Shown piece by piece: positions 1 to 55,521 of a stretch of 55,521 nt of DNA (position 1 is the first letter of the stretch; every line of letters starts with the position of its first letter). The notes beneath the pieces are model-generated. The model was not told where the DNA came from. It was given only the letters and a program-made list of their open reading frames with translations, and did not search any database. Location of the stretch: the sequence record SRR2962707_495; one strand, written 5' to 3'. Both the position numbers and the translations under genes were made by a program.

Positions 1-202
1 GTCGTCTGACGTGACCTAGGTTAATCTTTAACCTAAGGTTACGGCAGCATTCGATTTTGAGTTTTCTGTTAAAGAGTCGGAGAAGTGAGGCTATCCGGCC
101 CTTTTTGCTATTTATGCGCTTGCATGGCTTGCCATCGCCTACAAACAGATTACTTTGGGCCACAGCGAACTACTTATGATTTAAACATTTAAGGGCACTC
201 AA

Positions 203-298
203 ATGAAAAAGACATACGAAAAAGCCATTGCTACTAAGCGCGAAAAGCTGGAAAAAATTACCGCTATTTCAGAGCCGGTGTCAAACCAACCTGTTTGA
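203..298 (+). CDS. Small 31-aa peptide MKKTYEKAIATKREKLEKITAISEPVSNQPV, putative RiPP precursor (below the ORF-track cutoff)
   Basis: ATG at 203, TGA at 296-298, AAGGG RBS at 191-195 and a strong hairpin plus T-tract downstream. The N-terminus resembles the MKKxYxxPxLxKRxxLxxxTA leaders of rhizobial putative RiPP precursors. Confidence 0.65.
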   Translation: MKKTYEKAIATKREKLEKITAISEPVSNQPV

Positions 299-350
299 CG
301 TTAGCATCTGAGCCTCAGCAAACTTAAAATTAAAATCTGTCTGCAATACC

Positions 351-384
351 AAGCTTGCCCTCATTTAAGAGGGCAAGCTTTTTT
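351..384 (+). terminator. Intrinsic terminator after the small ORF; may also serve the convergent RND gene
   Basis: Perfect 12-bp stem AAGCTTGCCCTC/GAGGGCAAGCTT (351-380) with a 6-nt loop, followed by a T-run. Confidence 0.85.
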
Positions 385-387
385 GTT

Positions 388-3300
388 TTAATTGGTCTTT
401 ACGTCCTCTTGCTTGGTCTTGCGACGGCGCGTGACGAGCACAAAGAACAGCGGCACGAAAAGGATTCCCAGAATGGTGCCGGTGAGAGTGCCACCTAGCA
501 CGCTTGTGCCAATAGCGTTACGACCACCAGAACCTGCACCCGTGCTCAAAACCAATGGCAACACGCCAAGCGAGAAAGCCATTGAGGTCATGATAATCGG
601 GCGGAAGCGTTGACGCGCTGCTTCCCGGACCGCTTCAAATATCGGCTCACCTGCCTCATAGCGTTCGCGGGCGAACTCCACGATCAAGATGGCATTTTTA
701 CCGGTCAGACCGACTACGGTGAGAAGACCCACTTGGAAGAACACACCGTTTTGATAGCCGCCGAACAATGTCCACAAAAGAGCGCCAAGAATACCAACCG
801 GCATTGCAAGCAGAACCGCAAATGGGATCGACCAGCTTTCATACAACGCTGCAAGACATAGGAACACAGCTGCGAGTGATAGCGCGTAGAGCAGCGGTGC
901 TTGGTTGCCCGATTGACGCTCTTCAAGCGATAGGCCGGTCCATGATACACCATAGCCTGGAATCTGCGCCGCAAGGCGCTCAATTTCATTCATGGCTTCA
1001 CCCGTGGTCACACCGGCAGCAGGCGATCCTTGCACCTGCATCGCGCTAACGGCATTGTATCGGTTGATACCTTGGGGACCATAAGTCCAATTGCCATCGG
1101 TAAAGTTGGCAAACGGAACAAGACCGCCGCTGGAGTTGCGCACCTTCCATTCGGAAATATCAGATGGCAGTGCTCGCGCGTCTGCCTCGCCTTGGATATA
1201 GACGCGTTTGATGCGGTCACGGTCGACAAAGTCGTTCACATAACTGCCAGCCCAAGCCACTTGCAGAAGCTGCGCGACATCATTGGCTGATATGCCCATC
1301 GCGCCAGCGGCACGCCAATCAATATCCAAATGATATTGAGCGGCATCCTCTAGGCCAGAAGGCCGCGCTGAGGCGATCAATGCGCTTTGAGCGGCCATGC
1401 CAAGCAGTTGGTTGCGGGCGGCAAGAAGTTCATCATGCGACTGGCCATTACGGGCTTCTAGGTAGAAGTCAAAACCACTCATGATGCCAAGTTCTGGCAC
1501 AGATGGCGGCACAATTGGAAACACCAAAGCGTCTTGTATCGCCATGAATGCGGGAAATGCACGGCCAGCAATTGCCTGCGCGCTTTGCCCCGGAGACTGC
1601 CGCTCAGACCAATCTTTCAAGCGAATGAAAGCAAGACCCATGTTTTGACCTTGACCAGAAAACGAAAAGCCAACGACGCCGAACACGGCCTCAACATTGT
1701 CTTTCTCATTTTCCAAGAAGTGCTTTTCAACTTTGCTCAGAACTTCTTGCGTGCGCCCAGCTGTCGCGCCAGTTGGCGCTTGAATGAGTGCAAGCAGAAT
1801 GCCTTGGTCTTCATCGGGCAAGAACGCAGTTGGCGTCTTCGTGAAACTCCAAACCATGATGCCAACGAGCACCAAATAAATGATACCCACTCTAAATGGA
1901 CGACGAACAATCCATCCAACGGAGCGACCATAGCCATTAGTAAGGCGTTCAAAATTGCGGTTAAACCAACCAGCTGGCCCGCGTTTGGCATGATGGGCCG
2001 CTTTTGACGTTAGAAGCGTGGCGCATAGAGCCGGTGTCAGCGTCAACGCAACGAGGACGGAAAGGCCCATCGCCGAGACAATCGTGATCGCAAATTGCTG
2101 ATAGATTACCCCCGTTGAACCACCGAAAAAAGCCATCGGAACAAAAACCGCAGACAGCACCAGCGCGATACCAATCAGAGCGCCAGTAATCTGGCCCATT
2201 GATTTGCGGGTGGCTTCAACGGGACTAAGCCCCTCTTCCTCCATAATGCGCTCAACATTTTCAACCACGACAATCGCGTCATCAACCAGAAGACCGATGG
2301 CAAGCACCAAGGCAAGCATTGTGAGAGTGTTAATGGAAAAACCTGCCGCTGCGAGGATACCAAAGGTGCCCAAAAGAACCACCGGAACAGCAAGCGTTGG
2401 AATAAGCGTCGCGCGCAAATTTTGCAGGAATAGAAGCATAACAAGGAAAACCAGTACAATGGCTTCGGCCAATGTTTTGATCACTTCCTCAATCGATATT
2501 TTAACGAACGGCGTTGTGTCATAAGGAATGACATAGCTCACGCTGTCGGGGAAAAAGGCAGATGCTTCCTCAATTTTCGCTTTCACCAATTCGGCGGTTT
2601 CAAGCGCGTTGGCACCCGCAGCAAGACGGATCGCCATGCCGGTTGCCGCATTTCCGTTGTAACGGGCAATGGTAGAATAGTTTTCAGATCCAATTTCTAC
2701 GCGCGCGACATCTTTAAGCAAAACAAGGCCGCCATCGGTGGCGGCGCGAATAACGATGCCTTCAAAATCTTCCGGCGTTGTTAAAAGAGATTGTGCCGTG
2801 ATGGTCGCGTTTAGCTGCTGACCCTCAACCGAGGGAAGCGTGCCAAAAGCACCGGCGGAAATCTGCGCGTTCTGCAATGAGACCGCGCCAACAACATCGC
2901 TTGGTGCAAGTCCATAGGCCGCTAGCTTCACCGGATCCAGCCAAATGCGCATCGCATATTTTGAGCCGAAGACCTGAACGTCGCCCACACCCTCAAGACG
3001 ACTGAACTCATCGACAAGATTGGTGTTCATATAGTCTGACAGGTCGGTTTGGTCTAATTTATTGCCTTCAGAGATAAGCGAAATAACCATCAGAAAACTG
3101 GCAGATGATTTTTGTACGGTTACGCCTTGGCGCTGCACAATTTCGGGCAACAATGATGTTGCTTGTGAAAGCTTATTTTGCACCTGAACCTGCGCGATGT
3201 CCGGATCAATCCCCGTTTCAAAGGTCAGCGAGATTGACGCTGTGCCAGCTGATGTGGAGGTTGACGAAAAGTAGCGCAATCCGTCGAGGCCGGTTAAGCG

Positions 3301-3501
3301 CTGCTCAATAACCTGCGTCACCGTGTTGGCAATGGTTTGAGCCGATGCGCCCGGATATCTCGCGGAGATTGACACCGTTGGCGGTGCAATCTGCGGGTAC
3401 TGCGAGATCGGTAGAGATAATATGGATAGAATGCCTGCGCCCATTATGATGATCGCAATCACCCAAGCAAAGATCGGACGGTCGATAAAAAAGCGTGCCA
3501 T
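388..3501 (-). CDS. acrB: HAE1-family RND efflux permease (AcrB/MexB-like), 1037 aa
   Basis: Starts MARFFIDRPIFAWVIAI (start reassigned to ATG 3501). Has GLLVDDAIVVVENVER, KNAILIVEFA and RFRPIIMTS motifs. Confidence 0.93.
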   Translation of the reverse strand: MARFFIDRPIFAWVIAIIIMGAGILSILSLPISQYPQIAPPTVSISARYPGASAQTIANTVTQVIEQRLTGLDGLRYFSSTSTSAGTASISLTFETGIDPDIAQVQVQNKLSQATSLLPEIVQRQGVTVQKSSASFLMVISLISEGNKLDQTDLSDYMNTNLVDEFSRLEGVGDVQVFGSKYAMRIWLDPVKLAAYGLAPSDVVGAVSLQNAQISAGAFGTLPSVEGQQLNATITAQSLLTTPEDFEGIVIRAATDGGLVLLKDVARVEIGSENYSTIARYNGNAATGMAIRLAAGANALETAELVKAKIEEASAFFPDSVSYVIPYDTTPFVKISIEEVIKTLAEAIVLVFLVMLLFLQNLRATLIPTLAVPVVLLGTFGILAAAGFSINTLTMLALVLAIGLLVDDAIVVVENVERIMEEEGLSPVEATRKSMGQITGALIGIALVLSAVFVPMAFFGGSTGVIYQQFAITIVSAMGLSVLVALTLTPALCATLLTSKAAHHAKRGPAGWFNRNFERLTNGYGRSVGWIVRRPFRVGIIYLVLVGIMVWSFTKTPTAFLPDEDQGILLALIQAPTGATAGRTQEVLSKVEKHFLENEKDNVEAVFGVVGFSFSGQGQNMGLAFIRLKDWSERQSPGQSAQAIAGRAFPAFMAIQDALVFPIVPPSVPELGIMSGFDFYLEARNGQSHDELLAARNQLLGMAAQSALIASARPSGLEDAAQYHLDIDWRAAGAMGISANDVAQLLQVAWAGSYVNDFVDRDRIKRVYIQGEADARALPSDISEWKVRNSSGGLVPFANFTDGNWTYGPQGINRYNAVSAMQVQGSPAAGVTTGEAMNEIERLAAQIPGYGVSWTGLSLEERQSGNQAPLLYALSLAAVFLCLAALYESWSIPFAVLLAMPVGILGALLWTLFGGYQNGVFFQVGLLTVVGLTGKNAILIVEFARERYEAGEPIFEAVREAARQRFRPIIMTSMAFSLGVLPLVLSTGAGSGGRNAIGTSVLGGTLTGTILGILFVPLFFVLVTRRRKTKQEDVKTN

Positions 3502-3517
3502 GTCGGCCTCCGCGAGG

Positions 3518-4648
3518 TCAGTTTTGAGTGGGTGTTTCGGCGCGTTCTGCTGGTGCAACAGTTGCACCGACGGCAATCTTCTGCAGACCTTCAACAATCA
3601 CCTTGTCGCCAGCCTCGATGCCATCAGTTACAATCCAATCCGATCCGCGATCGCTTGCAATTGTCAGCGTGCGCTGTTCAACTTTGTTGTCCGCGCCGAC
3701 GACCATTGCCGTTGGATTGCCGCGTCTGTCGCGCGAAACACCTTCCTGTGGAACAAGAATTGCATTTTCGATCACGCCCTGCGGCATTTCCACTTGAACA
3801 TACATGCCAGGGAGCAACATTTGGTCTGGATTAGGAAACTTTAGACGCAGCGTCACCACGCCGGTTTGCTCATCAACATAAGGCTCTGCAGCCGTTAGCT
3901 CGCCGCTTTCATCATAATCGGTTCGATCAGCAAGTGTTAGTTTGACCTTTGTATCAGCATTGGGGCCAAGAACACTTGGTCCCTTGCGCTTCCAACGAAC
4001 AAGGTCAGCAGCAGACTGGGCAACGTCAACATAGACAGGATCAAGCTCGCGAATGACAGCCAATGGGCTGCTCTGTCCAGATATAACAAGGGCGCCTTGC
4101 GTGGTCAGCGAAAAGCCGATAGCGCCGCTAATTTTAGCGCGGACGGTTGTGCGATCTAAATCGATATTAGCGGCCATTAGCTGGGCGTTCGCGACCTGAA
4201 GCGCGGCGTTTGCCGCGTCACGTGTCGTGATGGCGGTATCTACTGCTTGTTGGCTGCCGACATTGCGCTCGCGCAAAGAATTGATGCGCTTTAGTTCGCG
4301 GTCAGCCGAATCCAAACTGACTTGTGCTTGAGCGACAGAGGCCGCAGCGACAGCAACTTGAGCTTCATAACTTGCTGGATCAATTTTATAGAGTGCATCG
4401 CCTTCCTTAACCGCCGAGCCTTCATCAAAAAGACGATCAACGATAATTCCGTTCACCTGCGGGCGCACTTCAGCAACGCGTGAAGCGACGACACGACCAG
4501 GAAGCGTGGATGTAACGGTGACGGTTTCTTGCTTTGTCGTCACAACAGTAACTGGGGTTGGCGGGCGCTCTTGTTGCTGTGCCAGTGCGCTAGGCGCAGC
4601 AGCCGCGGCTATCAGGAACGAAATCAGGGCGAAAGGCGCTAACCTCAT
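3518..4648 (-). CDS. acrA: RND periplasmic adaptor (AcrA-like membrane fusion protein)
   Basis: AEVRPQVNGII and LLPGMYV motifs, N-terminal signal peptide, GGAG RBS before ATG 4648, directly upstream of acrB. Confidence 0.9.
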   Translation of the reverse strand: MRLAPFALISFLIAAAAAPSALAQQQERPPTPVTVVTTKQETVTVTSTLPGRVVASRVAEVRPQVNGIIVDRLFDEGSAVKEGDALYKIDPASYEAQVAVAAASVAQAQVSLDSADRELKRINSLRERNVGSQQAVDTAITTRDAANAALQVANAQLMAANIDLDRTTVRAKISGAIGFSLTTQGALVISGQSSPLAVIRELDPVYVDVAQSAADLVRWKRKGPSVLGPNADTKVKLTLADRTDYDESGELTAAEPYVDEQTGVVTLRLKFPNPDQMLLPGMYVQVEMPQGVIENAILVPQEGVSRDRRGNPTAMVVGADNKVEQRTLTIASDRGSDWIVTDGIEAGDKVIVEGLQKIAVGATVAPAERAETPTQN

Positions 4649-4710
4649 CAGTATTCTCCGTTTATTTAGGCTTGGCCGCTTGGCTAAATTGCATATTGCG
4701 GTTATTAAGG

Positions 4711-4759
4711 AAACCAAGTGGTTTTATAATGCTATATTTGCATTGCGCAAGCGCAATGC
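4711..4759. promoter_or_regulatory. Two inverted repeats in the acrA/tetR divergent region (candidate TetR operators)
   Basis: AAACCA-AG-TGGTTT (4711-4724) next to TATAAT (4725-4730), and GCATTGCGC-AA-GCGCAATGC (4740-4759). Confidence 0.5.
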
Positions 4760-4785
4760 CGCAACTAACAGCACGGGAGGGTTCG

Positions 4786-5436
4786 TTGTTGCTAAAATGT
4801 CGCGATTCCAATCGCGGCCCTGGGAGGCCGCGCCAACTAGATACAGTTGAACGTGAGGCAATGATTATAGCCGCAGCCGAAAGAGTTATTCTTTCTAAAG
4901 GTCTTGGCGGAGCATCGATGGCTACGATTGCCAAAGAGGCGGGGATGTCAAAGCGCACACTTTACGAGGTTTTTGACAGTCGCGCCGCGCTGTTTGCCTC
5001 GATCATTCGGCGAATTCGCAATATGATGACGCGGCAACTGTCCGCGCATGAACTTGAGTTGCCACTTGGTGAAAGGCTGCGCCTATTGCTGACACCGTCT
5101 ACTGAAAGTTTTTCAAATTTCTTGCCGATAACAATTCTGCGCGCGGTCGTCACGGAGGCAGAAAGACAGCCAGATATTGCCCGCGAATTTCTGCAGGAAG
5201 GTCCGCATGCGCTCTATAAAATGGTTCAACTAGAACTCGACCGATCTGTGTCACGCGGAGAGATACAGATAAGCGATACAGAATCTGCGTCGCGCCTGAT
5301 GGCTGACATGGCGCACGAGGGCGTTCTTGAACATCTGGTCGTGTCAGCGCCAGCTGAAGCGCGAGAAACAGCCTTCAACCACCGCTTAGACCTTGCTATT
5401 CGGGTATTTCTGGGTGGAATCGGAGAGCCTAAATAA
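4786..5436 (+). CDS. TetR/AcrR-family transcriptional regulator
   Basis: GRPR then HTH ASMATIAKEAGMSKRTLYEVF. Start inferred at TTG 4786 or 4789 after GGGAGG. Divergent from acrAB. Confidence 0.9.
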   Translation: MLLKCRDSNRGPGRPRQLDTVEREAMIIAAAERVILSKGLGGASMATIAKEAGMSKRTLYEVFDSRAALFASIIRRIRNMMTRQLSAHELELPLGERLRLLLTPSTESFSNFLPITILRAVVTEAERQPDIAREFLQEGPHALYKMVQLELDRSVSRGEIQISDTESASRLMADMAHEGVLEHLVVSAPAEARETAFNHRLDLAIRVFLGGIGEPK

Positions 5437-5488
5437 GCGCGTTTATCGCGGTTTTTTAAGTATGCTGAGCAGCACGCATCGATATAAA

Positions 5489-5983
5489 TTATGCGGCTTG
5501 GAAGACACCATATTTGCCTGCGAAATATCCAAGTGCATTGCCATCATCAAATTGAGCTGCGGACACCTCGCCTACAACAATAATGTGATCACCGCCTTGG
5601 TGGGTCGCAACTTGGCGACATTCAAGCCGCGCCAAGCAATTGTTGATCAGCGGAACGCCGTGTTCGTTGGTCGTGACATCTAAGCCGTCAAAGCCATGCA
5701 AATTGCGCACAAAGGCGTCGCACACATCGGCTTGATCTTCGCGAAGAATATGAATGGCAAAATGCGGCGCAGTGTCAAAATATTTAAACCGGCGGGTCTC
5801 TTTTGCCAGTGACCATAGGATAAGTGCGGGCTCGAGCGAAAGCGATGAGAAACTATTGACCGTAATGCCAACAGGTCCATCAGGCGATGGTGCGGTTACG
5901 ATGGTGATACCTGTAGCAAAGCGGCCAAACGCATCGCGCAGGAGCCTCTTGTTGGCGCTATCAGGTTTAAAATATTCGGCCAT
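5489..5983 (-). CDS. smoA: Flavin reductase, SmoA-like
   Basis: RDAFGRFATGITIV, NSFSSLSLEP and GGDHIIVVGEV motifs. Last gene of the smoC-smoB operon. Start is 5983 or 5998. Confidence 0.8.
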   Translation of the reverse strand: MAEYFKPDSANKRLLRDAFGRFATGITIVTAPSPDGPVGITVNSFSSLSLEPALILWSLAKETRRFKYFDTAPHFAIHILREDQADVCDAFVRNLHGFDGLDVTTNEHGVPLINNCLARLECRQVATHQGGDHIIVVGEVSAAQFDDGNALGYFAGKYGVFQAA

Positions 5984-6001
5984 TTGTATTTTCCCCATTG
6001 C

Positions 6002-6892
6002 CTAAGCCACTTCCCGGCCTAGAGCCTTGGTGTATAGTCTGAACCATGTCTGTCGGTCCATCTTGACTTTAAAGCCATCTGAAATGGCACTTATACGCGA
6101 CAGATTGTTTGTTCCCATCACTGGCAGTATTTTCGCAGGATGCGCAAGTATCCAAGCAACAGCAATCGCAGCGCGATCAACATTATTTTCATTTGCAAGT
6201 TCGTCGAGCAGAGCGCCGATTTCAGTGTCTTCCGCCATGAGGCTGCCACCGCCAAGGGGTGACCAAGCCATGATCGGATTGCCGTTTTTTTGATGAAAAG
6301 CAATATCGCCATTGGTCAATCCCTCATGCGCGACGAGCGACACTTCAAGCTGGTTGGTGACCAGCGGATTTTTCATGCCCGACTGCAAAAGTTCCCAGTC
6401 CCAAGGCTTAAAATTTGAAACGCCAACATTACCCACTTTGCCCGATGCGATTAAGCCATCAAGCGCGGCGCCGGTTTCATGATGATCCATGAATGGGTCA
6501 GGCCTATGAATGAGCAAAAGGTCGATATGATCAATTGCCATATTGGTCAACGAGGCATCAACGGATGCTTGAATGTGTGCGGCTGAGGTGTCGTAGTGCT
6601 TAGTCGAAACATCCGCATATTTTCCGATGGGCGCAACGATATCGCATTTAGTGACGATCTCAATTTTCTGGCGCAAAGATGGGTTAGCGCGTAGTGCATC
6701 GCCCAAAACTGCTTCAGCGCCATAGCTGCCATAAATATCCGCCTGATCGAAGGTTGTTATGCCTTGGTCAAGACAGGCATTTATTTTCGCCTCAACATGG
6801 GCAGCCGAAACGTCCGCATCATCAGCAATACGCCACATGCCATAGACAATGCGGCTCATCGTGAGTGATGGAGAAAGACTTATGCGTTCCAT
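6002..6892 (-). CDS. smoB: Aldo/keto reductase, SmoB-like (6-oxo-glucose reductase)
   Basis: AKR motifs DQADIYG, IVTKC, LLLIHRPD and AWSPLGGG. Closely resembles recalled Agrobacterium SmoB. TAATG overlap with smoC. Confidence 0.82.
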   Translation of the reverse strand: MERISLSPSLTMSRIVYGMWRIADDADVSAAHVEAKINACLDQGITTFDQADIYGSYGAEAVLGDALRANPSLRQKIEIVTKCDIVAPIGKYADVSTKHYDTSAAHIQASVDASLTNMAIDHIDLLLIHRPDPFMDHHETGAALDGLIASGKVGNVGVSNFKPWDWELLQSGMKNPLVTNQLEVSLVAHEGLTNGDIAFHQKNGNPIMAWSPLGGGSLMAEDTEIGALLDELANENNVDRAAIAVAWILAHPAKILPVMGTNNLSRISAISDGFKVKMDRQTWFRLYTKALGREVA

Positions 6893-8046
6893 TAGCGGCG
6901 AATTCCTTGGGCTAGCGGCGTTAGCGGTGCGCTCGAAGGCACGCGGCCATAAGCATGGGGCAATGAGCAGGTTTTCAGATGCGGCAAAACAAGCCTGCCA
7001 AAATGTTCTGCCTCCTCTATGTGGGGATAGCCGGAGAAAATAAAAGCCCGCATGCCCATCTTTTGATAAGTTTCAATTTTTGAAAGCACCTGATCGGCGG
7101 AGCCAACAAGTGCTGCACCACAGCCAGAACGGGCACGACCAACACCGGTCCAAAGATTGGGTTCAATATAGCCATACTCATCGGCAATGTCGCGGTTCGC
7201 CGCCTGATGCGATACGCCCAGCGATCCTGCATCAAGCGCGCGCTCACGGATCATACGGCCATATTCATCATCAAGTTTCGACGTGATGTAGTCGGCGTAT
7301 TCGCGCGCTTCTTGTTCTGTGTCGCGAACAATCATGTGAACGCGCAAACCATAATCGAGCGTGCGACCATGCTTTTCTGCTTCAGCATTTACCGCCTGCA
7401 TGCGGCCGGCCAAATCTTCCTGTTTTTCTGGCCACATGAGATAGACATCGCAGTGCTGACCGCAGAGATCTAGGGCCATCGGGGAATAACCGCCAAAATA
7501 CATCAGCGGGCCGCCCGTTTGATAGGGCCGCACTGGGTCTGTAGTCAGACCTCCAAAATTATAGATTTCACCTTGATAGTTGATCTCATCTTGCGTCCAA
7601 GCCTGCTTTAAAATTTCGACAACTTCGCGCGAGCGCTGATAGCGATAGGCGCTGTCTTCTTTTTGGCCGGGAAAATCAGAGCTAATAATGTTTATTGTAA
7701 GCCGACCTTCGAGCATATGATCCAGTGTCGCAATCGTGCGCGCCAACATGATTGGCTGCACCTCACCGCAGCGCACTGCTGCAAGCAGATTAATATCCTT
7801 CGTGATCGGCGCGCAGCCCGCCACAAAGGACAATGTATCTTGGCCCACCTGATAGGATGATGGGCACAAAATATTGCGAAAGCCCTGCGCTTCAGCGGTT
7901 TTGACGATGTCAGAACAATGCGCCCAACTTGACCGTAAGTCGCCATCGGGCACGCCTAAAAATTGGTAATCATCTGAACACAGAGCGGCAAACCAAGACA
8001 CTTCAGCCGCGTCTAAATCCGGCGATGTAATCGGCACAATGCTCAT
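6892..8046 (-). CDS. smoC: LLM-class flavin-dependent monooxygenase, sulfoquinovose monooxygenase SmoC-like
   Basis: EVSWFAALCSDDY, ILCPSSYQVGQD, YFGGYS, GLRVHMIVR and LWTGVGRARSGCGAALVGS match recalled Agrobacterium SmoC. Neighbours are smoA-, smoB- and smoD-like. Confidence 0.85.
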   Translation of the reverse strand: MSIVPITSPDLDAAEVSWFAALCSDDYQFLGVPDGDLRSSWAHCSDIVKTAEAQGFRNILCPSSYQVGQDTLSFVAGCAPITKDINLLAAVRCGEVQPIMLARTIATLDHMLEGRLTINIISSDFPGQKEDSAYRYQRSREVVEILKQAWTQDEINYQGEIYNFGGLTTDPVRPYQTGGPLMYFGGYSPMALDLCGQHCDVYLMWPEKQEDLAGRMQAVNAEAEKHGRTLDYGLRVHMIVRDTEQEAREYADYITSKLDDEYGRMIRERALDAGSLGVSHQAANRDIADEYGYIEPNLWTGVGRARSGCGAALVGSADQVLSKIETYQKMGMRAFIFSGYPHIEEAEHFGRLVLPHLKTCSLPHAYGRVPSSAPLTPLAQGIRR

Positions 8047-8096
8047 CGTTCCTCACCCAATCTTATGTTGCATTTTTTGCTTGCATAGCAGTCACA

Positions 8097-8121
8097 TTGA
8101 TATAGATCAATGATGTATCAA
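8097..8121. promoter_or_regulatory. Compound palindrome between smoC and smoD containing a perfect Fnr/FixK-type box
   Basis: TTGAT-ATAG-ATCAA (8097-8110), then TGATGTATCA (8111-8120). The whole also reads TTGATA-N13-TATCAA. Confidence 0.6.
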
Positions 8122-8155
8122 TTTTTTAATTGTTGCCGCATGGGAGGCAATTTCT

Positions 8156-8866
8156 TTGACAGTTCGAGCCTCTAACCCCAACGCGCTGCCCGCCTATGTG
8201 CAAATCAGCGAACTGCTCATTCGTGACATTAGCGCAGGACGCTTGATGGACGGCGAACGCTTACCGCCTGAACGCAAATTGGCGAAAACACTCGGCACTT
8301 CTGTCGGCACGCTGCGCAAGGCACTTGCCATCCTCGTTGAAAGAAAAATGCTCGAATGCGTTCAAGGCTCAGGCAACTATGTGCGCCATGGCGGCGACGG
8401 CAACGCGATCTATGCGATGTTTCGGCTGGAACTGCATGAAGGAGGCGGATTGCCCCGCGCGGATATTCTAAGCGTTGACACTATGGAAAAGCCCGCCGAT
8501 TTGCCTAAATTTGGTACGTCCACAAAGGGTTCGCGCATTCGCCGCCTGCGCTATTTGAACAATACGATCATGGGCGTCGAAGAAATTTGGCTGGACGCGG
8601 ATGCGGGCCTTGTGACGAAGGAAGCATTGGCCGATTCACTTTATCATTTTTATCGAAAGCAGCTTGGTTTTTGGATTAGCCGCGCGGAAGACCGTGTCAG
8701 TATCGGGCCGGTTCCTGAATGGGCACCGAGTAATTTTACAAAGCCACCTGGAACTATCTGTGGTTACATTGAGCGCTTTAGCTGGGCTGACGCGCCGAAA
8801 CCTGTCGAGTTTTCACGCACATGGTTTGACACAGATTACGCACTTTATGTGCAGCGCTTAAAGTAA
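8156..8866 (+). CDS. smoD: GntR (HutC/UTRA-type) regulator, SmoD-like
   Basis: RLPPERKLAKTLGTSVGTLRKAL wHTH and QGSGNYV. TTG start after GGGAGG. Divergent from smoC. Confidence 0.8.
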   Translation: MTVRASNPNALPAYVQISELLIRDISAGRLMDGERLPPERKLAKTLGTSVGTLRKALAILVERKMLECVQGSGNYVRHGGDGNAIYAMFRLELHEGGGLPRADILSVDTMEKPADLPKFGTSTKGSRIRRLRYLNNTIMGVEEIWLDADAGLVTKEALADSLYHFYRKQLGFWISRAEDRVSIGPVPEWAPSNFTKPPGTICGYIERFSWADAPKPVEFSRTWFDTDYALYVQRLK

Positions 8867-8875
8867 GGGAATATA

Positions 8876-9982
8876 ATGGCTAAAATCACTCATTACGGCA
8901 TCATTGGATGCGGCATGATGGGCCAAGAACATTTGCGTAATATTGCGCTGCTGCCAGATACCAGCGTGGTTGCTATTTATGAGCCTGATGCTGAAATGGC
9001 GCTTAAGGCGGCCGAATTTGCACCCAAAGCCGAGTTCTATGACAGCATTGAAAGCCTGCTGGCTGTCGAAGAACTCGACTGCCTTGTGATTGTCAGCCCG
9101 AACCACTGCCATTTAGATCAATTGGAACTGATTGCAGCCATTCGGCCACTGCCATTATTGGTCGAAAAACCATTGTTTACGAACTCAGATGATCTCAGCC
9201 GTTTGAAAGCGTTTCGAGATACCTACCCTCACCCTGTTTGGGTGGCGATGGAATATCGTTATATGCCGCCAATCGCGGCGCTGCGCGAAGCGGTGGACAG
9301 CGCAACTGGCGGCATAAAAGCGCTCACTATTCGTGAGCATCGTTTCCCGTTTCTCAATAAGGTCGGAAATTGGAACCGTTTTAACGCGCAATCTGGCGGT
9401 ACATTTGTTGAAAAATGCTGTCACTTTTTTGATCTGATGCGCCTGCTCACCAAATCTGAACCCACCCATATTATGGCCAGCGCCGGTCAGGACGTAAATC
9501 ATCTTGATGAAGTTTACGATGGCGTACAGTCCGACACATTAGACAATGGCTATGTGATTGTGGACTTTGAAAATGGCATGCGTGCGATGTTGGAATTATG
9601 CATGTTTGCAGAAGGCGCCCGCTATCAAGAAGAAATAAGCGCTGTTGGCCCCAAGGGAAAAATCGAAGCGCTCGTACCTGGCCCAAACCGCTTTTGGCCA
9701 GAACATTTAGGCCCCGCCCCCACGCCGCAATTGATTATAAGCCCACGCCATCCCAAGGGACCAGAAGTACGCGCAATTCAAGTCAATCCAATATTGCTTG
9801 ATGCGGGCGATCATAACGGCTCCACCTTCTATCAACATGAAGGATTTCTAGCCGTTGTGCGCGGTGAGCGCACTGATCCAGAAGTGACACTTGATGATGG
9901 ATGGAAAGCTGTACTTATGGGACTTGCCGCACAACAAAGCGCAGCAACGAAGCAAGTCGTGACCTTGTCGTTTAAGGGTTGA
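8876..9982 (+). CDS. sqgA: Gfo/Idh/MocA-fold protein, probable NAD+-dependent sulfoquinovosidase (GH188, SqgA-like)
   Basis: GxGxxG (GCGMMG), VEKP, MEYRY, HRFPFLNK, EKCCH and GDHNG motifs. Sits in an SMO cluster that has no GH31 gene. Confidence 0.7.
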   Translation: MAKITHYGIIGCGMMGQEHLRNIALLPDTSVVAIYEPDAEMALKAAEFAPKAEFYDSIESLLAVEELDCLVIVSPNHCHLDQLELIAAIRPLPLLVEKPLFTNSDDLSRLKAFRDTYPHPVWVAMEYRYMPPIAALREAVDSATGGIKALTIREHRFPFLNKVGNWNRFNAQSGGTFVEKCCHFFDLMRLLTKSEPTHIMASAGQDVNHLDEVYDGVQSDTLDNGYVIVDFENGMRAMLELCMFAEGARYQEEISAVGPKGKIEALVPGPNRFWPEHLGPAPTPQLIISPRHPKGPEVRAIQVNPILLDAGDHNGSTFYQHEGFLAVVRGERTDPEVTLDDGWKAVLMGLAAQQSAATKQVVTLSFKG

Positions 9983-10027
9983 TTGTCAGATGCCACCGTT
10001 TCAGCGTTCCGCCATGAAACTTTGCGT

Positions 10028-10417
10028 TTAACGTCTTTTTCTGCCGCGCAAATATCGACCAAGAACAAATGCGGCGGTGAACGCAATGACGGTATTATTA
10101 TCTGAAAGACCTGCGCCATTTTCTGTCATCGGCTTTTCAAGAATGGGCGCTTGTGCCGGTTTTGATAAAACACGCGCGGCGCTAATAAGAAAAATTGCGG
10201 CGAGCACAATGAACCCAATACCAATATAAAGAGCCGCCATTTTCGGCCCTATTTCTGCCTCAAGCGCTAAAAATCCAAAAGCTGTGATAAATCCCAGCCC
10301 TACCAATACGACCAGAAAACTGATCGACAACAGCATGAATGTAACGGCCACTTTGCTAGCGCGACGTTTTGCGTCGCGCTTCGCGGTTTTTAACAGTGTA
10401 TCAAGAATGGATATCAC
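10028..10417 (-). CDS. Two-TM membrane protein, holin-X/YqjE-like
   Basis: Two hydrophobic helices. GTG start overlaps the DUF883 stop (GTGA). This pairing with DUF883 is typical. Confidence 0.65.
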   Translation of the reverse strand: MISILDTLLKTAKRDAKRRASKVAVTFMLLSISFLVVLVGLGFITAFGFLALEAEIGPKMAALYIGIGFIVLAAIFLISAARVLSKPAQAPILEKPMTENGAGLSDNNTVIAFTAAFVLGRYLRGRKRR

Positions 10418-10719
10418 CGGCGTGACAATGCGCCAACGAGTAGACCTGTACCAACGGCAAGGCCGATGGCGAGCCACGGATGGGCAGCAACAGAGCCTTC
10501 CAATTGTGCTTCGGCTGATTTACCCGTGCGTTCCGCATATTGCTTGGCCTCAGCAAAACCTTCTTCGATTTCAGCGACCAGACCATTTGTGCGGCGGCCA
10601 GCTGCGCCAGACACTGTATCGACAAGCTTTGCCATATCTTCGCGCAATGCGGCCAGTTGGCGACCGACTTCATCAATATCCAGTGCGGCAGCATTGGCGG
10701 CGTTTGTTTCATTTTTCAT
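10414..10719 (-). CDS. DUF883 / ElaB-YqjD family tail-anchored protein
   Basis: Coiled N-terminus (QLAALREDMAKL) and C-terminal HPWLAIGLAVGTGLLVGALSRR anchor. Confidence 0.85.
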   Translation of the reverse strand: MKNETNAANAAALDIDEVGRQLAALREDMAKLVDTVSGAAGRRTNGLVAEIEEGFAEAKQYAERTGKSAEAQLEGSVAAHPWLAIGLAVGTGLLVGALSRR

Positions 10720-10767
10720 CTAATTATCCTTGGGTTTGGGAGGGCTTAATTGCCATCTTAATTTTGA

Positions 10768-11187
10768 CTATACGCAGACTGTTTTAGCGGCAGGCTCTGT
10801 TGGCTCGCCGGCATACACTTCTTTAGACGCATCGGCCTCAGCTTTGGTTTTCTGAACCAATTGATCCATATGATGAGGCGGGCTGTAGATTGTATAAAGT
10901 TTCAGGGCTTCATGTCCGGTGCAAATGACATTGTGGTGCGCACAAGCGGGCACGATGATGCCATCGCCAGCTTTTATCTTGTGGGTATTGCCGTCAATTA
11001 TTAAGCGGCCCTCGCCTGCTTCAATCCTGAAAAATTGATCTGCTTCCTGATGCACTTCGCCGCCCAGTTCTTGGCCTGGCTCAACCGACATGAGAACTAA
11101 TTGCATCTTAGTACCTGAATAAAGCACTTGGCGAAAATTCGTGTTTTTTTCAGTTAGTTCTTCGATTTTCCCAACATATCCAATCAT
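10768..11187 (-). CDS. Cupin-domain protein
   Basis: NFRQVLYSG, EVH...DQFFRIEAG, HHNV and LYTIYSPPHH. GAGGAG RBS before ATG 11187. Confidence 0.88.
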   Translation of the reverse strand: MIGYVGKIEELTEKNTNFRQVLYSGTKMQLVLMSVEPGQELGGEVHQEADQFFRIEAGEGRLIIDGNTHKIKAGDGIIVPACAHHNVICTGHEALKLYTIYSPPHHMDQLVQKTKAEADASKEVYAGEPTEPAAKTVCV

Positions 11188-11260
11188 CCTAGCTCTCCTC
11201 GAACCAATTACCTGAAATGGCAATGATGGTTCAAATCTAGCAAGTCTAGCGCGGCGCGCA

Positions 11261-11274
11261 CTGATCGGGATTAG
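11261..11274. promoter_or_regulatory. FixK/Fnr-like box upstream of the cupin operon
   Basis: CTGAT-CGGG-ATTAG, a near match to YTGAT-N4-ATCAR. Confidence 0.4.
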
Positions 11275-11379
11275 CTGCCAAAACTTTTCGATTTGCGAAA
11301 TTTAGTTGGCGCTTGGCGGATTGCAAACGCAATTTGCCGATCAAAACCATTGCGCGCAATAATTTTAATCAGCGCTCGA

Positions 11380-11393
11380 CTGATGTTGATCAG
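11380..11393. promoter_or_regulatory. FixK/Fnr-like box upstream of the small hypothetical gene
   Basis: Palindromic CTGAT-GTTG-ATCAG. Confidence 0.5.
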
Positions 11394-11479
11394 CACGGCA
11401 CCGCTCAAATTTTGAAACTCTCGCGTTTGAATAGCCGCATAATTTATAATGAATCATACGAATGAGAAGGCGAAACAAC

Positions 11480-11716
11480 ATGTCAGCCTACGAAAAATAT
11501 TCCGGAATAGCGGCACTATCAATTTGCGAATCCTTGCTGCTCGCATTGAATGACGCGCATATTCTTCCCGAAACTGAAATCATGGGTATCCTAAAGGATG
11601 CTGCTGGCGCGCACGAAAATGCTGACGTTGATAAAGCCGATCCAGACATGCACAGGAGCGTGGCGGCACTGATCAATCAGATCATTGATGGTGGTAATTC
11701 AGTTCGCCGAACTTAA
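11480..11716 (+). CDS. Small conserved-looking hypothetical protein (78 aa)
   Basis: GIAALSICESLLLALND...GGNSVRR. AAGG RBS before ATG 11480. Fills the gap between divergent and convergent genes. Confidence 0.75.
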   Translation: MSAYEKYSGIAALSICESLLLALNDAHILPETEIMGILKDAAGAHENADVDKADPDMHRSVAALINQIIDGGNSVRRT

Positions 11717-11739
11717 TGAACCTCACCTTACTCGCGCAT

Positions 11740-13833
11740 TTAATCGTTAGCGGCCTGCACTGTTTTTGCGGCCTCGTCTTGAGACTTTAGAAACTTTGCA
11801 GCGGCCTCTGGCGCAAGCGGCCTTGAATGGTAATAACCTTGCAGATAATGGCATCCATACTGACGGAGAAGCTCTCTTTGTCCGGCTGTTTCTACGCCTT
11901 CGGCTACAACTTGAAGGCCAAGTCGATGCGCGAGCATGATAACGCCATCCACAAGCGCTCGGGCACCTTTGTCGCCCTCCAGAAACTGCACGAAGCTTTT
12001 GTCAATTTTGATTTTGTCGACATGAAAAGAACTAAGGTGAGAAAGCGAAGAAAAGCCCGTTCCAAAATCATCAAGCGCGATCTGTACACCAATTTCTTTT
12101 AGCTTGCTGAGCACTTTTGCGACAGTTTCTGTCGATCTGCCAATTAACGCGGTTTCTGTAATCTCAACGATAATATCTTCCGGCGGCGTTTCATTTTTAA
12201 CAAGCATCATTTGCAAATTTTCGGCAAATCTGGGTACGCACAGCTCAGGTGCGACAACATTGATCGCAATTTTCTTAGGGGCAAGTCCCTGCTCCACCAT
12301 CATGCGCCGAGCCGCCATCGCTTTTTCTCTTACAACATTGCCAATGGATGTGATCAGGCCAAGTTCTTCGGCCAACGGTATAAAATCGTCCGGTGGGACA
12401 GACTTGCCATTGTCATAAAGGCGCACAAGAATCTCAAACCCGTGATGCTCGAATGTTTGAACATTGCAGAATGGTTGCATAACGATCTCAAAACCGTCGT
12501 TTTCGAGCGCATTAATTATTATCGCTTTAAGTTGCTTGCGATATTCCATCTTGCTCAAGACAGATGGATCAAAAAAACAGACTTGGTTGCGCCCATTGTG
12601 CTTGGCTTCATAGAGAGTGACGTCTGCATTGATCATCAAACCTTCCAAGGTTTCTGAATCCCGAGGAAATTGAGTTACGCCCATCGAAAATGATGGCGCA
12701 TAGACGATATCTAAAATCGAAAGCGGCCCGCTGGCCATACTTTTCATTTTGTTGACGAAACCCTCGTGATCCTCACCAGCAACGCTAGAGGGGATCAACA
12801 TTGCAAATTCGTCTCCGCCAATGCGTGCGACGATACAATCTAGTCCGCCTAAACTCTTGAGCCTATTTGAGACTTCTTGCAAAAGAAGATCACCATAATG
12901 ATGGCCAAAAGAATCGTTAAACTCCTTAAAATGATCAAGATCTATCATAACAACGAGCATATACTCGCAGTCTTGCGGCTTAGGCGTTTCGGTCACGTGC
13001 TCTTTAAGGTCCTGAACAAACTTTTCACGGTTCACAAGCCCAGTAAGCATATCGGTTTCTGCGATATGCCGCAGATCATCTTCTAGAGACTTGCGGTCCG
13101 TGATTTCATAGCGAATTGAAGCATATCGCACTATTTCGCCCTCAAGACCGTGAACAGGCACTATCGTCGTATCTACCCAGTAGTGCGTGCCTGTCTTAGA
13201 GATATTACAAACATCACCGTGCCACGTTTTTCCCGATTTAATTGTTTGCCACAAATCGCGAAAAAATCCTGGTTCATGCGTTCCTGAGTTAATGATGCGA
13301 TGGGTTTTTCCAATTAACTCATCATTGCGAAAGCCACTAATGGAGCTAAATTTGGCATTCGCATATACAATGATGCCGCTCGCATCTGTTACAGAGATAA
13401 TCGCTTGTTGATCGAGCGCCTGCTGATAGGCTTTAAAATCGATACTCTCCTGCGCATGGATGCGTTGCGCTGTCACTTCTCTTTGTGTGGCAACGAAATT
13501 GGTCAGTTCGCCATTATCATCAAATAGAGGATTGATATTGACTTCAGAAATATAATCTCTGCCAGATTTGGTGTAATTTATGATATCGACAGTGCAATTG
13601 CTTTCCGTTGCTATTGCATCGGCGATCTTCTTTTTACTTTCGTCCGTAGTTTTTTCACCTTGAAGAACATCTCCAGGGCGCTTGCCTAAGAGTTCCTCTA
13701 GTTCATATCCACAGATGCGTGTGAAAGCAGGGTTAATCCAAACAACTTCGCCAATTGCGTCGGTCAGTACGATACCGTCGCTAACATGATCGACAATCAG
13801 CTTAGCCATAAGGCCCGTTTCTGGTTCAGGCAT
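11740..13833 (-). CDS. PAS-PAS-GGDEF-EAL diguanylate cyclase/phosphodiesterase
   Basis: Two PAS/PAC domains, RIGGDEF, EIL (EAL variant), DDFGTGFSS, KIDKSF, AEGVET and LQGYY. Start is ATG 13833 or TTG 13860. Confidence 0.93.
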   Translation of the reverse strand: MPEPETGLMAKLIVDHVSDGIVLTDAIGEVVWINPAFTRICGYELEELLGKRPGDVLQGEKTTDESKKKIADAIATESNCTVDIINYTKSGRDYISEVNINPLFDDNGELTNFVATQREVTAQRIHAQESIDFKAYQQALDQQAIISVTDASGIIVYANAKFSSISGFRNDELIGKTHRIINSGTHEPGFFRDLWQTIKSGKTWHGDVCNISKTGTHYWVDTTIVPVHGLEGEIVRYASIRYEITDRKSLEDDLRHIAETDMLTGLVNREKFVQDLKEHVTETPKPQDCEYMLVVMIDLDHFKEFNDSFGHHYGDLLLQEVSNRLKSLGGLDCIVARIGGDEFAMLIPSSVAGEDHEGFVNKMKSMASGPLSILDIVYAPSFSMGVTQFPRDSETLEGLMINADVTLYEAKHNGRNQVCFFDPSVLSKMEYRKQLKAIIINALENDGFEIVMQPFCNVQTFEHHGFEILVRLYDNGKSVPPDDFIPLAEELGLITSIGNVVREKAMAARRMMVEQGLAPKKIAINVVAPELCVPRFAENLQMMLVKNETPPEDIIVEITETALIGRSTETVAKVLSKLKEIGVQIALDDFGTGFSSLSHLSSFHVDKIKIDKSFVQFLEGDKGARALVDGVIMLAHRLGLQVVAEGVETAGQRELLRQYGCHYLQGYYHSRPLAPEAAAKFLKSQDEAAKTVQAAND

Positions 13834-14191
13834 CTGATAGGCTTTCTTTTCTAGTTGCAATTTAGTTCAAAAAACACCGTCCTGTTACCAGTTACATGAG
13901 ACGAATATCTATCTAAATTATACAACAGTTCACTCAACAGATTCTTAAATAGGATGCTCTGCATGCGATGTTGAATGCGCGGCACTATCAAAGTCATCTT
14001 TCCAAAAGAAAAATCAAATAGTGACGTTGCGTCAACGCTGCAAGAAAAGGGCTGCAATTGTCAAGTATATTAACAAGCTGCCCGATGATATGAATATAAC
14101 TTGCTGCCTAAATTTTTAAAATTCTGATTACTAGAATATTAAAAAATATCGATCTTTAGGCAGTTAGTTAGCGATCACAGATCCCAATGCT

Positions 14192-15403
<1,212 letters not shown>

Positions 15404-15455
15404 TTATGTAAAATGACTTTTTTAGATTTTAACTTTCCAAAAAGGCAAGTATCTA

Positions 15456-16376
15456 ATGGATCGGCGTATCAAGTTTCGGCATCTGCAGGCATTTGTGGGC
15501 ATCGCGCGGGCCAAGAGCCTAAAGCGCGCCGGCGAACAGTTGAATTTGACCCAGCCCGCCATTTCAAAAACGCTGAAAGATCTCGAAGCAATACTGGATG
15601 TCTCGCTTATGGAGCGCGGGCGGGCGGGTATTAAACTGACACCCGCAGGCGATGTATTTTTACAATATGCTGAGCAAAGCCTTGCCGCGCTGCAAAGCGG
15701 CTTAACCAGCATTAAAACAATTGGAACAACCGATGGCCCTATTATCACCATTGGCAGTTTGCCCAGCGTCACGAACGGTCTTTTACCAAAAGCGCTGCTG
15801 ACGTTTCGGGCAATGGCACCTGATGCAGTGGTTCGGGTAACCGAAGGGCCGCATGATTATCTAACCGACCGCCTGCGCGCAGGAGAATTAGAGCTGGCTA
15901 TTGGCCGTCTAGGCATGCCAGACAGCATGGTCGGCCTATCGTTCACGCAGCTTTACTCAGAAGATGTTGCAATCGTGACTGCACCCAACCACCCCTTAGC
16001 AAAGGCGACACAGCTCGACCAATTGCAAGGATTTCCGGTCGTCTACCCGCCGCAAAATTCCGCCATTAGGCCGCTGGTCGCGCGGATGATGATCGCGTCA
16101 GGCTTGCCGCTTTTTGCTGATCGCATTGAAAGCTCATCGGCGGCGTTTGGCGAAGCGATGGTTATGGGGCCGAGCCGCGCCATCTGGTTTATTTCGCGCG
16201 GCGTTGTTCAAGGCGATTTGGCAGCAGGTAATCTTGTTGCGCTTGATATTGAAACAAAGCCGACGCTTGGTCCGGTTGGCATTATGGCGCGGTCAGAAGA
16301 AATGCCCGGACCGATTGTGCATCTTTTCAGGCAAAGCCTAATTGATGCCGCTGGTTCCTCGGCCCAGCGGGCTTAA
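15456..16376 (+). CDS. pcaQ: LysR-type pca regulator PcaQ
   Basis: MDRRIKFRHLQAF...LTQPAISKTLKDLE N-terminus and IWFISRGVV, typical of PcaQ. Divergent from pobA. Confidence 0.85.
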   Translation: MDRRIKFRHLQAFVGIARAKSLKRAGEQLNLTQPAISKTLKDLEAILDVSLMERGRAGIKLTPAGDVFLQYAEQSLAALQSGLTSIKTIGTTDGPIITIGSLPSVTNGLLPKALLTFRAMAPDAVVRVTEGPHDYLTDRLRAGELELAIGRLGMPDSMVGLSFTQLYSEDVAIVTAPNHPLAKATQLDQLQGFPVVYPPQNSAIRPLVARMMIASGLPLFADRIESSSAAFGEAMVMGPSRAIWFISRGVVQGDLAAGNLVALDIETKPTLGPVGIMARSEEMPGPIVHLFRQSLIDAAGSSAQRA

Positions 16377-16532
16377 ATTTTAAATCGCAATAAAAGCATT
16401 AGCGCAGAGCTGCCTCGATATTGTCCCGACATGAACGCTGAAAATTGGCAGCCATTGCTAAGAGCGAGCGCGCTGCGATAAGTTCTATGAACTGTTTGGT
16501 TCATGTGGACTGTTTTTAAATGGAGGTGAATT

Positions 16533-16982
16533 TTGCTAAAAAATATCGATCCGCGCATGACACCGGAATTAATGGACTGCCTTATTCGCTTAGGCCACGG
16601 CGATGAGATTGTGATCGCAGATCGCAATTATCCTGCAGTGTCCACAGCTGACCATTGCATCATGCCGGATGTGATCCGTTTACCGGGCATGTCAGCAACG
16701 CAGGTTGTCGAGCTAATTACACAGCTCATGCCTATCGACGATTTCCATGATTATGGTGCGTTGCGCATGGAGGTGGATAATGCACCTGATAAGGTGGAAG
16801 AGGTTCACGCGGAAGTCTTCGCTGCACTCGATAAGGTCAAACCTGAGGGCGCGCACTTAAAGAGTATTGAGCGTCAGGCTTTTTATGCTCATGCAAAGAA
16901 TTGTTTTGCTGTTATCGCCTGCTCGGAAGATCGTCCTTTTGGCTGTTTCATATTGCGAATGGGCGTTGTGTTTCCTGAATGA
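16533..16982 (+). CDS. RbsD/FucU-family sugar mutarotase/pyranase
   Basis: MLKNID...LGHGDEIVIADRNYP, ERQAFY and FILRMGV. TTG start after GGAGG. Confidence 0.88.
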   Translation: MLKNIDPRMTPELMDCLIRLGHGDEIVIADRNYPAVSTADHCIMPDVIRLPGMSATQVVELITQLMPIDDFHDYGALRMEVDNAPDKVEEVHAEVFAALDKVKPEGAHLKSIERQAFYAHAKNCFAVIACSEDRPFGCFILRMGVVFPE

Positions 16983-17458
16983 TTGTTAGGTCCATAAACA
17001 CGTGAATTGATTGATCCAAAACAGCATTTTTAGGGGCGCCATGCCGCAACGGCATCTATTCATTTATAATACATAGCAACATATTTTTTAAAATTCGGCT
17101 TGCGCGTCGCATTTTGTTGAGTCATCCTTGCGGCACACGCCAACTCGAATCCAAATCGGAAATTTCTCGTTTTTAGAGGGGTGAGAGGCTAAAAGAAATA
17201 TTAAATTCAACATGTGTTTGTCACGCTAGGATGCGATTAAACGTATAATCGCAGTTTAGTTAGACAGAAATCCGTTGAAATATATTTTGGCAATGTGATG
17301 CGAAAGCAGAACGCGCAATAAGCCGACACAGCTCAATTAATGTGAAATTTCGCGAAAGCAAACAGCCAAATTCATTGCTTGCAGTGCGCAAAATTTCCAA
17401 ATCGGCAAAATCATTTTTGCCGATAGGATTAGTGTTTTAAACGATAAGGGAAACAACC

Positions 17459-18160
17459 ATGAGCGATATGCCCGGACGTCCCTCACGGCGCGGATTCTTA
17501 AAAGGATCTGTTGCAGGTGTGGCTTTAATGTCTGTGACTGCGTCATCAAAGGCGCAAAATAATCAAGATGATCTACCTCTTGATCAATATAAGCCGATAT
17601 ATCTCAATGCGGATGAGTGGGCCTTCGTCATGGCTGCTTGCGACCGGCTCATTCCTTCAACGGGAAATGGGCCTGGCGCACTCGATTGCCGCGTTCCGAT
17701 TTTTATCGACCAGCAATTGGCAGGCGAATTTGGCAAAGCCGAAACATGGTATATGGAAGGGCCTTATGCGCCCGATGCCGACCCCAAGCTTGGCTTCCAA
17801 AGCCCTTTCGGTCCTGCTGAAATTTATCGCCGCGCTATCCCGCTTTTCCAAGAATGGTGCCAAAACAATCAAGGCGATAGTTTTGAAGCGCTTGATGCAG
17901 CCAAGCAAGACTCAGCCCTTACAGCCCTACAAAAAGGCGATGTAAAACTACCTGCAGAGCTGCGCGATTTCTTCTCATTCTTACTTGCCAACACCAAAGA
18001 AGGCTATTTTGCTGATCCTCTATATGGCGGGAATTACCAGATGCAATCTTGGGTCTATATCGGATTTCCGGGCGCGCGCGGCGCTTATACGGAGTGGGTC
18101 GGACGCGAAAACGCAGAATATCCACTCGGACCAGTCGCACTGAGCGGAGAGAGGGCATAA
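17459..18160 (+). CDS. Gluconate 2-dehydrogenase small (gamma) subunit with Tat signal
   Basis: SRRGFLK twin-arginine signal, EGYFADPLYGGN and IGFPGAR. Confidence 0.9.
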   Translation: MSDMPGRPSRRGFLKGSVAGVALMSVTASSKAQNNQDDLPLDQYKPIYLNADEWAFVMAACDRLIPSTGNGPGALDCRVPIFIDQQLAGEFGKAETWYMEGPYAPDADPKLGFQSPFGPAEIYRRAIPLFQEWCQNNQGDSFEALDAAKQDSALTALQKGDVKLPAELRDFFSFLLANTKEGYFADPLYGGNYQMQSWVYIGFPGARGAYTEWVGRENAEYPLGPVALSGERA

Positions 18161-18162
18161 TC

Positions 18163-19935
18163 ATGGCAACAAGAACTGATCCGAAAAAAGACGTCGTTAT
18201 CATTGGGCTTGGTTGGACCGGCGCGATTATGGGCATGGAATTGGCGCAAGAAGGTCTTGAAATCCTAGCGCTGGAACGCGGTGAAGATCGCAATACGGTT
18301 CCCGATTTCCAATATCCAGATGCTTTCGACGAATTAAAATATGGCATTCGCTACGGCTTGATGCAGAAGCCATCAAAGTCAACGCTGACTATTCGCCGAA
18401 ATGAGCAAGAGACCGCATTGCCTTATCGCAATCTCGGCTCGTTTTTACCAGGCGACGGTGTTGGCGGCGCAGGTGTGCACTGGAACGGCCAAACCTGGCG
18501 TCCACAGGCTGTTGAATATCGATTGCGCAGCTATGTAGAAGAAACCTTTGGCGCTGACATTATCCCAGAAGGCATGCAATTGCAGGATTGGGGCGTGACA
18601 GCAGAAGAGCTAGAACCCTTCCACGCGAAGTTTGAACGCGTGGCCGGCATTTCCGGCAAAGCTGGCAATATTAACGGCGAAATCCAAGAGGGCGGCAACC
18701 CATTTGAAGCGCCGCGCTCAAGCGACTACCCAATGCCTCCATTGAAAAATACATGGGATTCAGAACTCTTTGCTGAAGCTGCCCGCAATATGGGCTATCA
18801 CCCGTTCCCGCGCCCATCAGCTAATGCAAGCACAGCCTATGTTAATGACTACGGCATGCAGATGGGTGCCTGTAATTATTGCGGCTTTTGCGAGCGCTAT
18901 GGCTGCAACAACTATTCTAAATCTTCCCCTCAGGTCTGTATTCTGGACGCGCTGAAACTGAAGCCTAACTTTAACTACAAGACGCGGTGTGAAGTCCTGA
19001 AAATAGAAAAGTCTGCTGATGGCAAAACTTCAACAGGCGTGACCTATTTTGACGAGCGGACAGGCGAAGAGGTTTTCCAGCCTGCTGATCTTGTTTTGGT
19101 CTGCGCTTATTCGCTGCACAATGTGCATTTGCTGCTTCTTTCAGAAATTGGCCAACCTTATGATCCGGCCACCGGCGAAGGTGTGGTTGGTCGCAATTAT
19201 GCCTACCAGATGACCGGCGGTACATCGATGTGGTTTAAGGACAAAACCTTTAACCCGTTTGTTGGTACAGGCTCAGCCGGTATGACAATTGACGATTTTT
19301 CAATGTCACAGATCGACTTTGGCAAAGAGGGCTTTATCGGCGGCAGCTACATTACCGGCGCCCATTCCGGTGGCCGCCCTATTCAACAAATGTCGCTTCC
19401 ACCTAAAACACCCGGCTGGGGCGAAGGTTGGAAGGAAGCCGTGGGTGAATGGTATGGACACAATATGTCTATTGGTTCGCACGGATCCAACATGGCTTAT
19501 CGCGACACCTATCTTGATCTTGATCCTGTCTATAAGGACCGCCATGGCCGTCCATTGATGCGCATGACCTTCGACTGGAAGGCCAACGACATTAAGATGA
19601 CGCAGTTTATGAAGACCAAGATCGAAGGCATCGCCACGAGCATGAAACCTGATGCGATGGCATCTGGCTATAAAGCAGAAGGTGCGGCCTACGATACGCG
19701 GCCATATCAGTCGACCCACAATGTTGGCGGCGCAATCATGGGCACCGATCCTAAAACCTCGGTGATCAACCGCTATTTGCAGAGCTGGGACTGTCACAAT
19801 GTTTGGGTGATGGGTGCTTCGGCATTTCCGCAAAACACACAATACAACCCAACGGGTCCATTGGGCGGTCTCGCCTACTGGGCGGCAGAAGCACTCCGCA
19901 AGGATTATCTGCCGAACCCAAGACCGTTGATGTAA
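18163..19935 (+). CDS. Gluconate 2-dehydrogenase flavoprotein subunit (GMC oxidoreductase)
   Basis: VIIGLGWTG FAD motif, GVGGAGVHWNG, CNYCGFC...GC cysteine cluster, YQSTHNVGG and YNPT. ATG at 18163. Confidence 0.9.
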   Translation: MATRTDPKKDVVIIGLGWTGAIMGMELAQEGLEILALERGEDRNTVPDFQYPDAFDELKYGIRYGLMQKPSKSTLTIRRNEQETALPYRNLGSFLPGDGVGGAGVHWNGQTWRPQAVEYRLRSYVEETFGADIIPEGMQLQDWGVTAEELEPFHAKFERVAGISGKAGNINGEIQEGGNPFEAPRSSDYPMPPLKNTWDSELFAEAARNMGYHPFPRPSANASTAYVNDYGMQMGACNYCGFCERYGCNNYSKSSPQVCILDALKLKPNFNYKTRCEVLKIEKSADGKTSTGVTYFDERTGEEVFQPADLVLVCAYSLHNVHLLLLSEIGQPYDPATGEGVVGRNYAYQMTGGTSMWFKDKTFNPFVGTGSAGMTIDDFSMSQIDFGKEGFIGGSYITGAHSGGRPIQQMSLPPKTPGWGEGWKEAVGEWYGHNMSIGSHGSNMAYRDTYLDLDPVYKDRHGRPLMRMTFDWKANDIKMTQFMKTKIEGIATSMKPDAMASGYKAEGAAYDTRPYQSTHNVGGAIMGTDPKTSVINRYLQSWDCHNVWVMGASAFPQNTQYNPTGPLGGLAYWAAEALRKDYLPNPRPLM

Positions 19936-19947
19936 GGGAAAGATGAT

Positions 19948-21282
19948 ATGAAAACCCTACTCCGCATTATTCTGGGCCTTATCGTTATTGGCCTTGTCGC
20001 GCTCGTCGCGATCATCTTTGTTCCACCGTCAGCGACACCGCCGAATGAAAATTTGGCTGCAGACTGGGCGCCAGCGCCCGGGCAAGGCGAATATGTAACA
20101 CGCATGGCCGATTGTGCAGCCTGTCACACAGCGCCTGACGGCAAGCCATTTGCAGGTGGCCGCGCCATTGATAGTCCGCTTGGCACTATTTGGTCGACCA
20201 ATATTACTGCTGATCCTAAAACCGGCATCGGCAATTGGACGCTCGATCAATTCCGCGCGTCTCTTGTTGATGGCGTAGCGCCCGGCGGTAAACATCTTTA
20301 TCCGGCCATGCCGTATGAAAACTACCGCAAGCTTTCAGAGCAAGATATCCGCTCTATCTTCAGCTACCTTAAAAATGACGTGGAACCTGTCGAATATAAA
20401 GCCGAGACAACTAATTTGGCTTTTCCATTCAATCAGCGTTGGGGCATTCGTGTTTGGAATTGGGCTGCACTGAGCAAAGCGGGCTTTAAACCAACCGACA
20501 AAGTTGCTGGCGATGATGTGCTCACGCGCGGTGCTTATCTCGTGCAAGGCCTTGGCCATTGTGCAGCTTGTCATAGCCCACGTAATACGATTATGGCGCA
20601 AGCAGGTACCAATGGCAGCGATGCTGCGTTTTTATCGGGCGGCGAGCTAGACGGATGGTCTGTGCCGGATTTACGCACGGCCCACGCCGCATTGCAGAAT
20701 TGGTCTGATGCAGATTTGAAAAGTTACTTGCTCACAGGTCGCAACAGCCATTCGGCTGTGGTTGGTGAAATGTCGCTCGTCGTCGAAGATTCGTTGCAAT
20801 ATATGACCGATGAGGACGCGGACGCGATGGTTGCCTATCTGCGCTCAATATCAGATGTCACCCCTACACCGTTACTTGCAGCGCCAGACGATCAATTGGT
20901 TGCTGACCGTGTTGCGGCGGCTGACGATGCCACAAGCACAAAACTTAAAGCGGCAGTTGATCTATCGCTGGGTGAGCGAGTCTACATGGACAATTGTAGC
21001 GCCTGTCACATGATTGATGGTAAGGGCGCATCTGGCGTGTTCCCATCGCTTGTTGGCAATTCTTTGGTTGTCGCTGACAAGACCAAAGGCCTAACGCATG
21101 TGATTTTGAACGGCGCTGAAATGCCTTCAACAAGCGAGCGGCCTTCGCGCTTGCGTATGCCAGCCTTCGATGAACGCCTATCCAACGAAGAACTGGCTGC
21201 ACTTGAGAGCTTCGTGCGCAGTGGCTGGGGCAACAATGCTTCATCGGTGACAGAAGATAATTTATTGGCAGATGAAAAATAA
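19948..21282 (+). CDS. Tri-heme cytochrome c subunit of the membrane-bound dehydrogenase
   Basis: Three CxxCH motifs (CAACH, CAACH, CSACH), an N-terminal TM helix and LYPAMPY. Confidence 0.92.
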   Translation: MKTLLRIILGLIVIGLVALVAIIFVPPSATPPNENLAADWAPAPGQGEYVTRMADCAACHTAPDGKPFAGGRAIDSPLGTIWSTNITADPKTGIGNWTLDQFRASLVDGVAPGGKHLYPAMPYENYRKLSEQDIRSIFSYLKNDVEPVEYKAETTNLAFPFNQRWGIRVWNWAALSKAGFKPTDKVAGDDVLTRGAYLVQGLGHCAACHSPRNTIMAQAGTNGSDAAFLSGGELDGWSVPDLRTAHAALQNWSDADLKSYLLTGRNSHSAVVGEMSLVVEDSLQYMTDEDADAMVAYLRSISDVTPTPLLAAPDDQLVADRVAAADDATSTKLKAAVDLSLGERVYMDNCSACHMIDGKGASGVFPSLVGNSLVVADKTKGLTHVILNGAEMPSTSERPSRLRMPAFDERLSNEELAALESFVRSGWGNNASSVTEDNLLADEK

Positions 21283-21284
21283 GC

Positions 21285-21325
21285 AAAAAAATTATGGGCC
21301 TAGCAATAGGCCCATAATGCTTTTC
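21285..21325. terminator. Bidirectional intrinsic terminator
   Basis: ATTATGGGCCTA-GCAA-TAGGCCCATAAT (21291-21318), with an A-run before and a T-run after, between convergent operons. Confidence 0.85.
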
Positions 21326-21343
21326 TAGAATGTGAAAAAGCTT

Positions 21344-22057
21344 CTACAGCGTTTCAAACAGCAGCGATTGTAACTCTTGGTGATTCATCGCGATTTTATT
21401 GGCCCCTGCATTTCGCAAAACTGCGCCGTGACTATCTGTGTCAGAGGCAAGGTGAGAGCCACCTAAAAATCCAATACATTTCGTATGCGCGGCAGCTGCA
21501 GCTTTTACACCGGCCGTGGCATCTTCAACCACGATACATTGATCTATCGCCACGTCCATTTGCTCAGCGGCATATAGAAATAAATCTGGCGCTGGTTTGC
21601 CGCGCTTTACCATTTCTGCGCTAAATACATTCGTCGAAAAGCGCTCCGCCAGCCCAAGGCAATCAAGCGCGAATGCGATGCGATTGGGCGCACCGCCCGA
21701 ACCGATGCAATAAGGAACCTTGGCTTCATCGAGCAGATCGAGCGTTTTATCAACACCTGAAACCGGCTTTAACTCTTTGGCAAAGCGTGTGAAAAGGCGC
21801 TGATGCCAAACATCGGGAAAATCTTCACCGCAGATTTCGCCTGTCTCTTTTGTTAAAAAATCCATATGCGCGCGTGTCGACGCACCAAGAAAAAGTGTGC
21901 ACGCGCGCTCATAATCAATATCAGCGCCGCGCACCACCATTTCAGCGACCAGCTCTTCGATCGCGATGCGCTCGCTGTCAGCAATCACACCGTCAAAATC
22001 GAAGATCACAAGGCCAGGTGCCACCTTACCGATGGCACCTTTTTTATCACTCACCAT
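21344..22057 (-). CDS. HAD-superfamily phosphatase (class IA)
   Basis: IFDFDGVIADSE, GKPAPDLF and VVEDA. Overlaps the end of the ALDH gene. Confidence 0.88.
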   Translation of the reverse strand: MVSDKKGAIGKVAPGLVIFDFDGVIADSERIAIEELVAEMVVRGADIDYERACTLFLGASTRAHMDFLTKETGEICGEDFPDVWHQRLFTRFAKELKPVSGVDKTLDLLDEAKVPYCIGSGGAPNRIAFALDCLGLAERFSTNVFSAEMVKRGKPAPDLFLYAAEQMDVAIDQCIVVEDATAGVKAAAAAHTKCIGFLGGSHLASDTDSHGAVLRNAGANKIAMNHQELQSLLFETL

Positions 22058-24431
22058 AAGGCAACCAAATCGTTTTGATTTGCGTCGCACGGCGCAAGAA
22101 TTCACGGCCCTGACCAAGCGTATCGTCAAGCCAATCGCGCTCAAACCCGCCATCGGTCCAGACAGCTTTCAGATTGCCCGTCGAGCCTTCTTCGACCATC
22201 TTGATGCTTTCCTGATTGCCGCAATACCAAAGGGCCGCAACTTCATCATGCTCGGCGAGCGTTTTGGCAAGCACATCGCGTTCGCCTGTGATCAAGTTGA
22301 TCACGCCGCCCGGCACATCAGATGTTTCCAAAACCTGATAGAGTTTCGATGCCAAAAGTGGATGCGCCTGCGATGCTATAACGACAGTCCGGTTACCCAT
22401 CGCCACAGCTGGCAAGATAAGAGACATCATCGACAACAATGGCATTTCGTCTGGACACACGATGCCCATAACGCCCCAAGCTTCTGGCATGGCTAGTGTC
22501 ACATGCTTTGATTTTGTTGCATGAACAGCGCCGTCAAATTTGTCAGCTTGCGCCGCATAATAGAAGCAGCGGCGAATTGTCTGTTCGACTTCTGACGCGG
22601 CAGACTTTGCTGATGCGCCGGTGCTGGCGATCAAAAGATCCGTCAATTCAGCGCGGCGCTGCGCCATATTTTCAGCCACGTAATACAACACCTGCGCACG
22701 GTTATGGGCTGTTACCCCTGACCATCCGCCCGCTTTAGCAGCCGCTTCAACGGCATTTCTAATGTCTTTGCGGTTACCTAGTGCAGCCTGCCCGATGACA
22801 CCGGACTTGCCCATCACATTGTAGCTTTGGCCGCAATCAGCGCGCGCCTGCTTGCCGCCAATATACATCTTGGCCGTGATGTCGATTTCGGGGCGGTCGC
22901 TTTTGCCCAAATGAGGTTCGACGCTTACATCAATTGATTTTGCAGCGCGTGCTTTTCCTTTTTTAGAAGGTGTCGCAACGAGGTATTCATAGAGGCCTTC
23001 ACGCGCACCTTCGCGGCCATATCCGCTCTCACGGTAACCACCAAAGGCGGCGCCAGCGTCAAACAGATTGGTCGCGTTAATCCACACGATACCCGCTTTC
23101 ACTTTAGCGCTGATTTCGATGGCACGGTCGATGTTCTGGCTCCAAATTGAAGCTGAAAGACCGTAGCGGCTATGATTTGCAATATCGAGCGCTTCTGACG
23201 GCGTTCTAAATGTCATCATGCTGGCGACAGGGCCAAAAATTTCCGTTTCATTGACCGTATGAGCTGGCTCTGTGCCTGTGAAAAATGCTGGTGCACAGAA
23301 GCTGCCTTTTTGCGGCAATGTCGCTTTTGACTGGTGCAAAACTGCGCCTTCTTCTTCGCCCTTTTTAACAAGCGCATTGATGCGGCTTAACTGTGTTTGG
23401 GACACGACTGCACCAACATCCATGGTTTTGTCTAAAGGATCGCCGATGCGTAGTTTTTGCAAGCGGGTATCTAGTTTTGCATAAAACAGGTCAGCAATAC
23501 CTTCTTGCACGAGAACGCGGGTTCCAGCGCAGCAGACTTCACCTTGGTTAAACCATACGGCATCAACCACGCCTTCAACGGCGGCGTCTAAATCAGCATC
23601 TTCAAAAACGATGAACGGTGATTTGCCGCCAAGTTCAAGCGACAGCTTTTTGCCAGACCCAGCAGTTTGCTTGCGGATCATACGGCCAACAGCCGTTGAC
23701 CCTGTAAAGGCAACCTTATCAACATCGCTGTGGCCTGTAATCATAGAGCCGGTTTCACCGTCTCCATGCACCAGATTAACAACACCTGCAGGCAGGCCAA
23801 TGTCCACGCAAATTTCGGCAAAAGCTTGTGCTGTCAGCGGTGTTAAATCGGCAGGCTTTAACACGACGGTGTTACCGGCTGCCAAAGCGGGTGCAATTTT
23901 CCAAGCCAGCATCAGCAATGGAAAGTTCCACGGGATCACTTGCCCGCAAACACCCACGGCCTGAAAACCAGGATATTCACTTTCTAGCAAATCAGCCCAG
24001 CCTGCGTGGTGATAGAAATGACGCGCAGCGAGAGGAATATCTATATCGCGGGTTTCGCGAATGGTTTTGCCATTGTCCATCGTTTCCAAAACAGACAGGA
24101 AGCGTTCGCGTTTTTGGATATGGCGCGCAATCGCATAAAGATATTTAGCGCGCTCATAGCCGGGCAAAGCAGACCATTTAGGAAAGGCTGCGCGCGCTGC
24201 GGCAACCGCTGCATCCACATCATCCTCAGTGCCCTTTGCCAACTTGGCAATCACGCTGTCATTTGCAGGATTGAGCACATCGCTCATTGGGCCAGATGGG
24301 GCAACAAATTTACCGTTAATGAAGTGGCCAATGCCGCCATCATGATTTTTCAACCAAGTTTTGACTTCAGCATTGCTTTCGGGAGCTGGACCATATTCCA
24401 TTGTTTCCATAATTTCCTTGATAGAAGGCAT
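22047..24431 (-). CDS. Extended aldehyde dehydrogenase (ALDH16-type, 794 aa, extra C-terminal Rossmann-like domain)
   Basis: IPWNFP, FTGST, LELGGKSP, FNQGEVCCAG (catalytic Cys) and EIFGP, followed by a second partial ALDH NAD-binding domain. Confidence 0.9.
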   Translation of the reverse strand: MPSIKEIMETMEYGPAPESNAEVKTWLKNHDGGIGHFINGKFVAPSGPMSDVLNPANDSVIAKLAKGTEDDVDAAVAAARAAFPKWSALPGYERAKYLYAIARHIQKRERFLSVLETMDNGKTIRETRDIDIPLAARHFYHHAGWADLLESEYPGFQAVGVCGQVIPWNFPLLMLAWKIAPALAAGNTVVLKPADLTPLTAQAFAEICVDIGLPAGVVNLVHGDGETGSMITGHSDVDKVAFTGSTAVGRMIRKQTAGSGKKLSLELGGKSPFIVFEDADLDAAVEGVVDAVWFNQGEVCCAGTRVLVQEGIADLFYAKLDTRLQKLRIGDPLDKTMDVGAVVSQTQLSRINALVKKGEEEGAVLHQSKATLPQKGSFCAPAFFTGTEPAHTVNETEIFGPVASMMTFRTPSEALDIANHSRYGLSASIWSQNIDRAIEISAKVKAGIVWINATNLFDAGAAFGGYRESGYGREGAREGLYEYLVATPSKKGKARAAKSIDVSVEPHLGKSDRPEIDITAKMYIGGKQARADCGQSYNVMGKSGVIGQAALGNRKDIRNAVEAAAKAGGWSGVTAHNRAQVLYYVAENMAQRRAELTDLLIASTGASAKSAASEVEQTIRRCFYYAAQADKFDGAVHATKSKHVTLAMPEAWGVMGIVCPDEMPLLSMMSLILPAVAMGNRTVVIASQAHPLLASKLYQVLETSDVPGGVINLITGERDVLAKTLAEHDEVAALWYCGNQESIKMVEEGSTGNLKAVWTDGGFERDWLDDTLGQGREFLRRATQIKTIWLPYGE

Positions 24432-24440
24432 GTTTCGTCC

Positions 24441-25394
24441 TCAAGCCATAGCGTGGCGGTTAGAAGCCGAGTAACGGCCCGTAATGTGATGTTCAAGTTG
24501 GCGCTCAATATCGCCTAAAAGCGAACTCGCACCGATGCGGAAAAGGTCATTTTCAAGCCAGCGTGTTCCCAGCTCTTCTTTCATCATGACCTGCCAAGCG
24601 ATGGCGTTTTTCGCCGTCGAAATACCGCCAGCTGGTTTAAAGCCAACAATCTGACCTGTTTGATCACGGAAATCGCGCAGCGCACGCACCATTGTAATCG
24701 ATACTGGAAGCGTGGCGTTGACGCTTTCTTTGCCTGTCGAGGTTTTGATAAAATCAGCCCCAGCCTGCATAGCAATCATGGATGCCTTATAGACATTTGT
24801 GAGTGTCTGCAGATCGCCGGTCGCCAAAATCGCTTTAAGATGTGCATCACCGCACGCTTCACGCATGGCGCTAATCTCATCATAAAGCGCTTGCCAATTG
24901 CCGGTTAGAACGTGTTCGCGGGTAATGACGATATCAATCTCGCGCGCGCCTTGTTCAACCGCATAGCGGATCTCTGCAAGACGTGTTGGCAATGGCGTTA
25001 GGCCCGCTGGAAAACCTGTCGCGACAGAGGCAACAGGAATATTGCTGCCCTCAAGCGCTTTGACCGCATGGCCTACCATCGTTGGATAGACGCAGACGGC
25101 ACCGGTGGTAATGCCTTCCACGCCCAATGCTTCCAATATGTCTTCACGCACAGGACGGCGCGCTTTCGCGCATAATCTGTTTACGCGGCCCGCAGTATCA
25201 TCGCCGGCCAATGTTGTTAGGTCGATGCAGGTGATGGCTTTTAAAAGCCAAGCGGCTTGCCATTCCTTTTTGACAGAGCGGCGACCACCAAGTGAATCGG
25301 CTCTGCGCTGCGTGGCGCTTAGATTGACGATTTTGCCGTCAATCGCTTCAGGCGTAAAAGCTGTGCCTGTCATTCGGGGAAAGTCATGTGTCAT
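24441..25394 (-). CDS. deoC: Deoxyribose-phosphate aldolase, long form
   Basis: WLLKAITCIDLTTLAGDDT, GAREIDIVI, GADFIKTSTGK, GFKPAGGI and FRIGASSLL. Confidence 0.93.
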   Translation of the reverse strand: MTHDFPRMTGTAFTPEAIDGKIVNLSATQRRADSLGGRRSVKKEWQAAWLLKAITCIDLTTLAGDDTAGRVNRLCAKARRPVREDILEALGVEGITTGAVCVYPTMVGHAVKALEGSNIPVASVATGFPAGLTPLPTRLAEIRYAVEQGAREIDIVITREHVLTGNWQALYDEISAMREACGDAHLKAILATGDLQTLTNVYKASMIAMQAGADFIKTSTGKESVNATLPVSITMVRALRDFRDQTGQIVGFKPAGGISTAKNAIAWQVMMKEELGTRWLENDLFRIGASSLLGDIERQLEHHITGRYSASNRHAMA

Positions 25395-25415
25395 CGCATA
25401 AATGTCCTTTGTCTG

Positions 25416-26417
25416 TCACCCGCGCCCGCGGCGAATGTCAATAAAGCGATTTAGAAGGATCGCCGCAATAATAATAATGCCAGTCACGGTCATCTGATAG
25501 AAAGAGCCAAGCCCCAGCAAATTGAAAATGTTGCGCAATACCTGAAGCAACATAACAGCGAATGCGGTTCCCAAAATGCTGCCACGTCCGCCAAATAGCG
25601 ACGTACCACCAAGAACAACAGCAGCAATGGCGTCAAGTTCAAGGCCTTGGCCAGCTGTTGGTTGGCCAATGCGCAAACGCGAAGTAAGCAGCAAACCGGC
25701 CAAAGCGCTCATGACACCTGATACGGCAAACACAGCAACAATGATGCGGCGTGTTGGAATGCCAGAAAGGCGTGCGGCTTCTGGATTGCCGCCGGTGGCA
25801 TAGATGCTTTCACCAAAGACTGTCTTGCTGAGCAAGAGGCCTGCAAGCACGCATAATATGGTGAAGATCAAACCCATTGAACTTATCTGAAAGCCCGGGA
25901 AAATTGGCACCATGGTTGACGAGAATGCAGCAAATGCAGTTGGCAGACCTGAAACAGGTACGCCTTCCGTGGTCAAATAAGTTAGGCCGCGAAAGGAGAC
26001 CAAACCCGCAAGTGTAACGATAAAGCTTGGCACCTGCGCATAGGCACTCAATGAGCCCATAAATGCACCGCAAATACCGCCTGCACAAATCGTCAGCAGA
26101 ATTGCGAAGATGATCGGCATGCCGCTCGCCAATAAAATAGCGGCAATCATACCGCAGAGTGCAACGACACTGCCAACTGACAGGTCAATATTGCCGGTCA
26201 AAATAACAAATGTCATGCCAATGGCGACAATGCCAACCACGGCCGCTTGCTGGAAAAGATTTGAAATGTTGGTTGCTGTCAAAAAGTTTTCAGACAATGA
26301 CGAGGCGACCAAAACGACAAATAGAAAGATAGCAATAAAGTTATATTCTATTACGAGGTCGAGCAGACGCCGCGCCAGTGACGGCGTGCCGTCCAGTTCA
26401 TTTGTAATGTCAGCCAT
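25416..26417 (-). CDS. Monosaccharide ABC permease (RbsC-like)
   Basis: GMTFVILTGNIDLSVGS, GGNPEAARLSGI and ELDAIAAVVLGGTSLFGGRG. Confidence 0.92.
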   Translation of the reverse strand: MADITNELDGTPSLARRLLDLVIEYNFIAIFLFVVLVASSLSENFLTATNISNLFQQAAVVGIVAIGMTFVILTGNIDLSVGSVVALCGMIAAILLASGMPIIFAILLTICAGGICGAFMGSLSAYAQVPSFIVTLAGLVSFRGLTYLTTEGVPVSGLPTAFAAFSSTMVPIFPGFQISSMGLIFTILCVLAGLLLSKTVFGESIYATGGNPEAARLSGIPTRRIIVAVFAVSGVMSALAGLLLTSRLRIGQPTAGQGLELDAIAAVVLGGTSLFGGRGSILGTAFAVMLLQVLRNIFNLLGLGSFYQMTVTGIIIIAAILLNRFIDIRRGRG

Positions 26418-27951
26418 CTATCGCTACTCCCGAATATTCGCCAAGTATCTGGCATTTTAAAATTGTGTCCTGATCTGTTTCAGATGGATTGTACTGGGCG
26501 ATGTTGCGCCCTTCGTGGAACACCCAAATTGAATCACAGGCTGCATAAAGTTCTTCAAGTTCAGAGGACGCGACGATGATGGCAGCGCCATCACGCGCCA
26601 ATCCATCGACCAAATTATAGAGATCGGCTTTTGCGCTAATGTCGAGACCGCGTGAAGGCTCATCGAGCAGCAGTAATTGCGACCCTTTGATAATCCACTT
26701 GGCCAAAACGACCTTCTGCTGATTGCCGCCAGAGAGCTGCACGACATTTTGTTCTGGTCGGCCATATTTTGTCGCCAATTGATCAAGCACTGGTACAGCG
26801 CGTTTTTTCTGCAGGCCATGACGTGCCCAGAACTTACCCTGCATCGAAGGCAAAGTCGCATTCTTATAAATCGGAGACTGAAGGATCAGGCCCTTTGTTT
26901 TGCGGTCTTCCGGCACCAAGCCGAAACCATTTTGGATCGCATCGCGCGGGCTTTTCGGCGCATAGGTTTTGCCGTCCAGCGTCATCTCTGCTTCATGGGT
27001 GCGCGCACCAAACAAAGACATGAGGAACGACGTGCGCCCTGATCCGTTAAGGCCAGTTAATCCTATAATTTCGCCGCGTCGCAATTTAAAATCTTGAATA
27101 TCAAGACCTTGCGCGCCGCGCAAACGCTTAATATCAAGAACCACGTCTCCAGTGACAGGTGCGCGATCCTTGCGCTCAATTAGCTGGCGGTCTTTGCCCA
27201 TAATCGCTTCAACCAAAGCGCTATCGGGCGTTCCTTCAACATCAAAAGTTTCAATCGTGCGCCCGCCGCGCAATACGGTTACGCGATCACCAATTTCTCG
27301 CAATTCACCAAGACGGTGGCTCACATAAACAATGGCCACACCTTGGGACGTAAGTTCGCGGATAACTTCAAAAACGGACTCTAGCTCTTTTTCATTTAGA
27401 GCCGCAGAAGGCTCATCCATGATGATAATCTTGGCTTCACGCGTCAAAGAACGCGCAATTGCCGTCAGTTGCTGGTTAGCGATTGAGAGGCTGCCGACCT
27501 TAACATCTGGACCAAAGCTCGCGCCGACACGTTTCAGCGCTTTTTCTGCTTCAAGGCGGCGCTTTTTCGCATTCAAAATACCATTTTTGCTGGGCGGATG
27601 ACCCAAAAATAAATTTTGCGCCACGGTCAATTGCGGCACCAGATCAAGTTCCTGATAGATCATCGAAATGCCAGCCTCAGTCGCTTCTGACGGCGTGCGG
27701 AACTTCATCAACTTGCCTTCGACGCGAATTTCGCCGGAGGTCGGCATCATGGCACCGGCAACGAGTTTTAAGAATGTCGATTTACCCGCACCATTGGCGC
27801 CCAAAAGGCAATGTACTTCGCCCTTGCGCACATCAATGCCAGCATCTGCAAGCGCAACAACATTGGGCGGAAAACGCTTTGAGATGTGACGGATCGAAAG
27901 CACATTTTGCTCCTGATCGACAGTTTCTTTTGTTTGCATAGCGACTGTCAT
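26410..27951 (-). CDS. Monosaccharide ABC ATPase with tandem domains (RbsA-like)
   Basis: GANGAGKST, MDEPS, LSGGNQQKV and LLDEPSRG. Confidence 0.93.
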   Translation of the reverse strand: MTVAMQTKETVDQEQNVLSIRHISKRFPPNVVALADAGIDVRKGEVHCLLGANGAGKSTFLKLVAGAMMPTSGEIRVEGKLMKFRTPSEATEAGISMIYQELDLVPQLTVAQNLFLGHPPSKNGILNAKKRRLEAEKALKRVGASFGPDVKVGSLSIANQQLTAIARSLTREAKIIIMDEPSAALNEKELESVFEVIRELTSQGVAIVYVSHRLGELREIGDRVTVLRGGRTIETFDVEGTPDSALVEAIMGKDRQLIERKDRAPVTGDVVLDIKRLRGAQGLDIQDFKLRRGEIIGLTGLNGSGRTSFLMSLFGARTHEAEMTLDGKTYAPKSPRDAIQNGFGLVPEDRKTKGLILQSPIYKNATLPSMQGKFWARHGLQKKRAVPVLDQLATKYGRPEQNVVQLSGGNQQKVVLAKWIIKGSQLLLLDEPSRGLDISAKADLYNLVDGLARDGAAIIVASSELEELYAACDSIWVFHEGRNIAQYNPSETDQDTILKCQILGEYSGVAIDG

Positions 27952-28931
27952 GAAGCCTCCATTAGAATTTCTGCGGTTGCTTCATCGGTTACAAGAACCG
28001 AGATATAACCGGCTCTCAATGCGGCCAAGGCAATCATGTGTTTTTCAGCACCCGAAACAACGCCAATTGCGCGCTCTTTTTTACGCAATTGATCGAGCTT
28101 TAAGCCTACGGTGCGATCGTCAAGCGCGGTGTCTACAATTTCGCCATTTGCATCGACGAAGCGGCCCAGAATGTCGCCGACAGCGCCCGCTTCTCTTAGC
28201 CGCTTTGTGTCTTCAGGATTAAGATAGCCGGAACTGAGCAGAACAGAATCATCCGACAGTCCGCCCATACCAAAACAAATAACCGATGCTTTTTTCGCAA
28301 GGTCGAGAACGCGCTCAACAATGGGATCTTTTTCCAGCGCAACACGCGTCGAGCGCTTGCCAACAATGGCTGGAACTGGAAGCAATGTTGCCGTTCCGCC
28401 TGCCGATTGCGCAAATTCTTCTGCCACAGCTGATGTGCGTGCTGACGTTTGCTGCAATGCTGTCGCGCCGTTGACGAGCACAATATTGGTGCCTGGGTTC
28501 CACCCTAACGGTAAAGCGCGTGCAACGGCAGACATTGTGCGTCCCCAGCTAACACCAATGAGCGGTGACTTGGGATTTAAATTTACAATGTAATTGGCAG
28601 CAGCAGAAGCAACGGCATCAGTCATCAACGAAAGGTCTGTGATTTGCCCCATCGGCACCACGATCGCGTCCGACAGATTAAACTTCTTTTGAAGGGCAAC
28701 TTCGAAGCTGGTTTTGCGGTTCGAGCGGGGGATGATCTCAATCTTTACCACGCCCTCAGCCTTTGCCTCTGAAAGAAGCTTGCTGATCTGCCAGCGTGTC
28801 AGACCCAATTCTTTGGCAATTTCGGCTTGGGTGCGCTCTAAATCATAATAGAGTTTTGCGACCTGAACCATTAAATGCTCTCGGTTTTGATCGACGGGCA
28901 AACGTGAATTGTAAGGATTGCGCGGGCTCAT
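27948..28931 (-). CDS. SorC/DeoR-family sugar-binding transcriptional regulator
   Basis: VAKLYY...TQAEIAKELGLTR HTH, GVSWGRTM, GAVGDILGRF and LVTDE. ATGA overlap with the kinase stop. Confidence 0.92.
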   Translation of the reverse strand: MSPRNPYNSRLPVDQNREHLMVQVAKLYYDLERTQAEIAKELGLTRWQISKLLSEAKAEGVVKIEIIPRSNRKTSFEVALQKKFNLSDAIVVPMGQITDLSLMTDAVASAAANYIVNLNPKSPLIGVSWGRTMSAVARALPLGWNPGTNIVLVNGATALQQTSARTSAVAEEFAQSAGGTATLLPVPAIVGKRSTRVALEKDPIVERVLDLAKKASVICFGMGGLSDDSVLLSSGYLNPEDTKRLREAGAVGDILGRFVDANGEIVDTALDDRTVGLKLDQLRKKERAIGVVSGAEKHMIALAALRAGYISVLVTDEATAEILMEAS

Positions 28932-30445
28932 GATGCGCCTCCTGATTGGACCTTCGCCAAGTGGTGCATAACTGGTGTCAGCGCCTCTGTTGCCTCGCAA
29001 TATAGAGAAAGTGATTGATTATACCAATCGGTGCGTTCGCGGTTGGGCAGGATTTCCCGTGTCGGCGCGGCACAATGTTTGGCAGCATCTTTGATGTTAT
29101 CAAATAGACCAAGCGCTGTAGCTCCGCAGACCGATGCGCCGATAAGCGAAAGATTATCTTGCTCGGCGATGAGTACGGGGCGGCCAATGGCATCGACTGT
29201 GGCCTGCATCCAAGCGCGGTTTTTAACAATGCCGCCAGCCATCACAACGCGGTCAATTTCAACGCCGCGTTCAGCCAGCACCCGTAAAATATTGGCAGAG
29301 CCAAGGGCAACAGAATCGACACAGGCCGCATAAAGATCAGCGCGGTTGTGGCCAAGGGTTAGCCCCGTTAATGTGCCGCGCAATGCGCCATCGCGAAACG
29401 GCGTGCGGTTTCCCATCCAAAAATCGAGTGCCAATAGACCTTCCGCTCTTGAAGGTGTCGCAGCAACTTCTGCGATCAAATCTGCATGGCCTTTTTCATC
29501 AAGGCCGAAGATTGCGTGGGCGAGCCAATTTAAAATTGAACCAGCGGAAACCTGGCCGCATTCAACAAGCCAATCGCCATCACTTAGGGCGTTGGGATAT
29601 GGACCCCAAAAGCCTGACACGTCACGCTCTTCTGCAAGCTGTGTGAGTTGAACAACCGATGTGCCGCCGATGAACAACATGCCACCGGGCGATACAACAT
29701 CTGCACCCAACATGCCGATATGCGCATCAATGCCGCCCTGTGCGACCAGCGGTCGATTTTCCAAACCAAGGTCTGATGCCATTTCAGCAGACATCTGTCC
29801 GATAGCGCCGCCAACGGGAATAACTTCCTGCGGTAGACGATCTATAAGGTCTGAAATCCCAAGCTCATCATATAACTCGGGCACAAAGCGATCAGCGCCG
29901 CTATCATAGTTCCATTTGCAGGCAGCGTTCATGCGTGAAGCGACCCAGCGACCCGTCAGGTCAAAATTGACATAGTCTAGCGCTTCGCAAATGATTTCGG
30001 CTTCTTGCCAGATGTCTGGCTGATTGCGCTTTAGCCACATGGATTTGGGTATGAGCCATTCGACAGCGTCTGAGCCACCGCAAAAGCGCATCACATCATT
30101 TTTAAGATTTGCAGTCTCGCGGCTTTCAGCTTCAGCGCGGCAGTCCATCCACAAAAGCGCAGGACGGATTGGCGTTCCATCCAATTTGCACACAGCAACG
30201 GTTGAAGCCGTTGTGGCTGCACAGACAGCATCAATATGTTTCAAACCAGCAGCTTCGATTGCAGCACGGCCGGCTTTCCTAAGAGCCGCACGCCACTGAA
30301 GCGGATCCTGCTCTGCCCAACCGGCGCGCGGATAGCTTGTATCGTATTTGGCTTCAGACTGGGCGATCATTGATCGGGCTTCAAGGTCAAATACCCCTGC
30401 CCGAACACCGCCTGTGCCGAAATCAAAACTCAATAAATGCGTCAC
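28928..30445 (-). CDS. FGGY-family carbohydrate kinase (ribulokinase-like)
   Basis: DFGTGGVRA, WAEQDP, LWMDCRA, GGIDAH, GNRTP and AGG motifs. GTG start after GGAGAG. Confidence 0.9.
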   Translation of the reverse strand: MTHLLSFDFGTGGVRAGVFDLEARSMIAQSEAKYDTSYPRAGWAEQDPLQWRAALRKAGRAAIEAAGLKHIDAVCAATTASTVAVCKLDGTPIRPALLWMDCRAEAESRETANLKNDVMRFCGGSDAVEWLIPKSMWLKRNQPDIWQEAEIICEALDYVNFDLTGRWVASRMNAACKWNYDSGADRFVPELYDELGISDLIDRLPQEVIPVGGAIGQMSAEMASDLGLENRPLVAQGGIDAHIGMLGADVVSPGGMLFIGGTSVVQLTQLAEERDVSGFWGPYPNALSDGDWLVECGQVSAGSILNWLAHAIFGLDEKGHADLIAEVAATPSRAEGLLALDFWMGNRTPFRDGALRGTLTGLTLGHNRADLYAACVDSVALGSANILRVLAERGVEIDRVVMAGGIVKNRAWMQATVDAIGRPVLIAEQDNLSLIGASVCGATALGLFDNIKDAAKHCAAPTREILPNRERTDWYNQSLSLYCEATEALTPVMHHLAKVQSGGAS

Positions 30446-30478
30446 TAGGACACTCCTCCCCGGGCTCAGTTCATCTAT

Positions 30479-31501
30479 TTATGGACGAAACATGATTTTG
30501 GAGAAGAACAGATCCTTGTCATTTTGCAAGGAGGCAAACATATCTGGCAGTTCTTCGAGGGTTAGTTCATGCGTAATCATGAAGTCCCAGCGCAATTTGC
30601 CGGTTGCCAAAGCATCAAGTGTCACTGTCCATTGTGGGCCAGGATATGGCGCACCAAAAGAATTCCATGAACCATGCAGCGAGACTTCCTGACGCAAGAA
30701 ATGCTGGAATGTTTTATTATCGAGCGACACATCGCCGACCGGAATACCGATGAACACGACATGGCCACCTGGTGCGGCTAGACTTACGGCGCTATTAATC
30801 GATGAAGGATGGCCGGCGGCTTCCACAGTAATATCTGACAACAAGTCAGAAGGAATTTCTTGTCCTGCAAGAAAACAATGGGCTGCACCGGCTTCGCGCG
30901 CTTGTTCTAGTTTTTTCTCGGAAACATCAACGGCCACGACTTCGCGTGCGCCCATTGATAGCATCCATTGAATAGCAAATAGGCCAATTGGACCGCAGCC
31001 GATAACGGCGCCACGTGATCCAGCCTTTACTCCGCCTGCCTTCCAGATTGAATGGAGTGCAATTGATGCAGGGTCAACCATCGCGGCAGCGCGTGGGTCT
31101 GTGCCTTCAGGAACCTTCATCAGGTTTGACGTTGGTACAACAACCCATTCAGCATAGGCGCCATCACGGCGTGAACCGAAATAATCATAATCGCGGCAGC
31201 GCGAGAAATTACCTGTCGCACATTGGTCGCATTTTCCGCATGGCAGCATTGGTGGGACTGTGCACAATTCGCCTTTTTTAAAGCCTTCAACGCCTTCACC
31301 AAGTTCATCAATGCGACCACAAAATTCATGGCCACAGATAATTGGCATTTTATGTGCGCCCTTAATGAGCATGCGCGGCAAGTCTGAACCACATACGCCA
31401 ACCGCATCTACCCGCAATAAAACTTCGCCAGCACCTGGTGTTGGTTTTGCTACATCTTCGAGACGAATGTCGCCGGGTTTATACATGACAGCTGCGCGCA
31501 T
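30479..31501 (-). CDS. Zn-dependent polyol(-phosphate) dehydrogenase (galactitol-1-P 5-dehydrogenase-like)
   Basis: GVCGSD, GHEF, CGKCDQC...C structural Zn site, GCGPIG and GSWNS. Confidence 0.88.
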   Translation of the reverse strand: MRAAVMYKPGDIRLEDVAKPTPGAGEVLLRVDAVGVCGSDLPRMLIKGAHKMPIICGHEFCGRIDELGEGVEGFKKGELCTVPPMLPCGKCDQCATGNFSRCRDYDYFGSRRDGAYAEWVVVPTSNLMKVPEGTDPRAAAMVDPASIALHSIWKAGGVKAGSRGAVIGCGPIGLFAIQWMLSMGAREVVAVDVSEKKLEQAREAGAAHCFLAGQEIPSDLLSDITVEAAGHPSSINSAVSLAAPGGHVVFIGIPVGDVSLDNKTFQHFLRQEVSLHGSWNSFGAPYPGPQWTVTLDALATGKLRWDFMITHELTLEELPDMFASLQNDKDLFFSKIMFRP

Positions 31502-31558
31502 AGTTGCACCTTGTTTGTTTAATAGAATTTCAGATTAGGAATTTTTAGAAGAAAGATA

Positions 31559-31584
31559 GGCCGAGCGAAGTTTTCCGCCCGGCC
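31559..31584 (-). terminator. Intercistronic stem-loop after the binding-protein gene (partial terminator or mRNA stabiliser)
   Basis: Minus strand GGCCGGGCGGA-AAAC-TTCGCTCGGCC, an 11-bp stem with two G-U pairs, followed by a T-rich tract. Confidence 0.6.
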
Positions 31585-31594
31585 CATTGGGAGG

Positions 31595-32581
31595 TTACTT
31601 AGATAGAACTTCCGGACGGTATTCTGCGAACAGACCTTCGCGTGGGAATTCATTAACATTGTCAGCTGTAACCGCTTTTGAACCAGCATCTACGAAAGAA
31701 GGAACTTCTTTGCCTGCCGCTGCTTCACGCGCAACCTGAATGGTAACATCACCCAAATATTTTGGATCGTTGAGCGCAGTAGCAACATAGTTGCCGCCAT
31801 TTGCCATCATTTCAAGCGCTTCTGAAAGGCCGTCAACACCAGAGATAAGAACATCGCCGCGTCCGCTTTCAGCTAGAACCTGCGCTGCACCCAAAGCCAT
31901 ATCGTCATTGTGTGCATAGATCACTTTAACATCTGGATGGGCCTGAAGTAGATCCTGCATCGCTGTGATCGCATTTGCGCGGATATATTCGGCATATGGG
32001 CCTTCAATGATCTCATGGCCTGTGCCTTCGATTGCAGCATGGAAGCCATCACGGCGATCCATCATAACAGCTCCGCCAGCATCACCCTGAATTTCGATGA
32101 TTTTAGCGTTTTCAATGCCATCAGCTTTAAGACGGGCAACGACAGCGTCGCCAACCATTTTGCCCATAGCTTTGTTGTCGCGGCCAATATGCGCCACAAC
32201 TTTACCGCCATTAACTGAACGGTCGACTGTGATCACCGGAATACCGGCAGCCGCAGCGGCTTCAACTGATGGGATAACCGCATCAGGGTTTACAGGATTG
32301 ATAATGATGGCGTTGACGCCCTGTGTGATCAAATCCTGAATATCATTATTTTGCTTGGATACATCACCATTGGCATCAAGGAAGATCAATGTATCACCGC
32401 CAGCTTTAGCGGCAGCTTCCGCACCGTCTTTCAACTGAACGTAAAAAGGTGATTGAAGTGTAACTTGGCTAAAACCGATTTTTAGACCGTCAGCAAGACT
32501 CGGTGTCACGGCGGCAAAGCCGAGCGCAAGCGCAGATACAGTAACGGCAAAACGTTTCATAGCGGAACGACGAGTAATCAT
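31595..32581 (-). CDS. Monosaccharide/polyol ABC substrate-binding protein (RbsB-like)
   Basis: Signal peptide, IPVITVDR, AHNDDMALGA and GVDG. GGAGGAG RBS before ATG 32581. Confidence 0.92.
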   Translation of the reverse strand: MITRRSAMKRFAVTVSALALGFAAVTPSLADGLKIGFSQVTLQSPFYVQLKDGAEAAAKAGGDTLIFLDANGDVSKQNNDIQDLITQGVNAIIINPVNPDAVIPSVEAAAAAGIPVITVDRSVNGGKVVAHIGRDNKAMGKMVGDAVVARLKADGIENAKIIEIQGDAGGAVMMDRRDGFHAAIEGTGHEIIEGPYAEYIRANAITAMQDLLQAHPDVKVIYAHNDDMALGAAQVLAESGRGDVLISGVDGLSEALEMMANGGNYVATALNDPKYLGDVTIQVAREAAAGKEVPSFVDAGSKAVTADNVNEFPREGLFAEYRPEVLSK

Positions 32582-32626
32582 AGTGTCTCCTCCCAGAGTG
32601 TAAAATTGGATAAGTTCGTAAACCAG

Positions 32627-32651
32627 CATTTGTGATATAATGACACAAATG
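32627..32651. promoter_or_regulatory. Candidate operator for the SorC/DeoR regulator
   Basis: Perfect 8-bp inverted repeat CATTTGTG-N9-CACAAATG, about 45 nt upstream of the first gene of the operon. Confidence 0.6.
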
Positions 32652-33314
32652 TTACATTAAGCAAAGCCACCAGCGATAATTTGTCAATAGCATTTTGGAA
32701 ATCCAATTTACTTTCAGCTCAAGCCATTGATTTATAACATTAATTATTCGAGCTAATTTTCGACAGCTTTGAAAGCGCGGCCAGACCGATTATTTTCGCG
32801 GCGCAAAGCGATTCATAAATTTTCACGCATGTGATTTTTTAGATGATAATTCTGACCGCAATTAGATCACGCGTATTGCGGTGTCACGGTAGATTAGTGG
32901 CGCCTAATCAATGTGCGGGATTTGGGACAGTCACATGTAGGGCAATAAATCTGCCTCACCCAAACGAGTTCAATACGCTTTGTATATATAGAGAGTGGCA
33001 TCAGACCAAATAGTTGATGGACCAGCTCTCACAAATATAATGATGATTAACTTGCAAAATCTGAGATCATCACCGGGTTTTGCAAATTACTGACACCTAC
33101 CCCTTGACAAAATTATACCCGTTGAACGGCTTTATGCTATTCAGGGCCAAATCTTAGACAAATTCTCTAAAATTTCACTTTGTACAGACCAAACAGTCTA
33201 TTCTTTATCTTACCTCGACTGTCCGAGTACCTTCGATTGACTCCGAGACGAAATGTCGCAATCATTCTTGGTGCATCAAAAAGAAACAGATAGCCCAAAC
33301 AAGAGGGGAATAAC

Positions 33315-33752
33315 ATGACAGCAAAATTAGTGGTCGGCCTAGATGGTCATCCATCGGGCGAGCGGGCCTTGGCTCACGCAGAGCATTTAGCAAAGCTGAT
33401 TGGTGATTGTGAACTGGTCGTTGCTTACATCATCGAATGGTCGCCGTTCTCTTTTCAAACAGCTGAAGAAAACGCTGAACGCCATAAACGGCGTGAAGAG
33501 GAAATCTCAACGGCGTTGGCACGCGTCGTCGACCCTGCTGTTGCAAAGCTTAAAGCGGCTGGCTTAACCGCCGCTGGTATTGTGCGTCACGGTGATGTTT
33601 CAGGCGCTTTAATCGCAATTTCCGAAGAGAAGAAAGCAGATCAGATCGTCGTCGGCCGTTCATCTGAGGGCGGTTTTAGCAAACGTATCTTTGGCAGCGC
33701 CACTTCTAATCTTGTTATGAGCGCGAGCGTCCCTGTGACGGTTGTGAATTGA
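33315..33752 (+). CDS. Universal stress protein (UspA family)
   Basis: LVVGLDG, ADQIVVGR...IFGSATSNLV...PVTVV. Confidence 0.92.
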   Translation: MTAKLVVGLDGHPSGERALAHAEHLAKLIGDCELVVAYIIEWSPFSFQTAEENAERHKRREEEISTALARVVDPAVAKLKAAGLTAAGIVRHGDVSGALIAISEEKKADQIVVGRSSEGGFSKRIFGSATSNLVMSASVPVTVVN

Positions 33753-33762
33753 GGATAACACC

Positions 33763-35316
33763 ATGAACAATTTCAAAGCACTATTATTGTCTCCGATTGC
33801 GATGGCTGGTCTTTCTATCCCTGCGTTCGCACAAGACGCTTTAACACTAGACCAGAAGGTCAATGAGGTCTTCGCAACGATTACAGGACCATTTGTTAAT
33901 CTGATTTTCGCACCACTTCCCGGCACAAGCTTTCCTTGGATCGTTATGTGGCTGGTTGTAGCAGCTGCAATCTTCACCATCTATTTTGGCTTCGTTCAAT
34001 TTAGATTTTTTGGTCATGCAATTGGATTGGTAAAGGGCGATTATTCCGACCCAAACGATGCTGGTGAGGTTAGCCACTTTCAGGCGCTTGCCACAGCTCT
34101 TTCTGGCACAGTTGGCCTTGGTAACATTGCCGGCGTTGCTGTTGCTGTCGGCATTGGCGGACCAGGCGCTACCTTCTGGATGATCCTTGCTGGCCTTATG
34201 GGCATGGCATCGAAATTCACAGAATGTACGCTCGGCGTGAAATACCGCAATGAATATCCAGACGGCACCGTTTCAGGCGGTCCAATGTATTACATTTCAA
34301 AGGGCTTCAAAGAACTGGGCCTTCCAGGTGGCAAGTTCCTAGCGGTTCTATTTTCAATATTCTGTATCTTGGGCGCACTTGGCGGCGGCAATATGTTCCA
34401 AGCCAACCAAGCACACGCGCAGATTTCCGGCATCGTCGGTGATTATCCAGGTTGGATTACAGGCATTATTTTCGCGGCAGTTGTTTTCTCGGTTATTGTC
34501 GGCGGCATCAAATCTATTGCTAACGTCACTGAGAAAATCGTGCCGTTTATGGGCATTCTTTATGTCGGTGCAGCGCTGATTATCTTGATCGTTAATTATG
34601 ATAAAGTTGGTTGGGCTTTTGGCCAGATCTTTGAGGGTGCTTTTTCAGGCCTCGGCGTTGCCGGTGGTCTTGTTGGTGCACTTATCCAAGGCTTCAAACG
34701 TGCAGCGTTCTCGAACGAAGCCGGCGTTGGTTCTGCGGCGATTGCACACTCTGCGGTTAAAACAAAAGAGCCAATCACAGAAGGCTTCGTTTCTCTTCTT
34801 GAGCCGCTTATCGACACAGTTGTGATCTGTACGATGACCGCGTTGGTTATTACGATTTCGGGTCAGTTGATCGTGGATCCAGCGACCGGCCAGTTCGTAC
34901 TGAATGAAGCTGGTACGTCTATCATGACTGTAGGCGACACTTCTGGCGTTGGCCTTACATCAGCAGCATTTGGATCATCCATTTCTTGGTTCCCATATGT
35001 ATTGGCTGTTGCGGTTATCTTGTTCGCATTCTCGACAATGATTTCATGGTCGTACTACGGACTGAAGGCTTGGACTTATTTGTTCGGTGAAGGCAAACGC
35101 TCTGAACTGACATTCAAAGTCATCTTCTGCATCTTCATCGTTATTGGTGCGGCGGCAAGTCTGGGACCTGTGATTGACTTCTCAGACGCTGCGATCTTCG
35201 CAATGGCTGTGGTCAATATCTTTGCTCTCTATTTCCTCATGAGAATAGTTCGCAAAGAATTGACATCATATGGCTCTCGCTTGGCAGCAGGCGAAATTAA
35301 GAAGTTTAAACACTAA
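33763..35316 (+). CDS. Alanine/glycine:cation symporter (AGCS family)
   Basis: ALSGTVGLGNIAGVA, GGPGATFWM, GGPMYY and FSNEAGVGSA. Confidence 0.93.
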   Translation: MNNFKALLLSPIAMAGLSIPAFAQDALTLDQKVNEVFATITGPFVNLIFAPLPGTSFPWIVMWLVVAAAIFTIYFGFVQFRFFGHAIGLVKGDYSDPNDAGEVSHFQALATALSGTVGLGNIAGVAVAVGIGGPGATFWMILAGLMGMASKFTECTLGVKYRNEYPDGTVSGGPMYYISKGFKELGLPGGKFLAVLFSIFCILGALGGGNMFQANQAHAQISGIVGDYPGWITGIIFAAVVFSVIVGGIKSIANVTEKIVPFMGILYVGAALIILIVNYDKVGWAFGQIFEGAFSGLGVAGGLVGALIQGFKRAAFSNEAGVGSAAIAHSAVKTKEPITEGFVSLLEPLIDTVVICTMTALVITISGQLIVDPATGQFVLNEAGTSIMTVGDTSGVGLTSAAFGSSISWFPYVLAVAVILFAFSTMISWSYYGLKAWTYLFGEGKRSELTFKVIFCIFIVIGAAASLGPVIDFSDAAIFAMAVVNIFALYFLMRIVRKELTSYGSRLAAGEIKKFKH

Positions 35317-35357
35317 AATAAAAATGGCTGAGGCATCCATTTGGTTGCCTCAGCCTT
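35316..35357. terminator. Terminator between the convergent AGCS and RND genes
   Basis: GGCTGAGGCA-N10-TGCCTCAGCC (35326-35355). The A-rich flank gives a U-tract on the minus strand. Confidence 0.8.
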
Positions 35358-35387
35358 AAATATCATCGGTACACATTACCGAAGAAC

Positions 35388-38300
35388 CTATGTTCTTAAA
35401 ACGCGGTAGATGGCTGGGATAACCAGCACAGTCAGCAGCGTTGATGATGCCAACCCAAACAGCAATGAAATAGCCAATCCTTGGAAGATCGGATCTGTCA
35501 AAATGACAGCTGCGCCGATCATTGCCGCCAATGCGGTCAGCAAGATTGGCTTAAAGCGGATGGCTCCAGCCTCTATTAGTATTTCTGTTAGATCACGGGT
35601 ACGCATTCTCGTTTTTGCATCAGCCGCGTGTTCATCGCCGCTGGCAACAACGATGGCCATATCCGCATAAGGCATATCGTCATCACCATTGCACGGCACT
35701 TGACGCGGCGCATGACGAATAAAATCAACCAACAGGATCGAATTGCGGACAATAATACCGGCAAGCGCGATAAAGCCGATCATTGATGTTGCCGAGAACG
35801 GTGCGCCAAACAACCAATGACCACCTAAAATCCCGATAAACGTCAACGGAATAGGTGTCAGGATGACCAATGGGACTTTGAAAGAACCGAACTGCGCGAC
35901 AACGAGAATATAAATACCGAGCAGCGCCACAGCGAATGCTGCGCCCATATCTCTAAAGGTCACCCAAGTAACTTCCCACTCACCATCCCAGAGCAGCGAT
36001 GAAACGCTATCATCTGCCGGTTGTCCGTGAAGTGAAATCACCGGTTTCGTAAGGCCTGTCCAGTCCTGTGCATCAAGTGCATCTTGAACAGCAAGCATAC
36101 CATAAAGCGGTGCTTCAAAATCACCGGCGAGTTCTGCAGTCACCATTTCAGCTGGATGGCCGTTATGGCGGAAAATTGGAAACGATGCGCGTTCTTCATT
36201 CACACGCACAACATCGCCTAGCTCAACCACGCCTCTATCACCCGGCAGCACATTGGCCGGTATTGGCGTTGTCAAAAAGCGCTCATCAATGGTGCGCTCG
36301 CCCTTTGGACGTTCCAAGCGTATCGGAAATGGCTGGCGGCCTGCGCCCCTGTGCGAATAACCAACGGTTTTGCCGCCGCTTAAAATTGCAATCGTATCGA
36401 ACACATCACTTTCTTCAACTTTGAAAAACTCAAGGTCATCGGTCGATATTGTTACGCGCATGCGCCTTGCTGCAACGCCGTAGGAATTATCAATATCGAC
36501 AATGAAATCGACCGAACGGAAGGCATCTTCCACCTTGCTGGCGATTTTGCGGCGGGTCTCGCCATCAGGTCCATAAATCTCAGCCAACAAAGTTGCCATA
36601 ACAGGCGGTCCGGGCGGTGGCTCGACAACTTTAAGGCTTGTGCCTGCAGGCACACCTAAATCGCTAATTTGGGTACGTATGTCGAGCGCAATTTCATGGC
36701 TTGAACGATCACGCTCGCCTTTAGGCAACAAATTGATGGCAACATCGCCTTGTTGAGGTTCATTGCGATAAAAAGAATGTCTCACCAATCCGTTGAAGTT
36801 AAATGGCGCCGCTGTGCCCGCATGGGTCTGCACCGATTTAACTTCAGGCAATGCCAGTACAATACGCGCCACGTCTTGCGCGGCAGCATCGGTGGCCTCA
36901 ACAGACGAGCCTTCCGGCAGATCAATCGTGACCGACAATTCCGACTTATTGTCAAAAGGCAGTAGCTTAACAGTTACATGCTTGGTGTAGAACAGACCGA
37001 GTGATACCAAGGTGAGCAATCCCACGGCGATAAGGAATGTCCAGCTTGCACTCTTTGTGGCTAAAATTGGTTTTGCAACCGCAGCATAAGCGCGACCCAA
37101 AATGCCACCTTGGGCGTGATCGCCATGGGCGCTTATCGGCGCTTTGCCACTAATTTTAAGCATCAACCATGGCGTGACGGTAACAGCGACAAAAAACGAA
37201 AAGATCATCGCAGCCGACGCATTTGCCGGTATCGGGCTCATATATGGGCCCATCATACCCGAGACAAAGAGCATCGGTAAAAGCGCGGCGACGACAGTTA
37301 AAGTCGCAACGATGGTTGGGTTGCCCACCTCTGCGACCGCGCCGATAGCGGCATCTTTGCGACTGCGTCCATCATTCATGCCCCAATGGCGCGAAATATT
37401 CTCAATAACGACAATTGCATCGTCCACCAGAATGCCGATGGAGAAAATTAGTGCGAACAATGAAACGCGGTTAAGCGTGTAGCCCATCAAACGTGAGGCA
37501 AACAGGGTGAGCAAAATTGTCACCGGAATAACGATCGCCACAACAAGCGCTTCACGCCGACCTATTGCAATCCACACAAGCAAGATGATTGAAACGGTTG
37601 CCAACCCTAAGTGATAGAGCAGTTCATTGGCTTTTTCGTTGGCCGTTTCGCCATAATCACGGGTCACTTCAACAGCCATTTCATTGGGAATGAGCGTTCC
37701 CTCTAGCTGTTCAACACGGTCAATAATGCTTTGTGCAACGACAACTGCGTTCGAGCCGGCGCGTTTTGCAACCGCCAGCGTTACCGCAGGCATGCGCTCG
37801 ATCTTGTCATCTTTCTGAACAACGGTTGAAACATAGGTGGTGTCATTGGCACTGGTAAACTCAACATCTGCTACATCGCGCACATAGACGGGGCGGCCAT
37901 CACGCGATGTCAGCAATAGATTGCGAATGTCAGCAGGTGCGCGCAGTGTTTCGCCCGCCACAAGCATAATTTCTTCGCCTTGATCGCGAATGCGGCCAGC
38001 GGGGAATGCACGGTTTGCGCCCTGCACTTTGCCTGCTAGCTGTTGAAGGGTGATCCCATAAAGCGCCAGACGCGCGGGATCGGGCGCAATACGGATTTGC
38101 TCTCCAGTCTCGCCAACCAAATAGCTCAAACCCACATTGTCGATTTTCGATATTTCTGTTCTGAGTTCACGGGCGATACGTGTCAGCTCGCTGGCAGTTA
38201 TGCGCCCTACAGCATCCGGCTTTGGCGCCAAAGTCAGTGTTACAATCGCCACATCATCGATGCCGCGACCAACGATCTGTGGCTCTGGAATGCCAACAGG

Positions 38301-38687
38301 AATTAGGTCCATATTGGCGCGGATTTTGTCATGAACGCGCAGGACAGCTGCATCGGACGATGTGCCGACTAAAAACCGTGCGGTGACGAGAACGCCATCA
38401 TCCATGCTTTGAGAATAAACATGCTCAACGCCGTCTATGCCCTTAACGATTGTTTCCAACGGCTCAGTGATGAGTTTGGCCGCATCCGCGGCTTTGAGAC
38501 CGTCTGCTTGCACGCGAATATCAACCATCGGCACAGATATCTGTGGTTCTTCTTCACGCGGCAACGTCATCAACGCAATCAGCCCAAAGGCGAAAGCAGC
38601 GATTAGGAACAAGGGCGTAAGAGGCGATGTAATGAATGCGCGGGTTATACCGCCAGCAATGCCGACATTCCGATTTTCTTGGCTCAT
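35388..38687 (-). CDS. RND efflux permease (PREEEPQI subfamily), 1099 aa
   Basis: LPREEEPQISVP, GILVDDAIVVIENI, IVRNSILLVDF and RFKPILLT. Confidence 0.92.
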   Translation of the reverse strand: MSQENRNVGIAGGITRAFITSPLTPLFLIAAFAFGLIALMTLPREEEPQISVPMVDIRVQADGLKAADAAKLITEPLETIVKGIDGVEHVYSQSMDDGVLVTARFLVGTSSDAAVLRVHDKIRANMDLIPVGIPEPQIVGRGIDDVAIVTLTLAPKPDAVGRITASELTRIARELRTEISKIDNVGLSYLVGETGEQIRIAPDPARLALYGITLQQLAGKVQGANRAFPAGRIRDQGEEIMLVAGETLRAPADIRNLLLTSRDGRPVYVRDVADVEFTSANDTTYVSTVVQKDDKIERMPAVTLAVAKRAGSNAVVVAQSIIDRVEQLEGTLIPNEMAVEVTRDYGETANEKANELLYHLGLATVSIILLVWIAIGRREALVVAIVIPVTILLTLFASRLMGYTLNRVSLFALIFSIGILVDDAIVVIENISRHWGMNDGRSRKDAAIGAVAEVGNPTIVATLTVVAALLPMLFVSGMMGPYMSPIPANASAAMIFSFFVAVTVTPWLMLKISGKAPISAHGDHAQGGILGRAYAAVAKPILATKSASWTFLIAVGLLTLVSLGLFYTKHVTVKLLPFDNKSELSVTIDLPEGSSVEATDAAAQDVARIVLALPEVKSVQTHAGTAAPFNFNGLVRHSFYRNEPQQGDVAINLLPKGERDRSSHEIALDIRTQISDLGVPAGTSLKVVEPPPGPPVMATLLAEIYGPDGETRRKIASKVEDAFRSVDFIVDIDNSYGVAARRMRVTISTDDLEFFKVEESDVFDTIAILSGGKTVGYSHRGAGRQPFPIRLERPKGERTIDERFLTTPIPANVLPGDRGVVELGDVVRVNEERASFPIFRHNGHPAEMVTAELAGDFEAPLYGMLAVQDALDAQDWTGLTKPVISLHGQPADDSVSSLLWDGEWEVTWVTFRDMGAAFAVALLGIYILVVAQFGSFKVPLVILTPIPLTFIGILGGHWLFGAPFSATSMIGFIALAGIIVRNSILLVDFIRHAPRQVPCNGDDDMPYADMAIVVASGDEHAADAKTRMRTRDLTEILIEAGAIRFKPILLTALAAMIGAAVILTDPIFQGLAISLLFGLASSTLLTVLVIPAIYRVLRT

Positions 38688-39649
38688 TGTGTCACCACTA
38701 AATCGCCGTCATTAAGACCGCTGAGGATTTCGACCATCTCGGTCCCGTCGGTTTTAATAAAATCTCCGGGCACGACCGCCCGCTCAATATTCTCGCCATG
38801 GACGCTGACTGTGACAAAATCAATGCCAGAGCGCGTGACCACTGCGGATGCGGGAATAGTGAGCGCTTGGCGTTTGCCCACAGGCACTTGAACCAGTAAA
38901 CGCGCATTGACGAACATATTATCAAGACCAACGACTTCGACATCGGCGATGATCCGTCCGTTCTGGATCAAAGGATATACTTTGGCGAGCTTGCCGGATT
39001 TCTCCGTCCCGTCGGTAAAAATGCGAATGTCTGCGCCTTCTTCGAGTGTTGCGGCATGGCGTTCCGGTATTGCAAGGCGCAGAAAGAAGCCGCCCCCGCC
39101 CAGTGTTGCAATCGTTTCACCGCTCATAACAACAGCGCCACGCGTGACATCAACGGTCAATATTTTACCCGCCGAAGGAGCAAGAACTTGTCCCTCCTCA
39201 CCCTGCTTCAGCACGACGGAGCGCTGTGCTTCAATTGCCGATATCTGATTTTGCGCAACGTCAACGCTGGTTCTTAGTTGGTCAACGCGCTGAATTGTGG
39301 TTAGCCCCTTTTTGAGCAATGCTTCACCACGATCAAGTTCGGTTTGCGCTGTCGTTAACTGCGACTGAAGCGAACCAATTTGCGCATCTAGCGCTGCAAT
39401 TTGAAATGCAATTTTGTCATCATGGACTGTGGCGATGCGTTCACCAGCAGTGACGATATCACCTTCGCTGAAGAGAAGCTCCGATACTGTGCCACCACTG
39501 CGCGCTCTTGCAGGCACCATATCGCGCGCTTCAACGCGTCCATAAACCGCCTTCCACTCGACAATTTCAACTGGTTTGATTGTAATAGTCTCGGAAAATG
39601 CGGGATTTGCTGTCGCTAGAATGGCGGCCAAAAGCAATGTATTTCGCAT
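38684..39649 (-). CDS. RND periplasmic adaptor subunit
   Basis: Signal peptide, lipoyl/hairpin pattern and VEILSGLNDGD C-terminus. ATGA overlap with the permease. Confidence 0.88.
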   Translation of the reverse strand: MRNTLLLAAILATANPAFSETITIKPVEIVEWKAVYGRVEARDMVPARARSGGTVSELLFSEGDIVTAGERIATVHDDKIAFQIAALDAQIGSLQSQLTTAQTELDRGEALLKKGLTTIQRVDQLRTSVDVAQNQISAIEAQRSVVLKQGEEGQVLAPSAGKILTVDVTRGAVVMSGETIATLGGGGFFLRLAIPERHAATLEEGADIRIFTDGTEKSGKLAKVYPLIQNGRIIADVEVVGLDNMFVNARLLVQVPVGKRQALTIPASAVVTRSGIDFVTVSVHGENIERAVVPGDFIKTDGTEMVEILSGLNDGDLVVTQ

Positions 39650-39755
39650 GAATTGCGTCCTTGAGGTATGAGAATTTAGCTGGCTTTGATGCATTTGTTT
39701 GAACCGCGATTAGGGAGTTAGCTTAAAGACATCGCAGTTTTAATTCATTCGTACA

Positions 39756-39769
39756 TTGACATATATCAA
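39756..39769. promoter_or_regulatory. Fnr/FixK-type box between the RND adaptor gene and the SDR gene
   Basis: TTGAC-ATAT-ATCAA. Confidence 0.55.
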
Positions 39770-39885
39770 TATACACCTCTCAATTAGTTCAATGACTTAA
39801 AAATGGCACTTTGAGAAAGCTGCTAATTTGGTCTTCATCGAATGCCGCAAACGTGATTTAAAACCGCCAATTGGTGAGAAATAAA

Positions 39886-40605
39886 ATGATTCAGAATATA
39901 GCGGTTATTGGTGGCTCTGGCGCATTAGGCCGCGCATTCACGGAGCAATTATCAGCATTATATCCTGAAGCGATGGTTCATGTTTTTTCCCGCACTCCGT
40001 TGGAGCAAGAATTGGCAAACATCAAATATGACCGCATCGATTATGAGGATGAAACCTCGATTGAGGAGGCTGCAGCTTCTGCCACCCAGCGTGGCCCGCT
40101 AGATATGGTTATTGTCGCGACCGGCATTTTGCATGACGATGAAATGATGCCTGAAAAATCATTACGCGATCTATCGACTGAAAAATTTCACCGGCTTTTT
40201 GAGATCAATACTATTCAGCCCGCGCTTATCGCTAAATATTTTTTGCCAAAGCTAAACAGTGACAGCCGGTCTGTATTTGCTGCGCTTTCTGCGCGTGTCG
40301 GCAGCATTTCGGATAACAGGCTTGGTGGATGGTATGCTTACAGAGCGTCTAAAGCAGCTCTGAATATGATTATCAAAAATGCGGCGATTGAAATTGGCCG
40401 GCGCAATAAAAACGCAATTATTGTTGGCCTGCACCCCGGCACGGTCGATAGCAATCTGTCAAAACCTTTTCAGGCCAATGTGGCGGAGGGTAAATTGTTT
40501 AGTCCTGAATATTCGGCCACAAAATTGCTTGAGGTGTTGGGCACACTGTCGCCTGAACAAAGCGGCAAATGCTTTGCTTGGGACGGCGAGGAAGTTAAAC
40601 CTTAG
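39886..40605 (+). CDS. SDR oxidoreductase (CsgA/C-factor-like)
   Basis: GGSGALG, LSARVGSISDNRLGGWYAYRASKAALNM (YxxxK) and LHPGTVD. Confidence 0.9.
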   Translation: MIQNIAVIGGSGALGRAFTEQLSALYPEAMVHVFSRTPLEQELANIKYDRIDYEDETSIEEAAASATQRGPLDMVIVATGILHDDEMMPEKSLRDLSTEKFHRLFEINTIQPALIAKYFLPKLNSDSRSVFAALSARVGSISDNRLGGWYAYRASKAALNMIIKNAAIEIGRRNKNAIIVGLHPGTVDSNLSKPFQANVAEGKLFSPEYSATKLLEVLGTLSPEQSGKCFAWDGEEVKP

Positions 40606-40651
40606 AAACAGAACCGCGCAACCGTTTTACGAAGGCAAAAGAGCACGTTTT

Positions 40652-42073
40652 ATGAGCGATGATATTGCAATTCATTGGTTCCGTCAGGATTTACGCCTAT
40701 CGGACAATCCAGCGCTCACCAATGCCGCTCAGCACGGCAAGGTTTTGCCGATTTATATTCTCGATGATGACAATGCTGGTCCAGCCGCAATGGGCGGTGC
40801 AAGCCGCTGGTGGCTGCATCACTCATTAGAAGCGCTCAATCAGTCGCTGGGTGGCGCGCTGTCTTTTTATCGTGGTAATCCAATCGATATTCTCGCTGAC
40901 CTTGTCGCCCATCACAAGGTGACGTCGATCCATTGGAACCGTTGTTATGAGCCTTGGCGCAAACATCGCGATACCAAAATCAAAGAGCACTTTAAGGAAA
41001 TCGGCATAGAAGTGAATAGCGCCAATGGCTCATTGCTCTGGGAGCCATGGACGATCAAAAAAGATGACGGCACACCCTATAAGGTGTTCACGCCTTTTTA
41101 TCGCAAAGGATGCTTGCAGACAGCAGCGCCGCGCCAGCCGCTGCCGGTGCCCCAAGATGTGCACTATGTTTCTGACGGAAAAAACGCGCTGAGCTTGGAC
41201 CAATTATCATTGCTGCCGAGAATCAACTGGGACAAACAACTAGAGCCCCATTGGACCATTGGCGAAAAAGGCGCTCATGAGCGCTTTCAAACTTTCTTAG
41301 ATGAAGGTTTGGCAGACTATAAGGAAGGCCGCAATCTGCCTGCAAAGCCATATGTGTCTCGGCTTTCGCCGCATCTACATTTCGGCGAGATATCGCCCAA
41401 CCAGTTGTGGTATGCGTCACGCACCTTAGCCGATGATGCAAATGTCGATCATTTTTGCAGTGAGCTTGGATGGCGGGAATTTTCCCATAGCCAACTCTTT
41501 TATAATCCAGATTTGCCGACCAAAAACCTCCAATCGAAATTTGATGACTTTCCGTGGGTTGAGGATGAAGCTGCGCTAAGCGCGTGGCAAAAGGGTGAGA
41601 CAGGTGTGCCGATGGTGGATGCAGGCATGCGTGAGCTTTGGCAAACCGGCTATATGCACAACCGTGTGCGGATGATTGTTGGCTCTTTCTTAGTCAAAAA
41701 TCTTCGCCTTCATTGGCACCACGGCGAGCGATGGTTTTGGGACACGCTGGTGGATGCTGATCTGGCAAATAATAGCGCAAGTTGGCAGTGGGTTGCAGGC
41801 TGCGGCGCGGACGCTGCGCCCTATTTCAGGATTTTCAATCCGGTGACGCAGGGACAAAAGTTTGATCCTGATGGCGAATATGTCAGGCAGTTCATTCCCG
41901 AAATAGCGGCATTGCCCAATAAGAATTTATTTAGTCCATGGGAAGCACCCGAGAGCATATTAAAAGATGCGGGCATTGAGCTTGGCAAAACTTATCCAAA
42001 ACCAATCGTCGATTTAAAGCGCTCACGTGAAGCTGCGTTGGAGGCTTTTCAATCGCTCAAGTCAGATCAATGA
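40652..42073 (+). CDS. phr: CPD DNA photolyase
   Basis: WFRQDLRLSDNPAL, SRLSPHLHFGEIS, GMRELWQTGYMHNRVRM and WQWVAGCGADAAPYFRIFNP. ATG at 40652. Confidence 0.95.
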   Translation: MSDDIAIHWFRQDLRLSDNPALTNAAQHGKVLPIYILDDDNAGPAAMGGASRWWLHHSLEALNQSLGGALSFYRGNPIDILADLVAHHKVTSIHWNRCYEPWRKHRDTKIKEHFKEIGIEVNSANGSLLWEPWTIKKDDGTPYKVFTPFYRKGCLQTAAPRQPLPVPQDVHYVSDGKNALSLDQLSLLPRINWDKQLEPHWTIGEKGAHERFQTFLDEGLADYKEGRNLPAKPYVSRLSPHLHFGEISPNQLWYASRTLADDANVDHFCSELGWREFSHSQLFYNPDLPTKNLQSKFDDFPWVEDEAALSAWQKGETGVPMVDAGMRELWQTGYMHNRVRMIVGSFLVKNLRLHWHHGERWFWDTLVDADLANNSASWQWVAGCGADAAPYFRIFNPVTQGQKFDPDGEYVRQFIPEIAALPNKNLFSPWEAPESILKDAGIELGKTYPKPIVDLKRSREAALEAFQSLKSDQ

Positions 42074-43101
42074 TCTTTAGTTCTGAGAAGAAGCGGCAGC
42101 AGTAAAATCAGCGACACGATGCGGAATATATGATGCGTGGCAACGAAGACCGGATCATAGCCCAGCGCCAGCGCCATCGCCGCCATGCCTTCCACACCGC
42201 CCGGCGCATAGGCCACCAAGACTTGTGCGAAAGGGATATGCAAAATTATTGCCACGATGAAGGCTGCCAAGGCAGCAATGACACCGGCAATTGTTGTGAC
42301 AATGAGCGCGGCCACGCCTGCTTTTTTAAGTTCTTCTGCCTTGATGCCAGCAAAGCGTGAGCCAACCATTGCTCCGGCAATCGTAAAACCAGCGAAGGTT
42401 AGGTAAAAGTTCGGGCGTCCTTCGACGACGTCGAAACCATGCAATATGCCACTGACCAACAAGCCAGCAAAAAGAAATGCTGCAGGCACATTGAGCTTCA
42501 AAAGCCCTAAGCCAAACAAAAACGCCACCGCCAACATAATGAGGCTTGCAGTCATTGCCATGGTGCTGGCAGCGGTGACATGGCTGAGCTCTGGGGCGCT
42601 ACCGAAATAACCAAGAAGCGGCGGCAGAATAACCGTAATTGCAAGCAAGCGCATACTTTGCAAAACCATCACTGTGCGCAGATCGGCTCTGCCATTGTCA
42701 GCAAGCGCAAGCGCAACAGACAATGCACCAGGTGATGTGGACAAAATGGCGGTGCGCCGGTCGACTTTAATGTACCATTCTAAAAACCGACCACAGACGA
42801 AAATGATAAACAGCATCGTAATTAACAGCACAAAGATGCTGACCGGATAATGTGCGATATCTTCTAAAAAATGTGGCGAAACGCCTGCGCCAAGCGTCAA
42901 GCCGATAACGGTAAAACCAAGGTTGCGCAGCAAATCGGGCACACGTGGATTAGCACCCGCCAAGGCAGCAATCGTCACAAAGCACGTTGCCCCCACCAAA
43001 ACCGCAGCGGGGAAATCGAGCCACGTAAAAACCAAGGCGCCGCTAACAGCAGGCACCAAGGCAATCCAAAAACGGCGATCCGTCCAAGTCTCAATATTCA
43101 C
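42067..43101 (-). CDS. AbrB-family membrane protein
   Basis: Duplicated hydrophobic repeats with SPGAL / APGGV motifs and Q-x-x-R / HH-x-x-R. Confidence 0.85.
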   Translation of the reverse strand: MNIETWTDRRFWIALVPAVSGALVFTWLDFPAAVLVGATCFVTIAALAGANPRVPDLLRNLGFTVIGLTLGAGVSPHFLEDIAHYPVSIFVLLITMLFIIFVCGRFLEWYIKVDRRTAILSTSPGALSVALALADNGRADLRTVMVLQSMRLLAITVILPPLLGYFGSAPELSHVTAASTMAMTASLIMLAVAFLFGLGLLKLNVPAAFLFAGLLVSGILHGFDVVEGRPNFYLTFAGFTIAGAMVGSRFAGIKAEELKKAGVAALIVTTIAGVIAALAAFIVAIILHIPFAQVLVAYAPGGVEGMAAMALALGYDPVFVATHHIFRIVSLILLLPLLLRTKDH

Positions 43102-43467
43102 TTTTAGATCCGTTCTTTACGCAACCTACCAAGAGCTAGTGGCACAACAACGACGATGGCTGCAAGTGCGTATAGCACCAATACATTTGGGATCAATTCG
43201 CGCGAACCTGATTTTACTTGTCGAAGATAACGATACTTTAGCCGCGCGGTGAGCCATAGAAAGGGTGACCGTCTTTCAAATGACTGAGAACCATCAATGA
43301 TCACTCAGCCGGACGAAGAAAAATAATAATTTTTAAATTCCAACATCGTTCTGACCGACTTATGCCAAAGCAAACAGAAGGCAAGTATCTTTTAATTTAG
43401 ATAAATGAAAATATCCCAAATTGCGGCTTGTAAAAGACAGTCAATTGAGTCCAAGTTCGGGCAATGA

Positions 43468-43495
43468 GCTTTCAATGCGACTTCGCGTTGAAAGC
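43468..43495 (+). promoter_or_regulatory. 5'-leader hairpin or operator just upstream of the TAXI RBS
   Basis: GCTTTCAATGCG-ACTT-CGCGTTGAAAGC, a 12-bp stem with one G-U pair. Confidence 0.5.
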
Positions 43496-43514
43496 CAACT
43501 AAGAGGAGAAAACG

Positions 43515-44519
43515 ATGTTAAAACGACTTAAATCTGTTGCCGTAGCGGCAACTTTGGTGGCAGCAATGGCCGGCAGCGCAGTAGCGCAAGACCTGCAATT
43601 CTTCACAATCGGCACGGGCGGCACAGCAGCGACTTACTATCCAGTAGGCGGTGTTATTGCCAATGCGATTTCAAACCCACCTGGTTCGCGTCCTTGTGAC
43701 GAAGGCGGCAGCTGCGGCGTGCCTGGCCTGATTGCATCTGCTGTTTCTTCACGCGGCTCTGTAGACAACGTGAATGCGATTGTTTCAGGTCTTCGCGATT
43801 CTGGCTTTGCGCAATCTGATGTTGCTTACTGGGCATACACAGGCACAGGCACAATGGAAGGTCAGCCAGCGGCGACCGACTTGCGCGCAATTGCAGCTTT
43901 GTTCCCTGAGCACATTCACTTGGTTACTCTTGCAGACAGCGGCATCAATTCCGTTGCTGACCTTGCAGGCAAACGCGTAAGCCTCGATGAGCCAGGTTCT
44001 GGTACATATGTTGATGCAAAACTTATCCTTGAAGCAAACGGCTTGGCGGATGACGCTTATACAGCTGAAGCACTTAAACCAGATGCGTCTGGCGATGCAC
44101 TTCGCAACGGCCAGATTGATGCGTTCTTCTTTGTTGGCGGTTATCCAACAGGTGCGATCGTAGAACTTGCTTCTGCGGTGAAAGTTAAGCTCGTGCCAAT
44201 TAGCGGCGAAGCTGCTGAAGGTCTGATTGCGAAATACGGCTTCTTCTCATCTTCAGACATTCCTGAAGGCGCATATGAAGGAGTTCCAGCGACAACAACT
44301 GTGGCCGTTGGTGCGCAGTGGATTACATCAGCAAATGAAGACGAAGAACTGATGTACCAAATCACGAAAGCATTGTGGAACGAAAAAACACGCACCTTGC
44401 TTGATGTTGGCCATGCTAAAGGCAAGTCAATCACCATGGAAACTGCATTGGACGGTATCGGCATTCCGCTTCATCCGGGTGCAGAGCGCTTCTACAAAGA
44501 AGCTGGTTTGATTAAGTAA
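43515..44519 (+). CDS. TAXI-family TRAP substrate-binding protein
   Basis: IGTGGTAATYYPVGG, SRGSVDNV, GFAQSD and IPLHPGAERFYKE. Confidence 0.93.
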   Translation: MLKRLKSVAVAATLVAAMAGSAVAQDLQFFTIGTGGTAATYYPVGGVIANAISNPPGSRPCDEGGSCGVPGLIASAVSSRGSVDNVNAIVSGLRDSGFAQSDVAYWAYTGTGTMEGQPAATDLRAIAALFPEHIHLVTLADSGINSVADLAGKRVSLDEPGSGTYVDAKLILEANGLADDAYTAEALKPDASGDALRNGQIDAFFFVGGYPTGAIVELASAVKVKLVPISGEAAEGLIAKYGFFSSSDIPEGAYEGVPATTTVAVGAQWITSANEDEELMYQITKALWNEKTRTLLDVGHAKGKSITMETALDGIGIPLHPGAERFYKEAGLIK

Positions 44520-44537
44520 TCAATACATAAGCATACT

Positions 44538-44570
44538 GGCCCCGCCTGTTCTAACTGGCGGGGCCTTTTT
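44538..44570 (+). terminator. Intercistronic terminator/attenuator after the TAXI binding-protein gene
   Basis: GGCCCCGCC-N10-GGCGGGGCC followed by TTTTT. Confidence 0.75.
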
Positions 44571-44591
44571 AATATCCAAGGGGAGACGACA

Positions 44592-46622
44592 ATGGCAGAG
44601 GCAAAACTCAGCGCGGCAGAACTTGCTGAAATTGAGCGCAAGTATGATCCAGAATCAGCATTTCGCGCGACGGGTAAACAAATCGGTTTTGTCATTACCG
44701 CAGCGCTCGTTGCTATGTCAGTCTACCACTTTTATGCGGGCGGTTTCGCGCTCATCCAAGAGCTGACGCATCGCGGCATCCACCTATCATTCGTTCTTGG
44801 CCTTGTTTTCCTGCTTTTCCCATTTCGTCGTTCATTGTCGATGGAAGTGGCGCCTGCGGCTTGGTACCGCTTTGACGGCGTACCAATACTCGACATTGTA
44901 TTTGCGATTTTAGGCGTTGCTGCGGCGATGTATCTGCCACTTTTATCTTCAAATGCACTTGCTTTGCGCGTTGGTAATCCCTCGCCCACTGACGTATTCA
45001 TGGGAACAGCGCTTTTGATTTTGGTGCTTGAAGCATCGCGTCGCTCAGTGGGTATCACATTGCCACTCATCGGCCTTGCGTTTATGGCCTTTGCATTGTT
45101 CGGACCCTATATGCCCGGCGCGCTTAAACATGGCGGCGCGAGCTGGTCTGGCTTAATCAATCATCTTTATATGACAAACCAAGGCATTTACGGCATCGCG
45201 ATTGGCGTGATGGCTAAATATGTCTTCCTATTCATTCTTTTCGGCGTGCTCGCAACGCGCATTGGCCTTGGTCAATTATTTATCGATTTAGCGATGGTAC
45301 TTGCAGGACGCTATGCAGGCGGACCTGCCAAAGTGGCGATTTTCTCGTCAGCCTTTATGGGTACGATTTCAGGCTCTTCTATCGCAAACACCGTGACCAC
45401 CGGCGCGCTGACAATTCCGGCCATGAAAAAGGTTGGGTATTCAGGTCGTTTTGCTGCCGCAGTCGAGGCAACATCATCCACTGGCGGGCAAATTACGCCG
45501 CCTATTTTGGGCGCTGCTGCGTTCATTATGGTTGAATATCTGGAACTGCCGCTGCGCGATATTTTGGCGGCGGCGATGTTCCCTGCACTGCTTCACTATT
45601 TCGGCATCTTCATCATGGTGCATCTTGAAGCAAAGCGCCTTGGGCTGCGCGGTTTGCGCGCTGATGAATTGCCAAAGGCGAAAGTCGTTCTGACCCAGAA
45701 TTGGATGTCGATCATTCCGCTTGCGATTTTGGTCTATTTCATTTTGTCCGGTCGCACGCCTGACTTTGCAGCCGTCTATGGCATCATCGCCTGTGTGGTC
45801 GTAGGCTTTTTAAACCCCGTCAATCGTTTAACGATCCGCGACTTTATCGATGCACTGGCCTCCGGCGCACGTAATACTATCGCTGTGGGCGCGGCGGCGG
45901 CCACAGTAGGCATCGTTGTTGGTGTTGTGACGCTGACCGGCGTTGGCTTCCGTTTGGGCTTTGTGGTCGTGCAGACAGCAACAGATATTGGCCTGTCGCT
46001 CAGTGAAATTTGGCCGCTAGCTTATTTCACGGTCACGCAATGGGCGCTATTTGTATCGCTCATATTGATTGCTTTCTCATGTATCATCATGGGCGCAGGC
46101 ATTCCAACAACGGCGACCTATATCATTCTGGTTGCGGTTGCGGCTCCTGCTCTCGCACAATTGGGTGTGCAGCCATTGGTCTCGCACTTCTTTGTCTTCT
46201 ATTACGGGGTGCTCGCCGATATTACACCGCCCGTGGCGCTCGCCGCCTATGCGGCGGCAGGCATCGCTGGCTCAAACCCATTTCAAACGGGCAATACCGC
46301 CTTCCGCCTCGGCATTGCTAAAGCGCTTGTGCCGTTTGTGTTTGTGTACTCACCATCATTGTTGTTGGTGGCGCAAGGCTTCACATGGGAAGCTTTCTTC
46401 ATCACGTTGATCGGCGCGATGCTTGGTATTGCATCCATCGGCGCGGCGTTCTCCGGCTATATCTTCACAAAGATGAGCCAGTTTGAACGGTGGTATGTTG
46501 GCTTAGTTGGTTTGTTATTCGTTGCGCCAGGCCTGATAACGATGGGCATAGGCGTGGCAGCGATCTTGCCAATCTTGATCTTGCAATGGCAGCGCCGCGA
46601 TGGAGACACCGCCACCGCTTAG
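44592..46622 (+). CDS. TRAP transporter fused 4TM/12TM permease (TAXI type)
   Basis: GGPAKVAI, GTISGSSIAN, STGGQITPPILGAAAF and ITPPVALAAYAAA. Confidence 0.93.
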   Translation: MAEAKLSAAELAEIERKYDPESAFRATGKQIGFVITAALVAMSVYHFYAGGFALIQELTHRGIHLSFVLGLVFLLFPFRRSLSMEVAPAAWYRFDGVPILDIVFAILGVAAAMYLPLLSSNALALRVGNPSPTDVFMGTALLILVLEASRRSVGITLPLIGLAFMAFALFGPYMPGALKHGGASWSGLINHLYMTNQGIYGIAIGVMAKYVFLFILFGVLATRIGLGQLFIDLAMVLAGRYAGGPAKVAIFSSAFMGTISGSSIANTVTTGALTIPAMKKVGYSGRFAAAVEATSSTGGQITPPILGAAAFIMVEYLELPLRDILAAAMFPALLHYFGIFIMVHLEAKRLGLRGLRADELPKAKVVLTQNWMSIIPLAILVYFILSGRTPDFAAVYGIIACVVVGFLNPVNRLTIRDFIDALASGARNTIAVGAAAATVGIVVGVVTLTGVGFRLGFVVVQTATDIGLSLSEIWPLAYFTVTQWALFVSLILIAFSCIIMGAGIPTTATYIILVAVAAPALAQLGVQPLVSHFFVFYYGVLADITPPVALAAYAAAGIAGSNPFQTGNTAFRLGIAKALVPFVFVYSPSLLLVAQGFTWEAFFITLIGAMLGIASIGAAFSGYIFTKMSQFERWYVGLVGLLFVAPGLITMGIGVAAILPILILQWQRRDGDTATA

Positions 46623-46659
46623 GCGGTGCGGTTGGCTCGGCTTAGTGGCGATAAGAACT

Positions 46660-47688
46660 TTAACGCTGCGCGCGGCGATAAAGAATAGATGAAACCATCG
46701 ATAGGCTAATGAACACTGCGCCCAGTAGACCGGTGACTATCTCTGAAATGTCGAACATGGTCTGCGCAAACATCAGCAAAGACAAAACGAAGATCGACCA
46801 AAAAGCGCCGTTTTCCAAATAGCGAAACTCGGCCAAGGTTTCTTTTTCGACGAGCATGATTGTCATTGAGCGCACAAACATCGCGCCGATGCCCAAACCA
46901 ATTGCGATTAAGAATAAATTGTTGGTCAAGGCGAATGCGCCAATAACACCATCAAAAGAAAAAGATGCGTCCAACACTTCGAGATATAAAAATGCGCCTA
47001 GTCCGCCTTTGGCAACGGTGTTTGCCGCATCTGATCGATCAAGAACATGGCCAATAACCTCAACGACGAGAAAGGTAAGTAGGCCCGTAATGGCCGCAAA
47101 GAGAAACTCATTGCCCTCTTGGTGCGGTAAAACCATGGAAAAAACGAGCACAACCAAAAGCACAAACGCGATCTCTATGCCGCGCACAGAGCCGCAGCGC
47201 CGCATACCGCGCTCTAATACGCCAAGCCAATGAATGGATTTTGTCTCGTCGATAAAATAGTTCAGCGCAACCATCATCAAGAATGCACCGCCGAAACCAG
47301 CAATCGACACATGTGCCTCACCTATGATGCGGGCATATTCAACAGGGTCATTGGCAGCCAACATAATGGCACGCCAAGGACCAACGCCAGCGGCAACTAC
47401 AACGATGAGCAGCGGGAAGATGATGCGCATACCGAAAACGGCAATTAATATGCCCCATGTCAAAAACCTGCGACGCCAAATCGGCGACATGGTTTTAAGC
47501 TTATTGGCATTGACGATTGCGTTGTCGAAACTCAGCGAAATTTCAAGCACTGCTAAAATGGCGCCAATGAACAAAAAGCTCAGCGTACCGCCAGCGGTTC
47601 CCGAATAGGCCCATCCTAGCCATCCCGCGAGGCAGAGGCCGACAAATGTGACCAAAAAAGCGCCGCGGAAATAATTTAGGTAGGCCAT
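46660..47688 (-). CDS. DUF475 (TerC-related) membrane protein
   Basis: LEISLSFDNAIVNA and YLEVLDASFSFDGVIGAFA. Confidence 0.9.
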   Translation of the reverse strand: MAYLNYFRGAFLVTFVGLCLAGWLGWAYSGTAGGTLSFLFIGAILAVLEISLSFDNAIVNANKLKTMSPIWRRRFLTWGILIAVFGMRIIFPLLIVVVAAGVGPWRAIMLAANDPVEYARIIGEAHVSIAGFGGAFLMMVALNYFIDETKSIHWLGVLERGMRRCGSVRGIEIAFVLLVVLVFSMVLPHQEGNEFLFAAITGLLTFLVVEVIGHVLDRSDAANTVAKGGLGAFLYLEVLDASFSFDGVIGAFALTNNLFLIAIGLGIGAMFVRSMTIMLVEKETLAEFRYLENGAFWSIFVLSLLMFAQTMFDISEIVTGLLGAVFISLSMVSSILYRRAQR

Positions 47689-47880
47689 TCATTGCTCCGA
47701 TTATGCGATTCAATTGATTGTGCTTAGCAATCAAAAGTTGGCCCGTTGTTATATGTGAGCGTTCATTGGCGCTTTGAAATTTTATAGCGCGCTTATCGTT
47801 TTTTAAACGCTGGATTGCTCATCAAACCGGCACTGACCTTGATATGGTGCGCCTCGGGGCATCTCGCAATAGGCAAGCCA

Positions 47881-48612
47881 TTATTCAAAGTATTCAGCGT
47901 ATTCATGTGCCATAGTTGATAAGGTGGCGAGAATTGAACGCAAATGCTGCTGCATTTCATCCAGAGCTTGATCCGTGTCGCGGCGGCACAGCGCGTCAAA
48001 TATCTTGCAATGCTCTTTATAAAGCCCAAGCATGTGTGGCCGATCTCTCAAGCTAAATACCCGCAGGCGATCCAAATTCATCTTCTCATTTTTCAAAAGA
48101 TCGGCAGCGCGTTTGAAACCCGTTGCGCTGGCTAATTTCAGATGAAAGAGATCGTCTAGATTTTGAAAATCGGCAATTGCATCGCTGTCTATCGCGGATT
48201 TTTGCTGATCGAGAATTTCTTGCAAGCTTGATTTATCACTTTCAGATAGACCGTTCATGCAAAGGTACCGAATATTTGCCATCTCAATCGCGCTGCGCAA
48301 ATAACGAGATTCAAGCACCCTTTCCTCGCTTAATTTGGTAACGAAATTTCCACGGCTTGGCCGTGTGACAATTAATCCTGCTGCGCGTAATTGCGAAAAA
48401 GCTTCGCGAACGGGCGTGCGGCTTGCACCAAACAATGCGCCAATTTCGGCCTCAGAGATGAGACTGCCGGGGGGAATATGCATGTGCATGATCGCCAATT
48501 TCATCGCATCAAAAATTTGCGGACCAGCAGGCCGATCATAGGCTAAAGGGCCAGCTTTGATACCGGATAGACCGCGACTGTTTCCCATTTCTGTCATTGT
48601 TTTGTCTTTCAT
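47881..48612 (-). CDS. GntR (FadR/FCD-type) regulator
   Basis: SEAEIGALFGASRTPVREAF HTH and DDLFH...EH...H FCD histidines. The true start may be 48597 or 48588. Confidence 0.9.
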   Translation of the reverse strand: MKDKTMTEMGNSRGLSGIKAGPLAYDRPAGPQIFDAMKLAIMHMHIPPGSLISEAEIGALFGASRTPVREAFSQLRAAGLIVTRPSRGNFVTKLSEERVLESRYLRSAIEMANIRYLCMNGLSESDKSSLQEILDQQKSAIDSDAIADFQNLDDLFHLKLASATGFKRAADLLKNEKMNLDRLRVFSLRDRPHMLGLYKEHCKIFDALCRRDTDQALDEMQQHLRSILATLSTMAHEYAEYFE

Positions 48613-48624
48613 TTGACACGTCTA

Positions 48625-48664
48625 TGATACTAGTATAGCACAAAATTGGAACCGGTATACCGGT
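48625..48664. promoter_or_regulatory. Two palindromes in the gntR/oxidoreductase divergent promoter
   Basis: ATACTAGTAT (48627-48636) and a perfect 14-bp ACCGGTATACCGGT (48651-48664). Confidence 0.6.
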
Positions 48665-48698
48665 ATTCTTATTTGTCGATCGAGGGAGCGAGCGCACA

Positions 48699-49760
48699 AT
48701 GTCAGAAACCGTCCTAAATGTTGCCCTTATAGGTCTTGGCATGGTTGCGGAGACACATTTGCGTGCGTTGGTAGACTTGAAGGACACGCTGAACTTACGC
48801 GGCATTTTTGCGCGCAGCACGGAATCCATGGACCGCTTTGCAAGCAAAGCAGAGCAGCTAATCGGCCATCGGCCCCTTTGTTATGGTTCTATCGACGAAA
48901 TTGCCAATGATGACGCGCTGGACTTTGTCATCATCCTCACGCCTCCGAATGCGCGGATGGACTATATTGAAGCGCTGTCAGCGGCTAGCAAACCCATCCT
49001 CATGGAAAAGCCAATTGAGCGCGACCGCGAAGCAGCGCAAAAGATTGTTGAAATGTGCGAAGCACGCGGCGTGACGCTGGGTATTGTTTTCCAGCACCGT
49101 ATGCGCGCAGCTTCCATTGCTTTGCACCAATTGATCGCTACTGACCATTTTGGCGCGTTGGGCTTAGTCGAAGCGCAGATCCCTTGGTGGCGCGAACAAG
49201 CCTATTATGATGAGCCGGGCCGCGGCACCTATGCGCGTGACGGCGGCGGCGTGTTGATTTCGCAGGCTATTCACACACTCGATTTAATGCTGAGCCTCAC
49301 CGGCCCTGTTAGCGAAGTGCAAGCGATGGCGAAAACTACCCGTTTCCACAAAATGGAATCAGAAGATTTTGTCACTGCTGGCCTAGAATTTGCGAATGGC
49401 GCCGTCGGCTCTTTGGTGGCGAGCACGGCAAGCTATCCTGGCGGTGCGGAATCGCTCATTCTTCATTTTGACAAGGCGGTTGCCGAATTAAAATCTGGGG
49501 TTTTATCGATTGCATGGCGCGATGGGCGCACTGAAACTGTTGGCGCACAGGCAACAACCGGCGGCGGCGCGGACCCAATGGCATTCACCCATGATTGGCA
49601 CCGCGACATCATCGCAGATTTTGCACAAGCAATAAGAGATGATCGACCTCCACTTGTGAGTGGACGCGAGGCGTTAAACGCGCATAGGCTCATCGATGGG
49701 CTTTTAGAATCTTCTAAAGCAAAGAAATCCATATCAATTACTCATACGGGAGCAGAATAA
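48699..49760 (+). CDS. Gfo/Idh/MocA oxidoreductase 1
   Basis: IGLGMVA, MEKP and GGGVLISQAIHTLD. Confidence 0.9.
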   Translation: MSETVLNVALIGLGMVAETHLRALVDLKDTLNLRGIFARSTESMDRFASKAEQLIGHRPLCYGSIDEIANDDALDFVIILTPPNARMDYIEALSAASKPILMEKPIERDREAAQKIVEMCEARGVTLGIVFQHRMRAASIALHQLIATDHFGALGLVEAQIPWWREQAYYDEPGRGTYARDGGGVLISQAIHTLDLMLSLTGPVSEVQAMAKTTRFHKMESEDFVTAGLEFANGAVGSLVASTASYPGGAESLILHFDKAVAELKSGVLSIAWRDGRTETVGAQATTGGGADPMAFTHDWHRDIIADFAQAIRDDRPPLVSGREALNAHRLIDGLLESSKAKKSISITHTGAE

Positions 49761-50789
49761 GTGCCTCACAAACCTCTAAAATTTGCAGCAATCGGCCTCG
49801 ATCACCGCCATATTTATGGGCAGGCCGCGAATATGGAGGCTGTCGGCGGCGAATTTGTCGGCTGGTGGACCGAAGGCGAACCTAATACGCTTGATGGATT
49901 TGAAACGCGCTTTCCGAACGCAAAACGCGTTGCCGACCGCAAAGAGCTGTTAGAAAATCCTGAGATTAATCTCGTCCTTATTGCTTCTATTCCATCGGAC
50001 CGCGCGGCATTAGCGATTGAAGCAATGGAATATGGCAAAGACGTTATGACCGACAAGCCGGGCTGCACAACGCTTGAACAGCTTGACGCGCTCAAAGAGT
50101 GCGTGAGCCGCACGGGATGCATTTGGTCTGTCGATTTTTCTGAGCGCTTTGAAGTGGCCAGTGTGACCAAAGCTGCGCAATTGGTGCAAGAAGGCGCAAT
50201 TGGCCGCGTGGTTCAGACGATTGGCATGGGCCCGCATCGCTTAAACCGCGATTTGCGTCCTTCATGGTTTTTTGACCGTGAAAGCTATGGCGGGATTATC
50301 TGCGATATTGCTTCGCACCAGATCGACCAATTCCTATTTTTCACTGGCTCTACGGACGCTGAAATTACGATGGCAAATGTTGCCAATTATGCCAACCCAC
50401 ACGACCCCGGTTTGCAGGACTTTGGTGAAGTTTCACTGCGCAGCCCGCAAGGTCATGGCTATATTCGCGTTGATTGGTACACACCTGATGCCCTGCCGAC
50501 ATGGGGCGATGGCCGTCTGACTATTCTGGGCACAGAGGGCTATATTGAACTGCGCAAATATGTCGATGTTGCGCGCGATGAGGCAACAGATCATCTTTAT
50601 TTGGTCAATGGCACGCGCTGCGAACATATTGATTGCCGCGATGCTGGTTTCCCATATTTCCAAAATCTCGCCAATGATATTGCCAACCGTACCGAAACAG
50701 CCATGCCGCAATCTCATTGTTTTAAGGTAATGGAATTAGGCCTTAAAGCACAGCAAATGGCGGAAGCTGCGATGGGAGCGCATAAATGA
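49761..50789 (+). CDS. Gfo/Idh/MocA oxidoreductase 2
   Basis: AIGLDHRH, TDKP variant, GGIICDIASHQID and WYTPDALPTWGDGR. GTG start. Confidence 0.88.
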   Translation: MPHKPLKFAAIGLDHRHIYGQAANMEAVGGEFVGWWTEGEPNTLDGFETRFPNAKRVADRKELLENPEINLVLIASIPSDRAALAIEAMEYGKDVMTDKPGCTTLEQLDALKECVSRTGCIWSVDFSERFEVASVTKAAQLVQEGAIGRVVQTIGMGPHRLNRDLRPSWFFDRESYGGIICDIASHQIDQFLFFTGSTDAEITMANVANYANPHDPGLQDFGEVSLRSPQGHGYIRVDWYTPDALPTWGDGRLTILGTEGYIELRKYVDVARDEATDHLYLVNGTRCEHIDCRDAGFPYFQNLANDIANRTETAMPQSHCFKVMELGLKAQQMAEAAMGAHK

Positions 50790-51850
50790 CCATCAACGTT
50801 GCCGTCATTGGTGCGGGAATTGGCGCCGAGCACATTGCTGCCTATCAGCAATTACCGGACCGTTTTACTGTCAAAACATTGTGCGATATGAATACTGAGC
50901 GCGCGGCATCGGTGCTGGGTGATGGATCAAGCGTCGCCATTTCATCTGATTTTCAGTCGGTGCTTGATGATCCAATGATTGATCTGATCGATATCTGTTT
51001 GCCGCCCCATTTGCACTTTGAAACGTCAATGGCAGCGCTGAGCGCGGGCAAGCATGTGGTGTGTGAAAAACCGCTTGTTAGCTCTTTGCGCGACGCGGAT
51101 GTTTTGATTGCTCATGCGGCCAAATGCGGAAAAACGCTCACACCGGTTTTCCAATATCGCTATGGACCGTCAACGGCCAAACTGCGCGCACTCATTGATG
51201 CGGGCATCGCTGGAAAACCCTATGTAGCGAGCATTGAAACGCATTGGGACCGGCGCGAAGATTATTACGCCGTCGATTGGCGCGGCACATGGAAAGGCGA
51301 ACAAGGAGGCGCGGTGCTGGGCCACGCGATCCATAACCATGATTTGCTTTGTGCCGTCTTTGGGCCAGTTAAGCGGCTATCGGCATTCACCTCGACACGG
51401 GTCAACGACATTGAAGTTGAAGACTGCGCTGCGATTTCATTTCAAATGGAAAATGGTGCACTGGCAACGAGCTCTATCACGCTGGGCGCTGCACAAAATA
51501 CAACGCGTCTGAGGTTTTGCTTTGAAGGTCTAACAGCCGAAAGCGGCAGCGCACCCTATGCGCCTGCAATTGATGAATGGGAATTCACCGCGCGCGGTAA
51601 AACAACACAAGAAGAGGTTGACGCTTGCATCGCGAATGTGAACGATACGCGAAGTGGCTTTGTCGGTTTCTTCGAAGCTCTTTCAGATGCGCTTGCGGGA
51701 GGACGCGGGCGTGAAGTGACATCATTAGATGGCAGGCGCTCACTTGAGTTGGTGTCAGCTATCTATCATGCGGGAAGGACATCTTCGGTCGTGGAGTTGC
51801 CGTTGGCTGAGGGCCATCCGCTTTATAATGGTTGGAGTCTTTTGAGTTAA
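50786..51850 (+). CDS. Gfo/Idh/MocA oxidoreductase 3
   Basis: IGAGIG, CEKP, FQYRY and GGAVLGHAIHNHD. ATGA overlap. Confidence 0.9.
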   Translation: MTINVAVIGAGIGAEHIAAYQQLPDRFTVKTLCDMNTERAASVLGDGSSVAISSDFQSVLDDPMIDLIDICLPPHLHFETSMAALSAGKHVVCEKPLVSSLRDADVLIAHAAKCGKTLTPVFQYRYGPSTAKLRALIDAGIAGKPYVASIETHWDRREDYYAVDWRGTWKGEQGGAVLGHAIHNHDLLCAVFGPVKRLSAFTSTRVNDIEVEDCAAISFQMENGALATSSITLGAAQNTTRLRFCFEGLTAESGSAPYAPAIDEWEFTARGKTTQEEVDACIANVNDTRSGFVGFFEALSDALAGGRGREVTSLDGRRSLELVSAIYHAGRTSSVVELPLAEGHPLYNGWSLLS

Positions 51851-51887
51851 ACAAACGGGTTGAGGAAAGCCCACAGGGAGGAAGAAA

Positions 51888-53159
51888 ATGACGAACGGAT
51901 TGAAAATGATGCGGGTTTTGATCGCCACAACGGCGCTCGGCTTCACCGCAGGAACAGCACTGGCGGAAGATATTCGCTTTATGTGTTCAGCAGACGGCAA
52001 TGAATGTGAAGTGCTTGGTGAACTAACGGATCGCTTCATGGCCGAAAACCCAGGCGTTAATGTCAGCATTGACAAAGTGCCTTACAAAGCAATTTTGGAA
52101 AGCTTGCCTGTTCAGCTCGCCAGCGGCACCGGTCCTGACCTTGCTAAGGTGACCGATTTGGGCGGCCTGTCTAAATATTATCTCGATCTAGCGCCTTATG
52201 TTGATCGTGATTATTGGGAGAAAAACTTCGGCGAAACGCTGAGCTGGTATCGCCCAACTGATGACAATGGCATTTATGGTATGCACTCACAGTTGACGAT
52301 TACTGGTGCCTACATCAACAAAACTTTGTTTGATCAAGCCGGTGTGGCAGTTCCAGGTGCGGATGCATCATGGGATGATTGGGCAGAAGCGTCACGACAA
52401 GTTGCTAAAGCAACTGAGACACAATACCCAATGGCAATGGACCGTTCAGGACACCGTATTGCCGGTCCAGCAATGTCTGAAGGCGCGAAAATGTTTGACG
52501 ATGCGGGCGAGCCAATTTTGGTTGATGACGCATTCACCGGCTTCATGAAAAAGTTCGTTGATTGGAACAATGATGGCACAATGGCGCGCGATGTGTGGGC
52601 GGGCAGTGGCGGCTCTACTTATCAAGATGCCACAAAAGAATTCATCAACGGCCAGTTGGTTTATTACTACTCTGGTAGCTGGCAGGTTCAAAAACTCGAC
52701 GAACAAATTGGCGATGCTTTTGACTGGGAAGTAACAGGGTCACCATGCGGAGTTGCTGGTTGTACTGGTATGCCAGGTGGCTCAGGTATCGTTGGCTTTA
52801 AGGATACCAAAAGCCCTGAAATGGTGGCAAAGTTGATCGACTTCCTGGCACAGCAAGATAACTACGCTGAGCTAACGGCAAAAACTAAAAACATCCCTGC
52901 GCATTTGGGTGTTGCAGCGGCTGGCGTCACCTATGAAGACGTATCCCCAGCAGCGGCAAAAGCGCTTAATGCTTGGGGTGCTCAAGTCGGCAAAATCTTG
53001 CCGGTTGCCTATAAATATCAGGGCTACAAAAACAACCGTGCGATGTTCAACATCACAGTGCAGCGCGTGACGCAGGCCATCGTTGGCGAACTTTCTGTCG
53101 ATGACGCAATGGCCCGCGCCAAAGAAGATCTCAAAGAAGCGTTGGCTGCTGCACAGTAA
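51888..53159 (+). CDS. Carbohydrate ABC (CUT1) substrate-binding protein, AguE-like
   Basis: Signal peptide, LPVQLASGTGPDLAKVTD, AMDRSGHR and YYSGSWQ. Confidence 0.88.
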   Translation: MTNGLKMMRVLIATTALGFTAGTALAEDIRFMCSADGNECEVLGELTDRFMAENPGVNVSIDKVPYKAILESLPVQLASGTGPDLAKVTDLGGLSKYYLDLAPYVDRDYWEKNFGETLSWYRPTDDNGIYGMHSQLTITGAYINKTLFDQAGVAVPGADASWDDWAEASRQVAKATETQYPMAMDRSGHRIAGPAMSEGAKMFDDAGEPILVDDAFTGFMKKFVDWNNDGTMARDVWAGSGGSTYQDATKEFINGQLVYYYSGSWQVQKLDEQIGDAFDWEVTGSPCGVAGCTGMPGGSGIVGFKDTKSPEMVAKLIDFLAQQDNYAELTAKTKNIPAHLGVAAAGVTYEDVSPAAAKALNAWGAQVGKILPVAYKYQGYKNNRAMFNITVQRVTQAIVGELSVDDAMARAKEDLKEALAAAQ

Positions 53160-53176
53160 GCAGACCAATCCTCCCA

Positions 53177-53210
53177 CCGGCGGAAGAACTCTTTCTTCCG
53201 CCGGCATTTT
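53177..53210 (+). terminator. Intercistronic stem-loop after the binding-protein gene
   Basis: Perfect 12-bp stem CCGGCGGAAGAA-CTCT-TTCTTCCGCCGG followed by CATTTT. Confidence 0.75.
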
Positions 53211-53232
53211 CAACAAATTCTAAGGGAACGCT

Positions 53233-54201
53233 ATGCTAAGCATCTTAAGCCCGATCATGAGAATGGTTGAGATACCGATGAGCTTCCTGCAACGTTTCTT
53301 GCGGTTGAAAAATCCCGCATGGTTGTTCTTAGCGCCTAACCTCGTTCTTTTTATCTTATTTGCTTTCCTGCCGGTCTTCCTCAATTTTGCTTATTCTTTG
53401 ACAGGCAGCGAAGAGATCTTATTGAGCCAGCGCCCTTATGTCGGCTTCGACAATTTTGATGCCTTAGCAACATGCACAAATCATTTTGATCCCAACACCT
53501 GTTCGCAAGATATTTTCTGGCGCGCCGTTCATAACACGGTGCTTTTCGTCACCATTCAAGTTGGTTTGATGGTCGCATTCTCGCTGATTACCGCCTTAGT
53601 GCTTAACCGTAAAATTCGTGCACGCGGCTTCTTTCGTGCGGTCTTCTTTTTCCCCGTATTGCTTTCACCGGTTGTTGTTGCGCTGATCTGGAAATGGATT
53701 TTACAGCGCGAGGGTGTGCTCAATGCCGCGCTTGAAAGCATGGGCTTTGATAGCTTTAACTGGCTGCTTGATATTCATTGGGCGTTCGGCTGGTCGGTGT
53801 TTCTATCGATCTGGGCGCATATGGGTTTCTACACGCTTATTCTGCTTGCTGGATTGCAGGCTATTCCGCGCGATGTTTATGAAGCGGCGATGATGGACCG
53901 CGCCAGCGCATGGCGGGTATTTCGCCGCATCACATTGCCGCTATTGATGCCAACAATGCTGGTTGTTTTGGTACTCGCTTTAATCAAAGGCGTTCAGACC
54001 TTTGATGAAGTCTACGCCTTTACGGGCGGTGGCCCAGGCTCTGCCACCACGCTCATCATTCAATATATTTACAACACCGGCTTTGCAGGCGCACCGCGTT
54101 TGTTCGGATTGGCGGCAGCTGCGTCAATCCTATTGGCATTGGTGTTGGTTGCTTTGACCGCGCTGCAACTTTGGGTAAACCGGAGGAACGTCAATGAGTA
54201 A
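53233..54201 (+). CDS. Carbohydrate ABC permease (MalF/AguF-like)
   Basis: LAGLQAIPRDVYEAAMMDRA EAA loop and multiple TM helices. Confidence 0.92.
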   Translation: MLSILSPIMRMVEIPMSFLQRFLRLKNPAWLFLAPNLVLFILFAFLPVFLNFAYSLTGSEEILLSQRPYVGFDNFDALATCTNHFDPNTCSQDIFWRAVHNTVLFVTIQVGLMVAFSLITALVLNRKIRARGFFRAVFFFPVLLSPVVVALIWKWILQREGVLNAALESMGFDSFNWLLDIHWAFGWSVFLSIWAHMGFYTLILLAGLQAIPRDVYEAAMMDRASAWRVFRRITLPLLMPTMLVVLVLALIKGVQTFDEVYAFTGGGPGSATTLIIQYIYNTGFAGAPRLFGLAAAASILLALVLVALTALQLWVNRRNVNE

Positions 54202-55246
54202 TGCGATGAGCTTTCTTACCCGCATACGCGGTAAACATCGCCTGCACTGGACCGATTGGCTAACCTATGGCTATCTGTTTTTGGGCGTTTTGTTAATGTT
54301 TGCGCCAGTCGTTTGGCTTGTGCTTTCCTCGTTTAAAACCGACGCAGAACTATCACGGTTTCCACCGCGCCTCTTTCCTGTTGCGCAAGAAACAGTTGTG
54401 GTGCCCGGCTATGATGACCCATTGCCGCTTTATAAAATCACCGGCGGCGAACTGGAAGGCGAAACCGTCGCGCAGGTGCGCCGTATCGGTATCAAGGCGC
54501 AAATGGTGCGTCTGAATGAGCCGGACAAGCGCATTCAAGTGGATATAAAACTGCGTGAGCCAATAGAGAAATTTGCGCTGGCCACGGAGAACTATACCGA
54601 GCTTTTGGACGAATTTGATTTCTTCCAATATTTGAGCAACAGCGTTTTCATCACCGTCATGGCAACAATTATAATGCTGCTGGTCAATTCAATGGCGGCT
54701 TTTGCGCTTTCAAAATATGAGTTTCGTGGCCGCGGCATGGTGCTGGCGATGGTCATCGGCGTTTTGATGATACCGCAGACCGTCGTGCTCGTTCCTCTGT
54801 TTTTGGTGTGTAAAGAGCTTGGTTTGGCAAACAGCCTTTGGGGCGTAATTATTCCGGGGGCCGCAACGCCAACGGGCGTGTTTTTGCTGCGCCAATATAT
54901 GTTGACCATACCCGATGAAATTCTTGATGCAGCGCGGATGGACAAAGCCAGCGAGTGGAAAATATTCTGGCGCATCATTGTGCCGCTCAGCGCACCGGCA
55001 ATTGCTGTGCTTGCGATATTAGCCATTATGTGGCGCTGGAATGATTTCCTTTGGCCGCTGATTATTCTTTCTGAAAATGAAAATTTCACCCTGCAATTGG
55101 CGCTCAATGAATTCCAAGGTGACTTGAATACGCAGTGGGGCAATTTGCTTGCCATGACGGTGGTTGTTCTTATTCCAATCGCCTTGGTGTTCGCCTTTTT
55201 ACAAAAATATATCGCGACGGGTATTGCGTCGACCGGAGGTAAATAA
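54194..55246 (+). CDS. Carbohydrate ABC permease (MalG/AguG-like) with periplasmic insertion
   Basis: [14 protein letters not shown] and WNDFLWPL. Confidence 0.92.
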
Positions 55247-55521
55247 TGTCACAGCTCATTTTAGAAAATGTGCGCAAATCCTATGGCGTCGTCGATGTTA
55301 TTAAAGGCGTTGATCTAACCGTTGATGAAGGTGATTTTTGCGTCTTTGTTGGCCCATCTGGCTGCGGAAAATCAACATTGCTGCGCATGATTTCAGGCCT
55401 TGAGCCGATCACTGATGGTTTTATCAAAATTGCCGGTCAGGTGGTCAATGATATTCCGGCTGCAGACCGTGGTCTTGCGATGGTTTTTCAATCCTATGCG
55501 CTTTATCCGCATATGACGGTG
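55246..55521 (+). CDS. MalK-like ABC ATPase, 5' part only (cut by the window end)
   Basis: ATG 55246 overlaps the upstream TAA. Reads [14 protein letters not shown]...[19 protein letters not shown]...[14 protein letters not shown]. Confidence 0.93.

Follow-up and report, generated by a model that had tools for sequence, protein, structure and literature searches.

A short gene of a predicted, lineage-restricted precursor-peptide family tied to cyclase-free lasso-type enzymes

At the left end of a 55,521-nt stretch of DNA (sequence record SRR2962707_495; the window), a 31-codon open reading frame faces a convergent AcrB-type gene. Its first 21 residues resemble the leaders of RRE-dependent lasso peptides, and the ten that follow lack the acidic residue with which a lasso ring is closed. 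On the strength of these features, it had been proposed (the original prediction) that the frame encodes a precursor whose processing depends on an RRE and leads to an uncharacterised class of RiPP other than lasso peptides, and that its maturases are encoded outside the window. Is this short frame a gene at all, to which family does its product belong, and which enzymes would process it? Here we answer these questions from the frame itself, from genomes of related bacteria and their enzyme loci, and from contigs of public sequencing runs.

A 31-codon gene and its signals

The frame runs on the + strand from ATG 203 to TGA 296–298 and encodes, in 31 codons, the peptide MKKTYEKAIATKREKLEKITAISEPVSNQPV; start, stop, length and translation are identical to those given originally, and the proposed ribosome-binding site, AAGGG, was also found. 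The features of the gene and of its 3′ flank are as follows.

191–195, + strand: Shine-Dalgarno-like AAGGG, ending 7 nt 5′ of the ATG
203–265, + strand: leader region, residues 1–21 (MKKTYEKAIATKREKLEKITA), with an RRE-type Y5 motif and Thr at −2
266–298, + strand: core region, residues 22–31 (ISEPVSNQPV), with the TGA stop; subfamily motif [K/E]-P-[V/I/L/T]-S, Ser6 being the likely modification site
351–390, + strand: intrinsic terminator in the interval that separates the peptide gene from the convergent AcrB-type gene, with a 12-bp stem, a 6-nt loop and a U-tract

The leader keeps Y5, K12-R13, L16 and T20-A21, as had been described, including the replacement of the motif Pro by Ala at position 8; in addition, position 10 is Ala rather than Leu. 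The published lasso leader motif, [Y/W]xxPx[L/V/I/F/A] (section 6 of PMC13381572), allows the Ala at position 10 and has Pro where the window has Ala8. Lasso leaders carry Thr at their penultimate position, according to the abstract of PMC10368454, and by this rule cleavage would fall after A21. In agreement with the original description, the resulting core opens with Ile and its positions 7–9 are free of Asp and Glu; the single Glu stands at core position 3.

The terminator stem (351–380) is perfect, contains 7 G–C pairs and is directly followed by TTTTTTGTTTT. Its hairpin has a predicted energy of −23.6 kcal/mol (z = −4.8), a stability equalled in 0 of 200 shuffled sequences. The AcrB-type gene occupies 388–3597 on the − strand (PF00873, 1243 bits), with its stop codon at 388–390. 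The perfect terminator thus stands as first described. Its U-tract faces the + strand, but it cannot be claimed as dedicated to the peptide gene, because only 8 nt separate the hairpin from the stop codon of the convergent AcrB-type gene.

Other signals are sparse. A simple promoter scan placed no sigma-70-like site 5′ of the frame; its sole site, at 301–330, lies 3′ of the frame and is at chance level. G+C content is 41% in the first 400 bases and 50% in the whole window. Searching Pfam and NCBIfam with the peptide returned 0 families at E ≤ 10, and no Rfam family reached its cut-off in window positions 1–1000 (best 25.6 bits, against 65). A phmmer search of 1.84 billion representative proteins returned 0 matches, as expected for a 31-residue query of a kind seldom called as an open reading frame. 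The plasmid collection gave a single irrelevant match of 71 nt (RND).

A conserved leader followed by variable cores

Homologues appeared when genomes were searched in six frames. Matches to the window peptide came from 38 of 401 genomes sampled within the GTDB family of the Hoeflea genomes L001–L004, and 18 of these 38 matched at E ≤ 0.05. The matches span the first 21–28 residues and fall in short open reading frames, many of them in tandem. More than 50 family peptides of 28–52 residues were extracted, with variable tails of 7–24 residues (31 in one case) behind a common leader, MKKxYxK[P/A]xxxKRxxLxx[V/I][T/A]A. Across 29 aligned members, K3, Y5 and R13 never vary, and conservation is at least 90% for K7, L16 and A21. 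Within arrays, nucleotide identity is 0.74–0.99 in the leader and 0.34–0.53 in the core for four of five arrays; in the fifth, at locus L104, the core is conserved too. Relatives’ genomes thus hold what the original prediction turned on, namely homologues with a conserved leader and a variable core.

The window frame scores 48.0 bits against a profile of 46 family peptides from which its own was left out, with an E-value of 8.7e-14 among 2049 six-frame window segments that is optimistic because the family was collected with the window peptide as query; independent support comes from genomic context. The next best segment reaches 7.6 bits, and the window holds no second copy. A chance reading frame in an intergenic spacer, with a terminator that serves acrB only, would also be short and without relatives in protein databases. 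It would hardly outscore every other segment by such a margin, be 70% identical to the precursor of a locus bearing B1 and B2, or be followed by a U-tract on its own strand, and we give this explanation next to no weight.

The closest homologues, 70% and 68% identical to the window peptide, come from loci L101 and L102, and both have Ala in place of Pro. All four homologue peptides of these two loci read YEKA, and both loci carry a B2 gene; Pro8Ala therefore marks a subclade rather than a lesion. A sequence similar to the window’s ribosome-binding site, AAGGGC, lies upstream of the second copy at L102. At class level, only one genome in a sample of 401 gave a match at E ≤ 0.001, which makes the leader lineage-restricted: in these searches, the family is found almost only in the GTDB family of Hoeflea and Mesorhizobium. 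Among 14 family peptides compared with NCBIfam, none exceeded a cut-off, and two gave sub-threshold matches to the ‘lasso peptide’ family NF033528 (E 3.5e-4 and 4.4e-3). A separate scan of metagenome contigs with the degenerate pattern KKxYEKAxxxKR[E/D] gave 16 loci, all within larger unrelated proteins and attributable to chance; the window’s own contig was not among them.

Variable as they are, the cores share a residue. Serine occurs in 28 of the 29 aligned cores, against about 16 expected at 6% Ser. The closest homologue cores contain KKPVS, KKPIS, LKPIS and VKPVS. Pro4 and Ser6 of the window core stand as in L101 (IKKPVSG...), and at L102 the K-P-[V/I]-S motif comes one residue later; [K/E]-P-[VILT]-S is common to the window core, L101, L102 and two variants from public runs. 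Many related cores also have Lys at positions 2–4, and ISEPVSNQPV has none.

Enzymes at the loci of homologues

We fetched 17 genomic contexts with family peptides and scanned their open reading frames with profiles. A lasso-type B2 gene is in view in eight (L101–L105, L110, L112 and L113); one further contig (L114) carries accessory genes and then ends; the other eight (L106–L109, L111 and L115–L117) have no modifying enzyme genes within about 7 kb.

The fullest picture comes from L101 (genome G242). Its genes are, in order, PqqD/B1 (PF05402), B2 and a kinase; on the opposite strand a carrier protein, a GNAT protein and an AMP-binding ligase; then the precursor and a formyltransferase. B2 matches NF033537 at 54.6 bits (cut-off 33 bits). 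The 339-aa kinase is HprK-like: TIGR04355 matches weakly, and a profile of eight such proteins matches HprK structures at E 2.4e-5. The 78-aa carrier protein has an invariant WDS motif, and one of four such proteins passes PF00550. The formyltransferase, 324 aa long, starts 47 nt after the precursor; the formyltransferase profile matches ArnA, Fmt and the LgrA F domain (PDB 5es5, 1fmt and 1yrw; to E 5.5e-23), with an invariant Asn-His-Asp triad.

This set recurs at L112, L113, L114, L146, L147 and L148, mostly with an added PF14907 nucleotidyltransferase. At L102, three tandem YEKA precursors lie between the ligase and formyltransferase genes, with B2 on the same 8-kb contig. The formyltransferase gene directly follows the precursor in six of seven ligase-type loci. 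No signal peptidase of the S26 family was found in any Pfam-scanned context of homologues.

Cores and clusters that do not support a lasso ring

The lasso cyclase profile NF033561 exceeded its cut-off in none of the ten peptide-carrying genomes tested. Three (G242, G017 and G180) gave no match at all. Five others (G099, G148, G116, G213 and G341) gave only 23–57 bits, on other contigs or far from B2; of 14 control genomes, 11 likewise give sub-threshold matches of this kind, which there correspond to housekeeping asparagine synthetases. These eight of the ten genomes have no NF033561 match beside the cluster or B2. G259 and G335 each contain two B2 genes, one of them directly before an asparagine-synthetase-like gene of 87–90 bits, below the cut-off. 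A lasso-like cluster is thus present as well in some genomes with the leader family, which is not strictly cyclase-free everywhere.

These results bear on the reading that the gene is a canonical lasso precursor whose cyclase lies outside the window. A lasso core has Asp or Glu at positions 7–9 to close its macrolactam, followed by a tail of sufficient length for threading. The window core, starting with Ile and devoid of acidic residues at 7–9, is at ten residues too short for ring and threaded tail together, and the genomes of the closest homologues (G242, G099, and also G148, G017 and G116) have no cyclase match beside the cluster or over the cut-off. The lasso-like Tyr motif and Thr at −2, the two weak NF033528 matches and the gene pairs of G259 and G335 speak for a canonical lasso peptide, which we nevertheless consider very improbable.

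Precursors and enzymes are linked across genomes, often at a distance

The B2 gene (NF033537) is present in 38 of the 401 sampled genomes. It occurs in 17 of the 18 peptide-positive genomes and in 21 of the 383 others (Fisher p = 1.4e-18, a value that ignores shared ancestry), and the sole peptide-positive genome lacking it, G319, is a fragmented assembly. Among the 20 genomes with weak peptide matches (E 0.05–10), 4 are B2-positive.

This link does not require proximity. Precursor and B2 are separated by 1.77 Mb in G213, 2.7 Mb in G335 and 432 kb in G452, and they lie on different contigs in G047, G173, G259, G294 and G400. In G180, 20 matches are spread over contigs 1, 2 and 10; the only ligase-type cluster, which includes one precursor, sits on contig 3. 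Because precursors are so often hundreds of kilobases from B2, enzymes acting in trans appear to be usual for this leader family.

Co-occurrence in 17 of 18 genomes is difficult to reconcile with a product that has nothing to do with RiPP enzymes, be it a small RNA, a signalling peptide or a small protein left unmodified, in which the likeness of leaders would reflect some other shared function. A conserved leader with a variable core is typical of RiPP precursors, and the best Rfam score, 25.6 bits, stays below its cut-off of 65. Such an unmodified product would accord with the eight of 17 contexts that have no modifying enzyme nearby, and with a link to B1 and B2 that is genomic rather than experimental; on balance we consider it improbable.

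A neighbourhood without maturases

A tblastn search of the 55.5-kb window with 15 proteins from the clusters, covering B1, B2, kinase, ligase, GNAT, nucleotidyltransferase and formyltransferase, found no maturase gene (nothing below E 0.1). The formyltransferase gene, the usual next gene after the precursor, is missing here, its place taken by the terminator and acrB.

Over its last 350 residues, the AcrB-type protein is 88–89% identical to its counterparts in the four Hoeflea genomes L001–L004, in which the DNA beyond acrB differs and has no similarity to window positions 1–400. Both the peptide and the lasso B2 are absent from the five genomes closest by AcrB (Hoeflea and one Rhizobium-labelled genome, 81–89%). 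Since the acrAB-tetR block is kept in Hoeflea genomes that have no peptide, the peptide gene lies outside this conserved block. For the same reason, and because no RND pump adjoins family members elsewhere, the earlier suggestion that the product is exported by the adjacent AcrAB pump is left without support.

The last gene of a probable tandem array

The left edge of the window contains two further features.

1–19, + strand: probable 3′-terminal part of a tandem precursor gene lying upstream, reading S-S-D-V-T-stop in frame 2, with TAG at 17–19
10–42, + strand: strong stem-loop that overlaps the putative upstream copy’s stop codon and is not directly followed by a U-tract

We compared window positions 1–1200 with Logan contigs of four public sequencing runs; in the best run, a fraction of 0.29 of the sampled words was present, and positions 40–100 were covered by no contig. 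A 218-nt contig from run X4 is identical to window positions 167–384. One contig from run X2 carries a family-type leader (equivalent to 198–267, 8 differences), 12 other letters and then window positions 1–39 (2 differences). Read through, the gene on this contig ends with window positions 2–19, and its core, ten residues long, shares Pro4 and Ser6 with that of the window frame. Because the contig joins a family leader to positions 1–39, an upstream tandem copy probably ends at base 19. That end lies about 183 nt before ATG 203, similar to the period of about 180 nt at L102.

Contigs from runs X1 and X4 match the leader at 206–258 (5 differences) and then diverge to another core, again with E-P-T-S. 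Among the four leader differences listed for a variant contig, AAG>AAA (K3), ACA>ACT (T4) and GCT>GCG (A10) are synonymous; the remaining one, ATT>ACT, falls at variable position 9.

The frame at 203–298 is thus probably the last gene of a tandem array cut by the left window edge, a conclusion drawn from a relative’s contig rather than from the window’s own genome. This makes doubtful the earlier view of a stand-alone transcription unit. Window positions 1–70 fold at −23.0 kcal/mol (z = −4.1), with 0 of 200 shuffles equally stable, and the hairpin at 10–42 is a candidate inter-gene element of the array, acting as an attenuator or in RNA stability. On this reading, the strong terminator at 351–384 would close the array.

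Could the window gene instead be a stranded or decaying copy, a family member by descent whose cognate enzymes are gone or no longer recognise a leader altered at Pro8 and Leu10, so that its peptide is left unprocessed or is not made? The neighbourhood can be read in this way: the window lacks maturases, its closest genomes lack both B2 and the peptide, the usual downstream formyltransferase gene is missing, and the region is AT-rich (41% against 50% G+C). Yet frame, ribosome-binding site and terminator are intact, and the subfamily P-x-S motif is kept in the core. YEKA leaders are found at the B2-bearing loci L101 and L102, Ala10 falls within the published motif (PMC13381572, section 6), and the leader differences of the variant contig are mostly synonymous. 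In B2-bearing genomes, moreover, precursors remote from B2 are normal. We therefore regard decay as unlikely.

Predicted maturation of the peptide

Taken together, the evidence favours the frame at 203–298 being a real member of the leader family and an RRE- and B2-dependent precursor, to which we assign a probability of roughly 70%. The original proposal, in which the precursor belongs to a non-lasso class of RiPPs not yet characterised and is matured by enzymes encoded outside the window, is supported by the homologues, by their cyclase-free clusters of B1, B2 and kinase, and by the co-occurrence with B2. In arriving at this estimate, we counted against it the absence of maturases from the window, the B2-less nearest genomes, the missing formyltransferase gene and the residues Ala8 and Ala10, together with the lack of phmmer relatives, a metagenome scan that gave chance loci only, the cyclase-like genes of G259 and G335, the seeding of the family by the query and a co-occurrence test that ignores ancestry.

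For such a precursor, the loci of homologues suggest a pathway. First, a discrete PqqD-type RRE (B1) would bind the motif centred on Tyr5. Second, the transglutaminase-like B2 peptidase would cleave after Thr20-Ala21 and free ISEPVSNQPV. Third, this core would remain linear, because the clusters offer no asparagine-synthetase-like cyclase and the core no acid at positions 7–9. Fourth, by the precedent of LppK described below, an HprK-like kinase would phosphorylate the conserved core serine, here Ser6 in E-P-V-S. Fifth, the PF14907 nucleotidyltransferase may extend the phosphate. Sixth, the acyl-AMP ligase, carrier protein, GNAT protein and Fmt/ArnA-type formyltransferase would put an acyl or formyl group on an amine; as the window core has no Lys, the target would be the new N terminus, the only amine left. 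The cognate enzymes would be encoded either just upstream of the window or elsewhere in the genome. The last three, chemical steps (kinase, nucleotidyltransferase and capping), considered alone, fall somewhat short of an even chance. By the reading of these loci, the product is probably a short peptide that stays linear and bears chemical decorations, and none of its kind is known to have been isolated.

Relation to known systems

Linear polyphosphorylated peptides (LPPs), encoded by lppA-K-B-S-D-N in Bacillota, are described by Popov et al. (Nat Commun 2026, PMC13381572); our comparison draws on parts of that paper, including its sections 6 and 7. LppK adds up to four phosphates to Ser3 of the linear core, and the substitution S3A abolishes this (section 7). 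LPP loci resemble the clusters of the relatives, the likeness in enzymes being to these clusters and not to the window itself: both have an RRE that is discrete, a kinase of HprK-like type and an NTP transferase without a macrolactam cyclase, for a linear product. LPP precursors are likewise RRE-dependent, with a Tyr-x-x-Pro-type leader, a conserved N terminus and a variable C terminus, and 1–3 precursor genes per cluster.

There are differences too. The LPP leader peptidase is a SipW-like signal peptidase I, whereas the relatives here have the lasso B2 cysteine protease. The LPP leader, YxxPxVLxHQxIxFETxxS, is absent from the window peptide, which has only the Tyr in common with it. LPP precursors are 35–200 aa long, against 28–52 aa in the leader family; LPPs are limited to Bacillota, whereas the leader family is alphaproteobacterial; and ligase, carrier protein, GNAT and formyltransferase lie outside the LPP core genes.

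A second likeness is to kinase-bearing lasso clusters of the paeninodin type with split B1 and B2 (PMC13381572, section 6), which share with the relatives the PqqD RRE, B2, an HprK-like kinase and a PF14907-type nucleotidyltransferase, and whose leaders have the [Y/W]xxP motif and Thr at −2. Unlike these, ligase-type relatives have no asparagine-synthetase-like cyclase and add an acyl/formyl cassette, and the relatives’ cores lack an acidic ring-closing residue and are too short. The relatives’ system thus works, as far as its genes indicate, like LPPs and like kinase-bearing split-B lasso clusters and is a member of neither, because it is without the SpI peptidase and LPP leader of the one and without the cyclase and lasso-competent core of the other.

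Two further comparisons concern single aspects. The relatives’ formyltransferase shares the Asn-His-Asp triad with the LgrA F domain, Fmt and ArnA, and differs from them in being free-standing with its own C-terminal part of about 100 residues. The substrate that LgrA formylates is an aminoacyl group bound to a carrier, and the relatives’ loci also have a ligase and a carrier protein. In prochlorosins, many scattered precursor genes are served by one enzyme. The conserved leaders, hypervariable cores and precursors far from enzyme genes (compare G180) may match that arrangement, in organisation only, the enzymes and chemistry of prochlorosins being entirely different. In the literature covered, which leaves subscription journals outside, we found no description of a B1/B2 system with a ligase/carrier/GNAT/formyltransferase cassette, or of these Rhizobiales peptides.

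Discussion

The locus raised the question of what a lasso-like leader does in front of a core that seems unfit to form a lasso. Our results place the gene in a precursor family that is uncharacterised, restricted to one lineage and tied to lasso-type enzymes without a cyclase. Beyond this, we put forward a broader and more tentative proposal: in Hoeflea- and Mesorhizobium-type bacteria, one cyclase-free enzyme set (B1, B2, HprK-like kinase, nucleotidyltransferase, ligase, carrier protein, GNAT and formyltransferase) may serve a genome-wide library of hypervariable precursors, scattered and amplified in tandem, and convert them to short, linear, Ser-phosphorylated peptides with N-formyl or N-acyl caps. 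This would be an undescribed RiPP class with a prochlorosin-like combinatorial organisation, of which the window gene would be a member processed in trans.

Leader recognition and cleavage by B1 and B2 has been thought to feed a cyclase, and the first cyclase-free relatives, the LPPs, appeared in print only in 2026. The family described here defines the predicted substrates of a second, alphaproteobacterial cyclase-free branch, in which B2 is retained and acyl/formyl chemistry would be added, and it provides evidence for scattered, amplified precursors. It supplies concrete cores such as ISEPVSNQPV, with a conserved serine as candidate modification site, and its natural Pro-to-Ala leader variants are material for testing RRE specificity; together, cores, serine site and leader variants make heterologous expression and LC-MS directly feasible. 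Judging from their family only, some of the host genomes may be those of plant-associated rhizobia.

Precursor copies and core variants

Precursors of the leader family, to which the 31-codon gene in the window belongs, differ among the sampled relatives in copy number, core and neighbourhood. The most amplified precursor library among the genomes examined is that of G180 (loci L116, L117 and L147), where at least 20 scattered leader matches occupy three contigs (1, 2 and 10), while contig 3 holds the genome's single ligase-type cluster.

The leader ...KRGKLGAITA marks another, second subtype within the family, present as a tandem array of 4–5 copies at two loci:
L104, G307:C1, about 206–208 kb
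L110, G380:C40

Its core, SVT[VLM]IWVP, is hydrophobic and conserved, which is unusual within the family. The neighbours encode DUF6065, a long aldehyde dehydrogenase, a 265-aa protein containing B2 (the lasso leader peptidase), an HprK-like kinase and the nucleotidyltransferase PF14907; no ligase lies beside these precursors at either locus.

Family members with Cys-containing cores (for example, ...VACPISHPCG and IACPISQCGD) were found at three further loci:
L107–L109, G259:C34, G335:C1 and G173:C22

Here the neighbours encode an 846-aa patatin-like protein, a GINT1_N-like protein and an FAD monooxygenase, and B2 is far away. The genomes with these loci have two B2 genes, one of which adjoins an Asn-synthetase-like gene.

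Pump and regulator block in the window

Beyond the peptide gene, the window carries a regulator divergent from an RND pump pair:
4672–5436, + strand, TetR/AefR-type regulator
3518–4717, − strand, membrane-fusion protein
388–3597, − strand, AcrB-type protein

This block is conserved in Hoeflea genomes at 88–89% (AcrB C-terminus), despite a window G+C of 50%.

Phage neighbours and an extended enzyme set in one genome

Two loci lie on one contig:
L106, G213:C1, about 2.00 Mb, two leader-family precursors
L148, G213:C1, 3.77 Mb, B2/kinase/PF14907/GNAT/ligase set with added genes

Phage genes, including the head-tail connector PF12236, adjoin the L106 precursors, both of which may be prophage-borne; a patatin-like lipase and an autotransporter are also encoded next to them. 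At L148, a KAS III, two aminotransferases and a beta-keto-acid cleavage enzyme adjoin the set, a gene content that hints at a built-up amino or keto acid as the acyl group on the carrier protein.

Follow-up and report, generated by a model that had tools for sequence, protein, structure and literature searches.

We describe here a nine-gene operon of a marine Ahrensia-like bacterium (record SRR2962707_495; the window is the whole stretch of 55,521 nucleotides that was analysed) which is conserved but unstudied. Since two of its enzymes, the aldolase DeoC (DERA) and an ALDH16-type aldehyde dehydrogenase, also serve a route that begins with a PfkB-type kinase, we read the operon as a unit repressed by a SorC-type regulator in which a different upper module leads into that common DERA/ALDH16 lower module; we hold this reading tentatively and with slightly less than even confidence. 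It suggests a second, unproven entry into deoxyribose breakdown. Our literature search found no published description of the cluster, as the initial annotation had anticipated in stating that no pathway with this enzyme set was known.

The operon runs on the minus strand from 32581 to 21344 (Table 1). The order and family names of the nine genes, proposed in the initial annotation, were confirmed by the open reading frame coordinates and by Pfam and NCBIfam models, and the short gaps or overlaps seen at that stage are 93, 33, -4, -4, -8, 21, 9 and -11 nt when likely starts are used. The reading frames of the binding protein (SBP) and of the regulator are open to 32629 and 29000, respectively, with likely starts at 32581 and at 28931, the latter overlapping the kinase stop as ATGA; the HAD gene starts at 22153 or 22057. 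The candidate operator and the terminal terminator that had been noted were both found. A TGTG-N8-11-CACA palindrome precedes the first gene in 19 of 64 orthologous loci; shuffled sequences average about 1, with a maximum of 4, and among 630 random segments taken from these loci 5 have it. The terminal hairpin is common to the operon and a convergent cytochrome c gene. The hairpin behind the binding-protein gene is possibly an attenuator, or an RNA stabiliser that would raise expression of the SBP. Tight or overlapping genes between one upstream palindrome and one terminal terminator argue in favor of a single two-part unit.

Table 1. Genes of the operon and associated sites, in window coordinates
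Feature	Position	Strand	Remarks
Candidate SorC operator, palindrome CATTTGTG-N9-CACAAATG	32627..32651	-	46 nt upstream of likely SBP start
Periplasmic SBP of CUT2 ABC importer, RbsB-like, 328 aa	31595..32581	-	Peripla_BP_4, 200 bits
Strong hairpin, 14 pairs	31556..31587	-	directly 3' of binding-protein gene
Zn-dependent medium-chain dehydrogenase, GatD-like	30479..31501	-	ADH_N and ADH_zinc_N domains
FGGY-family carbohydrate kinase	28928..30445	-	FGGY_N and FGGY_C domains
SorC-family regulator	27948..28931	-	Sugar-bind domain, 213 bits
ABC ATPase, two fused ATP-binding domains, CUT2 type	26410..27951	-	two ABC_tran stretches
ABC permease, RbsC-like	25416..26417	-	BPD_transp_2
Long-form deoxyribose-phosphate aldolase (DERA/DeoC), 317 aa	24441..25394	-	TIGR00126
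ALDH16-type aldehyde dehydrogenase, 794 aa	22047..24431	-	catalytic ALDH domain and C-terminal pseudo-ALDH domain
HAD-IA hydrolase, beta-phosphoglucomutase subfamily	21344..22153	-	Hydrolase and HAD_2 domains
Bidirectional terminator-like hairpin, 12 pairs, T-runs on both strands	21291..21318	.	operon end

No other enzyme of the cluster is as conserved as the Zn dehydrogenase (62-95% identity). Its top model is galactitol-1-P 5-dehydrogenase (249.6 bits, far under the 550-bit equivalog cut-off), its top PDB match is 4A2C (215 bits), and its nearest characterised relatives are GatD and the sorbitol and xylitol dehydrogenases. All 63 of 63 orthologues keep C37, H58, E59, D143, D192 and the cysteines of the structural zinc; at the position of D143 (Asp), GatD and sorbitol dehydrogenase presumably carry Glu. 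D192 lies where the second Rossmann strand ends, a position whose residue is taken as a marker of NAD+ preference, and this fits a predicted NAD+-preferring enzyme with an oxidative role. For the kinase, whose nearest characterised relatives are ribulo- or xylulokinases, the closest models, ribulokinase (263.8 bits) and XylB (234.9 bits), stay under their respective cut-offs of 428 and 380, and the top PDB match is 3GG4 (186 bits). The SBP scores 200.6 bits with the RbsB model (cut-off 337), is 59% identical to PDB 4YV7 (M. smegmatis MSMEI_3018) and matches ribose-binding proteins in fold; among the matches listed, its homologues have 320-340 aa, mostly 324-331. The ATPase matches AraG, XylG and RbsA-like models, all below their cut-offs. 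The SorC regulator, found in 69/69 orthologous loci, has Bacillus-type DeoR as its top NCBIfam model (256.9 bits, cut-off 420), with LsrR behind at 139.5. The HAD protein passes only the generic HAD-IA subfamily model TIGR01509, all specific NCBIfam models staying below their cut-offs, and its gene, which follows ALDH16 in 15/55 loci, is a variable accessory gene.

The lower module is a genuine DERA module. DeoC passes the deoC equivalog TIGR00126 (155.8 bits, cut-off 117.3), and its alignment with E. coli DERA 1JCL (154 bits) places D154, K217 and K253 on the catalytic residues; the ALDH aligns over its full length (residues 3-793, 859 bits) with the ALDH16 of Loktanella sp. (PDB 6MVR), with catalytic N169, E266 and C300 present. 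DeoC-ALDH16 is an independent two-gene module, widespread in Proteobacteria and mostly found without the kinase and the dehydrogenase: in a sample of 401 Pseudomonadota genomes, 34 of 35 other ALDH16 genes have a long DeoC directly upstream, and neither the FGGY kinase gene nor the Zn dehydrogenase gene of the operon has a counterpart near any of the 35. In other genomes the pair lies behind a ribokinase-family kinase or a purine nucleoside phosphorylase, and Jiella and Nitratireductor have deoB and, as their sole DeoC, the one of the cluster. No published account of an ALDH16-DERA pairing was found in our literature search. Genes deoA, deoB and deoD and a PfkB kinase, reported as missing in the initial annotation, were found neither in the operon nor among the 39 window ORFs scanned, but this does not extend to the genome of the closest relative, Ahrensia kielensis, which has deoB elsewhere, together with ribokinase-like genes and another, short DeoC.

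The conserved core comprises the Zn dehydrogenase, the FGGY kinase, the SorC regulator, DeoC and ALDH16. Linkage was counted over 69 loci with an orthologous kinase, with informative subsets of 64 or 61: the dehydrogenase lies upstream of the kinase in 63/64, and DeoC and ALDH16 follow in line downstream in 55/61, in two architectures, with or without the ABC genes inside. The linkage is kept down to about 50% kinase identity, over several families, and survived a rearrangement that placed the ABC genes between SorC and DeoC. Six loci have no linked DeoC-ALDH16; five of these genomes were checked, and four carry the pair elsewhere. Aureimonas sp. Leaf454 has the dehydrogenase, with no ALDH16 match and a short DeoC only. 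In an unbiased sample of 300 genomes of the same GTDB family, ALDH16 is present in 14/15 dehydrogenase-bearing genomes (within 10 kb in 9/15) and in 149/286 genomes without the dehydrogenase (one-sided Fisher p = 0.001), a test that is only moderately strong because the ALDH16 background in the family is high (54%). In the ALDH16 tree, all 54 linked copies and one SorC-only locus form a single clade (support 100). The linkage therefore goes back to one event, after which it was passed on as a block by inheritance or transfer, and the 55 loci do not count as independent evidence. Thus, the expected co-conservation of deoC-aldh with kinase and dehydrogenase stands when counted from the kinase loci; it does not when counted from the DeoC-ALDH16 pair, and the linkage behind it has a single origin.

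A second type of operon shares this lower module. By annotation, Agrobacterium plasmid pAspH13-3a carries an operon with SBP, ABC genes, mutarotase, ribokinase, deoC and, last, ALDH16, and the layout importer, mutarotase, PfkB ribokinase, DeoC and ALDH16 is the textbook deoxyribose route; it was found in 7/20 loci examined. In the ALDH16 tree, these PfkB-type operons nest within the window-type clade, the smallest starred set that includes the window holding 35 window-type, 6 PfkB-type and 3 other rows (support 99), and the starred branches require at least three label switches. Two upper modules were therefore exchanged on one lower module. In Agrobacterium sp. AGB01, the two upper modules coexist with a single DeoC-ALDH16, joined to the PfkB type, which argues that the modules take different substrates.

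The initial annotation had proposed that an imported deoxy-polyol or deoxy-sugar is phosphorylated, oxidised and then cleaved by DeoC, an interpretation that is partly supported. DERA converts 2-deoxyribose 5-phosphate (dR5P) to glyceraldehyde 3-phosphate and acetaldehyde. In our reading, the upper part, formed by the RbsB-like ABC importer, the FGGY kinase and the NAD+-type GatD-like dehydrogenase, would take up a pentose-like alcohol, which the kinase would phosphorylate and the dehydrogenase would oxidise to the DERA substrate, in parallel to the PfkB (deoxy)ribokinase entry of Agrobacterium. In the simplest scheme, 2-deoxy-D-erythro-pentitol would yield its 5-phosphate and then dR5P, DERA would cleave the latter, and ALDH16 would oxidise the released aldehyde to acetate. 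The TGTG-N9-CACA operator is the probable binding site of the SorC regulator, whose effector is probably a sugar phosphate, and the HAD protein may act as an optional phosphatase. A 2-deoxy-pentitol as substrate is only a guess; our literature search found only incidental mentions of 2-deoxyribitol and none as a nutrient. Besides, the scheme requires oxidation of a primary alcohol, which counts against it: the characterised enzymes closest to the dehydrogenase act on secondary alcohol groups, either of polyols or of their phosphates.

An FGGY kinase and a Zn polyol dehydrogenase form the classical pentitol pair, which ends in pentulose 5-phosphate and requires no aldolase. Ordinary pentitol or hexitol catabolism, although we consider it rather unlikely, has to be weighed: the importer would bring in a polyol such as ribitol, xylitol or arabitol, kinase and dehydrogenase in either order would lead to pentulose 5-phosphate or fructose 6-phosphate and into central metabolism, and DeoC-ALDH16 would be biochemically separate, merely sharing the SorC/DeoR-like regulator and carried along with it. 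The nearest characterised relatives of both enzymes agree with such a role, as does the single origin of the linkage. SorC-DeoC-ALDH16 units without kinase or dehydrogenase (L105, L162 and L164) do so too, and they imply that the regulator may belong to the lower module. This route stays a serious rival because in S. meliloti and R. leguminosarum the dehydrogenase-kinase pair occurs without linked DeoC, in or beside polyol-type operons. On pSymB of S. meliloti 1021, SBP, ABC, dehydrogenase (66%), kinase (51%) and SorC (50%) genes have no DeoC-ALDH16 beside them, that pair lying elsewhere on pSymB behind a DeoR-family gene; in R. leguminosarum, the dehydrogenase-kinase pair extends a polyol-type operon that also encodes another FGGY kinase, a glycerol dehydrogenase and two SDRs and has neither SorC nor DeoC. 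Notwithstanding, a pentitol operon would leave unexplained an aldolase and an aldehyde dehydrogenase under its one promoter. The persistence of the linkage through divergence and rearrangement, the retention of ALDH16 in all but one of the dehydrogenase-bearing genomes of the family sample, and the position of the upper module exactly where Agrobacterium has its deoxyribose uptake and kinase module also speak against this rival.

Direct use of 2-deoxy-D-ribose appears improbable to us. Here, an RbsB-like importer would be followed by an FGGY enzyme acting as a new kind of deoxyribokinase, and the dehydrogenase would be accessory, perhaps interconverting deoxyribose and deoxyribitol or handling a side product. 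The substrates of FGGY kinases are, to our knowledge, ketoses, polyols and acids and not aldopyranoses, which counts against such a kinase, and a dehydrogenase that is the most conserved enzyme and nearly always present is unlike an accessory gene. The retention in AGB01 of the window-type module together with a PfkB-type deoxyribose operon speaks against redundancy. The ribose-binding fold of the SBP and the DeoR-type top model of the regulator favor the direct route, and all steps of the kinase/aldolase route, as given in PMC6365646, are represented, the dehydrogenase aside. An Lsr-like function, in which the operon would process a signal that is a small diketone or hydroxy-ketone, for example a relative of AI-2, appears very improbable to us. 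After import of the signal, the FGGY kinase would add a phosphate to it, the dehydrogenase would reduce or oxidise it, and the DeoC-family enzyme would cleave it. The architecture resembles that of lsr, with weak matches to LsrK, LsrR, LsrA and LsrC models, but the equivalog scores are far under the cut-offs (LsrK 125.5 against 528 bits, LsrR 139.5 against 486), the aldolase is a genuine orthologue of DERA rather than LsrF, and no LsrG-like gene is present.

Several known systems come close to the operon. The enterobacterial lsr (autoinducer-2) operon has the same parts by family (RbsB-like SBP, CUT2 ABC, FGGY, SorC and a DeoC/LacD-family enzyme), whereas the window operon meets no Lsr equivalog cut-off, has a DERA aldolase, lacks LsrG and adds the Zn dehydrogenase and ALDH16. 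E. coli galactitol-1-phosphate 5-dehydrogenase GatD (PDB 4A2C), one of the polyol-phosphate dehydrogenases, is the top-scoring characterised relative of the Zn enzyme, with conserved zinc ligands and a score well outside the equivalog range; its substrate receives its phosphate from a PTS, in place of which the window encodes a kinase. B. subtilis DeoR, of the SorC family, represses dra-nupC-pdp with deoxyribose 5-phosphate as effector; it is the top model for the window regulator, below the cut-off, and each controls a DERA gene. The kinase/aldolase route for deoxyribose is deoK-deoC, according to PMC6365646. This route and the pAspH13-3a operon share with the window operon the succession of importer, kinase and aldolase, and of DERA and aldehyde dehydrogenase; they differ in having a PfkB instead of an FGGY kinase, a mutarotase that is missing from the window operon and a DeoR/GlpR-type instead of a SorC-type regulator, and the highly conserved GatD-like dehydrogenase is an addition of the window operon. 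Finally, the Loktanella ALDH16, which was reportedly described by Liu and Tanner in 2019, is a full-length homologue and shares the catalytic Asn, Glu and Cys as well as the additional C-terminal domain. The portions of two reviews available to us (PMC12041015, PMC8160307) confine its reported activity to medium-chain aldehydes, hexanal for instance, and assign it no physiological role; in contrast to those accounts, synteny ties the window ALDH16 to DERA.

The most solid new facts to come out of this analysis are the near-universal pairing of the aldolase DeoC (DERA) with an ALDH16-type aldehyde dehydrogenase and the exchange, as modules, of the upper routes attached to this pair. The cluster itself is real, conserved and uncharacterized, and its interpretation as a pathway is no more than plausible. 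All nine gene families named in the initial annotation were confirmed with Pfam and NCBIfam models. The intergenic distances, counted from the likeliest start codons, are 93, 33, -4, -4, -8, 21, 9 and -11 nt, and from this spacing alone we infer that the nine genes are co-transcribed. The candidate operator already pointed out from the sequence gained support, since a TGTG-N8-11-CACA palindrome was found 5' of the first gene in 19 of 64 loci, against about one in shuffled sequences and 5 of 630 random segments; no informative match to the motif was obtained 5' of unlinked DeoC genes or in the Sinorhizobium meliloti and Rhizobium leguminosarum loci. The strong terminator noted at the end of the operon was likewise located, another hairpin sits 3' of the binding-protein gene, and a scan of the operon for sigma-70 promoters gave no convincing match. 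As to the surroundings, the AT-richer region upstream of the operon contains a second inverted repeat of 28 nt, located ~300 nt ahead of the start of the binding-protein gene, and the GC content of the 32-34 kb bin is 0.456 versus about 0.50 in most bins of the window. The three genes convergent with the operon are arranged like those of membrane-bound sugar or polyol dehydrogenases.

Coordinates of the features under discussion (window unless another locus is named)
Sequence	Coordinates	Strand	Feature
Window	17459-21282	+	Genes for Gluconate_2-dh3 small subunit, GMC flavoprotein and cytochrome c, convergent with the operon
Window	21291-21318		Strong bidirectional terminator hairpin
Window	32629 to 21344	-	Nine ORFs of the operon
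Window	30479-31501	-	Zn dehydrogenase
Window	32627-32651		Candidate operator palindrome, CATTTGTG-N9-CACAAATG
Window	32652-33314		AT-richer non-coding DNA, ~660 bp, between the operon and a divergent universal-stress-protein gene
L157	1632-11090		DeoC-ALDH16 locus with a xylulokinase
L045	1730-8738		GatD-like dehydrogenase and kinase with a second polyol-type operon

Among species genomes, the closest relative is Ahrensia kielensis DSM 5890, which keeps the nine genes in the same order with 67-95% protein identity; near-identical DNA was sought in plasmids and none was found. Searching species genomes with the kinase yielded 74 loci; the 69 with at least 45% kinase identity were retained and L065, L069 and L072-L074 (25-37%) were left out as distant. 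SorC is present in all 69, the Zn dehydrogenase lies upstream of the kinase in 63 of the 64 loci that reach far enough, and DeoC and ALDH16 follow in line downstream in 55 of the 61 informative ones, while four of the eight uninformative loci show the start of DeoC before the contig ends. The linked pair is lacking at six kinase loci (L002, L015, L016, L038, L050 and L063), and in four of the five of these that were checked DeoC-ALDH16 is found elsewhere in the genome. Two architectures were observed: one with the ABC genes inside the operon, as in the window (43 loci), and a compact one consisting of dehydrogenase, kinase, SorC, DeoC and ALDH16. The gene for the HAD-IA hydrolase is located 3' of ALDH16 in 15 of 55 loci only. 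No additional conserved gene family was found in the kinase-seeded loci, so the gene set comprises no isomerase, epimerase or second kinase. Two contigs with clusters of alphaproteobacterial type were binned in a Halovenus (archaeal) MAG (L042) and a Thiobacillus MAG (L055); the cause is probably mis-binning rather than transfer, at any rate in the case of the 3-kb Halovenus contig.

By every sequence test at hand, the DeoC of the window is established as a DERA. The 317-aa protein passes the TIGR00126 equivalog cut-off (155.8 versus 117.3 bits), and in the alignment with E. coli DERA (1JCL) K217, K253 and D154 occupy the positions of the Schiff-base lysine and the catalytic Lys/Asp pair, which we take to be K167, K201 and D102 in the E. 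coli numbering. DERA cleaves 2-deoxyribose 5-phosphate (dR5P) into glyceraldehyde 3-phosphate and acetaldehyde, and the same reaction is predicted for the enzyme of the window. The aldehyde dehydrogenase (794 aa) aligns over its full length, residues 3-793 to residues 3-766, with the Loktanella ALDH16 (6MVR; 859 bits), and it has the ALDH catalytic domain followed by the C-terminal pseudo-ALDH domain of ~290 aa that distinguish ALDH16 (cd07111). Its catalytic residues are N169, E266 and C300, those of the active bacterial ALDH16 6MVR being Asn165, Glu261 and Cys295 (PMC12041015), and its assignment as an active-type ALDH is taken as established. The passages on bacterial ALDH16 in the reviews PMC12041015 and PMC8160307 describe activity on medium-chain aldehydes only and give no physiological role.

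The lower module proved to have a distribution of its own. When 401 Pseudomonadota genomes were searched with the C-terminal domain of ALDH16 (E <= 1e-20), 59 matched, of which 36, A. kielensis included, hold a true ALDH16 (at least 46% identity, frames of ~780-870 aa), the other matches being ordinary ALDHs with 25-31% identity. A long DeoC (~320-340 aa) lies directly 5' of ALDH16 in 34 of the 35 other loci of this phylum sample (L105-L139), and the single locus without it begins at a contig end. Near these 35 ALDH16 genes no Zn dehydrogenase or kinase was found, and SorC was found near one. The 68 ORFs upstream of stand-alone DeoC-ALDH16 pairs are heterogeneous (Metalloenzyme, 2; purine nucleoside phosphorylase, PNP, 1; DeoR, 2; SorC, 1), and in 400 other Alphaproteobacteria sampled the dehydrogenase ortholog was found in none and ALDH16 in 34. 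Because DeoC and ALDH16 are almost always paired and the pair occurs in this sample without dehydrogenase or kinase, DeoC-ALDH16 is an independent and far more widespread two-gene module, which in the window is joined to a rarer upper module. The co-conservation on which the initial annotation had staked its proposal holds when viewed from the kinase (55 of 61 loci) but fails when viewed from ALDH16 (none of 35). We also collected 20 extra ALDH16 loci, namely two plasmid loci and the 18 best-scoring of the 149 family genomes having ALDH16 but no dehydrogenase; ALDH16 is directly behind DeoC in all 20 (L154-L171 among them), with a PfkB-type layout, that is, with a ribokinase-family kinase, in seven and a SorC-DeoC-ALDH16 layout in two. 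One of these loci (L157) carries a transketolase, a xylulokinase above the XylB cut-off, a SorC/DeoR-like regulator, an RbsB-like binding protein, DeoC and ALDH16. The near-universal pairing suggests that DERA is a physiological partner for the ALDH16 family.

Several observations indicate that the lower module concerns deoxyribose phosphate: (i) in Jiella pelagia and Nitratireductor indicus, which have a phosphopentomutase gene (deoB), the DeoC of the cluster is the sole DeoC, (ii) a ribokinase-family kinase (TIGR02152, 335.7 bits; cut-off 299.65) lies ahead of the unlinked DeoC-ALDH16 of Agrobacterium sp. AGB01 and a purine nucleoside phosphorylase ahead of that of one other genome, and (iii) the Agrobacterium plasmid pAspH13-3a (L152/L153) carries, by its annotation, a DeoR/GlpR regulator together with genes for a binding protein, an ABC ATPase, two permeases, an aldose 1-epimerase, a ribokinase, deoC and a 798-aa aldehyde dehydrogenase. 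Judged by its genes, the latter looks like a complete operon for deoxyribose uptake and catabolism, of the kinase/aldolase kind outlined in PMC6365646. The same layout was seen at L154-L156, L158, L160 and L169; in this type of operon the DeoR/GlpR regulator is divergent, and the LsrB-like binding protein is automatically annotated as an autoinducer-2 binding protein.

Whether the two modules belong together was examined in a sample of 300 genomes from the same GTDB family; the dehydrogenase is present in 15 of these, and ALDH16 in 163 of 301. Of the dehydrogenase-bearing genomes 14 of 15 have ALDH16, compared with 149 of the remaining 286 (p = 0.001 in a one-sided Fisher test). In nine of the 15 it is on the same contig, no more than 10 kb off, and in five it lies elsewhere; in the last one, Aureimonas sp. 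Leaf454, ALDH16 was not found and DeoC is present in the short form only. In this unbiased sample the association of the modules is weaker than in the kinase-seeded loci. On pSymB of S. meliloti 1021, the binding protein, ABC, dehydrogenase (66%), kinase (51%) and SorC (50%) genes stand with no lower module adjoining, and the DeoC-ALDH16 pair stands after a DeoR-family gene at another site, several hundred kb off. In R. leguminosarum BIHB 1148, dehydrogenase (75%) and kinase are appended to an operon that encodes two SDRs, a glycerol dehydrogenase and a further FGGY kinase and has neither SorC nor DeoC. At L149 (R. leguminosarum pSK01) and L045, the GatD-like dehydrogenase and its kinase end or adjoin a second polyol-type operon composed of a binding protein, an ABC transporter, an XylB-like FGGY kinase, one or more SDRs and a glycerol dehydrogenase.

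The history of the linkage was traced with ALDH16 trees (FastTree, with local support values only). In the first one (89 proteins, rows shorter than 700 aa left out), the 54 cluster-linked copies and that of L105, which has SorC only, form one clade with support 100, so that the linkage arose once and was then inherited or moved as a block; it is now found in Rhizobiaceae, Phyllobacteriaceae, Brucellaceae, Aurantimonadaceae, Paracoccaceae and Roseobacteraceae, and the 55 linked loci cannot be counted as independent of one another. Adding the 20 extra loci raised the number of rows to 109, and the clade with the architecture of the window then included six of the seven PfkB-type rows. The smallest starred set that includes the window holds 35 window-type, six PfkB-type and three other rows (support 99), and the starred branches force at least three changes for each of the two labels. 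If the tree is read literally, upper modules have been swapped several times on one lower module. The two upper modules are probably not redundant, since Agrobacterium sp. AGB01 keeps both.

With regard to the proteins of the upper module, the Zn dehydrogenase scores best with galactitol-1-phosphate 5-dehydrogenase GatD (NF007642) at 249.6 bits, below the cut-off of 550, and by this score is GatD-like and not a GatD ortholog. Invariant in 63 of 63 orthologs are C37, H58, E59, C88, C91, C94 and G168-G173, comprising the catalytic Zn ligands, structural-Zn cysteines and GxGxxG motif of medium-chain dehydrogenases, and also Asp192, a residue that we take to fit NAD+ use. Position 143 is Asp, within a D-P-A-S motif, in all 63; its equivalent in GatD and sorbitol dehydrogenases is presumably the zinc-site Glu of an E-P motif. 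The kinase is a member of the FGGY family and scores best with ribulokinase (263.8 bits; cut-off 428) and xylulokinase (XylB, 234.9 bits; cut-off 380), but passes no equivalog cut-off for these, LsrK or glycerol kinase; an ESM Atlas search with it returned generic FGGY clusters only. The regulator has a clear SorC sugar-binding domain (213 bits), its best model being the Bacillus-type DeoR (NF053881; 256.9 bits, below the cut-off of 420). Pfam and NCBIfam assign the importer genes to an RbsB-like periplasmic binding protein, a two-domain ABC ATPase and a permease. The fold of the binding protein was predicted with a pLDDT of 43 from the single sequence and 86.5 with a 42-row alignment, and its structural match is 4YV7, MSMEI_3018 of Mycobacterium smegmatis, which may correspond to MSMEG_3095 and whose structure may contain glycerol only; a literature search found no mention of 4YV7. 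According to the transcriptome paper PMC12027616, MSMEG_3091-3095 comprise a sugar ABC transporter and a sugar-binding regulator, followed by two FGGY kinases with an oxidoreductase between them. Thus, M. smegmatis may possess a cluster similar to that of the window.

We give slightly less than an even chance to the possibility that DERA receives its substrate from the upper module. ALDH16 is predicted to oxidize the acetaldehyde released. With a kinase and an NAD+-type alcohol dehydrogenase and without an isomerase, dR5P can be reached from few compounds only. The simplest would be 2-deoxy-D-erythro-pentitol, as put forward in the initial annotation: the kinase would phosphorylate it at C5, and the dehydrogenase would oxidize the resulting 5-phosphate at C1 to dR5P. 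GatD-like enzymes act on polyol phosphates, the invariant Asp192 would fit the NAD+ use of this scheme, and the probable non-redundancy of the two upper modules also counts in its favor; yet the relatives of the Zn enzyme oxidize secondary alcohols while the scheme needs a primary one, and the compound is not known to serve as a nutrient, a full-text literature search having given incidental mentions of deoxyribitol only. Even granting that the upper module feeds DERA, this substrate is a doubtful choice.

In S. meliloti and R. leguminosarum the surroundings of the dehydrogenase-kinase pair are those of ordinary polyol use, which speaks against the deoxy-pentitol as well. The main rival explanation, which we consider rather unlikely, is that the upper module serves ordinary pentitol breakdown and that DeoC-ALDH16 came with the regulator. 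Repeated exchange of upper modules is what would be expected if these were alternative routes feeding one shared intermediate. Returning to the deoxy-pentitol scheme, the complete proposal is that the FGGY kinase and the GatD-like Zn enzyme, the latter as an alditol-phosphate dehydrogenase yielding an aldose phosphate, constitute an undescribed two-step entry to DERA from 2-deoxy-D-erythro-pentitol and that ALDH16 is the dedicated ALDH partner of DERA across Proteobacteria; as a whole, we regard it as improbable.

Independently of the upper module, the position of ALDH16 behind long-form DERA (34 of 35 loci) offers a testable physiological role for this family and ties it to deoxynucleoside breakdown. 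The human pseudoenzyme form of ALDH16 is associated with gout. Should the upper module act as proposed, a function would also be gained for a kinase-dehydrogenase pair automatically annotated as "sugar kinase" and "galactitol-1-phosphate dehydrogenase" and found in Rhizobiaceae, Phyllobacteriaceae, Brucellaceae, Aurantimonadaceae and Rhodobacterales. The earlier statement that no described pathway has this enzyme set agrees with our full-text literature search, in which neither a cluster of DERA, FGGY kinase and aldehyde dehydrogenase nor a link of ALDH16 to deoxyribose was found described, a mention in the primary ALDH16 or S. meliloti transportome papers remaining possible; nor did that search connect S. 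meliloti pSymB with deoxyribose.

Among the known systems, the canonical deo/deoK system was rejected, as no PfkB deoxyribokinase, DeoA, DeoB or DeoD was detected in the operon or the other window ORFs scanned. To this extent the absence noted in the initial annotation stands, but deoB and ribokinase-like genes are present elsewhere in the genome of the relative A. kielensis. The gat system was rejected on the missed GatD cut-off, and the lsr autoinducer-2 system because LsrK, LsrR, LsrA and LsrC scored far below their cut-offs and the aldolase is a DERA and not LsrF; no LsrG family member was seen in a Pfam scan of the window. The known routes of deoxyribose breakdown, as outlined in PMC6365646, are the PfkB kinase route and an oxidative one. 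Closest in its working is the kinase/aldolase route, from which the operon of the window differs by its front end; if the upper module does deliver the DERA substrate, the operon would represent a third way into deoxyribose catabolism.
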